Position numbers and translations under genes: made by a program
Origin: a virus
Direction: 5' to 3' (one strand)
Virus record (IMG/VR): IMGVR_UViG_3300045988_060391
Location: 1-37,778 of that record
Length of the DNA: 37,778 bases
Shown here: positions 1 through 37,778 of the stretch, in pieces
Numbering within the stretch: the stretch's first letter is position 1
Layout of the letters: each line of letters begins with the position of its first letter
Notes under the pieces: model-generated
Databases searched by the model: none
What the model saw: the letters and a program-made list of their open reading frames with translations, nothing else
What the model was told of the DNA's origin: nothing

Positions 1-119
1 GATGCCATTGCTGCGCTACGCGACCCGGACGCCACGCCACGAGACAAAAATAGAGTATTGAAGGCTATCGTCGAGCGTATAGAGTACACCGGCTCCCAGA
101 GCTTCGGGACAGACAAAAA
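1..119. repeat. Terminal direct repeat copy 1, identical to 37660..37778 (circular-contig overlap)
   Basis: Bases 1-119 read identically to 37660-37778. The repeat lies inside the integrase frame and joins it in phase. Confidence 0.95.
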
Positions 120-171
120 ACGACGAGTAGGATATAACCCATTTACTGTGAGCGTAAAGCTGCGGTTTTAA
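1..171 (+). CDS. int: C-terminal 56 codons of the large serine integrase (continuation of 36280..37778)
   Basis: Position 1 equals 37660, which is the first base of a codon in the integrase frame. The frame stays open to TAA at 169-171 (...RIEYTGSQSFGTDKKRRVGYNPFTVSVKLRF*). Confidence 0.9.
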   Translation, partial: DAIAALRDPDATPRDKNRVLKAIVERIEYTGSQSFGTDKKRRVGYNPFTVSVKLRF

Positions 172-182
172 TTTATGCCCAT

Positions 183-230
183 ATGTACATCATGCGTATG
201 CAAGTTCGCACGCTTCCGCATGATGTACAT
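183..230. other. Candidate attP core: 14-bp perfect inverted arms around a 20-bp spacer
   Basis: ATGTACATCATGCG (183-196) and its exact reverse complement CGCATGATGTACAT (217-230), 12 bp after the integrase stop. There is no U-tract, so it is a poor terminator. Confidence 0.45.
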
Positions 231-300
231 GTGCAAACCCACGCCGCGGCGCGGTTTACGGCTTTATCAAAAAGCGCGGAGGTATTATAGCACATACTTG

Positions 301-339
301 AAATAAAAAAAAGAGGCACCCCGCCGTGAGGTGCCTCTT
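301..339 (-). terminator. Rho-independent terminator ending the late operon (also faces int)
   Basis: Stem AAGAGGCACC (311-320) pairs with GGTGCCTCTT (330-339). On the minus strand it is followed by a T-run (complement of 301-310). Confidence 0.75.
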
Positions 340-350
340 TCGCTAAAAAA

Positions 351-740
351 TTATTTCTGTTTGATCTGGGCGATCCACGCCTCACCGGCGCCCTTGATCA
401 GCGCCTCGATGTCCACGCCAGCCGCGGTCAGGACCTTCTCCGCCGGCGCGCTCATCTTTTCCTTGGTCCTAGTAATAAGAGCCGCGCGCAGGGCTGTGAT
501 CTCTTCCTTGGTCAGCTTGCCGTCCTCGTGTGCGGCCTTGAGACCTTCCACCAGCTGCTGCTGCAGCTCCAGTACGGTCTGGCCTGCCAGCGAGATCACC
601 TCGTCCATAGCGGCGCCGATGCTTTTCAGCTCCGCCCGCTTGTTGATCTGCACGGTCAGCCAGGCGCCCAGCACGCCGATCAGCGTGAGCAAGAGAGTGG
701 CCGCGATGTTCACCAGGTTCTCGATGATGATGTTCGTCAT
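351..740 (-). CDS. Single-TM protein, holin-like (resembles LL-H-type holins from memory)
   Basis: 129 aa with an N-terminal hydrophobic helix (NIAATLLLTLIGVLGAWLTV) and a charged helical tail. It is the last gene of the late operon. Confidence 0.55.
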   Translation of the reverse strand: MTNIIIENLVNIAATLLLTLIGVLGAWLTVQINKRAELKSIGAAMDEVISLAGQTVLELQQQLVEGLKAAHEDGKLTKEEITALRAALITRTKEKMSAPAEKVLTAAGVDIEALIKGAGEAWIAQIKQK

Positions 741-755
741 TGTTTTGTGCTCCTT

Positions 756-1088
756 TCAATTTTTAATTGGCAGGTCGGTGACCTGCTGCATTACCTTGTC
801 TAAAAAACCATTGCCTCCGAGCTGCGTGTGGTAGATCTCGTGCATGATAATCAGGTCTTCCAGCTCCTCGGCGGTGATGGATTCCCGCCGGATGTAAGCC
901 CGCGCGAGGTGCTTGATCCTGTCATACAGCAGGATGCGCAACCCGCAGGTGAGGCCCTCGGTCTGCTGCGCGGCTTTGTCGTGTCGGCTCGTCCTGCGGT
1001 TAAGCGCCCACATGATCAGGCCGAACACTCCGGCCACGATCGCGGCGCCCATCGCGCCGCCGAACAGGCTAGTCAGTGTTCCGCTCAC
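756..1088 (-). CDS. Membrane-anchored protein, possible lysis accessory/holin
   Basis: 110 aa with an N-terminal TM (GGAMGAAIVAGVFGLIMWAL). It sits between the fiber gene and the holin-like gene. Confidence 0.45.
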   Translation of the reverse strand: MSGTLTSLFGGAMGAAIVAGVFGLIMWALNRRTSRHDKAAQQTEGLTCGLRILLYDRIKHLARAYIRRESITAEELEDLIIMHEIYHTQLGGNGFLDKVMQQVTDLPIKN

Positions 1089-1116
1089 TCGTTTGTCCCT
1101 CCGTTTATTCTTGTTT

Positions 1117-3216
1117 TTATGCCGTCCGTTTCCAGACGTACACGGCCAGGTACGGCGGCATATTGTTGTGCGCCGCCCCGCCGCCGACCGGGTGAGTATT
1201 CGCGTTCCATGTCCAGCCGTTCTCCCCGTTCAGCTGCACGGCCGCGGGGGTCCAGTCATAGGTCGGGCCGGCAGCGTTGCCGTTGGCGAGTGTGTGCTGG
1301 TGGCTTGGCATTTCGTTGACCGTCAGCTTGTGCTCCCGTTCGCCGCCGGTGCTGCCCGCGTCGTAAGTATTGCCCGAAGCCAGCAGGAACACGTCCTGGA
1401 TTCGCTCCCACGTCCCGCCGAAAAGCTCGCCGGGGTTGACGCTGTTCACGCTCAGGTAAATTGACCCGATCGGGTACACACTGAGCATGGTGGGCGTTAC
1501 CACCCACGCGCCGTAACTCCACCCGGCTGCGCCATTTTTGGACAGCGTGCGGCGATACACCGGGCGCGTTGCTTCCAGGGCGTAAAACTCCTGCATGAGG
1601 TACACCCACTCATCGGTCGCTGCGTTCTCCGCGTCCGTGCCGACGCCCGTGGCGTTGAACACGCGGAGGGTTCCGGCCGTCGCCAGCGGTATGTTAATCA
1701 CACCGGCCGCGACGACGTTGCTGCGGATGCTGTAGACACCGATGCGCTTGTATTCGTTCAGGTCCGCGCCGCTTTCGATTGCCTCCGAGGCAGCGCCCAG
1801 GCCGAGCACTCGCCCCTTGGGGTCGAAGCCGAAGTCGACGCCGCTGCGCTCCGCCGTCTTGCCGAAGGCGATACCAGTACCGTCGGCCCGCAGGTCGAGG
1901 ATTACGGCTCCGGATGGCAGCGTCGCCTGGTAGGTCGCCGAGGCTCCGAAGTAGTCGGTCACGGTGATGCGCACGTCGAAGCGGTAGTCGGTCGAGAAAG
2001 CTGTGGCAGGCTTGACCGTAGTGTCCTCAGAGAGCGCGGATCCGGTCAGCAGCTGCGCCCAGGTCGTGGCCGTCGATCGTTTATACTCGAGCTTCATGTT
2101 GGCGGTGTTCTTGCTGTCCAGACTGGCCACGCTGTACTTGTACACCACCGCCAGGCGCTCGCCGTCCTCCGCCGCGTTGCCTGCCGTGTCGACACGGTAG
2201 ACGCGGAAGGCGCTAATGGCCGGCGGGCTGTAGGGCAGCACCGTGATCGAGACGTTCTTCGCCGCGCTCCAGCGGCCGCGGCTGTCCTTGACTTTGACGG
2301 ACAAGGTGCCGCTGCTGCTCAGCACGTCGGACGTCCACGACGAGCCGCTGTAGGCCTTGCCGAGCAGCGTCGCCTGGTACTCCTTGATGGTGCTCCCCTT
2401 GGCGCCTGTGCCGCTGATCGACACGTTGAGGGCGGACTTGTTCTGGACGAACGCCCCGAAGCGAGAGGCCAGACCGGCCGTCGCCTCGACCGCGCTCACC
2501 GTGCCGACGGTCGGCAGCACGCCGGCCGGCACCCTGGCTGTCATGACGGCGTACTTGGTGCCGATTGTGGTACTGCGGCTCTTGGTGATTGCGCGGACGG
2601 TCAGCGTGCCGCTTGCAGCGTTCGGGATGCTGCTGGCCACGTCCGGCACGGTCCAGGACTGGGACGTCCCGACACCGGTGGCAATGCTCACATAAGCCCC
2701 GCCGGCGAAGCTGTAGGCAAGGTCGTGCGTGAAGTTGTCGTCCGCCCGCGGCAGGCTGATCGTGATGCTGGCGCCCATGTCCGCGGCGGAAGCGCTCAGC
2801 CCCGGCTGCGTAGCTCGGGCGATTCGGTCCAGCGTGATGCTGGCCGACGCTGTGATGCTTTCGTAATAGGTGCCAGATATCGTCGCGCGGATGTTGAACG
2901 TGGCGGAGATCGTCACAGTCTTGGTACCGTCGGAATTGTGCGCGATGTCGCTGGTCGTGATGGTTGCCAGCTTGGTCGTCGTTCCACCGCTGCTGTTGAT
3001 GGCCGCGGAGGGCCAGACGTAGCGCGAGCCGTTGACCGTCACGGAATTGTCAGCCCGGCCCGCGATGTTCAAGTCCCAGCTGCTGGCCTGCACCAGAAAC
3101 AGGTCGCAGAGGATGCGCGACGTGTTCGCGGCGACGTTCTGGGTGGCGGACCAGCTCACCCGCAGGGTGTAGTTGCCGTCTAAAATTGACCCAGTGAAGG
3201 ATCCAATCAGTGCCAT
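1117..3216 (-). CDS. Tail fiber / receptor-binding protein
   Basis: 699 aa directly after Tal. The N-terminal part resembles the siphovirus DUF859-type domain. The C-terminus (SHQHTL...GGGAAHNNMPPYLAVYVWKRTA) resembles tail-collar/MdpB-type domains. Confidence 0.75.
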   Translation of the reverse strand: MALIGSFTGSILDGNYTLRVSWSATQNVAANTSRILCDLFLVQASSWDLNIAGRADNSVTVNGSRYVWPSAAINSSGGTTTKLATITTSDIAHNSDGTKTVTISATFNIRATISGTYYESITASASITLDRIARATQPGLSASAADMGASITISLPRADDNFTHDLAYSFAGGAYVSIATGVGTSQSWTVPDVASSIPNAASGTLTVRAITKSRSTTIGTKYAVMTARVPAGVLPTVGTVSAVEATAGLASRFGAFVQNKSALNVSISGTGAKGSTIKEYQATLLGKAYSGSSWTSDVLSSSGTLSVKVKDSRGRWSAAKNVSITVLPYSPPAISAFRVYRVDTAGNAAEDGERLAVVYKYSVASLDSKNTANMKLEYKRSTATTWAQLLTGSALSEDTTVKPATAFSTDYRFDVRITVTDYFGASATYQATLPSGAVILDLRADGTGIAFGKTAERSGVDFGFDPKGRVLGLGAASEAIESGADLNEYKRIGVYSIRSNVVAAGVINIPLATAGTLRVFNATGVGTDAENAATDEWVYLMQEFYALEATRPVYRRTLSKNGAAGWSYGAWVVTPTMLSVYPIGSIYLSVNSVNPGELFGGTWERIQDVFLLASGNTYDAGSTGGEREHKLTVNEMPSHQHTLANGNAAGPTYDWTPAAVQLNGENGWTWNANTHPVGGGAAHNNMPPYLAVYVWKRTA

Positions 3217-3217
3217 G

Positions 3218-4816
3218 TTAATCTCCCACCTTTACGAGTGATAGGTTGCCGTTCGCGCGCGGGATCCAGGCGAAGGCTCCGATGCGCAGCGAATTGAGGA
3301 ACCGGCCGTCCAGGACGTGCAGCTGCTTGTCGCTGAAATATGCCACCTCAGCGCCGGCGTCCAGGAAGCTCACGCGGTCGTTCTCGATGCGCAGCGTGAT
3401 CTCGTTCCCGGCCTCGCCGAGGATGATGTTGCCGGCTTCGAAGCGGATATACTGCCGCAGCTCTGTGAACTGCCGGCGGGCCTCCGCGTCGTTTCCGTCG
3501 ATGGCGCTGCTCAGCTGATTGAACTGGAAGGTTATGCTATCGCTCAGCTGCGTGATCTGCGTCGAGATCGCGCCGGTCACCTCGTCGCCCGTGGCGTATT
3601 TCTCCTCGACCATGAGCTGGATCTCGTCACGCGTCTGGTTGATCAGCGACGTCATGGACGCGACGGCCGCCTGGATGGCTGCGGTGGTGTCCGCGTCGTA
3701 GCCGCTCATGGTCTGCCGCACCGTCGAGACGACGGAGCTCTGCAAGCCTCTGGCGCTGTCCACGGTGGCGCCGGTCAGGCTGGCGACCGTACTACCCAGG
3801 GTGACCTTGTCCTTCTCCGGGTTCAGCAGGTCGAGGTCCAGCTGCGTGAGTTGGAACCAGGCGTCCACGCTGTGCGGTTTGCTCACGACGTGGATGTCGT
3901 CGCCGATCTGGAACTGGTCGAGATTCGCGTCAACCAGGGACAGGTCAACGGCGGACAGGCTCAGCGACGTGAGGATTTGCTTGCTGCTGGCCAGATACTG
4001 CTGCGCCTTGGTCAGCAGGTTGGCTGGCTCAGTCACGTCGTCCCAGTACACCGGCTGCATGATAAAACCCCGCAGCGCGACGGCCTGCTCGTCCTGGACG
4101 TAATCGACGCCGCCGTTGACGCTCTTGATCGTCACGCGTGTGCCGGTGTCATCCGCTGCGCCATACGGCAGGATGGCCGTGGCCAGGTCGGCGTTGCTCT
4201 CGGTCCGGGCGAAGTCCAGCAGATTCTCGCCGAACTCGATCAGCTGCGTGCTGCGATAGCCGAGCGACTTGTACCAATTCACCACGCGCTGCCCGGAGCT
4301 GTTCGTGGTGAACACGATATAGCCGCCGCAGCGCTCCAGCAGGGTGTTGAGTGTGTCGCTGGTCTGTTCGGCCTTCTCGCTCTCCAGTCGGATGTAGTCG
4401 TTCGGATCGGTGACGGTGATCGTGCCGACGACGAAGCGCTTGGCCTCATCCACCTGTGCGTTGTGGTTGGTCACCAGCGCGGTGAAAATGGAGGCAGGGT
4501 CGTCCTGGTAGAGATAGGGCCGCATGACACTGTCCCGGAAGAAGCACAGCTCGCCCTCGCAGGTTATCGTCCGGCGGTTATAAAAGTCATCCGCCGGGCT
4601 TAGCGCGCGGCCGCGGAACAGCAGCTCCGCGTCTCGGCGGATTTCGACGATGCTCTTGTAGCTTGTGAAGCTGCTGTAGGCGGGATGCTCCGGCGGCATG
4701 ATGATCTTGGCGGTGCCGCCCTTGTTGAGCCCCAGCTGAACAGACAGGCCGAGGAGGTTGTACTCCTCCAGCCTGCTGTCGAAGGTGAGCACGCCGTCCG
4801 TGTAGATTTGGATCAC
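3218..4816 (-). CDS. Tal-type tail protein (prophage tail endopeptidase family)
   Basis: 532 aa. It sits after Dit with a 4-nt ATGA overlap. The N-terminus is typical of siphovirus Tal, and the C-terminus is coiled-coil. Confidence 0.75.
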   Translation of the reverse strand: MIQIYTDGVLTFDSRLEEYNLLGLSVQLGLNKGGTAKIIMPPEHPAYSSFTSYKSIVEIRRDAELLFRGRALSPADDFYNRRTITCEGELCFFRDSVMRPYLYQDDPASIFTALVTNHNAQVDEAKRFVVGTITVTDPNDYIRLESEKAEQTSDTLNTLLERCGGYIVFTTNSSGQRVVNWYKSLGYRSTQLIEFGENLLDFARTESNADLATAILPYGAADDTGTRVTIKSVNGGVDYVQDEQAVALRGFIMQPVYWDDVTEPANLLTKAQQYLASSKQILTSLSLSAVDLSLVDANLDQFQIGDDIHVVSKPHSVDAWFQLTQLDLDLLNPEKDKVTLGSTVASLTGATVDSARGLQSSVVSTVRQTMSGYDADTTAAIQAAVASMTSLINQTRDEIQLMVEEKYATGDEVTGAISTQITQLSDSITFQFNQLSSAIDGNDAEARRQFTELRQYIRFEAGNIILGEAGNEITLRIENDRVSFLDAGAEVAYFSDKQLHVLDGRFLNSLRIGAFAWIPRANGNLSLVKVGD

Positions 4817-5472
4817 AGGATCGCCTCCCTGTATCGGATGGTCACGGTGCCGCTGCCGCTATAACTGATTGTGTTCGCTCCCGGCCGCAGAGCCAGCTCC
4901 GGCAGGGTGTAGGTCCCGTCGGACAGGCTCCACGTTCGGCTGCCGAAGCTGAGCGACACGGACCCGGCAACGGTCACCGTCGGGATCGCGACCCGGCGGC
5001 CGTAGTTGCGGAGGATGACCTGCCGCGCCGTGCTCGATGCGGTCAGCGTCTGCACCGTCTCGTTGACGGCGAAGCGCCACGGCAGGCAGTTGGCCGTCAC
5101 GGTCAGAGCACCGTGGACCGGGTCGTTGTAGCTGATCGCAACATGTGCTCTGCCGTCCAGGTAAAAGTCCTCATAGTCCGGCAGGACGATGTTCACGCGG
5201 CGGCCGTCCAGTCGGGCCAGCAGGTCGTCGAAGATCTCCTGCCGGTCCAGTCGGGTACCCTCGCTGCTCTCGAAGGTCGCGGTCAGCGTGCGGTTACTGT
5301 AACGCGGTTCCCCCTCGGTGAGGGCCGTGGTCAGGTCCAGGTCGCCGTCGCGGCCTGGCACTGCCACGAAGTTGGACTTGTACACCGGCGCGGTCAGCGT
5401 CCAGCCGGTCAGCGTGAGCCGCCCATCCGACGCGGTGTCGTAGTCTCCGAAAAGGATTTTGCGCTTGATCAT
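4813..5472 (-). CDS. Distal tail protein (Dit)
   Basis: 219 aa immediately after the tape measure gene, with overlapping TGATG stop/start. Size and position are typical of Dit. Confidence 0.75.
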   Translation of the reverse strand: MIKRKILFGDYDTASDGRLTLTGWTLTAPVYKSNFVAVPGRDGDLDLTTALTEGEPRYSNRTLTATFESSEGTRLDRQEIFDDLLARLDGRRVNIVLPDYEDFYLDGRAHVAISYNDPVHGALTVTANCLPWRFAVNETVQTLTASSTARQVILRNYGRRVAIPTVTVAGSVSLSFGSRTWSLSDGTYTLPELALRPGANTISYSGSGTVTIRYREAIL

Positions 5473-8066
5473 CAGATTGCCCCCCTTGCTGCCAGCGCTC
5501 GGCGCTGACCGAGTGCGCGGTCGTAGCGGGCGGCCGTTGCGCCCACCAGCGTGTCGCCGTCGATGGCCAGCACCTGCCCCGCTTCGATCGCGGTCAGGAT
5601 TTTGTCCAGCTTAGCCATGAGCCCATCGCCGCCGGCGGCCGTGCCGGCTTGCGTCCCGAAGGTCGCGTTGAGCTGGCGGTCGAGTGTCAGGCCGTTGAGC
5701 CCGTCAGCGGCCGCGTCCAGCACGTCTCCAGACAGGCTGCGCATAGCGTTGACCGGCGCGTCCACCGCGTCGTCGATGCCGACGGCCAGGCCTTCGCTCA
5801 GGTAGCGGCCGATCTCCGCGGTTTTCTTCGATGGCGATTCCACGCCGAAGAAGCTCTTAATTTTTCCGAGCACTGAATTCGTAAAGCTGCTTATTTTATT
5901 GACCAGCCACTGGAACTTGTCGTTGATGCCGTTCCACAGGCCTCTGACCAGGTTGGAGCCGATGCTTCTGATCCGGCTCGGCAGGCTGCTCAGCCCGTTC
6001 ACGATAGCATTAAACGTGTTCGATGCAGCCGTGCGAGCCTTGCTCACCATATTGGAGCCCCAGGTCGCCACGTTGTTCAAGGCAGTGGTCAGCAGCTCCC
6101 CAATTTTACCCGGCAGCTGAGCGAGTGTCTCGGAGACACGCGTCAGGAAGTTGCCGGCGGCTTCTTTGGCCTTGGCGACGATGCTACCCGCCCATTCGAC
6201 GACCTTGTTGATGGCCGGATTCAGGACCTTGTTCCACAGCTCGGTCGGCAACTTTTTCAGGCCGTCGATTACGGCTTTCAGAATCCGCGGCAGGTTCTTC
6301 GCCAGCGCCACTACAATGGTCGGGATTGCTTGCACGATCGCCATGAGCAGCTGGACGGCTCCCTCGATCATTATGGGAATATAGGAAATTAGGCCGTTGA
6401 TCAGCGTGTCGATGATTAACGGCAGATTTTCGGATATGGCCCCCAGTATTTGCGGGATTGCCTGCACGATCGCCATGAGCAGCTGCACAGCCGCGTCGAT
6501 GAGAATCGGGATAGAATCGAGCAGCGCGGTAATAATCGCGTTGACGACCGTGGGCAGCGCGTCGATCAGTGCAGTGATGACCTCCGGCAGCGCCTGCACG
6601 ATCGCCATGAACAGCGTCACAGCCGCCTGCAGGAGCTCAGGAACGAACCCCACCAGCGTGGTGATCAGCTGCGGCACGATGGCCACGACGGCGGCGATAA
6701 TCTGCGGCATAGATTCAGACAGTGCCGTGACGACGTTGACGATGATCTCGGCCAGCGTGCTCAGCAAGTCCGGCAGGCGCGAGATCAGCGTGGTGGTCAG
6801 CGTGGTAAGCAGCGAGACCGCCACGGTGATGAGCGTCGGCGCCAGCTGCACCACCAGGTCGAGCAGCTGCGTCAGGATTCCGGACAGAGCCTCGCCGATT
6901 GCGCCGGCCGCGCCTGCGTCTCCGTTCAGGAGATCGCGGAAGGCCTGGGCCAGCTGTTTCACGCCGGGGACGAGATCGGACAGCAGCGCGGCGCCCATCA
7001 TCTTGACGTCGGTCAAGATTGGCTCAATCGCTCCGCCGATCTCCGCCATGGATGCGGTCCACTCCTCGTTCGCCTGGTTTGCACGGATAACCTCGGCGTT
7101 GGTCTCTTTGTAGGCCTCCGCGGCCTCGCCGTACAGACCGGCCAGGGTCTCGGTGATCAGCGCCTGGCGCTCCTGCTCGGTGCTGCACTTGGCCAGGCTT
7201 TCGTTGAACTCATCCTCAGAGACGCCCGCCCAGTTGAGTGCGTCGGCGAGCGGGCCAGTGACCTGTCCGACTTTGGCGGTCTCATTGGCCGCCTCAGTCA
7301 GGCCCTCGATCGGCAGACTGTCGCCAAAAGTGGCAAACACGCCCGGCAGGATGTCGCCGGTCCAGGTTGCGAGGTCCTGCTCGTTGTCTGTCAGCTGGGC
7401 CAGGTGGTTGGCTGCCTCGACGGCCTGGTCGCTATCGCCCAAGACGCCCTGGAGCTCTTTATATGCTCCGGTCGCAGCCTCGGCGCTGAACCCGGAGGTC
7501 GTGAAGGCCGTCTCCAGCTTGCCCATGGCGACGCGGTACTCGCGGGTGCTCTCCGCGCTCGCCACCAGCGCGCCGATGGCCGCCGTCGCAGCAGCCGCCA
7601 CAGCCTTGAAGCCTGCGACCGCTACCTTGCCGAGCTTGTCGCCGAGCTCGCCGGAGGACTTCTTCGCCTCCTTGGTCTCTTTGTTGACGCCCCTGAGCGC
7701 GTCCTCGGTCTCCTGTGCTGCGTTTTCGTAACCCTGGAGCTTCTGCTCAGTCGCCACAATCTCGCGCTGCAGGGCGCGGTACTGCTCCTCAGAGACCTCG
7801 CCGCGCTCGAACTGCGCCTGGACCTGCTTCTCGGCCTCTTTCAGCGTGTCCAGCTTGCTGCGGGTGTTGGCGATTGCTTCGCCCAAGACCTGCTGCTTCT
7901 GCGCCAGCAAGTCCGTGTTGCCGGGGTCCAGCTTGAGCAGGCGATTGATCTGACCGAGCTCGCCGGACAAATCGCGGGATTTTTTATTTACATTTTCCAG
8001 GGCCTTGCCCAGTTTAGTGGTGTCGCCACCGATCTCGACGGTCAGGCCTTTGATGTTAGCGGCCAT
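5472..8066 (-). CDS. Tape measure protein
   Basis: 864 aa. N-terminus MAANIKGLTVEIGGDTTKL, then a long coiled-coil, a hydrophobic central repeat region, and the RBS GGAAGGAGGGG. Confidence 0.9.
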   Translation of the reverse strand: MAANIKGLTVEIGGDTTKLGKALENVNKKSRDLSGELGQINRLLKLDPGNTDLLAQKQQVLGEAIANTRSKLDTLKEAEKQVQAQFERGEVSEEQYRALQREIVATEQKLQGYENAAQETEDALRGVNKETKEAKKSSGELGDKLGKVAVAGFKAVAAAATAAIGALVASAESTREYRVAMGKLETAFTTSGFSAEAATGAYKELQGVLGDSDQAVEAANHLAQLTDNEQDLATWTGDILPGVFATFGDSLPIEGLTEAANETAKVGQVTGPLADALNWAGVSEDEFNESLAKCSTEQERQALITETLAGLYGEAAEAYKETNAEVIRANQANEEWTASMAEIGGAIEPILTDVKMMGAALLSDLVPGVKQLAQAFRDLLNGDAGAAGAIGEALSGILTQLLDLVVQLAPTLITVAVSLLTTLTTTLISRLPDLLSTLAEIIVNVVTALSESMPQIIAAVVAIVPQLITTLVGFVPELLQAAVTLFMAIVQALPEVITALIDALPTVVNAIITALLDSIPILIDAAVQLLMAIVQAIPQILGAISENLPLIIDTLINGLISYIPIMIEGAVQLLMAIVQAIPTIVVALAKNLPRILKAVIDGLKKLPTELWNKVLNPAINKVVEWAGSIVAKAKEAAGNFLTRVSETLAQLPGKIGELLTTALNNVATWGSNMVSKARTAASNTFNAIVNGLSSLPSRIRSIGSNLVRGLWNGINDKFQWLVNKISSFTNSVLGKIKSFFGVESPSKKTAEIGRYLSEGLAVGIDDAVDAPVNAMRSLSGDVLDAAADGLNGLTLDRQLNATFGTQAGTAAGGDGLMAKLDKILTAIEAGQVLAIDGDTLVGATAARYDRALGQRRALAARGAI
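6240..6640 (-). repeat. Three tandem 132-bp (44-aa) repeats inside the tape measure gene
   Basis: The core GC(T/C)TGCACGATCGCCATGA recurs starting at 6328, 6460 and 6592. The protein repeats carry A(A/G)VQLLMAIVQAIP. Confidence 0.85.
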
Positions 8067-8331
8067 TGCCGGCCCCTCCTTCCGAGCCCAGCTTGCGGCG
8101 CAGCTTCGCCCGGTCGGGTTCGGTCTGCTCCAGTCGCCAAGCGTTGTTGAGATATTCCCGCCCCGCTTCGGTTTGATTCAGGCGGTCGATGAAGGCGTCA
8201 CGGCGCCAGGTCAGGAACTGGAGATAGTCGAGCTCCCCGACCTGCAAAAAGTTCAGGCCCGTATACTCCGAGACGAGCCGCTTCCACCATGAGGTGGTCG
8301 TGTATTCATGCCCGCCCGTACTGTCCGCCAT
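8056..8331 (-). CDS. Tail assembly chaperone, frameshift extension (gpT-like)
   Basis: This 91-aa ORF lies in the -1 frame relative to 8349..8693. That frame has no stop between the slippery site and this ORF. Confidence 0.7.
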   Translation of the reverse strand: MADSTGGHEYTTTSWWKRLVSEYTGLNFLQVGELDYLQFLTWRRDAFIDRLNQTEAGREYLNNAWRLEQTEPDRAKLRRKLGSEGGAGNGR

Positions 8332-8348
8332 GGGATAGTACGGGACTT

Positions 8349-8693
8349 TTAGTTTTTTGCGCGGCTGATCTCCTCGACGAAGTCGATGTACGCAGAGAAG
8401 AAGATCACCAGATCCTCCAGGTCGATGTTGTAGTCATCGCGCAGCTGCTCCGCGGTCACTCGAATGCCGTCACGGTTGCAGCAGATCAGGCGCGCGGCCA
8501 GGTCGAACACGGCCTTGATGCTCGCGCCGTCTCCGGTCTTGACAACCTCGCCCAGCTCAGCGGTAACAGCCTGCATTTCCTCAATCAGAGCCTCCGTCGG
8601 CGTGCTCACGCGGATTTTAGTCTTTTCCGCGTCCTTCATTGTCAGCACCAGCGTCGGGCGCTGCACGCTGTTAAAGTCCAGATTCTTCGCCAT
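8349..8693 (-). CDS. Tail assembly chaperone (gpG-like)
   Basis: 114 aa, acidic, between the major tail and tape measure genes. It ends at the slippery heptamer. Confidence 0.75.
   Translation of the reverse strand: MAKNLDFNSVQRPTLVLTMKDAEKTKIRVSTPTEALIEEMQAVTAELGEVVKTGDGASIKAVFDLAARLICCNRDGIRVTAEQLRDDYNIDLEDLVIFFSAYIDFVEEISRAKN
8352..8358 (-). promoter_or_regulatory. -1 programmed frameshift slippery heptamer A_AAA_AAC
   Basis: The minus strand reads GCA AAA AAC TAA at the end of the gpG-like ORF. Slipping -1 gives KKLKVPYYPMADST..., in frame with 8056..8331. Confidence 0.7.
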
Positions 8694-8751
8694 GTTTTTG
8701 CCTCCTTAAAAAAGAAAAGAGCGGGACCAGTAAGCGGTCCCGCTCACGGGA

Positions 8752-9297
8752 TTAGGCCGCGGGGATCTCCTCGATCAGCTCGACCAGAGTGCCGTCGTCG
8801 TCATGCGGCAGGGCCTTGAACTCCGGCTCGATCACGGTGCCAGAATCGGACGCAAAGGTCAGCGTCGCGCCGGCGGTGTTCTTGCCCTTGATCAGGATCC
8901 ACAGGTTGCCGTCGGTCGGGTCCTCGTGCTTGAAGCAGATGGCGTAGTAGCCGCCCTGCGCGTTGCCGGAGCCGCCGATCTTGGTGGTGCGCTTGCCAGC
9001 GGCCTCGGTGCTGCCGCAGCGGTCGATCAGCTTCTGGAGCGTCTTGCCGTTCCAGGTCAGCAGGCCGCACTTGAGGATTGCCTCCTCGCTGGTGGTGATG
9101 ATCTTGGACACGATGCCCAGGTCGTCCTTTTCCTCGTAGGTCTCCTGGGTGTACTCCAGAGACGCCCCGCCCTTGATGTAGCCCAGCAGGTTGTCGTCTA
9201 CGCAGAGGGTGTCCACGGTGGGCATGCTTTCGGAAAACGCCTGCAGGTAGATCTTGCCGGAGCCGAGGGTAATGGTGTCTTTATCACGCTTTGCCAT
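8752..9297 (-). CDS. Major tail protein
   Basis: 181 aa. Assigned from its position after the tail-completion genes and before the chaperones. Confidence 0.75.
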   Translation of the reverse strand: MAKRDKDTITLGSGKIYLQAFSESMPTVDTLCVDDNLLGYIKGGASLEYTQETYEEKDDLGIVSKIITTSEEAILKCGLLTWNGKTLQKLIDRCGSTEAAGKRTTKIGGSGNAQGGYYAICFKHEDPTDGNLWILIKGKNTAGATLTFASDSGTVIEPEFKALPHDDDGTLVELIEEIPAA

Positions 9298-9299
9298 AT

Positions 9300-9620
9300 T
9301 TATGTCCTCCTTTTGGTGTAGTAGGTAAATTCATAGATTACTTGGTAGAGCTGCTCCTCCTGGATCCAGTAGCGTGCCTGCTTGGTCCAGTGCAGCCCCG
9401 CGGCGTCGATGGCCGCCTCGACGGCGGCCTCTGCTTCGGCGTCCGGGGTCGGCGAGTACAGCTCCACCGTGATGTCGTGGGAAAAAACCCGGTTCATGTC
9501 GTCCGGACCGTCCGCGCCCACGTCGTCCATATAGACGGCATAAGTGCCAGCGGGCGGGCGTGTGAACCTGGTCTCCCGGAACTGCACGCCGGACGCGGTC
9601 AAGATATCAATCACGCCCAC
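9300..9620 (-). CDS. Tail completion / tail terminator-like protein
   Basis: GTG start at 9620, preceded by AAGGAGG, overlapping the stop of the upstream gene. The longer ORF-track start at 9731 is rejected. Confidence 0.6.
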   Translation of the reverse strand: MGVIDILTASGVQFRETRFTRPPAGTYAVYMDDVGADGPDDMNRVFSHDITVELYSPTPDAEAEAAVEAAIDAAGLHWTKQARYWIQEEQLYQVIYEFTYYTKRRT

Positions 9621-10029
9621 GGCTGATCGCCTCCTTGATTTTGTTCTCATATTCGGGCAGCACCTGCTGCATGGCGTTCGCCAGGAACGGGTTGGCCCGG
9701 GTCCGGCCGCCGTTCTTCTTGGCGTGCCCATGCACCAGCAGGTGCGTCAGCCGGTGGTCCGGCGGCTTAACATACCAGGCGTAGGTCTTGCCGCGGTTCG
9801 CGCCTCGGCTTTTGGTGACCTCCTTGCTGGCGATGTGCTTCTTGAAGCTGCCACGGTGTCCGACCGGCGCGGTCTGCTTGGTGATCTTGACCAGATCGTC
9901 CGCGGCCTGCTTGCTCGCGGCGTCGATCGCGTCGTTGACCTCCTGGTGCCAGATCGTGAGCGTCTGCTGCACGGCCGTGTCGAGCTCGTCCACCGTGACC
10001 CGGATGTTATCACGCGCCATAGGCTTCAC
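9607..10029 (-). CDS. HK97 gp10-like head-tail joining protein
   Basis: 140 aa, with the motif HLLVHGHAKKNGGRTRANPFL typical of the gp10 family. An alternative ATG start lies at 10020. Confidence 0.7.
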   Translation of the reverse strand: MKPMARDNIRVTVDELDTAVQQTLTIWHQEVNDAIDAASKQAADDLVKITKQTAPVGHRGSFKKHIASKEVTKSRGANRGKTYAWYVKPPDHRLTHLLVHGHAKKNGGRTRANPFLANAMQQVLPEYENKIKEAISRGRD

Positions 10030-10318
10030 CCACCAGCTTGACCGTCCGATGCTGCTCCATGTAGTCGTCGTAGTCCTGGATGTTGAACGTGTGCCCGCGG
10101 TAGACCAGACGGTGCTGCTGCGTGTTGTATGCCACGTCCTCCAGGGCCTTGCACCACTGGAACGTGAAGGTCAGCGTCGGGTGGTACTGATCGGCGCTGG
10201 CGTTGAAGCTCTCGCTGCCTCCAGTCTTGTTGACCTTGATCGCGTGCAGCTTGAGCAGGTCCGCCCACTGCTCGCTCTCTGGGTCCAGGCGCTGAATCGT
10301 CACCGGGATGTAGCTCAT
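10010..10318 (-). CDS. Head-tail adaptor / head closure protein
   Basis: 102 aa. Position and size match the SPP1 gp16/HK97 gp9-type adaptor. Confidence 0.65.
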   Translation of the reverse strand: MSYIPVTIQRLDPESEQWADLLKLHAIKVNKTGGSESFNASADQYHPTLTFTFQWCKALEDVAYNTQQHRLVYRGHTFNIQDYDDYMEQHRTVKLVGEAYGA

Positions 10319-10632
10319 GTCGTCACCGCCTTGGCTTTGGCCGTTGCAAGCTCCAGCCGGAGCTGCAGCTCCATGCCGGCCACCAGGCGCCGCGTAGCGC
10401 CGGAGACTTTGGCGTTCTGGCCGCGCTCGTTGTAAAGGTCCTCGAAGTAAATGAGCGTCAGCTCCTTCACGCGCGGGTCGTTCGGCAGGTAGGTGTCAAC
10501 GTCCTCGCCCACGGCGCCCAGCACAGTCTGCCATGCCGAGGCCAGCGCGCGGGTCGCGTTCGCGTCCACCACCTTGTCAGAATAATCGACGCCGATATAC
10601 AGCAGGGCTTCGTCCTTTGTCACTGTCGGCAT
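10315..10632 (-). CDS. Head-tail connector (gp6-like)
   Basis: 105 aa. It is the first gene after the capsid gene and is preceded by AAGGAGGAG. Confidence 0.65.
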   Translation of the reverse strand: MPTVTKDEALLYIGVDYSDKVVDANATRALASAWQTVLGAVGEDVDTYLPNDPRVKELTLIYFEDLYNERGQNAKVSGATRRLVAGMELQLRLELATAKAKAVTT

Positions 10633-10761
10633 TGGTCTCCTCCTTAGCCGTTGTGTTGGCTTTTCTCCTTTATCCGGTTGCTGTCATGGTCAATGTGTAG
10701 GGGCTTACGCTGCACGCCCCTTTGTAGGAGCACTTTTGCTTTAACTCCTCTCAATTAGTCA

Positions 10762-10786
10762 GCCGGGCGGGTTCTCACCGCCCGGC
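10762..10786 (-). other. GC-rich stem-loop immediately after the capsid gene
   Basis: GCCGGGCGG pairs with CCGCCCGGC around a 7-nt loop. No U-tract follows on the sense strand. Confidence 0.4.
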
Positions 10787-10798
10787 CTTTAATCCGGA

Positions 10799-11935
10799 TC
10801 AGGACCCAGTCGTCTGCGCCGGCGTCGCGGAGAACTTGGCGTAGATGTACGCCGACGTGTCGGTGCTCATGGTGTCGAAGCCCTCGATCACGCGGAGGCA
10901 ATTCTGGTTCTTGTTGAACAGGTAAGAACCGTCCAGCGTGAACTCCAGGTTCTTGTGCTCGACGAACGTGCAGCCGGCCTTCGTGCTGCCGTAAATCAGC
11001 GGGAAGTGCGTGGTGTCGATGTTGGCCAGCTGGGCGTCAGGGAACACGCGAATGGGCAGGCCCTGGAAGAGCTTCTGCGTCGGGTTGGCCGGGTTCGGCT
11101 GAAGCACCGGGCGACCATCGTTGTCCTCCTCGGCGTCCAGGCAGGCGAAGCCGCTCTGGTTGGTGATGATCACGCCGTCAAGCAGGCAGCTGGGATCGAG
11201 GTCCACGGTGATGGACTTCTTGAGGGCCTTCCAGCCAACGATCGCCTTAGGCGCGCCGCTGGCGTACCCCGCCTTGAGCTTGGTGAAGATCGCCGCGTTC
11301 TCGGACAGAACGGCGTTCTTGACGAACCAGCGGTTCAGGTAGCCCATGAGGCCGGCCTTCTCAGCGCCCAGCAGGATGCGGGACACGGGGATCAGCTTGC
11401 CGAACCAGCCGATCGTGAACGTCTTCTTCACGAAGGTCGGGTTGGTCTCCTCGGTGATGGCGTCGCCGTCATCGAACGCGGTCAGGCCGGCGGGCGTGCC
11501 GCTCTCGTAGTTGACGGAACCAGCCAGAGAATCAGTCGTCTCGACGGTCACGAGGTCCTTGGCGGAGACGTAGGTCTTGCGCAGCTCGTTGATCTCGGCG
11601 CGGACGTCGTCAGGCACGAGGTAGTTCTCGCCGCTCGCGGCGTCGGTGCCGGAAATGAGCGCCTTCTCGTTCTCGTCGAGCGGCTTGCCGGCCACGATCT
11701 TGGCCATGGCCTTGAAGCCGTCAGCGGCGCCGGCGGGCTTGGGGTCGGCAGGCACCTGGCCCTTGCCGGCCTTGGCCATGCGCTCCTCCAGGTCGAACTC
11801 CTTCTGCAGCTCGTCGATCTGGTTCATGATCTCCTCGGCCTTGCCGAGGTCCTTGGTCTCGCCCTCCATGAAGGACTTGGCGGACGCAGTCAGCTCCAGG
11901 ATCTGGGCCTGCAGCTCTCGCATTTTCTTGTTCAT
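10799..11935 (-). CDS. Major capsid protein, HK97 family, with N-terminal coiled-coil delta domain
   Basis: ATG at 11935, preceded by GAGGAG. The N-terminus MNKKMRELQAQILELTASAK is coiled-coil. The gene follows the protease. Confidence 0.9.
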   Translation of the reverse strand: MNKKMRELQAQILELTASAKSFMEGETKDLGKAEEIMNQIDELQKEFDLEERMAKAGKGQVPADPKPAGAADGFKAMAKIVAGKPLDENEKALISGTDAASGENYLVPDDVRAEINELRKTYVSAKDLVTVETTDSLAGSVNYESGTPAGLTAFDDGDAITEETNPTFVKKTFTIGWFGKLIPVSRILLGAEKAGLMGYLNRWFVKNAVLSENAAIFTKLKAGYASGAPKAIVGWKALKKSITVDLDPSCLLDGVIITNQSGFACLDAEEDNDGRPVLQPNPANPTQKLFQGLPIRVFPDAQLANIDTTHFPLIYGSTKAGCTFVEHKNLEFTLDGSYLFNKNQNCLRVIEGFDTMSTDTSAYIYAKFSATPAQTTGS

Positions 11936-11949
11936 GTTTTGGTCTCCTC

Positions 11950-12726
11950 TCAAATTTTGATTTTGTTTTTGATCTCCACGAGACGGGCGCGGAGCGCCAG
12001 CTCGGTGGCTTTCGTGTCCGGTGCTGGGTCGGGCTCATCGTTCGGCTCGTACATGACCTCGCCGGTGTAGCTCTTAGACACGCCGGCGGCACGCTGCGCG
12101 GGAACGGCCACCAGACTGAACTCGTAGGCGTCAGTGGCGCCGTCCAGCTTGAAGGTGCAGACCGTCGGGCCGCCTTCCTTGTCGTAGGTCTTACCCGGCC
12201 AGTGACGGCAGTAGGTCTTGGCGTTATCCGTGCCGCAGATGCTGCAGATCGCGGACGACGCGCGGAAGCCGACGCTGCCTTCCTTCTTGATGCCGGCCTT
12301 GATCTCGGTGATCAGGTCCTTGTTGCTCTCGGTTCGCACCATGTAGGCGTGCGCCTTGAGCTGCACATAGGCCTCGCCGCTCTTGGTGACTGTCTTGTCC
12401 GACGCCACGAGCTCCGTGGCGTAGATGCGGGCCACCTGGTTGTCGGCGCTGGCGTAGTGGTCCTTGATGACGGTCTTGCCGATGAAGAGCTTCTGCAGCT
12501 CTTTCAGCGCCTTGACGGTGAAGTGCTCGTGCTGGCGGTCCACCTCGTTGTCGCACAGGACAGCGGAGAAGGTGAACACGTCCTCAGCTGCCAGCGGCTC
12601 CAGGGTGTACTTGTTGATCGCCCGCAGCTCGGCCTCCGTGACCTCCTGGGCCTCCAGTGCCGCAGCCTTGTAGATCAGCCCGGCAGGATCTCGCTCAGGG
12701 CCTCGGTTATCGCGGTTTTTATCCAT
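11950..12726 (-). CDS. Prohead maturation protease (HK97/S78-like)
   Basis: 258 aa between portal and capsid. It has a candidate His (VIKDH) and Ser (KEGSVGF) and a strong RBS, GAGGAGGA. Confidence 0.65.
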   Translation of the reverse strand: MDKNRDNRGPERDPAGLIYKAAALEAQEVTEAELRAINKYTLEPLAAEDVFTFSAVLCDNEVDRQHEHFTVKALKELQKLFIGKTVIKDHYASADNQVARIYATELVASDKTVTKSGEAYVQLKAHAYMVRTESNKDLITEIKAGIKKEGSVGFRASSAICSICGTDNAKTYCRHWPGKTYDKEGGPTVCTFKLDGATDAYEFSLVAVPAQRAAGVSKSYTGEVMYEPNDEPDPAPDTKATELALRARLVEIKNKIKI

Positions 12727-13997
12727 GCTTTGTCCTCCTCTCTCGTCGTTGTGGCCGCAGGCACCGCAGCCTGCGTATATTGCGCCCCGGTGAACTGCAC
12801 CGGGATCGCTGCACCGTTGCCCAGGAGGTTGTCCCCGCCTTCCTTGTGCGGCAGGTCGAGGCGCTCACGGGCTTCGTTCGGTGTCATGAGGAAGTTGGAC
12901 ACGGCCGCGCTCAGCGTGTTGATCTGGGTCTGCTGGTCAGCTCTCAGCAGCACGCTGGTGTTGAACTTGGTCACAAAGCCGGCCGCGGCCTCGCCGTCGA
13001 GCAGGAGCTTCCACTGGAGCTCCTCCTCGTACTGCTTAATGTTAAAGAGCAGCGTGTCCACCAGGAAGCTCAGCTGCTGCGCTTCGGCGTTGGCGTAGCT
13101 GCTCTTGGAATAGTCGCCGACCTGGTTGGGCTTCACGCCGAAGGCGGCGGCGATCTGGAGGGCGCTGTACTGCTTGACCTCCAGGAACTGACTGTCGGCC
13201 AACTTGAGGCTGAGCGGCGTCAGCGTCATGCCGATGGGCATGGGTATGATGTTCTCGATGCCTTTGCTCTTGAGCTCGCCCTTGGCGTAGGACTCGATGC
13301 CCTTGGTCAGCTGCTCGACGCTGGCGTCTTTCAGGTTTCCGGTGTACTGCAGCACGGCCTTGGCAGTCATGCCGCTGTCGTACATCTTGTTCACCATCTT
13401 CTGGGCCTTGATGTTGCCCTGGATGGTGCTGGCCAGCTGCTCGCGCACGGACACGCCGACCAGGCCGTCGAGCGTCTGGTGGCTCTTGAAGTGCAGGATC
13501 TCCTCGCTGCCGTATGTAATGGTGCCGGCGGCGGTGCTGTAGACGTAGTAGACGTCCGGCAGATCACTCAGCTGCCTGGCGTCGTCGTACCAGACCTGCA
13601 TGCTGCGCGGATCCAGCGGCCACAGCTGTGGGTGCTCTCTGTCGCTCTCGTCGATCAGCGCGTAGGCGTTGCCGAAGTGGTTGCGGCAGTATTCCATATA
13701 AGTCCAGAACACGCTGGCGCTCATGAAGCGGTTGGGCCGCTCGTTCAGCGTCCGGTAGTAGCGGTGGCCACGGGCCGGCGTGACGCCGCGATCCGGGGTG
13801 GCCTGCATGAGCCGCAGCGGCAGCTTGCCGATGCTCTCGCTCAGCACCTTGATGCAGGCGAAGTAGGTGGCCTCACTCAGCTCACTGTTGGCGACGCCAT
13901 GCACGCCGAGCCAGTTGAGCAGCTGGTCGAGCGTCATCTGCTCGGACGTGTCCGCGCTTTTCCTGCGGCGGCTGCGCAGGCGGTCAAAAAATCCCAT
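12675..13997 (-). CDS. Portal protein (HK97 family)
   Basis: 440 aa after TerL. The 3' end overlaps the protease start by 52 nt. Confidence 0.9.
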   Translation of the reverse strand: MGFFDRLRSRRRKSADTSEQMTLDQLLNWLGVHGVANSELSEATYFACIKVLSESIGKLPLRLMQATPDRGVTPARGHRYYRTLNERPNRFMSASVFWTYMEYCRNHFGNAYALIDESDREHPQLWPLDPRSMQVWYDDARQLSDLPDVYYVYSTAAGTITYGSEEILHFKSHQTLDGLVGVSVREQLASTIQGNIKAQKMVNKMYDSGMTAKAVLQYTGNLKDASVEQLTKGIESYAKGELKSKGIENIIPMPIGMTLTPLSLKLADSQFLEVKQYSALQIAAAFGVKPNQVGDYSKSSYANAEAQQLSFLVDTLLFNIKQYEEELQWKLLLDGEAAAGFVTKFNTSVLLRADQQTQINTLSAAVSNFLMTPNEARERLDLPHKEGGDNLLGNGAAIPVQFTGAQYTQAAVPAATTTREEDKAWIKTAITEALSEILPG

Positions 13998-14015
13998 TGT
14001 TTGCTCCTCTCCTTT

Positions 14016-15746
14016 TTACTTCCAGCCCATGAGGGCGAGGTAGTTGTCCAGCTCGCCGTCCACGTCCACGGTGGTCTCGCCGCCGTTGGTTATCAGCATG
14101 AGCGCGTGGGCGTCGATCAGGGCGTCCACCGGGTCGATGCGCTTGAAACGTGCGCCCGGTTTCTTGTCCACCTTGATCTCCTCGAAGCTGTTCCTCACGA
14201 TCGCGGCGTTGACCATGGACCAGGTCAGCAGCTCGTTGGTCCGGTCATATTCCAGCCGCTGGCCTTTTGTCAGCAGCTGCACGGCCACGGTGGCGTCGTT
14301 CAGGCTGCGGGCCGACTGCGTGATCGTCACGACCGGGCAGCCGAGCGCCTCCAGGTCCTGCATGATGCCGGCCGCGTTGTGCGGGTCGACGCCGATGCCC
14401 AGGAAGTTGAGCCCGAAGTGGTCGCGGATCTCGGCCAAATGCGACACGATGAATTTGTAGTCGTTCATGAAGTCCGTGGACCCGCCGGTGACGGTGATCA
14501 AGCCGGCGGCTTCCCATAGGTCATACGGCGCCAGGTCCGTCTCGACGTGCTCGTCCAGGCGGCCGCGCGGCATGAAGCTGTGGCTGTAGAGGTAGTACTT
14601 CTCGCCGATCGGAAACTCCAGGGTCAGCGTGGTCAGGTCTCCACCGCTGGACAAGTCGAGCCCGACCCAGCAGTCGCGGTTCCCGGCGGCCACGATGTCG
14701 GCCAGGCTCCGGTCGGATCCGCAGGCTTTCCACGCCTCCGGGTCGATGAACTGGTCGTCCGTGTTTTTCACCCACATGTTGAGGCACTTGGTCAAGAAGT
14801 CGCGCAGCTCACTACCGCCCATGTCTCGGGCCGTCTGTGCGTCCTGCCGCAGCGTCTCCATGCGCTCCTCGTCCAGGCACAGGAACGGGTTGGCCTTGAT
14901 CCAGTTGGCCTCGTCCCAGATGTCGTCGCCGGGGTCGAGGCAATAGATGTCGATAAAAAAATCCTCCGCGGTTGTGAGCCCGCGCAGGACCTTGACGGCA
15001 TAGTCGTCCATCTCCTTGCAGAAGCTGTTCAGCTGATCGCCTCGCGTGGTGATCATGCTGACAAGCGTCTCCGGGAGGGACCTGGTGCCGTTGTATATTG
15101 CTTTATAAATTTTATTATCCTTGTGCTGGTGCAGCTCGTCGATGCTGGAGAAGATGCTGCGGAAGCCGTCGTCCAGACCGGCCTCGCGGCTCAGGGCCTC
15201 GATCGTGCAGTGCGTTTCCGTGGCCTCGATGGTGCTCTTGTAGTCCTTCACGCGGAACAGCTCGCCGAGGTCCGGGTCGATGCCGACGAACTTGCTCATC
15301 TCCTCCCAGGCCAGCCGCGCCTGCCGCTTCTTGGTGCCGACCGTGAACAGCTTGCCGTGGCGATAGCCGGAGAAGCCGGCGATGTAGGTGCCCAGGATGC
15401 CGTTCTCGAAGGTCTTGCCGTTCTGGCGGGCCATGGACTTGTAGCGGCGACGAAAGCGCCGCTTGTCGTTGGCCACCTTCTTCCAGCCAAAGGTGCAGCC
15501 GATGTCGAAGGCCTGGGTCTCGGTCAGCCGGACCGGCTTGGGCTCGGCGCCCTCGGCGATCGTCAGCGTCTCCGCGTAGGCGAGCACCTGCTCGGACGCT
15601 TCCGCGTCCCAGTAGTATGGAAACTCCTCGGTACGCTGCCGGCTCAGATCGCGCAGATGGCGCTGACAGGCAAGCCTGTGCAGCTCACCGTGCCCTGGCG
15701 CTCCGGCGACGACGGCCCGCGCGTGTTCGGTGCAGCGGTCTCTCAT
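14016..15746 (-). CDS. terL: Terminase large subunit
   Basis: 576 aa with an ATGA overlap to TerS. The layout is Terminase_1-like, with an ATPase followed by a nuclease. Confidence 0.9.
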   Translation of the reverse strand: MRDRCTEHARAVVAGAPGHGELHRLACQRHLRDLSRQRTEEFPYYWDAEASEQVLAYAETLTIAEGAEPKPVRLTETQAFDIGCTFGWKKVANDKRRFRRRYKSMARQNGKTFENGILGTYIAGFSGYRHGKLFTVGTKKRQARLAWEEMSKFVGIDPDLGELFRVKDYKSTIEATETHCTIEALSREAGLDDGFRSIFSSIDELHQHKDNKIYKAIYNGTRSLPETLVSMITTRGDQLNSFCKEMDDYAVKVLRGLTTAEDFFIDIYCLDPGDDIWDEANWIKANPFLCLDEERMETLRQDAQTARDMGGSELRDFLTKCLNMWVKNTDDQFIDPEAWKACGSDRSLADIVAAGNRDCWVGLDLSSGGDLTTLTLEFPIGEKYYLYSHSFMPRGRLDEHVETDLAPYDLWEAAGLITVTGGSTDFMNDYKFIVSHLAEIRDHFGLNFLGIGVDPHNAAGIMQDLEALGCPVVTITQSARSLNDATVAVQLLTKGQRLEYDRTNELLTWSMVNAAIVRNSFEEIKVDKKPGARFKRIDPVDALIDAHALMLITNGGETTVDVDGELDNYLALMGWK

Positions 15747-16252
15747 TCATCCCCCGCCGCCTTTCCGAAGCGGGCGAACTTGTTGACCTTTGGTTCCTCC
15801 TCGGTGACCGGCACCTGCAGCTTGCAGCGTGAGCTGATTGTCAGGCCGAGCGCAGCCGCAGCGGTCTGGGCCTGCTTGAAGTAACGGTCGCACCGCTTGT
15901 CCAGCGTGTCCAGCATGGTCGCCCAGGTCAGCAGCTCCTCCGCGTCGACGTTCTTCGGCCGCTGCTTCTGCAGCGAGCGGAGATCCTTCACAGTCAGGAC
16001 ATAAAGGTCCTGGGCTGTCAAGTAGCGGGCCAGGGTGTCGCAGTCTGTCTCCCCGAAGATCCCGATCTTCTGCAGCTGGCCCGCTATCGTGTCAAACTGT
16101 TTTTTTTGTTTGGCCGTCAAGAAGGACGGCGCGACGATCTCGTCGGTGCAGGGCTTGACCTCCTGGGCCCGGCGTGTCGCGATCTCTTCCTTTGTCAGGT
16201 GTTTCTTGCCGTTTGCAATGACCAGCTCTATCGGCTGGCGCGGTCCTGCCAT
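15743..16252 (-). CDS. terS: Terminase small subunit (P27 family-like)
   Basis: 169 aa directly upstream of and coupled to TerL. RBS GAGGAGGA. Confidence 0.8.
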   Translation of the reverse strand: MAGPRQPIELVIANGKKHLTKEEIATRRAQEVKPCTDEIVAPSFLTAKQKKQFDTIAGQLQKIGIFGETDCDTLARYLTAQDLYVLTVKDLRSLQKQRPKNVDAEELLTWATMLDTLDKRCDRYFKQAQTAAAALGLTISSRCKLQVPVTEEEPKVNKFARFGKAAGDE

Positions 16253-16274
16253 GCTGTCGTCCTCCTCTCTGTGT

Positions 16275-17003
16275 TTATTTCAGCAGCCGGTTGACCTCGG
16301 CCTGTACCTGGTTATAAAACCACGCGCCGAGCTTCTGCTTTCTTTCCTCGCCGTTGCCCCACTTGGCGTCGATGACATCCCGCGCCATTGCCGTGATGTT
16401 CACCGTCTTGTCCGATATCTCCGGCAGCGGCTCGCCGTCGAAGTAGGACAGCGGCACATGCATGAGGTCAAGATCGAGCGGGTCGCCACGGTACTGGTGC
16501 ATGACACACTGCCCGCTCAAATCGGGATAATTTACCCCGTCATTCTGGCCCCAGGCGGCGATCCACTTGTCGAAGCCGGTCTCGCCGATTTTTGTGCCGA
16601 ACCAGCTCAGGCTGGCGTACACGCCGGTCATGTTCCCTGCGTCCTTCATCGCCTGGCAGAACGTCTTGCACATGTCTGTGATTGTAGCGTTCGAGGGGAA
16701 GCCGTGCTGCATCTTGTAGCCGTCGGCGTCCTCCATATCAAACCACACGCCGAGGCGGGGCTTGCGACCGTTGAGGAAGCGCAGACACCGCTCAGCCTCC
16801 AGCTTGGCCGTCTGCATGTTCAGCGCATAGCTGTACCAGTAGACGCCCCACGGGATACCGAGCGCGTCGCATTTGGCAATGTTGCGCTCTGCCCATGGGT
16901 CTACGGTGCGCACGCCGTAGCCCCCGCGGAGGATGACAAAGCCGTCTTTGTATGGTGTCAGGTCAATGTCACCCTGCCACTGGGAAATGTCTATACCGTT
17001 CAT
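16275..17003 (-). CDS. Endolysin: GH25 muramidase with a C-terminal Cpl-7-like wall-binding repeat
   Basis: The start at 17003 is set by an ATGA overlap with the upstream stop. It carries MNGIDISQWQG (a GH25 hallmark) and the C-terminal sequence VIDAKWGNGEERKQKLG...VQAEVNRLL. No signal peptide. Confidence 0.85.
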   Translation of the reverse strand: MNGIDISQWQGDIDLTPYKDGFVILRGGYGVRTVDPWAERNIAKCDALGIPWGVYWYSYALNMQTAKLEAERCLRFLNGRKPRLGVWFDMEDADGYKMQHGFPSNATITDMCKTFCQAMKDAGNMTGVYASLSWFGTKIGETGFDKWIAAWGQNDGVNYPDLSGQCVMHQYRGDPLDLDLMHVPLSYFDGEPLPEISDKTVNITAMARDVIDAKWGNGEERKQKLGAWFYNQVQAEVNRLLK

Positions 17004-17506
17004 TTCCATGTCCCTCCAACCTTGATTTTTGCCACGGCGTCCTTCCAGACGCCGCCGATCTTGACCTTGACCTGTGCTGGCTTCCATACGCCGCCAATTT
17101 TCACGTAAACCGTAGCGCCGAACAACGCAGGCGCGGTAAAGGTCGCGGTTTGGACGGCGACCGCGGCGGAAACGCCGCCGACCTTTGCGGTTATCGTTAC
17201 GCCCTCTCCGGCTTCACCGACGAAATAGAACGTTGTCGTTCCTTTTGATACGTCGAAGGACGTGTCCGCCGTGCCGGTAACGCCGCCAATGTCGCACCGG
17301 AGCGTCCATTTGTTTGGAGGGTAGTATGTGCCGTATTCGCCATTGTCGCTCGTGAGCACTGCTTTAATGGCAAACTGCCCGCCATTCAGTCGTGCGATAT
17401 ACAGTTTTCCGGTAAGTCTCCAATGGTTCGAGACTCCCGAAATACTTTTTTCCTGCTCCCAAGCGCTTCCCGACGGCAGCGTCGGAGCGGTCTGTGACCA
17501 CGCCAT
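17000..17506 (-). CDS. Fiber-associated protein with C-terminal GGxWK tandem repeats
   Basis: 168 aa ending VYVKIGGVWKPAQ / VKVKIGGVWKDAV / AKIKVGGTWK. It is coupled to the lysin gene. Confidence 0.5.
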   Translation of the reverse strand: MAWSQTAPTLPSGSAWEQEKSISGVSNHWRLTGKLYIARLNGGQFAIKAVLTSDNGEYGTYYPPNKWTLRCDIGGVTGTADTSFDVSKGTTTFYFVGEAGEGVTITAKVGGVSAAVAVQTATFTAPALFGATVYVKIGGVWKPAQVKVKIGGVWKDAVAKIKVGGTWK

Positions 17507-17516
17507 TCAGCTCACC

Positions 17517-18458
17517 TCACTCCGAATACATGAGATAGATGCTCCCGTTCACGCCGATGTCGGCGGTCGGCTCAATCGGCCCGGTGTAGATGCGCCGCAC
17601 CTGATCGGCTACAAGCCCGAATTTGGTGTAGGGGATGTTGTCGGCGAGCTGACCCGCGCCGACCGTCTTGTCCGCGATCTTCTCCGCCGTAACGACCTTG
17701 CCGCCGAGATTCGCTGTGCCCACCGCACCCGCCGTGCTCGGTATCGCGCCGACCTGGTCTGCAGTGTAGTCGCCGGCCGTAGGCTCGACGGTCCCGCTGC
17801 GGCCGTTGAACGACATGACGCCGCCGCCGGCAGCGTTTGCGGCCTGTGCGGCCCAGTACTTCGCGTTGTTGTGGTACGTCTCGTCAGAGCTCGGCACCTC
17901 GACGCCGCCGCGCTTTCCGATCGCCCAGGCCTCGCTGGTCTGCGCGGTCTTGGTCACGGACGCTGCAGCGGTCTTGGCTTGCTGCGCGGCTGCGGTGGCC
18001 GTAGCGGTCGCAGCAGCTGCGGCCTGCTGCGCTATGCCGTTCACGTTTTCGACGGCGTTCGTGACGTCCTCGCGCAGCCCCGCGAGCTGGCCAAGGATCT
18101 GCTGGTACAGCGCCGGCGTAGGGTCGGGCACCTCAGTGACGGCACCGGCCACGATGCGGTAGCCCAGCAGCTCAGAGGTGCGCACCGTGCCGGTCTCGTT
18201 CACGCCGACGACGCCGAAGTACATGCGGCCCGCCCCGGCCGTAGCCTCCGGCGGGATCACGCACTTGTCGGAGCTGTCCAGGATGCTGTACGAGCACTCG
18301 CCGCGCTCGCGGAAAAAGACGCAGGTCTTGCCGAAGCCGTCCCACTGCTCGCAAAAGTCGAACTCTATAAAGTTTTCATTGACGCCGCCCGACGCGAGCA
18401 CCGGGCTGTCGGTTATAGCCAGCACCTGGTCGGTGCAGCTCACTTTGATCGTGCTCAT
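17517..18458 (-). CDS. Tail fiber / baseplate upper protein-like (BppU N-domain-like)
   Basis: 313 aa. The N-terminal domain resembles BppU_N, followed by an Ala/Gln-rich coil. Fiber motifs: NAKYWAAQA and SFNGRSGTV...GDYTADQVGA. Confidence 0.65.
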   Translation of the reverse strand: MSTIKVSCTDQVLAITDSPVLASGGVNENFIEFDFCEQWDGFGKTCVFFRERGECSYSILDSSDKCVIPPEATAGAGRMYFGVVGVNETGTVRTSELLGYRIVAGAVTEVPDPTPALYQQILGQLAGLREDVTNAVENVNGIAQQAAAAATATATAAAQQAKTAAASVTKTAQTSEAWAIGKRGGVEVPSSDETYHNNAKYWAAQAANAAGGGVMSFNGRSGTVEPTAGDYTADQVGAIPSTAGAVGTANLGGKVVTAEKIADKTVGAGQLADNIPYTKFGLVADQVRRIYTGPIEPTADIGVNGSIYLMYSE

Positions 18459-18574
18459 GTCCGTGTCCTCCTTGGTTTTTAGCTTAATAAGCGATTTTTG
18501 TTTATTGTAGGGACTTTTTGCTGCAAAACAGGCCTTCTGTGACCGTTATCTTCCATGTGTTAATTATTTTTTGA

Positions 18575-18633
18575 CCCGCCCCCTGCCATTTTCCACTGAA
18601 AAAGTTCACGGGGAAAAATTCACAGGGGGCGGG
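18575..18633. repeat. 11-bp GC-rich inverted repeat enclosing TTCAC direct repeats
   Basis: CCCGCCCCCTG (18575-18585) pairs with CAGGGGGCGGG (18623-18633). The loop holds TTCCAC, GTTCAC and ATTCAC about 13-14 nt apart. Confidence 0.6.
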
Positions 18634-18636
18634 GTG

Positions 18637-19083
18637 TTATCGTTCGATCGTTCGCAGGTCGATAACCCCGGGCTGCTCAGCCTTGCCGCTCTTGTTGTGC
18701 CGTCGGTTGTGACAGCTCACGCACACGGCCTCCAGGTTGTCCCAGTCGAGGCGCCGGTCCCATCCGGTGCTGGTCTGAATCGGATCCTTGTGATGAACCT
18801 CGACGGCCAGATGCTTGCAGCCTTCCAGCTGCGCCTCGCACTTGTACTCCTTCGCCTGCAGGTACGCGCGGCTCAGGGCCTTCCAGTCCTTGGACCGGTA
18901 GAAGGTCAGGTACTTGGGGTCGCGCTTCTTGTTGTATGTCTTGTTATATTTCTGCTGCTTGTAGGCACGCCGGCGCTCTATGGCCTCAGCCGCCTGGGCC
19001 TCAGCCTCTGGCCTGCATGCTGCACAGTAGGAGACGCCGACGGGCACCAGGCGCCCACAGCGTGGACATGGATGATAAACCAT
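18637..19083 (-). CDS. HNH endonuclease (terminase-associated type)
   Basis: 148 aa with N-terminal CxxC...CxxC and the motif VHHKDP...NLEAVCVSCHNRRH. RBS GGAGGG. Confidence 0.85.
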   Translation of the reverse strand: MVYHPCPRCGRLVPVGVSYCAACRPEAEAQAAEAIERRRAYKQQKYNKTYNKKRDPKYLTFYRSKDWKALSRAYLQAKEYKCEAQLEGCKHLAVEVHHKDPIQTSTGWDRRLDWDNLEAVCVSCHNRRHNKSGKAEQPGVIDLRTIER

Positions 19084-19102
19084 TCAATCCCTCCAGTGTG
19101 TT

Positions 19103-19117
19103 CCCGCCCGCCCACCC
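19103..19117 (-). other. Canonical G-quadruplex motif GGGTGGGCGGGCGGG on the late-sense strand
   Basis: The plus strand reads CCCGCCCGCCCACCC. That gives four G3 runs with 1-nt loops, about 10 nt upstream of the HNH Shine-Dalgarno. Confidence 0.6.
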
Positions 19118-19145
19118 GCCACGCCAGTGTCTCCTATGCCGGCGC

Positions 19146-19180
19146 ACAAAAAAGGACCGAGCTCTTCTGCCCAGTCCTTC
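19146..19180 (-). terminator. Intrinsic terminator-like hairpin upstream of the first late gene
   Basis: The minus strand reads AAGGACUGGGC-AGAAGA-GCUCGGUCCUU followed by UUUU, about 65 nt before the HNH start. Confidence 0.55.
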
Positions 19181-19307
19181 ATGCTATCAATATACCACCT
19201 TATTGTGTGCCATTCCATGCCATGATGCCGCTCGTGTAAAATACATAAAAAAATTTATATGTGGCACAGCTGTACCAGGTGGAACGCACTTTTCCCAATA
19301 CCCCTAA

Positions 19308-19351
19308 AATAGGCTGTACATATACTCCTATACTACTCTGTACAGCCTATT
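19308..19351. repeat. 13-bp perfect inverted repeat (AATAGGCTGTACA / TGTACAGCCTATT), 18-nt spacer
   Basis: Read directly, at the centre of the 470-bp ORF-free region. Confidence 0.8.
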
Positions 19352-19558
19352 CTGACACTTTCACAAAATCATCGTTCCCTTTGGTACAGTTGTCCGCCAT
19401 ACTATAAAAAATCTTTATTTATCAATGGTTTTCAGGTTTTTGTTAGGGGAACAAGACCGGCCAAAAGTGTACCCAGGTGGCCAAACTTTAGGACAGTAAA
19501 GCGCGCGTTTTTATAAACCGGGCGTACCCAAACCCCGCAGGAGGGAACCAAACAGGGC

Positions 19559-19594
19559 AAAAAAGGGAACAAGGCCGGACGGTCTCGTTCCCCT
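19559..19594 (-). terminator. Rho-independent terminator ending the 20.7-19.6 kb operon
   Basis: The minus strand reads GGGAACGAGACC-GUCC-GGCCUUGUUCCC followed by UUUUUU, 10 nt after the stop at 19604. Confidence 0.75.
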
Positions 19595-19603
19595 ATCATC
19601 CTT

Positions 19604-19891
19604 TCATTTCATTAGTTCGATGTGCCGGTATGCTGCGATCTCCTCTGGTGTGAAGCCCTTCTGCAGGTAGCGCCAAACGGTGTTCCTCGGCAGGCCCAGC
19701 ATGTGAGCCCACTCGGCGGCAGTCGCCTTCCTCCCAAACCCTTGGTACATTTTGAACCTGTTTCTCGGCCGGTCTTCCCCGCCGATTACTATGACATGCG
19801 CCGGCTGCATGAGCCTACTGAGCTGCTGCTCGTCGGAGCAGCTTAGGACGGCCCGGATCGCGTCGTTTTGCAACTTGTAGAAGTCTGTCAT
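19604..19891 (-). CDS. HTH DNA-binding protein (positional candidate late-gene regulator)
   Basis: 95 aa starting at the ATG at 19891 (RBS AAGGAG). HTH: TAAEWAHMLGLPRNTVWRYLQKG. It is the last gene before the late region. The ORF-track N-terminal extension is rejected. Confidence 0.6.
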   Translation of the reverse strand: MTDFYKLQNDAIRAVLSCSDEQQLSRLMQPAHVIVIGGEDRPRNRFKMYQGFGRKATAAEWAHMLGLPRNTVWRYLQKGFTPEEIAAYRHIELMK

Positions 19892-20004
19892 GCTTTCGCT
19901 CCTTCCAGGTACAGGATCTTGGCCACGAGGTCGAGCAGGTCCGCGGCGTTGCACTGCATAACCGCCTCCATTGCTCTCAGCTTGAAATAATCCACGGTTG
20001 TCAT
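19888..20004 (-). CDS. DLLDF-motif mini-protein, copy 1 (38 aa)
   Basis: MTTVDYFKLRAMEAVMQCNAADLLDLVAKILYLEGAKA. RBS AAAGGAGA. An ATGA overlap couples it to the HTH gene. Confidence 0.6.
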   Translation of the reverse strand: MTTVDYFKLRAMEAVMQCNAADLLDLVAKILYLEGAKA

Positions 20005-20019
20005 GTTGTTCTCCTTTCC

Positions 20020-20039
20020 GGCCGGTTTGACCGCCGGCC
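20020..20039 (-). other. Intercistronic hairpin element abutting an RBS (copy 1)
   Basis: GGCCGG-N8-CCGGCC directly 5' of the GGAAAGGA Shine-Dalgarno on the sense strand. It is homologous to 20283-20302. Confidence 0.55.
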
Positions 20040-20051
20040 CCGGTTTGTCTT

Positions 20052-20267
20052 TCATTTCTCATGATTGGCCTGCCAGCTGTTGATCGTGGCGACCTCGCCG
20101 TTTTCGGCCTTGTAATAAAGGAGGAGCCCGTCGTCGTCCAGCTCCGCGCCCCAGCCCTCGAAGCTGTACTCGACGCCCTCGACCTCGATCCGCTCTGGCC
20201 AGACGGCCCCGTAGAGCTTCCACGTTTTGATCGCGACGGGCTTGCCGGTGTTCTTGGTTCTCAGCAT
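20052..20267 (-). CDS. Hypothetical protein (71 aa)
   Basis: ORF with RBS GGAAAGGA. I recognise no motif. Confidence 0.6.
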   Translation of the reverse strand: MLRTKNTGKPVAIKTWKLYGAVWPERIEVEGVEYSFEGWGAELDDDGLLLYYKAENGEVATINSWQANHEK

Positions 20268-20282
20268 GATGTAGTCCTTTCC

Positions 20283-20302
20283 GGGCGGTTTAGCCGCCGC
20301 CC
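20283..20302 (-). other. Intercistronic hairpin element abutting an RBS (copy 2)
   Basis: GGGCGG-N8-CCGCCC. Relative to copy 1, the stem substitutions are compensatory. Confidence 0.55.
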
Positions 20303-20320
20303 TTCGGCGTGGTTGAATTG

Positions 20321-20530
20321 TCAGTCCACAACAAAGTAAGGAAGATTCTTGTACTGGCTAATGTCGGGGGCTTTTGTTGTAGGCCGGAAGGCGTTGCGCC
20401 CAGTCTGTTCCTTGACCTGCTCCTTGCAGATTCGACAAGCATCCTTGGCGTTGTCCGCGCTGACAAACATGTGTTCAAGGTATTCGTGGCTGTTCTTCTT
20501 GATCCAGTAAAACACCTGATAGTTTTTCAT
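20321..20530 (-). CDS. Hypothetical protein (69 aa)
   Basis: Start MKNYQVFYWIKK at 20530, preceded by AAAGGGA. The longer track ORF is rejected because its N-terminus is Pro/Arg-rich. Confidence 0.55.
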   Translation of the reverse strand: MKNYQVFYWIKKNSHEYLEHMFVSADNAKDACRICKEQVKEQTGRNAFRPTTKAPDISQYKNLPYFVVD

Positions 20531-20636
20531 TTCAATTCCCTTTCTGCCTGTCGGCCGTCCTTGACAGACCTGAAAAAATATGATATATAAACCCCCGAAG
20601 GGGGCTGCCTTTGGGCCCGGCAGCCGGGGCGCTGGT

Positions 20637-20711
20637 TTAGGTGTCCTCGCTGGCTTCGTCCACCGTGGCGTACTCGATGCCGTCAGCTTCGTAGCCGTAG
20701 TCGGTGTACAT
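20637..20711 (-). CDS. Possible 24-aa acidic leader peptide (MYTDYGYEADGIEYATVDEASEDT)
   Basis: Strong RBS AAAGGAGG 7 nt before the ATG. It is the first ORF after the divergent promoter and is followed by a CCCCC-UUCG-GGGGG hairpin plus a U-rich tract. Confidence 0.3.
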   Translation of the reverse strand: MYTDYGYEADGIEYATVDEASEDT

Positions 20712-20784
20712 TGTCCCGCCTCCTTTCTTTCCGCTCTCGGTGGGTTCAGCACCGGGGGCGGTTTCTTTCCTCTTGACAGTTGTT

Positions 20785-20813
20785 ATTATACTATATGTCC
20801 CCATATATTTCCA
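20785..20813 (-). promoter_or_regulatory. Promoter of the 20.7-19.6 kb operon (TGGAAA-N17-TATAAT)
   Basis: The -10 element is the complement of 20785-20790 and the -35 is the complement of 20808-20813. The spacer contains operator ATATGTCCCCATAT (20793-20806). Confidence 0.5.
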
Positions 20814-20825
20814 TTGACTTTACCA

Positions 20826-20849
20826 CCAAACATTCGAGGCAATGTTTGG
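20826..20849. promoter_or_regulatory. Perfect 9-bp palindrome CCAAACATT-N6-AATGTTTGG
   Basis: Read directly, at the centre of the divergent intergenic region. Confidence 0.7.
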
Positions 20850-20854
20850 TTAAT

Positions 20855-20876
20855 TTGTATATGTACCCATATACAA
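20855..20876. promoter_or_regulatory. Perfect 9-bp palindrome TTGTATATG-N4-CATATACAA (core ATATGTACCCATAT)
   Basis: The core repeats the 14-mer at 20793-20806 with one change. It overlaps the -35 region of the RHH promoter. Confidence 0.7.
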
Positions 20877-20882
20877 AAATCA

Positions 20883-20891
20883 TGCTATAAT
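20883..20891 (+). promoter_or_regulatory. Extended -10 promoter (TGcTATAAT) for the RHH gene
   Basis: TGCTATAAT at 20883-20891, about 55 nt upstream of the ATG at 20947. Confidence 0.55.
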
Positions 20892-20898
20892 GACCTTG

Positions 20899-20914
20899 GT
20901 TGCTAAAGAGCAAC
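20899..20914. promoter_or_regulatory. Operator-like GTTGCTAAAGAGCAAC (immunity-region motif, copy 5)
   Basis: It has the same GTTGC-N6-GCAAC architecture as the sites at 35059, 35514, 35587 and 35628. It lies just downstream of the RHH -10. Confidence 0.55.
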
Positions 20915-20946
20915 TCTACACACCAGCTGGCAGAAGGAGGACCGAA

Positions 20947-21132
20947 ATGGCAGAAAAATATACGGACGCCCAGAAGAGGGCCGCAAAAAAATACCTATCA
21001 AAAATGGACGAGTTGAAGATCCGAATGGCGCCGGGCACGAAGGACCGGTGGCGGGACGCTGCCGAGGCTCGCGGCCTGTCGCTGCAGCGGTTCATAATTG
21101 ACGCCGTAGAGGCCGCGATCAGACAGGAATAA
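20947..21132 (+). CDS. Ribbon-helix-helix (Arc/CopG-like) DNA-binding protein
   Basis: 61 aa. RBS GAAGGAGG. ELKIRMAPGTKDRWRDAAEARGLSLQRFIIDAVEAAI fits a beta-strand followed by two helices. Confidence 0.7.
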   Translation: MAEKYTDAQKRAAKKYLSKMDELKIRMAPGTKDRWRDAAEARGLSLQRFIIDAVEAAIRQE

Positions 21133-21134
21133 AT

Positions 21135-21169
21135 AAAGGACCGGAAGCACGCAGCCTCCGGTCCTTTTT
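21135..21169. terminator. Bidirectional terminator between the RHH and lipoprotein genes
   Basis: GGACCGGA-N11-TCCGGTCC, flanked by a T-run on the plus strand and a U-rich tract on the minus strand. Confidence 0.8.
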
Positions 21170-21633
21170 CACGCTATTGTGTTTTCGTCCGCTTCGGCCT
21201 CGGTGAACTCGTAGGAGATGATCCACGACCCCATCGTGCTGACAACGTCCTGGACGACGACGGTCAGCTCCTGCCCGACTTCGGCGTCGGGGTTGTGCGG
21301 TGAGCAGAAGTTGAGGTGCTGCCCGCCGACCAGATTGTAACCAAAAAACGAGTTTGGTATAAATTTGGTCACTACGAACCGGACGGTCTTTCCGGTCAGG
21401 TTCTCGCCGGCGTTGAGTGCCGCCTCGAACGCCTCCGCGTTTGCGTAGTCCAGATGCGGAAGCGGCTCCGGCGTCGGTTCTGGTGTAGCTGTTGGCGTGG
21501 GCTCTGGCGTCGGTTCCGGCGTAGCTGTTGGCGTGGGCTCTGGCGTTGGTGTAGGTTCCGCGCTGCTGGATCCGCATGCTGCGAGCATTGACAGCGCAAC
21601 GATCAGCGCGATGATGGAAAACGCTTTTTTCAT
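21169..21633 (-). CDS. Secreted lipoprotein with a Pro/Thr-rich linker (moron; candidate superinfection exclusion)
   Basis: Start MKKAFSIIALIVALSMLAAC at 21633, giving a signal peptide plus the lipobox LAAC. It is followed by (EPTPTATPEPTP) repeats and then a roughly 95-aa globular domain. Confidence 0.8.
   Translation of the reverse strand: MKKAFSIIALIVALSMLAACGSSSAEPTPTPEPTPTATPEPTPEPTPTATPEPTPEPLPHLDYANAEAFEAALNAGENLTGKTVRFVVTKFIPNSFFGYNLVGGQHLNFCSPHNPDAEVGQELTVVVQDVVSTMGSWIISYEFTEAEADENTIA
21464..21558 (-). repeat. 36-bp tandem repeat (2.6 copies) encoding the PT-rich linker
   Basis: Units at 21464-21499 and 21500-21535, plus a partial unit at 21536-21558, with two or three substitutions. 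Confidence 0.85.
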
Positions 21634-21673
21634 AATGTTCCCCTTTCTGCCCGGTGCTGCCGTGGCTGGCCCC

Positions 21674-21702
21674 ATTTTATTACGGCAATTTCTCACTGTC
21701 AA
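21674..21702 (-). promoter_or_regulatory. Sigma70-type promoter of the lipoprotein gene (TTGACA-N17-TAAAAT)
   Basis: The -35 is the complement of 21697-21702 and the -10 is the complement of 21674-21679. Confidence 0.6.
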
Positions 21703-21715
21703 CGGCCCGCGGCTC

Positions 21716-21745
21716 TTGACAAGGGCCGGAGGACGGGTTCATAAT
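21716..21745 (+). promoter_or_regulatory. Back-to-back promoter TTGACA-N18-CATAAT reading toward the XRE-TM gene
   Basis: The -35 is at 21716-21721 and the -10 at 21740-21745. Its transcript would be antisense to mini-protein copy 2. Confidence 0.4.
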
Positions 21746-21888
21746 GGTCTCGGTTGCTCGGTGGCCGGTCCTCTCCGGCGGCGCTGCTCCTCGGCCAGCA
21801 GTTTGATCACGAAGTCGAGGAGATCCGCGTCGTCGCATAGTTTGACGGCCGCCACAGCGTGCGCTCTTAAAAATGTAAGTTTGTCCAC
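21739..21888 (-). CDS. DLLDF-motif mini-protein, copy 2 (49 aa)
   Basis: GTG start at 21888, preceded by AAAAGGGGGA. Sequence: (V)DKLTFLRAHAVAAVKLCDDADLLDFVIKLLAEEQRRRRGPATEQPRPL. Confidence 0.55.
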   Translation of the reverse strand: MDKLTFLRAHAVAAVKLCDDADLLDFVIKLLAEEQRRRRGPATEQPRPL

Positions 21889-22003
21889 GTCGTTTCCCCC
21901 TTTTCTGAAATAACAATAGCAAGCACCTCCCCGCGCTGCAATGGCCAAACCCGGGCAGCGTGGTAAGAGCTTGACCATAAATGGAAAATAGGAAGGGAAA
22001 GGA

Positions 22004-22417
22004 ATGCTGCACGATCAATTAAAGGAGCTTAAAAACCGGAAGAACCTAACAGCACAGGAGATTGCCGACCGCTCCGGCGTCCCGCTCAGCACGGTGAACA
22101 AGATCCTCAGCGGCCAGACAGATAACCCGGCCTTCCGCGCCGTGTGCGACATGGTAAAGGCTATGGGCGGCTCCGTGGACGAGCTGGTCGGCATTTCGCG
22201 GCGCAGCGATCATCCGTCGGTTGACGACATGGCCGACGCCTGGGTCTCCGCGGTGCGTCCTATGCAGGACGCGATGGACGAGAAGGACAAGGAGATCCAA
22301 AACAAGGACAAGTGGATCAATCGTCTGTTCTGGACGTGCCTGGTCCTCTTTTCCGTTCTTGTATTTTTCCTCGCCTTCGATCTTTTCAGCCCGAACGTCG
22401 GGTGGATCCGAGACTAA
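22004..22417 (+). CDS. XRE-family HTH regulator with a C-terminal transmembrane anchor
   Basis: 137 aa. HTH: LTAQEIADRSGVPLSTVNKILSG. C-terminal TM: LFWTCLVLFSVLVFFLAFDLF. Confidence 0.8.
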   Translation: MLHDQLKELKNRKNLTAQEIADRSGVPLSTVNKILSGQTDNPAFRAVCDMVKAMGGSVDELVGISRRSDHPSVDDMADAWVSAVRPMQDAMDEKDKEIQNKDKWINRLFWTCLVLFSVLVFFLAFDLFSPNVGWIRD

Positions 22418-22450
22418 AAACGGCCCAGGGTATGACGCCCTGGGCCGTTT
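22418..22450. terminator. Bidirectional terminator (XRE-TM gene / end of the early operon)
   Basis: AAACGGCCCAGGG-N6-CCCTGGGCCGTTT, followed by TCTTTTTT on the plus strand and a T-run on the minus strand. Confidence 0.85.
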
Positions 22451-22455
22451 CTTTT

Positions 22456-22995
22456 TTATAACCCATTGCCGCGCACCAGAAGGTCCTGCTGGCCGCATGG
22501 CGTGAACTCGTGGCACTTGCCGCCGTTGTGGACGCACATGGGCACCAGCAGCCCGTCGAGCTCAGGGCAGGCCTCGATGGCCAGCTGGCACATGGACCGC
22601 ACGACGGCGCGCGTCTCGACGGCAGCAGCGAGGCACAGGCGCTTGTTGGCGATCACTTGCATCGCCTCGGCGTTGACGGACCAGATCATATCCACCGGCG
22701 CGTCCTGCGGGGCGCTGGTGCGATCGTAGACGCGCTGGCGGTCGTTGCGCTGCGTGCGGACGTAGGGCTGACACCCGACGTGGTGGCGGACCAGGTGCAT
22801 GGCTACCCAGTAGGGCACCTCCAGCCGGAACACGAAGCGCAGCTCGCGGATTGGGCTGTGCCGCGCTTCGAGGATCCGATGCTTCCACTCGCTGGTCGGC
22901 GGCGTCGTGGCCTTCTTGCCGACAGTCACCAGAGTGCATGCCTTGACGAGGGCCCATTCCGCCTCGGTCGGTGCTTTGATGAGATCAATCTGCAT
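22456..22995 (-). CDS. ThyX-like protein with a degenerate ThyX motif
   Basis: 179 aa. HSPIRELRFVFRLE..VAMHLVRHH and KRLCLAAAVETRAVVRSM resemble the ThyX core. However, the RHRxxSxxxxSxR motif reads RHHVGCQPYVRTQR. Confidence 0.5.
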   Translation of the reverse strand: MQIDLIKAPTEAEWALVKACTLVTVGKKATTPPTSEWKHRILEARHSPIRELRFVFRLEVPYWVAMHLVRHHVGCQPYVRTQRNDRQRVYDRTSAPQDAPVDMIWSVNAEAMQVIANKRLCLAAAVETRAVVRSMCQLAIEACPELDGLLVPMCVHNGGKCHEFTPCGQQDLLVRGNGL

Positions 22996-23407
22996 TTTTC
23001 TCTTCCTCCTGTTTTTCCAGTTTTTGAAGCGCCGCAGAGTGCGCCCTGTGGACCTGGCGCCAGCTGTAGGACATGATCACGCAGATGTCCTCCCACTTGG
23101 CGCCGTCGATGTAGCGCAGCCGGAAGATCTCCCGCTCGCGTGGCCCCAGCGTCTCGATGAGCTTCTCGACCTCCAGCTGCGCGGCGGTCAGCTCCTCGAT
23201 GCAGCGGCGGTACCGGCCGCGCAGCTCCTCGGCCTGGGCCACCAAGTCGGTCAGCTTGTCCGGGTCCTTCGACGGGCTGCCGGGCATGCCGGTGAGCACC
23301 TGAATCCGCGGTGCCGTCATGCGCGCCTCCAGGTCGGCCAGCATGCGCACCAGCTGCCGCAGCTCGCGCCTGCGGTCGCCATAGCCTCGCAGCTTCTCCT
23401 TTACCAT
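22985..23407 (-). CDS. Sigma-70 region-4-like transcription factor (candidate late activator)
   Basis: 140 aa. REREIFRLRYIDGAKWEDICVIMSYSWRQVHRAHSAALQKL matches a sigma region 4 HTH. Confidence 0.65.
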   Translation of the reverse strand: MVKEKLRGYGDRRRELRQLVRMLADLEARMTAPRIQVLTGMPGSPSKDPDKLTDLVAQAEELRGRYRRCIEELTAAQLEVEKLIETLGPREREIFRLRYIDGAKWEDICVIMSYSWRQVHRAHSAALQKLEKQEEEKNAD

Positions 23408-23727
23408 TGCGCGGACCCCCTCAGCTTCGCCTCGATCTCATGCGGCCGAAGGCGCCGCGCCTCCGCGTCCTTCATGATCGCCACATAATGGCCATAGCTG
23501 ACATGGGCTGCCCGGGCCTCGGCGTTGACCTTCGCGAGCGTTTTGGCAGCCGTCTCACCGCGTGCTTTCCGCGCTGCTTGCTCCCGTGCGCCGCGATGGT
23601 ACGCTTCGTTCTGCAGCCGGCGCCGGTTCTCTGCATGGCACTCAGGGCCGCACGTTTTGCGGTTTCCGTCGTAGCGGCCGATCTCGAACTCCTTGCCGCA
23701 GATGACGCACAATCCGATCATTCTCAT
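23401..23727 (-). CDS. Zinc-ribbon protein, unknown function
   Basis: Start at 23727 (RBS GGGAGGAGGG). CVICGKEF...CGPECH. Confidence 0.55.
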   Translation of the reverse strand: MRMIGLCVICGKEFEIGRYDGNRKTCGPECHAENRRRLQNEAYHRGAREQAARKARGETAAKTLAKVNAEARAAHVSYGHYVAIMKDAEARRLRPHEIEAKLRGSAQW

Positions 23728-23849
23728 CTTCCGTCGCCCTCCTCCCAGTCGTCGAGCTCGCGCTCGGCTTTTTCCATTTTTATCAGGCGGTACACCGTGG
23801 CGTATGCCGCCACGGTCCACAGAACTAAAAATAATTTAAATCCTGTCAT
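23724..23849 (-). CDS. Small single-TM protein (41 aa)
   Basis: MTGFKLFLVLWTVAAYATVYRLI... It has an ATGA overlap with the SNF2 stop and the RBS AAGGAGGG. Confidence 0.45.
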   Translation of the reverse strand: MTGFKLFLVLWTVAAYATVYRLIKMEKAERELDDWEEGDGR

Positions 23850-25230
23850 GCCTTGCCCTCCTTCACGATCTCCAGGCGCAGCGCCTCGATGGCGGCGGCC
23901 TGGCCTTTGTCTTTGTTGCTGAGCGCCTGCAGCACCCGGGTGTCGTGCGTGCCCTTGAGGATTAGGTGGTAAATTCGGCACACGCTGCGCTGTCCGGGGC
24001 GGTTCAGGCGTTCGTTGGCCTGCTGGTACAGCTCCAGGCTCCAGGTCAGGCCGAACCAGATGATGATGTGCCCGCCGTCCTGGAGGTTGAGCCCGTGGCC
24101 GATGCTGGCCGGGTGGGCCAGCGCGACCGGGATCTCGCCTCGGTTCCAGGCGTCAATGTCCTCGGGCTTGTCCAGAGCTCGGCAGGCGATCCGCTGCCGG
24201 ATGCGGTCCGCGTCGTGCTGGTAGGCATAAAGCACCAGCACCGGCTCGCCGCCTGCCTCCTCGATGAGCTCCTCCAGGGCGTCCAGCTTGATGTCGTGCA
24301 GCGGGTGGACCTGGCCGTCCATGTCGTAGATCGCGCCGTTGGCAAACTGCAGCAGCTTGTTGGTGAGCGCCGCCGCAGTGCCGGCCACGATCTCGCCGTC
24401 GGCGTCCAGACACTCCAGCACCTTGTCCCGCTCGAACTTCTTGTACTGCCGCAGCAGCTCCGGCGGGGCGTCCAGCTCGATGTCCTCGTAGATCTGCCCC
24501 GGCAGGCTCAGCACGTCCTCCTTGCGGATGCTCATGCAGATGTCAGCCAGGCGGTCGTAGACCTCCGCCTCGGCGCCGTCGCGCGGCCGGTAGCTATAGA
24601 CGATGTGGCCGTTCATTTTCTCCGGCAGCAAGTAGCGAGCCCGGAAGGCGCCCAGCGTCTTGCCCAGGCGCTCGCCCTGGTCCAGCAGGTAGATCTCCGG
24701 CCACAGGTCCTCCAGGCCGTTCGGCCGCGGCGTGCCGGTCAGACCGATGATGCGACGGATCCGGCCGCGCACGCGGCGCAGCGCCCTCCAGCGCTTGGCC
24801 GCGGCGGACTTGAAGCTGCTCAGCTCGTCGATTACGACGATCGGGAACGGCCAGCGATCGCCCAGCGTGTCGATCAGCCAGACGACGTTCTCGCGGTTGA
24901 TGACGTACACGTCGGCGGGCGGTCCCTCGATAATGCTGTAGACCGCCTCCAGGCGCTGCCGGGCGATGCCCATGATCTTGCGCACACGGAGGTGCTGCAG
25001 GTGCTCCCACTTTGCCGCCTCCTTGCTCCAGGTGTTCTCCGCCACGCGCTTTGGTGCGATCACCAGGACCGGCCCGTCCTCCATTTCGTCGTACAGCAGC
25101 CGGTCGATGGCGGTCAGCGTCGTGACTGTTTTCCCGGTGCCTAACCCATGCCCCAGAGCAGGGCGCAGGCCGGGCGTTCTATTATCCAGCTGATGCCCGC
25201 CTGCTGGTGCTTGTAGGGCGTGAATTTCAT
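23846..25230 (-). CDS. SNF2-family helicase, interrupted by a 1-nt frameshift near 25145
   Basis: The N-terminal 29 codons (MKFTPYKHQQAGISWIIERPACALLWGMG, stop TAG at 25141-25143) are in one frame. GLGTGKT, DELS and the C-terminal helicase motifs continue in the -1 frame. Confidence 0.8.
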
Positions 25231-25613
25231 GTGATCCCCTCCTTCCTCATTGCTGCGTGGAGCCTCGCGTGTTCGGCTTGGCTCCGTAGGATTTGCAGAT
25301 TTTCCGGGCGGTTGTCTCGGTAGTCGCCATTGATATGGTGGACCACTTCGCCGGCTTCCAGAGGTCGGCCCAGGATCTTCTCAGCCACGACACGGTGCTC
25401 GTGCCTGCCGTGGTCTTTTCGGTAGGTTTTGCCCTCGCCCCGGTCCAGCAGCGCCTCGCGTTGCTTTTCGCTGTGCGGGCGGGTTGGGTTCATTTCGGCG
25501 TTGAGGGTTTTCATGTGACAAGACTGGCTGCACCAGGTCCGGCCTTTTGCCTCATGCGGCCACCGCTCGAAGGTTTTGCCGCATTGCTCGCAGGTGCAGA
25601 TGATCTTACTCAT
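25227..25613 (-). CDS. HNH endonuclease (second copy; homing-type insertion)
   Basis: Start at 25613 (RBS GGGGAGGA). N-terminal zinc ribbon CTCEQCGK...CSQSCH, then HRVVAEKILGRPL..EVVHHINGDYRDNRPENLQIL..AEHARLH. Confidence 0.85.
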   Translation of the reverse strand: MSKIICTCEQCGKTFERWPHEAKGRTWCSQSCHMKTLNAEMNPTRPHSEKQREALLDRGEGKTYRKDHGRHEHRVVAEKILGRPLEAGEVVHHINGDYRDNRPENLQILRSQAEHARLHAAMRKEGIT

Positions 25614-25643
25614 GCCCCAATTCCTCCCCTTTGTTCGCATGGT

Positions 25644-25934
25644 TCAGCGCTTCGAGATCACGATCTCCAGTGCGTTGATGTCGCTACGGTTCTTGATCAC
25701 CCAGACGGTGAAGCCCAGGCTGCGGAGCTTAGTGTGCCACCACTCCTGCAGCTTCCGGACCTCGCCGCCCTTGGGTCGCTTAAGCTCGACGAAGATGATC
25801 TTGCCGCCGGGCAGCAGGACGATCCGGTCCGGCACGCCGGCCCAGCCCGGGCAGACCCACTTCAAGGCCATGCCTCCGTGGCTCTTGACCAGGCCGACGA
25901 GCGCCCGCTCGATGTCGCGCTCCAGCTGTGTCAT
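25644..25934 (-). CDS. VRR-NUC domain nuclease
   Basis: 96 aa. GVPDRIVLLPGGKIIFVELK gives a PD-(D/E)xK core. Confidence 0.8.
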   Translation of the reverse strand: MTQLERDIERALVGLVKSHGGMALKWVCPGWAGVPDRIVLLPGGKIIFVELKRPKGGEVRKLQEWWHTKLRSLGFTVWVIKNRSDINALEIVISKR

Positions 25935-28297
25935 GTGTTCGGCCTCCTTTCGTAGAAGCGCTGCCGGCCGTAGGGCCGGATGGTCGCGCGCTTGTTTCCG
26001 TTATGCCGCCAGCCGGGCATGCGCTCCATGATCTCGCGGATCTCTTTTCCGGCGTAGCGGTCCAGGCGGTCCGGGTTGCCGCCCAGAGCCTCCGCCCAGA
26101 TCTCCATGGTGCAGACGGTCGTCCGCGGCACCGTGCCCTCCTGCGTGCCCTCCAGCCATTGACGGCGGGCCAGCAGGTCCATGATGTCCCAGTCGGCCGG
26201 CAGGCGCCGCTCCAGGTAGTCCTGGACGATGCCCGCGCGGGGGTTCTCCTCCTCGTAGGTCTCCTGCACCTCGCGGGCGGCTGCCTCCAGCTCTCGCGGC
26301 AGGTACAGCGCCTCACCGGCTCGGTACAGCTCCACGGCCTCGGCCCAGATGCAGCGGACCGTCTCCGGCGTCAGCTCGTCCCAGAGGTTGCGCGTGGGCT
26401 CGTTCGGCGTGTCCACCACCCAGAAGCGACGGTTGCCGGTTGCGTCGCGCAGGAACTGCGTCTCGTTCGTGGTGCCGATGAATATGCACTGACGCGGGAA
26501 CTCCTGCAGCCGGCGCCCGTAGGCCGGGCGGAAGCGGTCCACCTGCTTCGAGATGTAGAGCTTGATGGTCTCGGCCTCGGCTTTCCGCATGCCGGCCAGC
26601 TCGCCCACCTCCATGATCCAGACGCCGAGCACCTGCTCGTAGGCGTCCTTTCCTTGCAGCGTGGTGAAGCTGTCGGAGAACCACCGGCCGCCCAGCTTGG
26701 CGATCAGGGCGCTCTTGCCGAGACCCTGGCGGCCCCGGAGGGTCAGCATATAATCGAACTTGCAGCCGGGGTTGTAGATACGGGCCACAGCGGCCACCAG
26801 CGCCTTCCGGGTGACGGCTCGGGTGTAGGCCGTGTCCTCGGCGCCCAGGTAGTCCACCAGCAGCGTCTCGACGCGCGGCACGCCGTCCCAGGCGCAGCCG
26901 TCCAGGTACTCCCGGACCGGGTGGAACTTGTTCTGCAGCGCCACCACGTTCACCGCGTCGAAGATGCGGTCCTTGCCGTTGATGCCGTAGGTCCTCTCCA
27001 GGTAGTAGCGGAGCGCCGCGTCGTCCGCGTCAGTCCATTGGCTCGCGCCTCGTGTGGCCCTCCAGGGCAGACTTGACAAGCTGACAATGTTGTGCTCCAT
27101 CTCGTTGAGCGCCAGCCGGCCGGCCAGCTGCGGGTCGTGCTGCAGGATGATGACGACGTTCTCGATTGTCTGGGCGATGGCGCCCTTCTCGGTGATCTTG
27201 AGCTTGGCCTTCCAGTCCTCGCCGTCCTCGGCCGGCTCGTCGAAGTCTGCGGTGGCCTCGGTCATGCGGTCGGCGACGATCTGCGCCTTGACGCGCTTGT
27301 CCTCGCTGGCCAGCTGCGCCATGGCCCAGTAGCTCGGCCGGCTGCTCGCCGGCGTGTCCGGGTTGCAGTCGCTGTCCAGCTCGCCGAAGCGGTGCAGCCG
27401 CACGAGGTCCCAGGCGTTGCAGAGCTGCCCGCTGGCCGGGTCTGTGCCGTGGTGGCTGTAGCTGAATTTGTCGTCGTAGATCACGACGCCGGCGGCCGTG
27501 CTGCCCTCGGTGTAGGTATAGCGCCCGGGATCGTCGCAGACCCGGTAGGTGGGCACATACTCGGCGATGGCCTCCTGGATGGTGTACGCCCGGCAAAACG
27601 CGCCGACGATGCCGCCCTTCTCCAGCGGGTCCTTCTGCTTGGCCGCAGTCTTTCGGACGACCTCGGCCACGCGGCTGCTCATGGGCCAGCTTGACACGTC
27701 GCGCCAGTTGTGGTATGTAGCCAGGACCGTGTCGGGATCCAGGAACGCACCGTCCGTGTGCTCGAATACATACGGCCCGTCCTGGCTGCACGACGGCCAG
27801 TACATCATGCGCTGCGGCTGGTAGCTCGTGTCGTCGAATTTGTCAATGCCCAGCCCGGCGGCGATGCGCCGGCCGACGGCTTGGTACTCGTCGCTGTCCA
27901 CGTTGCGCGCGAGCGGCACTACGAGCCGGTAGCGCGGCTTCTCGGTCGTGTGCTTATGCGTCGAGTAGATCGCCGCGGCGTTGCCGTACAGCAGCTCCCA
28001 GTCCGGCCACAGGTCGCCGTCGGCAAAGTCCGCGTCCAGACAGAGGATCGAGCGGAAGCGGATGTCAGACCGGCTGCCGTTGTTGCAATAGCCGCCGACG
28101 AAGCCACCCACGTCCTTGATCTGGCTCTGCTGGTCGCGGGTCATGGCCTTGTACTCGGCCATGGTCTCCGGCGTGCGGGTGGCGGTGCTCAGCCGGTCCA
28201 GCAGCTCGGACCACCGGATGGTCTTATTCTTCCAGGTCTTTGTCTTTCGGCTGTTGCCCAGGGCGATGTCCAGCGCTTTGTCGTTTTGGACGTTCAT
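25931..28297 (-). CDS. DNA primase/helicase (VirE-type, P-loop)
   Basis: 788 aa with an N-terminal primase-like region and the Walker A motif GRQGLGKSALI, in the usual module position. Confidence 0.8.
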   Translation of the reverse strand: MNVQNDKALDIALGNSRKTKTWKNKTIRWSELLDRLSTATRTPETMAEYKAMTRDQQSQIKDVGGFVGGYCNNGSRSDIRFRSILCLDADFADGDLWPDWELLYGNAAAIYSTHKHTTEKPRYRLVVPLARNVDSDEYQAVGRRIAAGLGIDKFDDTSYQPQRMMYWPSCSQDGPYVFEHTDGAFLDPDTVLATYHNWRDVSSWPMSSRVAEVVRKTAAKQKDPLEKGGIVGAFCRAYTIQEAIAEYVPTYRVCDDPGRYTYTEGSTAAGVVIYDDKFSYSHHGTDPASGQLCNAWDLVRLHRFGELDSDCNPDTPASSRPSYWAMAQLASEDKRVKAQIVADRMTEATADFDEPAEDGEDWKAKLKITEKGAIAQTIENVVIILQHDPQLAGRLALNEMEHNIVSLSSLPWRATRGASQWTDADDAALRYYLERTYGINGKDRIFDAVNVVALQNKFHPVREYLDGCAWDGVPRVETLLVDYLGAEDTAYTRAVTRKALVAAVARIYNPGCKFDYMLTLRGRQGLGKSALIAKLGGRWFSDSFTTLQGKDAYEQVLGVWIMEVGELAGMRKAEAETIKLYISKQVDRFRPAYGRRLQEFPRQCIFIGTTNETQFLRDATGNRRFWVVDTPNEPTRNLWDELTPETVRCIWAEAVELYRAGEALYLPRELEAAAREVQETYEEENPRAGIVQDYLERRLPADWDIMDLLARRQWLEGTQEGTVPRTTVCTMEIWAEALGGNPDRLDRYAGKEIREIMERMPGWRHNGNKRATIRPYGRQRFYERRPNT

Positions 28298-28315
28298 GTG
28301 ATCGCCCTCCTTTGT

Positions 28316-29032
28316 TTATTCATTCATGAGCTCGTCCACGGTCTCGGCGATCCGCTGCTGCGCGATCGCGTGGTATTTCTCATCTTGCTCGAAGCCGATG
28401 AACTGCCGGCCGGATTTCAGACAGGCCACAGCCGTAGTGCCGCTGCCCATGAACGTATCCAGGACGACGGCGCCGGGCTCGGTGCTGTCCTCGATCATCT
28501 TTTTAATCAGCTCGACGGGTTTCTGGGTCGGGTGGACCTTCTCGCCGTCCGTGCTTTTCGCTCCGGAACAGAACGCCTTGATTCGCCAGACGTTGGTGCC
28601 TCCCTTGTGCAGCAGCTTGGACGCCGCCGTGCCGAAGATAATCAGTTCATGGGCGAAGGTGTAATAGCTGCCGGGGCCGCTCAGCTTATCCCACACAATA
28701 AGGTTCCGAACCGGTAGCTCGGCGTTGATGATTGGGAAATAAAATGCGTAGCCGCGCCAGTCTGTGAAGTAATAAAAGGCGCCCTCAGGTTTCAAAACTC
28801 GGCGGAACTCCTGGAAAAGCTGTTTGTAAAACGGCTTTGCAATGGACAGGTCGCCGAAAGTCTGGTTGCTGTTCACCTGGTCGCTGTTGACGGCGAACGC
28901 GGTGCCCTTGCATCCGGCGTGGCCCATGCTCAGGAAGTAGGGCGGATCCGTGACGATCAAGTCCACGCTGTGGTCCGGGACCTCCCGCAAGCCGTCCAAG
29001 CAGTCGCAGCAGTCGATGTAGTTGAGCCTCAC
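28316..29032 (-). CDS. DNA methyltransferase (N6-A/N4-C, beta class)
   Basis: GTG start. Motif IV TDPPY precedes motif I FMGSGTT. Confidence 0.85.
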   Translation of the reverse strand: MRLNYIDCCDCLDGLREVPDHSVDLIVTDPPYFLSMGHAGCKGTAFAVNSDQVNSNQTFGDLSIAKPFYKQLFQEFRRVLKPEGAFYYFTDWRGYAFYFPIINAELPVRNLIVWDKLSGPGSYYTFAHELIIFGTAASKLLHKGGTNVWRIKAFCSGAKSTDGEKVHPTQKPVELIKKMIEDSTEPGAVVLDTFMGSGTTAVACLKSGRQFIGFEQDEKYHAIAQQRIAETVDELMNE

Positions 29033-29187
29033 GATCTCACCGCCCTCAGCAGCTTGCGCAGCCCTCGCATGGCTCCGTCACCGTCGCCTGCGAGCACCTG
29101 GCCGCGGAGTGTTCGGTACTGCTGCGGCGTCAGTCGGTGCCGGTAGGCTTTGATCGCCAGCAGCGCGTTGGTGTCTATTTCTTTCAT
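29029..29187 (-). CDS. Small protein (52 aa) between the PAPS-reductase-like and methyltransferase genes
   Basis: MKEIDTNALLAIKAYRHRLTPQQYRTLRGQVLAGDGDGAMRGLRKLLRAVRS. A GTGA overlap couples it to the methyltransferase. It is not in the ORF track. Confidence 0.45.
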   Translation of the reverse strand: MKEIDTNALLAIKAYRHRLTPQQYRTLRGQVLAGDGDGAMRGLRKLLRAVRS

Positions 29188-29192
29188 GGCTC

Positions 29193-30206
29193 TCAGTCCT
29201 TTCGTTGGGCTTTCATTTTCTCTCTGAACTCCAGGTACTCCCGGGTGTAATCATAGGAGGCGCCGAAGATGTTCAGGCAGGCCTTGTAGAATTTCGGCTC
29301 GTACCGCTGCATGAGCTCCAGCTCCTGCTCGAAGTCCTTGCCATACGGGCAGCCGGGGCAGCCTGTGCGTGTCATGCCCCAGACCTCATAGCAATCGCTA
29401 TTTCTCAGGCCGCGGTTTGTCTTGTAGTCTTTTTTGTCGTCGTCAGAGAGCCAAAAGAGCGGCCGGTATTGGTCCGGGCCCGCGGTCACCTGCGTGAAGC
29501 AGCTCTTGTAGGCTTCGGACCTCGCGCCCTTCTCAGCTTTTCGGACGCCGTTGCAGATCAGGTCGAAGTCCTCGCCCGCTTGGAATTTTGCGGCGGGTTC
29601 TTTCTTTGCCTTCTCGCAGCATTTCGCGGAGATCTTGAACGTCGGCGGGCGCTGCATCATGAACTCCTTTAGATATGGAATATACGCGATATTAAAATTT
29701 GATTCCGCGCCGTTGTCCTTTTTCGGCCAGTCGTTACACCACCACCGAAGAGCCGCCCGGCAGCGCGGGTACTTCTGAATCAGCGCGGCGAATGGTTCGT
29801 CCTCCCATTGGAACCCGTGGCGCTGCAGGCGGTAGATGTATTCGCTAATTCGTTTGGACCAGAAGGGCACGCCGTACCTTTTGCAGCAGGTAGGGATAGG
29901 AAGTACCGGTGGCACCCACTCGATCGTCCTGCCGTATTTCTCCTCCAGCTCGTGCAGGTGCCGCTTGGCTGCGTCGTACTCCATGCCGGTATTGAAATAA
30001 ATGAACCGCGTTTTTTCTCCAGACGGATCCAGACGCACCAGCAAGTCCATGAGTACGTCGCTGTCGCTCCCGCCGCTGATCGAGGCGCAGATGTTGCTGT
30101 GGTGCTTCACCTCCAGCCACGCCTTCGAGAGCATGTCCTGCAGTGCCGCCGTCGGAGCAGTCAGCACCACCTCGTCATGGAGTTTTTTATAAAAGTCGTC
30201 ATTCAT
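29193..30206 (-). CDS. PAPS reductase-family PP-loop protein (IbrA/DndC-like)
   Basis: 337 aa from the ATG at 30206. PP-loop SGGSDS. Cys-rich C-terminus: KCCEKAKK and CYEVWGMTRTGCPGCPYG. Confidence 0.75.
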   Translation of the reverse strand: MNDDFYKKLHDEVVLTAPTAALQDMLSKAWLEVKHHSNICASISGGSDSDVLMDLLVRLDPSGEKTRFIYFNTGMEYDAAKRHLHELEEKYGRTIEWVPPVLPIPTCCKRYGVPFWSKRISEYIYRLQRHGFQWEDEPFAALIQKYPRCRAALRWWCNDWPKKDNGAESNFNIAYIPYLKEFMMQRPPTFKISAKCCEKAKKEPAAKFQAGEDFDLICNGVRKAEKGARSEAYKSCFTQVTAGPDQYRPLFWLSDDDKKDYKTNRGLRNSDCYEVWGMTRTGCPGCPYGKDFEQELELMQRYEPKFYKACLNIFGASYDYTREYLEFREKMKAQRKD

Positions 30207-30211
30207 TGCTC

Positions 30212-32167
30212 TCAATCCTTCATGTAGAATGGTGTGCTGTAGCCGTCGCCTCGGAGCAGCAGCCCCGGGGCCCAGTCAATCGGGCGACCCATGACCTCGG
30301 CCACCTGTTCCCAGGAGGTCCCGATTGGCGCCTCGATGATGACCTCGTCGTGGACGTGGAAGCAGATCTTCCAGCCCTCGGCCGCCAGGCGGACCATGGC
30401 AACGGCCAGACAATCCCGGGCGTAGGCCTGGACGATGTTCTCGACCAGCTTGCCGCCCCATGTGCTTGTCTTTTCCCACTTGCGGGTGGTCTGGTTCTGG
30501 CCCATGAAGCAGATCGAGCCGTCCGTGTCAAGTTTTGCGCCCCAGTAACTCAGGACGCGGCCGCTCGGCAGCTTGCACCGCAGGGCGTCGTCGTCCATGC
30601 GGTACTTGACGCCGCAGGGTACCGTGGCCGTCCGTCCGGGGTTGTTAATAGCGCGGATGGCCGCGCTCTCGACGTCTCGCCAGAACTTTGGGATGGTCGG
30701 AGACGCGGCCCGCCACTGCGTGACGATGTCCTGCATCTCCTCCTCGGTCAGCCCCATCTTGTCCGCGCCGAAGGCCTTGAGCGCACCGACGCCGCCGCCG
30801 TAGCCGCAGGCCAGCTCGGCGATCTTTCCCTTCTGTCGCAGGTGCCCGTTGACGCCGTGCTTCACGACCGGAACCTTGAACATGGCCGAGGCGGAGCTGC
30901 AGTATATGTCGCCGCCGTTGCGGAACACGTCCATGCGCCACTTCTCCCCTGCCAGATACGCGATCACGCGAGCCTCGATGGCGGAGTAGTCGGCGACGTG
31001 GAAGATGTGCCCCTCCTTGGCCACGAAGGCCGTGCGTATCAGCTGGCTGAGCACGTCCGGCACACTGTCGAACGCCAGCTCCAGGGTCTCCAGGTCTCGC
31101 TGCTTGACAAGCTCGCGGACGGTGCCTATCTGGTCGAGGTGGTTCTGTGGCAGGTTCTGCACCTGCACGAGACGGCCCGCCCAGCGCCCGGTCCTGCCAG
31201 CACCATAGTATTGCAGCAGCCCGCGGACGCGCCTGTCGGCGCACACAGCGCTCTGCATGGCGGCGTACTTGGTGGTGGATGTCTTGCCCAGCTGCTGCCG
31301 AAGCTGCAGCACACGGCGCGTCGTGGCGTCTGTGGCGCGGTCCTGCAGGTCCTTGACGGTTGCCTTGTTCAGGCTGTCCACGCTCATGCCGACAGTCTCC
31401 AGCCAGTCCTTGAGCTGCGCCACGCTGTTCGGGTTCTCCAGCCCGGTGAGCTTCTGCATCTCGGCCATGTGCTCGGTCGTGAATGCCTCGTCCACCGCGA
31501 TGGCGGACGCCACCAGGTCGGTGTCGATCATGACGCCGCGCTCGTTGATCCTCGCGTCTAGCGCCCAGACCTTCCGCTCGAAGTCGGTCACAGGGAAGCT
31601 CCGCAGCCGCTGGTAGATGGCCTGCTCGACCTCGACGTCCCGCTTGCAGTAGGTCTTGAAGCGCTCCCACTTGTCCGGCGCGTGTTCCGGCAGGTTGCGG
31701 GTCCGGCCGCCGTTGGCGATGGTGGGCTTGCACGGCTTGCAAAAGTATGATATGAGCGCCGTGCCTTCCTTGATCTTCTGGTCCTGCAGCTCCAGCGCAG
31801 CGCCGGCTGCGTCCAGGCTCAGCGGTAGGCCGTTCATGGCCGCCAGGATCATCGTGTCCTCCCACTCCTCCGGCGGCAGGTCATGGCCCAGGTGGCGCGT
31901 CAGGCAGGCACGCTCGAAGGCGCTGTTGTGAGCGACCTTCACGGTATCATGGTCAAGGATGCCGGCCACGATGTCAGGCAGCTCGTCGCGCCCGCTCGGG
32001 TCGAGCAGATCCAGCACTCGCACCGGCCCATCGTCCCAGGCGTAGGCCAGCAGCAGGATCTCGAAGTCTGGGGCCTCGACGTACTTGAAGGCCCCAGTCT
32101 TGCCGATCTCTGCGCTGCTGTACGTCTCCAGATCGATGAGCAGCCGGCGCTTAGTTGAGGAAGTCAT
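30212..32167 (-). CDS. Family A DNA polymerase with 3'-5' exonuclease
   Basis: Start MTSSTKRRLLIDLETYS at 32167. Exo motifs DLETYS and HNSAFE. Polymerase motifs DYSAIEARV, RQKGKIAELACGYGG and HVHDEV. The long N-terminal extension in the ORF track is rejected. Confidence 0.9.
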   Translation of the reverse strand: MTSSTKRRLLIDLETYSSAEIGKTGAFKYVEAPDFEILLLAYAWDDGPVRVLDLLDPSGRDELPDIVAGILDHDTVKVAHNSAFERACLTRHLGHDLPPEEWEDTMILAAMNGLPLSLDAAGAALELQDQKIKEGTALISYFCKPCKPTIANGGRTRNLPEHAPDKWERFKTYCKRDVEVEQAIYQRLRSFPVTDFERKVWALDARINERGVMIDTDLVASAIAVDEAFTTEHMAEMQKLTGLENPNSVAQLKDWLETVGMSVDSLNKATVKDLQDRATDATTRRVLQLRQQLGKTSTTKYAAMQSAVCADRRVRGLLQYYGAGRTGRWAGRLVQVQNLPQNHLDQIGTVRELVKQRDLETLELAFDSVPDVLSQLIRTAFVAKEGHIFHVADYSAIEARVIAYLAGEKWRMDVFRNGGDIYCSSASAMFKVPVVKHGVNGHLRQKGKIAELACGYGGGVGALKAFGADKMGLTEEEMQDIVTQWRAASPTIPKFWRDVESAAIRAINNPGRTATVPCGVKYRMDDDALRCKLPSGRVLSYWGAKLDTDGSICFMGQNQTTRKWEKTSTWGGKLVENIVQAYARDCLAVAMVRLAAEGWKICFHVHDEVIIEAPIGTSWEQVAEVMGRPIDWAPGLLLRGDGYSTPFYMKD

Positions 32168-32717
32168 CGTCGGCCTCTGCGTCGCGGTAGCCGTCGTCGA
32201 AGTCGTCCGCGCTGCCCACGTTGCCGCCGAGCGGGTCGCCGTCGTGCAGCTTCTGGATGCTGAGAAGACCGGCGCTGATTCCCTTCTTGCCGTTGCTGCT
32301 GTAGCCGAAGAAGTTGATGGCCGCGCGGCCGTAGCAGCCGGAATAGACCTCAAGCGGGTCCGTGATCGCGTTGCGCATGTTGTCGACGATGATCGGCTTC
32401 TGCTTGCTGCTCACGGTGATGACGTAGCAGCCCTTGCATTCGGGGCCGAACTCTTCCCCGCTGTCGCGCATGCCGTCGCCGTCGTGCAGCGTGTGGTTGG
32501 GCTTGGCCGGCAGGGCGTTGGCGCCGTTGCGGCTGCAGAACGCCTCGCGGGCGTCGGCGACGGCCTGCTTGATCTTGTTCAGGGTCGCGGTGTCGCTCTT
32601 GGGGATCAGCAGCGTGACGCTGTACTTCGGATCGCCGCCGCCCTTGGGCGCCTTTGCCTCGAAAATGTTGCAGTAGGAAAAACGAACCTTTCCGGTCACT
32701 ACTTTGGTGTTTGCCAT
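32151..32717 (-). CDS. ssDNA-binding protein (DUF2815 / T7 gp2.5-like)
   Basis: 188 aa with an acidic C-terminal tail DAEADDDFLN. It sits between the nuclease and polymerase genes. Confidence 0.7.
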   Translation of the reverse strand: MANTKVVTGKVRFSYCNIFEAKAPKGGGDPKYSVTLLIPKSDTATLNKIKQAVADAREAFCSRNGANALPAKPNHTLHDGDGMRDSGEEFGPECKGCYVITVSSKQKPIIVDNMRNAITDPLEVYSGCYGRAAINFFGYSSNGKKGISAGLLSIQKLHDGDPLGGNVGSADDFDDGYRDAEADDDFLN

Positions 32718-32734
32718 TGTTTTCAGTCTCCTTT

Positions 32735-33904
32735 TTATTCAAAGTCTTTTATTGCTTCGGCCACTCGGTCGAGCGGCGGGCGCTTGTCACTTGCGGGCAC
32801 GATCGTCGGCGCGCCGGGTGCGCGGTCGATCAGCGCCTCCAGCAGCTCGGCGACCTTCTTCTTGCCGAGGCTCTTGTCCATGGCCGCAGGGCTGAGCAGC
32901 TTCGTCTCGGTGTAGTCCTCGGCGCCGTAGCCCGCGGCCGCGAGCGCCTCGGCGACCTTGAGCTCGTCGGTCCACTTCCGGTTGCCGAGCTTGCCCTCGA
33001 CCACTTTGAACCCCGGGACCTCGCCGCCGCTGAGCAGCGTGTCCATGGCCTGCGCCTTGACGCGCTTGAGCCATAGGCTAATGAGCGGCTCCATCTCCAG
33101 AACCTCCGCCACCTCGTGCGGCGCCAGCACCGGCACAGGTACGCGCAGGCTGTGCGTCTCGACGTACTCGGTGCAGGTCTTGGTGAGTTGTCGGCAGCGG
33201 CCCGCGTGCGGGCAGAACTTACACCAGGCGCCCGCCTTGTATTTGCCCTTGCCCTTGGCAGCGTCGGCAGCGATCCGCTTGACGGTCTTGTCCGCCCAGT
33301 AGAGAAGATCCGCGGCCGAGGCGCTCCAGGTGCTCACGTTGTTGATGCGCGGCTGGTAGATGTGCATGTCCACGGTCTCGATGTCGAACAGGTCGCCCAG
33401 CAGGTTGAGCGCGCCCAGCGCGTAGAGCATCATCTGGGTATTCTCCTTCGCGTCCACCGCGACGCCCTGGCCGTACTTGTAGTCGATGACGGTGATCGTC
33501 TTGTCCTGCACGATGATGCAGTCCGCGGTGCCGAAGCCGTCCGGCACCCAGGTCGAGAAGTCCACGCGCTGCTCCAGCAGCACCGTGGCGCCGTCGGTCT
33601 TGATCTGCTCCTGTATGTAATCGGCGTAGCCGTGGGCGTGCTCGACCATCTCTGCTGTTGTGCCCTCTGGCCAGATGTAGTTGACTATGGTCGGGTAGCG
33701 CCCGGCCTGCCGTTCTCTGGCGACGAGCTCCGCCACCTCATGGGCCAGCGTGCCCTCACGGGTGAACTCGGTTCCCTCGTTGGCGTAGGCCTCCGCGGCC
33801 ACGGCCGACGGCGGGCAGTTGAGCCAGCGGTGCGAGCTGGATGCACTCAGCAGAGCGTGCGCTCTGGCGCTGTGGTCATTTATCGGATTATCCACGTTTT
33901 CCAC
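32735..33904 (-). CDS. PD-(D/E)xK nuclease (DUF2800 / Cas4-like with Cys cluster)
   Basis: 389 aa. LSASSSHRWLNCPPS near the N-terminus, CKFCPHAGRC near the C-terminus. The true start may be the GTG at 33895. Confidence 0.7.
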   Translation of the reverse strand: MENVDNPINDHSARAHALLSASSSHRWLNCPPSAVAAEAYANEGTEFTREGTLAHEVAELVARERQAGRYPTIVNYIWPEGTTAEMVEHAHGYADYIQEQIKTDGATVLLEQRVDFSTWVPDGFGTADCIIVQDKTITVIDYKYGQGVAVDAKENTQMMLYALGALNLLGDLFDIETVDMHIYQPRINNVSTWSASAADLLYWADKTVKRIAADAAKGKGKYKAGAWCKFCPHAGRCRQLTKTCTEYVETHSLRVPVPVLAPHEVAEVLEMEPLISLWLKRVKAQAMDTLLSGGEVPGFKVVEGKLGNRKWTDELKVAEALAAAGYGAEDYTETKLLSPAAMDKSLGKKKVAELLEALIDRAPGAPTIVPASDKRPPLDRVAEAIKDFE

Positions 33905-33963
33905 CTCCCAGTTTTGATATCAGTGACAAGATCACGAGCGTCGCGCAGATTACGATGGTAATT

Positions 33964-34281
33964 TTAAGAGCCATTTTTCAGCGCCTCCTCTAATTCGTTG
34001 ATGCCACGGGCCCAGGGCTTGCCGGTATATTCGCAATAGCGGTGCTCCAGAGAAGCGCCCCGGCTCCGGGAGCTGCCGGGCAGGAACAGCACCGCGTCCG
34101 CGGCGTCGATCATAGCCAGGCAGATCCGCATGGCCTTCTCGTTCTCCAGTCCGCTTGGCATATGCGCTGGGCTGAGCGGGATGTAGTCCAGGGCGATCAG
34201 CTCGTCCTCGGCGGCCTCGAAGGCCTCCCAGTAGCGCGGCACGCCGGTGATCGGCCCCGCGATGTAAATCACCTTCTTCAT
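33964..34281 (-). CDS. DUF4406 / nucleoside 2-deoxyribosyltransferase-like protein
   Basis: 105 aa. MKKVIYIAGPITG at the N-terminus and LFLPGSSRSRGA further on. Confidence 0.55.
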   Translation of the reverse strand: MKKVIYIAGPITGVPRYWEAFEAAEDELIALDYIPLSPAHMPSGLENEKAMRICLAMIDAADAVLFLPGSSRSRGASLEHRYCEYTGKPWARGINELEEALKNGS

Positions 34282-34478
34282 TCGGCGTCCGCCTTTGCCT
34301 CTCTGCCTCTGGGCTTGATAGCCCCGCGCAGCAACTCCAGCAGCCCCGGCTGCTTCTTGGACGCCTGCTTCTTGAACGCCTGCTGGTAGATCGTCCGGCT
34401 GGCGTGGCCGCTGCAGGCGGAGCGGTGTTTGGCGTAGGAGCGACGGCTCCGAGCTCTGTGGTTCATAGCGCTCGACAT
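34278..34478 (-). CDS. Small highly basic protein (66 aa)
   Basis: RBS GGAGGG. ATGA-coupled to the downstream gene. Arg/Lys-rich. Confidence 0.55.
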   Translation of the reverse strand: MSSAMNHRARSRRSYAKHRSACSGHASRTIYQQAFKKQASKKQPGLLELLRGAIKPRGREAKADAE

Positions 34479-34480
34479 GT

Positions 34481-34858
34481 TCAGCCCTCCAGTCCGATCA
34501 GCTTGGCCATGACCTCGCCGAACTTGTCCGCCGGGATGGCGCTCACCTTCTCGGCGTAGCTCTTGACGATCTCACGGACCTCGGCTTTCTTGCCGCTCGC
34601 GGACAGCGCCACGACCTTCTGCTGGATGTCCTCCAGCTTGTACTGCGGCGCCTCCTGCTCGAACGGGACCGGCTCGGCCTTCGGCAGCTCCTTGAACGGA
34701 TCCGCGACCGGGTGCTGCGCTGCCAGCTTCTCGGCCATGTCGGGCGCCTGGTTGCCCATGACCCGCATGATCAGCTCGGTCAGGTTGACGTTGATGTGGT
34801 CGAGCCGGGCGCGATCTTCCGCGCAGAGCTCGATGGTGATGGTGATGGTGTTAGACAT
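34481..34858 (-). CDS. Hypothetical early protein (125 aa)
   Basis: ORF with RBS GAAAGGA. It overlaps the upstream stop by 8 nt. Confidence 0.6.
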   Translation of the reverse strand: MSNTITITIELCAEDRARLDHINVNLTELIMRVMGNQAPDMAEKLAAQHPVADPFKELPKAEPVPFEQEAPQYKLEDIQQKVVALSASGKKAEVREIVKSYAEKVSAIPADKFGEVMAKLIGLEG

Positions 34859-35042
34859 TGCAATCGTCCTTTCTTCTAATAAAGTCTTTCATGCCGGCCG
34901 CCAGGGCCTCGGTCGCGTGCTGCTCTCGTCTCGATTGGTCGTCTGCGCTCAGCAGCGGCCGGTGGACATAAATCGTAGCGCACCCGCGCTGAATCACCTT
35001 GGTGCGGTAGCCCGGCAGGATGTCAGTCCTCCAGAGGTCCAT
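34851..35042 (-). CDS. Hypothetical early protein (63 aa)
   Basis: RBS AAAGGAGAGGA. Confidence 0.55.
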   Translation of the reverse strand: MDLWRTDILPGYRTKVIQRGCATIYVHRPLLSADDQSRREQHATEALAAGMKDFIRRKDDCNV

Positions 35043-35058
35043 GTGCGTCCTCTCCTTT

Positions 35059-35074
35059 GTTGCTATTTAGCAAC
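35059..35074. promoter_or_regulatory. Operator-like palindrome GTTGCTATTTAGCAAC (O1)
   Basis: 7-bp perfect arms GTTGCTA/TAGCAAC, overlapping the stop codon of the Cro-like gene. Confidence 0.6.
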
Positions 35075-35285
35075 TTTCATTGCAAAAAAAATACTGGTGC
35101 ACCTCCGCGGGCGAGATATCCAGCACCCGGCAGATGCGAGCGATCTCGTCCAGCTTCCAGTCGGTGCGGCCGTTCAGCTTGAGCGTCAGCGTGGCGGGCT
35201 TGATTCCCGCAACCGCGGCGAACGCCTCCTGCGTGCCATACACCTCGCGGATCCGGCCGCGGAGCTTTGCGTAGTTTTTCGGCAT
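35067..35285 (-). CDS. Cro-like HTH regulator
   Basis: 72 aa from the ATG at 35285 (RBS AAAGGAGGT). MPKNYAKLRGRIREVYGTQEAFAAVAGIKPATLTLKLNG. Confidence 0.7.
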   Translation of the reverse strand: MPKNYAKLRGRIREVYGTQEAFAAVAGIKPATLTLKLNGRTDWKLDEIARICRVLDISPAEVHQYFFCNESC

Positions 35286-35311
35286 GGTTTTTACCTCCTT
35301 TCCTAGGTTTT

Positions 35312-35491
35312 TCAGCGGATCATGAGCCAGCGGTACAGCATTTCCGCGAAGTAGACGATTCCGAGTACCGCGAAAATGTAGGACATGATGGTCAGACTGC
35401 CGGGGACCTGGCGGGCGATGGTGATGAGCACGGCCAGGAGCAGCGACATAATCATGAACGTCACGACCAGGCCCTTTTTCTTGCTGAACAC
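35312..35491 (-). CDS. Small two-TM membrane protein (59 aa), first early gene
   Basis: GTG at 35491, preceded by AGGGAGGA. Two hydrophobic helices. Confidence 0.5.
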   Translation of the reverse strand: MFSKKKGLVVTFMIMSLLLAVLITIARQVPGSLTIMSYIFAVLGIVYFAEMLYRWLMIR

Positions 35492-35513
35492 GTTTTTTTC
35501 CTCCCTTTTGCTG

Positions 35514-35529
35514 GTTGCTATTTCGCAAC
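35514..35529. promoter_or_regulatory. Operator GTTGCTATTTCGCAAC (O2)
   Basis: It lies just downstream of the early promoter -10. Confidence 0.6.
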
Positions 35530-35540
35530 TCTTGAGCATT

Positions 35541-35568
35541 ATTATATTAAAATAATTTTGGCTGTCAA
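35541..35568 (-). promoter_or_regulatory. Early lytic promoter TTGACA-N16-TATAAT
   Basis: Both hexamers are consensus on the minus strand (complements of 35563-35568 and 35541-35546). Confidence 0.75.
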
Positions 35569-35586
35569 CGGGTTTTTATATAATTT

Positions 35587-35602
35587 TTTGCTTTTTAGCA
35601 AT
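35587..35602. promoter_or_regulatory. Operator TTTGCTTTTTAGCAAT (O3)
   Basis: TTGC-N6-GCAA core between the divergent promoters. Confidence 0.5.
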
Positions 35603-35627
35603 TTAACCGAAAATTTTTTATATTTTT

Positions 35628-35657
35628 GTTGCGTTTGAGCAATCCGCATGATATTAT
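35628..35657 (+). promoter_or_regulatory. Repressor promoter TTGCGT-N17-TATTAT (TG-extended), overlapped by operator O4 GTTGCGTTTGAGCAAT
   Basis: The -35 is at 35629-35634 and the -10 at 35652-35657. O4 spans 35628-35643. Confidence 0.55.
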
Positions 35658-35683
35658 CGCAGTAGCAAGGAGGTGTAAATATA

Positions 35684-36070
35684 ATGAACGAATGGAAAAG
35701 AGTGGCTTGTCTGTCCGATCGGCTTCGTGATTCGATGCACGACGCGGACATGAAACAGACAGATCTCGCTCGTGCGACTGGCATAGACAAGTCGGTCATT
35801 AGCCGCTACCTGTCCGGCGGGTATGAACCGAAGCCGCAGCCCCTCGGGTTAATGGCGCGGGCGCTGAATGTAGCAGAGATGTGGCTGGCTGGGTACGACG
35901 TTCCCAGAGAGCGAGCGCCGGAGCAAAGAAAAAACGACGCCCTTGTGCAGGTCGTCGCTCAACTTCGGGCTGATCCCGATCTATTTGAAATGGTTCTCCA
36001 GCTGACCAAACTGTCAGCCGATCAGCGCAGCGCTGTCAGCACATTGCTGACTGGCCTCGTGAAGAAGTAA
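35684..36070 (+). CDS. CI-like XRE-family repressor (no S24 peptidase domain)
   Basis: 128 aa. RBS AAGGAGG. HTH: MKQTDLARATGIDKSVISRYLSG. It is divergent from the early promoter. Confidence 0.8.
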   Translation: MNEWKRVACLSDRLRDSMHDADMKQTDLARATGIDKSVISRYLSGGYEPKPQPLGLMARALNVAEMWLAGYDVPRERAPEQRKNDALVQVVAQLRADPDLFEMVLQLTKLSADQRSAVSTLLTGLVKK

Positions 36071-36163
36071 CTTTAATATGAAGTCGAGGAGCTCGACGTC
36101 ATTCACGTCGTCCAGCGCTTCGGCAATTTGATTTTTTAGAAAATTTTCGTTTGTCGCAATCAT
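36014..36163 (-). CDS. DLLDF-motif mini-protein, copy 3 (49 aa)
   Basis: ATG at 36163, preceded by GAAGGAG. MIATNENFLKNQIAEALDDVNDVELLDFILKLLLHEASQQCADSAALIG. Its 3' end overlaps the repressor 3' end by 57 nt in antisense. Confidence 0.55.
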   Translation of the reverse strand: MIATNENFLKNQIAEALDDVNDVELLDFILKLLLHEASQQCADSAALIG

Positions 36164-36279
36164 CAGCTCACTCCTTCGTGGGTCGCTATGATTATATTTC
36201 ACAAAATAGAACAAACAGTGCGGAAACTGTGGCAAGTTTTTGACAAATAAAAAAATGGGTTTTAATGGGGGGAAATAAT

Positions 36280-37778
36280 ATGCTATACAAATCAGCAGAC
36301 GCTGACATCTATTTAATATATTTAAGAAAAAGTCGCGCGGATAATCCGGACGAGTCCGTCGAGGAGGTTCTGGCGAAGCACGAGACCCAGCTGCAGGAAT
36401 GGGCCCGCCAGGAACTCGGTTATGAAATTCCGGAGGACTGCATATACCGCGAGGTCGTGTCCGGCGAAAGCATAGACGACCGAGTGGAGATCCAGAAGGT
36501 GCTTGCGCGAATAGAGGACCCGGCGGTGAAGGGCGTGATCGTGATCGAGCCGCAGCGTCTCAGCCGTGGCGATCTGGAGGACTGTGGTCGGCTGATCAAC
36601 GTCCTAAAATTCACGAACACGCAGGTCTGCACGCCGATGATGACCTACGACCTGAATCGTAAGATGGAGCGGAAATTTTTCCAGGACGAGCTCCTGCGCG
36701 GTCGTGATTATCTGGAATATACGAAGGAAATCCTGCTGCGCGGTCGTGTCGCTGCGATTAAGCGCGGGTGCTTTATTGGGCAGCGCGCCCCGTATGGATA
36801 TAACAAAATAAAGATAGGCGACGACTGCACTTTGGAGCCAAACGAAAACGCGGACATCATTCGCCTGGTTTTCGATTCTTATGTGAAGGAAGGCATGACG
36901 CCATTCCAGATCGCGCAGCGCTTGAACTCGATGAAAGTGCCAGCTCCTCGTGGCCAGGAGTGGAAAAAGGACACAATTCGGACGATAATCCGGAACGACC
37001 ACTACGTTGGCAAAGTCCACTATAACAAGGTGCAAAAGACGACAGTCATTGAACACGGAGAGCGTGTGACTAAGCGGCTACACCAGCCGGACGATGTCGT
37101 GATCACCGCCGAGGGGAAGCACCCGGCTCTCATTACGCTGGAGACGTGGAAGGCCGCCCAGGAGCTCGTGGCGCGCAACCCACGGGTGAAGCATGAGTAC
37201 GAGCTAAAGAACCCGTTCAGCTCTATGATCTTTTGCGCGAAGTGCGGGAAGGCGCTTTATATCCACCCGTACAAAAACGCGGAGGAGCGGTTCGAGTGTC
37301 GCACGCGTCCCCTGTGTTATAAATCGGTGAAATACTCCGAACTGTACGACGCGATCATCGCGGCGTTGGAAGAAGCCGAACTGCCGGCACTGCAGATGAA
37401 GGTGAAGAACGGCGACGGGAACGCGAGAAAAATCCAGGAGCGCCAACTGGCGAAGCTGGAGGCGCAGATGGCCGAATACCGTGATCAGGAAGATACACAG
37501 TACGAACTTCTGGAGAGAAAAAAATACACCCAGGAGCTCTTCGACCGTCGGAACGGTGCCCTGCGTGCAAAAATGGATAAGTGTCAAAAAGAGATTTACG
37601 AAGCGAAGTCCAGCATGCCGTCATCTGTCAACTACGAGGAGAAGATCGTCGCCTTGCAGGATGCCATTGCTGCGCTACGCGACCCGGACGCCACGCCACG
37701 AGACAAAAATAGAGTATTGAAGGCTATCGTCGAGCGTATAGAGTACACCGGCTCCCAGAGCTTCGGGACAGACAAAAA
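36280..37778 (+). CDS. int: Large serine recombinase (integrase); runs off the window end and continues at 1..171
   Basis: ATG at 36280 after GGGGGGA. Motifs: IYLRKSRAD (catalytic Ser), a recombinase domain, the zinc ribbon CAKCG...C...C, and a long coiled-coil. It is absent from the ORF track because there is no stop before the window end. Confidence 0.9.
   Translation, partial: MLYKSADADIYLIYLRKSRADNPDESVEEVLAKHETQLQEWARQELGYEIPEDCIYREVVSGESIDDRVEIQKVLARIEDPAVKGVIVIEPQRLSRGDLEDCGRLINVLKFTNTQVCTPMMTYDLNRKMERKFFQDELLRGRDYLEYTKEILLRGRVAAIKRGCFIGQRAPYGYNKIKIGDDCTLEPNENADIIRLVFDSYVKEGMTPFQIAQRLNSMKVPAPRGQEWKKDTIRTIIRNDHYVGKVHYNKVQKTTVIEHGERVTKRLHQPDDVVITAEGKHPALITLETWKAAQELVARNPRVKHEYELKNPFSSMIFCAKCGKALYIHPYKNAEERFECRTRPLCYKSVKYSELYDAIIAALEEAELPALQMKVKNGDGNARKIQERQLAKLEAQMAEYRDQEDTQYELLERKKYTQELFDRRNGALRAKMDKCQKEIYEAKSSMPSSVNYEEKIVALQDAIAALRDPDATPRDKNRVLKAIVERIEYTGSQSFGTDK
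37660..37778. repeat. Terminal direct repeat copy 2 (identical to 1..119)
   Basis: Exact identity read base by base. Confidence 0.95.

Follow-up and report, generated by a model that had tools for sequence, protein, structure and literature searches.

The window analysed here, a stretch of 37,778 nucleotides that covers positions 1 to 37,778 of the virus record IMGVR_UViG_3300045988_060391, carries on its minus strand three very short open reading frames (ORFs). The initial annotation had described them as copies of one motif, each lying beside a gene for a DNA-binding protein. Are these ORFs genes, and what would a phage do with three of them? The question reaches beyond this phage. To our knowledge, what triggers the lytic switch in prophages of the gut Clostridia (Oscillospiraceae, Lachnospiraceae and their relatives) is poorly understood. 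In these prophages the repressor is often a short XRE protein that is not cleavable by RecA, which means that the signal must have another carrier. The position of the mini-protein genes and their control signals suggest that they could encode such a link, as anti-repressors.

Three paralogues from a large phage family

The three ORFs are c1 (19888-20004, minus strand; 38 aa), c2 (21739-21888, minus strand; 49 aa, with a GTG start) and c3 (36014-36163, minus strand; 49 aa, consisting of a core of about 35 aa and a variable tail). All of them are present as initially described, and a Shine-Dalgarno-like sequence precedes each start by 5-9 nt, namely GGAAAGGAG (c1), AGGGGGAA (c2; GGGGGAA) and AAGGAG (c3). 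The tail of c3 is dispensable, because its orthologues P0008-P0010 end at 39 aa. Recounting the alignment of c1 and c2 returned the 13 identities first reported, including Cys18 and the DLLD at positions 22-25. Moreover, the likeness withstood a shuffling test in all three pairs, since the observed Smith-Waterman score was reached by none of 3000 shuffles (z=10.8 for c1-c2, 8.1 for c2-c3 and 6.3 for c1-c3). A family HMM, trained on 121 other members with the window's own close orthologues left out, retrieved exactly c3 (E=3e-15), c2 (E=1.9e-12) and c1 (E=2.4e-11) from the 897 six-frame fragments of the window, the next-best fragment being at E=2.1. The motif is shared as had been claimed, and c1, c2 and c3 are paralogues in one large family. 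Some c1 alleles carry a c2-like DFVIKLL, for which gene conversion between c1 and c2 was considered; it was rejected, as the DNA has synonymous differences and no clear conversion tract.

Clustered at 50% identity, the family comprises 231 clusters (E<=1e-3), and nearly all of these are proteins of 33-37 aa that stand alone; at 90% identity it has at least 1,253, many on contigs of 35-44 kb. The consensus of the members of about 35 aa reads M-x5-LK-x2-IIE-x-V-x4-D-x-DLLDLILKLLI-x-E-G. Members are small and acidic, with two predicted helices forming a hairpin of which helix 2 is very hydrophobic; the AF2 model of c3 has helices at residues 2-16 and 22-48 (pLDDT 82). Comparison of 38 distinct 29-codon cores gave pN<pS in 99% of 703 pairs, with a median pS of 0.80 and a median pN of 0.41. 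The coding sequence of the family is under purifying selection. Phages often carry more than one copy, as a rule one at the canonical position (described below) and one more, as in L019, L023, L069 and L071, and contig 3300045988_090959 carries three. Note that gene finders called family members only inconsistently.

The family has no name in any of the libraries searched (Pfam, NCBIfam, PHROGs and PDB). Pfam and NCBIfam gave the mini-proteins no match at E<=1, and scans of consensus-like members and of variants of about 100 aa gave nothing usable. The sole PHROGs match was phrog_1169, at E=0.034, for c3, and the PDB returned no match to a sequence search or to a fold search with a mini-protein. 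A tblastn search of 50,697 phage records with two family members had zero matches, and blastn of 18500-23500 against sequenced phages gave a single, irrelevant match of 127 bp. In reference genomes, a protein-guided scan produced 35 pattern matches, none of which survived a tblastn check, while a degenerate DNA pattern produced 23 stretches, about eight of them real and all in Clostridia metagenome-assembled genomes. The family is very widespread, is not private to the phage of the window, and belongs to temperate phages of gut Clostridia.

Genomic settings of the three copies

The c3 gene lies at what we call the canonical position of the family, flanked by a large serine integrase gene and a short XRE repressor gene, and convergent with the latter. 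In the window, the repressor is a cI-like protein of 128 aa (35684-36070, plus strand) with an N-terminal XRE HTH and a helical C-terminal region; c3 was found to be antisense to the 3' end of its gene, as reported, over 57 nt. Pfam detects only HTH_3 in this repressor (4e-10), with no Peptidase_S24 or autocleavage domain. Its N-terminal domain resembles that of TP901-1 CI (PDB 6tri, 5a7l), and its C-terminus is of the type seen beside family members in 22 loci; a single-sequence AF2 model is all-helical and, at pLDDT 53, too uncertain to define the C-terminal domain. The integrase gene (36280-37778, plus strand, cut by the window end; Pfam Resolvase, Recombinase and Zn_ribbon_recom) is divergent from c3. 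The first gene of the early lytic operon (35067-35285, minus strand) encodes a Cro-like protein (Pfam DUF739, 6e-19). The early lytic promoter, a perfect TTGACA-16-TATAAT, occupies 35568-35541 (minus strand), and a promoter-like site for cI occupies 35595-35624 (plus strand). The cI and Cro-like genes form a divergent switch, the one that an anti-repressor would flip.

The same arrangement recurs in 22 distinct loci, where the mini-protein gene is convergent with the gene of a short XRE repressor (116-146 aa where genes are listed) and overlaps its 3' end by 15-63 nt, most commonly 21. The overlap is codon-aligned in 20 of the 22, the repressor stop being the complement of the first Leu codon in the K-L-L of the mini-protein. 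This register is also that of the window, where the cI stop TAA complements the TTA codon for that Leu of c3. An integrase match was found in 20 of these loci, 32-209 nt from the mini-protein gene in about 16-17 and 531-800 nt away in four; none was detected in L033 and L036. The mini-protein gene of L054 is likewise divergent from a large serine recombinase gene. Neither c1 nor c2 has such an adjacent integrase gene, nor do at least 12 other members.

Two further candidate features of this region did not hold. By eye, the repressor's ...LRADPDLFEMVLQLTKL... looks motif-like, which would point to mimicry in the style of SinI. The family HMM scored the cI frame at E=99, so a homologous mimic of the repressor C-terminal region is not supported, and the resemblance between the C-terminal A-L-G of the repressor and A-E-G of the mini-protein is a by-product of antisense codon pairing. 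The palindrome CGAAAATTTTCG, considered as an operator shared by the cI/cro region and the 5' end of c3, occurs no more often than chance would give (20 of 100 shuffles).

Control signals were found ahead of the canonical genes. The sequence GAAC-N4-GTTC, a candidate LexA box, is present in 13 of the 22 loci, perfect in 7 and with one mismatch in 6, against a background per 70-nt window of 0.35% for perfect boxes and 1.6% for boxes with up to one mismatch. It sits 15-31 nt ahead of the start codon, downstream of a conserved promoter-like element, TTGCAA-17-TATTCT. There is a precedent for such a combination: where a prophage has a non-cleavable repressor and a LexA-controlled gene, as in Gifsy, that gene is the anti-repressor (PMC3121763). 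The window departs from this pattern. The intergenic region between the integrase gene and c3 (36164-36279), where the c3 promoter is expected, contains TTGCCA-16-TGTTCT in place of the canonical element. Its best match to GAAC-N4-GTTC, CACTGTTTGTTC, has three mismatches, and a consensus scan of it found no sigma-70-like site on the minus strand. Across the window, boxes with up to one mismatch number 5, compared with 12.8 expected, and none is near c1, c2 or c3. That c3 lacks both a LexA box and a consensus promoter counts against an anti-repressor explanation for this phage.

The second copy is divergent, as initially stated, from the gene of a membrane-anchored XRE regulator of 137 aa (XRE137; 22004-22417, plus strand), which lies 115 nt away and encodes HTH_3 (1e-8) and a C-terminal hydrophobic segment, ending ...RLFWTCLVLFSVLVFFLAFDLF... 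The arrangement is repeated in five loci (L004, L009, L010, L012 and L077), and an analogous pair of divergent XRE and mini-protein genes, with a coiled-coil or membrane-anchored XRE C-terminus, occurs in six more (L019, L023, L024, L043, L055 and L066). Partners with HTH_3 and a coiled coil lie 113-344 nt from the mini-protein gene in those six and in L004, and the N-terminus of XRE137 is of the same type as theirs in L019, L023, L024 and L043. XRE137 is more likely the controller of c2 than its target, with the phage repressor the more likely target. The sequence TTTGTCAAG, seen before non-canonical mini-protein genes, was taken up as a possible new operator and dropped, being the -35 box of the divergent XRE promoter on the opposite strand.

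The first copy sits in an operon on the lytic strand, shortly before the HNH/terminase region, with no promoter-like site directly upstream. Its stop overlaps the start of a gene for a 95-aa HTH protein (19604-19891, minus strand; weak HTH_17 and sigma r3/r4 matches), in the ATGA coupling described at the outset. This pairing is not conserved: in close relatives, unrelated proteins of 81 or 86 aa without an HTH take the place of the 95-aa protein, for which only three homologues were found, one of them sharing the C-terminal HTH alone. The N-terminus of the 95-aa protein had been thought to look like a fused fourth copy; it resembles helix 1 of the family weakly. Residues 3-21 match profile positions 3-21 in register, through helix 1 and the C-x-D turn (per-sequence E of about 0.001, a score reached by 2 of 5000 shuffles), and helix 2, DLLDLILKLL, is absent. 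The initial annotation saw in the three copies one repeated unit of regulator and mini-protein; such a unit exists for c3 and c2 and not for c1, whose downstream partner varies among relatives. The lack of a conserved regulator partner for c1 counts against the anti-repressor reading.

A candidate anti-repressor and its alternatives

What, then, do the mini-proteins do? On balance we think it probable, from the comparative evidence, that they are small anti-repressors of a short, non-cleavable XRE repressor and that the copies are turned on by different means. The canonical position, the two-helix prediction, the LexA-box promoter and the overlap with the repressor gene all favour this reading. 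It retains the earlier suggestion that free-standing helices modulate regulators as anti-repressors and drops the assumption that each acts on its neighbour, which need not be the target. Mechanistically, the mini-protein may bind the short XRE-type phage repressor in its helical C-terminal oligomerisation region and keep it from oligomerising on its operators, thereby releasing the early lytic promoter. In most family members the canonical copy, adjoining the repressor gene, would be repressed by host LexA, and DNA damage would therefore be linked to induction. The canonical copy of the window, c3, appears to have lost its LexA box. The c2 gene would form a divergent unit with the membrane-anchored XRE regulator, its probable controller, and provide an SOS-independent input, while c1, presumably co-transcribed with lytic genes, may lock in the lytic decision. 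The presence of multiple copies per phage fits several inputs converging on one switch.

One alternative is that the mini-proteins act on a host protein: LexA or RecA, a protease, in the way that FtsH is the target of lambda cIII, or a kinase of sporulation or signalling, the type of target of the helical hairpin Sda. Phage GIL01 makes such a protein, gp7, of 50 aa. This small phage protein binds LexA (PMC4551915). Small acidic hairpins with a very hydrophobic helix 2 resemble several known small inhibitors, paralogues under different controls would suit a general factor for host takeover, and the core motif stays constant across phages whose repressors differ. Such a target would leave unexplained why the mini-protein genes are tightly linked to the repressor gene, physically and in register, and why they pair recurrently with XRE genes. 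A Pfam scan of the mini-proteins matched none of the families Sda, Spo0E and SinI. We regard a host target as unlikely.

An excision function is another possibility, and we judge it unlikely too. The canonical mini-protein would then be a recombination directionality factor that is produced once the prophage is induced, binds the coiled coil of the serine integrase and turns integration into excision. Most canonical loci have the mini-protein gene divergent from a nearby large serine recombinase gene; this place, beside and divergent from the integrase, is the classic one for an excision factor, which counts against the anti-repressor reading, and xis of staphylococcal phages such as 80alpha occupies the same position relative to int. 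TP901-1 Orf7 is an example of a small directionality factor. The known factors for serine integrases vary in structure and may be small (PMC11795197). SOS control would suit excision as well. Against this, c1, c2 and many other members are far from an integrase gene, beside XRE or ribbon-helix-helix regulators or inside lytic operons, and three paralogues make little sense for a single integrase. Moreover, it is the repressor gene, not int, that takes part in the fixed codon-aligned overlap, and a phage with an uncleavable repressor would still need an SOS-responsive anti-repressor, for which the early region offers no other evident candidate.

Could the mini-proteins be anti-defence proteins, similar to anti-CRISPRs, that neighbouring HTH regulators control in the manner of acr-aca operons? 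The association of a small ORF with an HTH gene is a signature by which such operons are found, and c1 is small and acidic, with its translation coupled to that of the HTH gene that follows it. That pairing is not conserved, canonical members are convergent with the repressor gene rather than co-operonic, LexA control and a place on the repressor side are atypical, and the anti-defence proteins of this type known to us are all larger than 35 aa, which makes this reading improbable. Finally, it is very improbable that the ORFs are incidental and that antisense RNA or convergent transcription acts against the repressor gene: the c3 transcript must indeed run antisense into the 3' end of cI, L013 has a terminator-like hairpin about 90 nt past the mini-protein stop, inside the repressor gene, and aimX was originally explained by the same idea, but amino acids are strongly conserved in the face of saturated synonymous sites, length, start and ribosome-binding site are constant over more than 1,000 clusters, c1, c2 and other non-canonical members keep the protein motif without an antisense partner, and for aimX the protein rather than the RNA was shown to act.

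If the mini-proteins are anti-repressors, a wider and distinctly more tentative proposal follows, which we offer as speculation: a 35-residue anti-repressor fold might be the general induction trigger of a very large group of gut Clostridia prophages, those with a serine integrase and a non-cleavable repressor. Its gene could have been multiplied to wire LexA and the SOS response, a membrane-anchored XRE sensor and a feed-forward from the lytic operon onto one repressor, the window representing a three-input version that lost its SOS input. The codon-for-codon antisense overlap would lock both genes, leaving neither C-terminus free to change alone. The family is a concrete and testable candidate for the missing induction link in these prophages. 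As anti-repressors, its members would have practical uses: a 35-residue peptide could induce or cure specific gut prophages, members with a LexA box would mark the gut prophages expected to respond to DNA-damaging drugs, and the additional copies next to sensor-like XRE regulators would indicate SOS-independent cues. Should the overlapping partners interact, the codon-aligned antisense overlap would be a clean natural case of interacting proteins encoded on opposite strands of the same DNA.

Comparison with known systems

Directionality factors of serine integrases resemble the mini-proteins in being small accessory proteins of serine-integrase phages (PMC11795197), and the canonical position, divergent from int, is like that of staphylococcal xis. 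They differ in that no known factor is a protein of 35 aa with the mini-protein motif and in that many family members have no adjacent integrase gene. LexA-controlled anti-repressors are a second point of reference, among them Tum of phage 186 and AntC of N15. In Gifsy, GfoA and GfhA are LexA-repressed anti-repressors that sense DNA damage in a prophage with a non-cleavable repressor (PMC3121763), which is the logic proposed for the canonical mini-proteins; proteins of the GfoA/GfhA type are larger and unrelated, and their genes do not overlap that of the repressor.

For the mechanism, the model is SinI and SinR of Bacillus subtilis, in which a small helical antagonist occupies the C-terminal oligomerisation domain of an XRE repressor. 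SinI is homologous to the C-terminal domain of SinR, whereas the mini-proteins are not detectably similar to the C-terminal region of the repressor and have no Pfam SinI match. This lack of similarity weighs against an anti-repressor reading, although AimX needs no homology to its repressor either.

AimX and AimC come from the 'extended arbitrium' Bacillus phages. AimC, at 80-140 aa, is a short HTH repressor that oligomerises through a helical C-terminal domain and lacks an autocleavage domain; AimX is a helical protein of 29-80 aa whose gene is convergent to that of AimC, has a 30-bp 3' overlap with it and closely follows a LexA site (Kabel et al., bioRxiv 10.1101/2025.11.23.689978). Going by this description of AimX, the mini-proteins are also small (38-49 aa in the window, about 35 aa in the family) and predicted to be helical. 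The convergent 3' overlap with a short HTH repressor that has no autocleavage domain is a likeness of c3 only, not of c1 or c2, and in both systems a cro-like gene is divergent from the repressor gene. A LexA site shortly before aimX is a feature of the phi106 group; among the mini-protein loci, 13 of 22 have such a site ahead of the gene (up to one mismatch), and c1, c2 and c3 of the window do not. The differences are also clear. Upstream of the mini-protein genes there is no aimR or aimP and no co-directional receptor and peptide genes, and a divergent serine integrase gene is found instead; the hosts are gut Clostridia rather than Bacillus; AimX proteins are highly divergent, whereas the mini-protein family is strongly conserved in its motif; and the phage of the window has three paralogues and an overlap that is codon-aligned in a fixed register.

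Finally, the layout of c2 and XRE137, 115 nt apart, and of six other loci recalls the modules in which a transcription factor, in some cases of XRE type, drives a divergent and usually unannotated small ORF (smORF) about 150 nt from its own gene; the smORF product disables cI without proteolysis, so that induction does not depend on SOS (Silpe et al., Nature 2023, PMC10432266). The likeness is one of layout. Those smORFs have no homologues, differ between phages and are located between repA and telN in plasmid-like, linear phages of Vibrio and Aeromonas (Gammaproteobacteria), whereas the mini-protein loci reuse one conserved family in integrating phages of Clostridia.

A family of small two-helix proteins

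Three short minus-strand ORFs of the window, at 19888-20004, 21739-21888 and 36014-36163 (copies 1, 2 and 3), had been proposed to encode paralogous mini-proteins. Our results supported this proposal, since each ORF was found at its position behind a Shine-Dalgarno-like sequence, and their mutual similarity is far above that of shuffled controls (pairwise z = 6.3 to 10.8). Moreover, a family profile made from 121 other members, with the window's own close orthologues excluded, recovered exactly copies 3, 2 and 1 from 897 six-frame fragments of the window (in that order, E = 3e-15, 1.9e-12 and 2.4e-11), the next-best match having an E of 2.1.

A word-indexed search with the three copies returned, besides their orthologues, a single relative of 35 aa. 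When 1.84 billion cluster representatives were searched exhaustively with the profile, 231 clusters scored E<=1e-3; nearly all are free-standing and 33-37 aa long, and their consensus is M-x5-LK-x2-IIE-x-V-x4-D-x-DLLDLILKLLI-x-E-G/S. A wider word-indexed search yielded at least 1,253 clusters at 90% identity, every one unnamed or 'hypothetical' and many on 35-44 kb contigs. The mini-proteins had no match in Pfam, NCBIfam or PDB and a single marginal one in PHROGs; matches in reference genomes came from Oscillospiraceae, Acutalibacteraceae, Lachnospiraceae and other Clostridia MAGs. AlphaFold2, using a 112-sequence alignment, predicted two helices with the D-x-D turn between them (pLDDT 82).

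Neutral evolution, which would have spoken against genuine genes, was assessed on 38 distinct 29-codon cores, all outside the overlap with the repressor gene described below. Synonymous sites were saturated (median pS 0.80, against a pN of 0.41) and pN was below pS in 99% of the 703 pairs, so these are real proteins and not incidental ORFs. Note that, GTC and GAC being complementary, the V-(D/E)-L-L-D codons give rise to an inverted repeat of 5-6 bp (GTCGA...TCGAC); this repeat, flagged by the terminator scan inside the coding sequence (window 36083-36097; 5061-5075 in phage locus L013), is probably a by-product of the motif. A subfamily of ~100 aa (P0104, P0144 and L025 1404-1721) carries the mini-protein domain at its N-terminus; a Pro-rich linker joins this domain to a conserved C-terminal extension whose last residues are ...LPRVCGGADSLQSAA. 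The subfamily had no match in Pfam.

The initial annotation also noted what looked like a fourth, fused copy at the N-terminus of the 95-aa HTH protein (19604-19891, minus strand). This region does match profile positions 3-21 in register (per-sequence E ~0.001, a score reached by 2 of 5000 shuffles), but the signature second helix is absent, and the protein is not a member of the family. One of its just three homologues shares only the C-terminal HTH, which indicates that the N-terminus is an exchangeable module, perhaps the remaining half of a former mini-protein. The conserved HTH reads FxGFGRKxxxAEWAxxxGLxRxTVWRYLQxGxTPEEIA, and the gene sits immediately before the HNH/terminase genes, a slot typical for late-gene activators or small packaging proteins.

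The locus between integrase and repressor

The window (37.8 kb, G+C 61%) has the gene order of a temperate tailed phage, with most genes on the minus strand. At its right end a cI-like XRE gene (35684-36070, plus strand) faces a DUF739 cro-like gene (35067-35285, minus strand) across a region that holds two opposing promoters, one a perfect TTGACA-16-TATAAT and the other weaker; the gene for a large serine recombinase begins at 36280 (plus strand) and runs off the window. From there the minus strand carries replication genes, a sigma-r4/DUF1492 protein, ThyX, an HNH endonuclease and then the packaging and structural genes. Long plus-strand ORFs (12657-19239 and elsewhere; up to 620 aa) were rejected as genes, their third-position G+C being ~0.6 versus 0.8-0.9 in the minus-strand genes, and are shadow ORFs of a G+C-rich genome. 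A minus-strand gene at 21169-21633 encodes a lipoprotein-like product whose signal peptide ends in LAAC and which contains a repeat rich in Thr, Pro and Glu (TPEPTPTA...). The PHROGs that it matches, 31882 and 9078, are of unknown function. With a promoter-like site of its own (21702-21674) and a strong terminator (21167-21135), the gene looks like a moron expressed from the prophage and may serve in superinfection exclusion.

Copy 3 occupies what we call the canonical position. In 22 distinct loci from unrelated phages, with differing replication modules and integrases of 451-554 aa, a mini-protein gene is flanked on one side by the gene for a large serine recombinase and on the other by that for a short XRE repressor, and lies on the strand opposite both; it is divergent from the integrase gene, usually by 32-209 nt, and convergent with the repressor gene. 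The 3' ends of the latter pair overlap by 15-63 nt, most commonly 21, and the two frames are antisense codon for codon in 20 of the 22 loci (window 36014-36070; L001, L013, L019, L023 and 16 others). In 20 loci, the window included, the repressor stop (TAA or TAG) exactly complements a Leu codon of the mini-protein, and in 18 of them that codon encodes the first of the two Leu residues in the nearly invariant K-L-L. The mini-protein tails ...LLIAEG and repressor tails ...SALGxK follow from this codon-aligned register. Copy 3 lacks the canonical stop and so reads on to 49 aa; its close orthologues end at 39 aa. In L013 a strong terminator-like hairpin (5199-5225; 11 pairs and a T run) lies on the mini-protein's strand, ~90 nt past its stop and within the repressor coding sequence, which suggests a short transcript whose antisense stretch covers no more than the final ~140 nt of the repressor gene.

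Canonical copies are preceded by a promoter-like element, TTGCAA-17-TATTCT, which is conserved. About 10 nt past it and 15-31 nt ahead of the start codon comes GAAC-N4-GTTC, the LexA/DinR box of Firmicutes. Of the 22 loci, 7 carry a perfect box and a further 6 a box with one mismatch, against backgrounds per 70-nt window of 0.35% (perfect) and 1.6% (up to one mismatch). An eighth perfect box is found in L054, where the integrase is present and the overlap absent; none of the non-canonical copies has the box. Copy 3 and its L005 orthologue keep a recognisable promoter version (TTGCCA-16-TGTTCT) and have lost the box, and no LexA box lies near copies 1, 2 or 3 in the window.

Copies beside other genes

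Copy 2 belongs to a second recurrent setting. Mini-protein genes of the subtype C-x-D-x2-LLDL[IV]YKLL are repeatedly found 113-344 nt from a divergently oriented gene encoding another XRE type, with an N-terminal HTH_3 followed by a coiled coil; in the window this is XRE137 (22004-22417, plus strand), whose C-terminus is a hydrophobic anchor. This subtype often shares a phage with a canonical copy (L019, L023 and contig 3300045988_097215, via L066 and L072). In L023 (5868-5975) the promoters stand face to face, TTGAAA-17-TATAAT for the mini-protein (plus strand) and a perfect TG-extended TTGACA-17-TATAAT for the XRE gene (minus strand), as with the switch promoters of phage 186; transcripts from these predicted promoters must overlap by ~37 nt. 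The recurring 'TTTGTCAAG' before such copies is the -35 box of the XRE promoter read on the opposite strand. A few mini-protein genes adjoin ribbon-helix-helix (Arc/CopG/ParG-like) genes (L024 2744-2941; L034 3973-4248); the window also has a small ribbon-helix-helix gene near family members (20890-21132, plus strand), replaced in relatives L004 and L009 by a 71-aa HTH_26 gene.

Copy 1 is part of a lytic-strand operon immediately before the HNH/terminase region, and no promoter of its own was seen upstream. Its ATGA-coupled pairing with an HTH protein is not conserved: among near-identical relatives the coupled gene encodes either the 95-aa protein or an unrelated 81-aa protein, or else an uncoupled 86-aa protein is present. 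Since the 81-aa and 86-aa proteins lack an HTH, the pairing is local. Helix 2 of copy 1 varies as DLVAKIL (window), DLVIKLL (L009) and DFVIKLL (L077), the last matching copy 2 exactly at the protein level; the synonymous differences are compatible with both short-tract exchange between paralogues and convergence.

A candidate anti-repressor role and its parallels

The repressor beside canonical copies is short and lacks an S24 peptidase domain, so RecA cannot inactivate it directly. Going by precedent, a LexA-repressed small gene encodes an anti-repressor when the prophage has such a repressor (PMC3121763). Based on this non-cleavable repressor, the LexA-box precedent and the resemblance to AimX/AimC and TF-smORF modules discussed below, we consider the odds slightly in favour of the family members being small anti-repressors acting on the phage's XRE repressor, in which case the three window copies would be three differently controlled inputs.

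The main rival is that they are excision factors for the adjacent serine integrase, as the position of canonical copies beside int would fit (compare 80alpha xis); however, this leaves unexplained both the many copies far from any integrase and the constant register in which canonical copies overlap the repressor gene. Less likely are action on a host protein, a role in anti-defence and a function as antisense RNA alone.

For the anti-repressor reading, the closest experimental parallel to the canonical layout is AimX/AimC of the 'extended arbitrium' Bacillus phages (late 2025; bioRxiv 10.1101/2025.11.23.689978). There, aimX is convergent with the short HTH repressor gene aimC, with a 30 bp 3'-end overlap and a LexA site just upstream. 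AimX, helical and down to 29 aa, binds the C-terminal oligomerisation domain of AimC, and AimC then neither dimerises nor binds its operators. Recoded and stop-codon mutants proved the protein, and not an antisense RNA, to be active. The divergent XRE units share the layout of TF-smORF modules, in which a regulator drives a small anti-repressor, giving an SOS-independent induction route (Silpe et al., PMC10432266).

Judged by layout, the mini-proteins would work like AimX and SinI. They are not homologous to SinI, and they are not strict AimX members because their phages lack the arbitrium genes of that system. What is new is a sequence-novel, very large family in an AimX-like layout in serine-integrase phages of Clostridia, with several copies in single phages and a codon-aligned overlap that ties it to the repressor gene.
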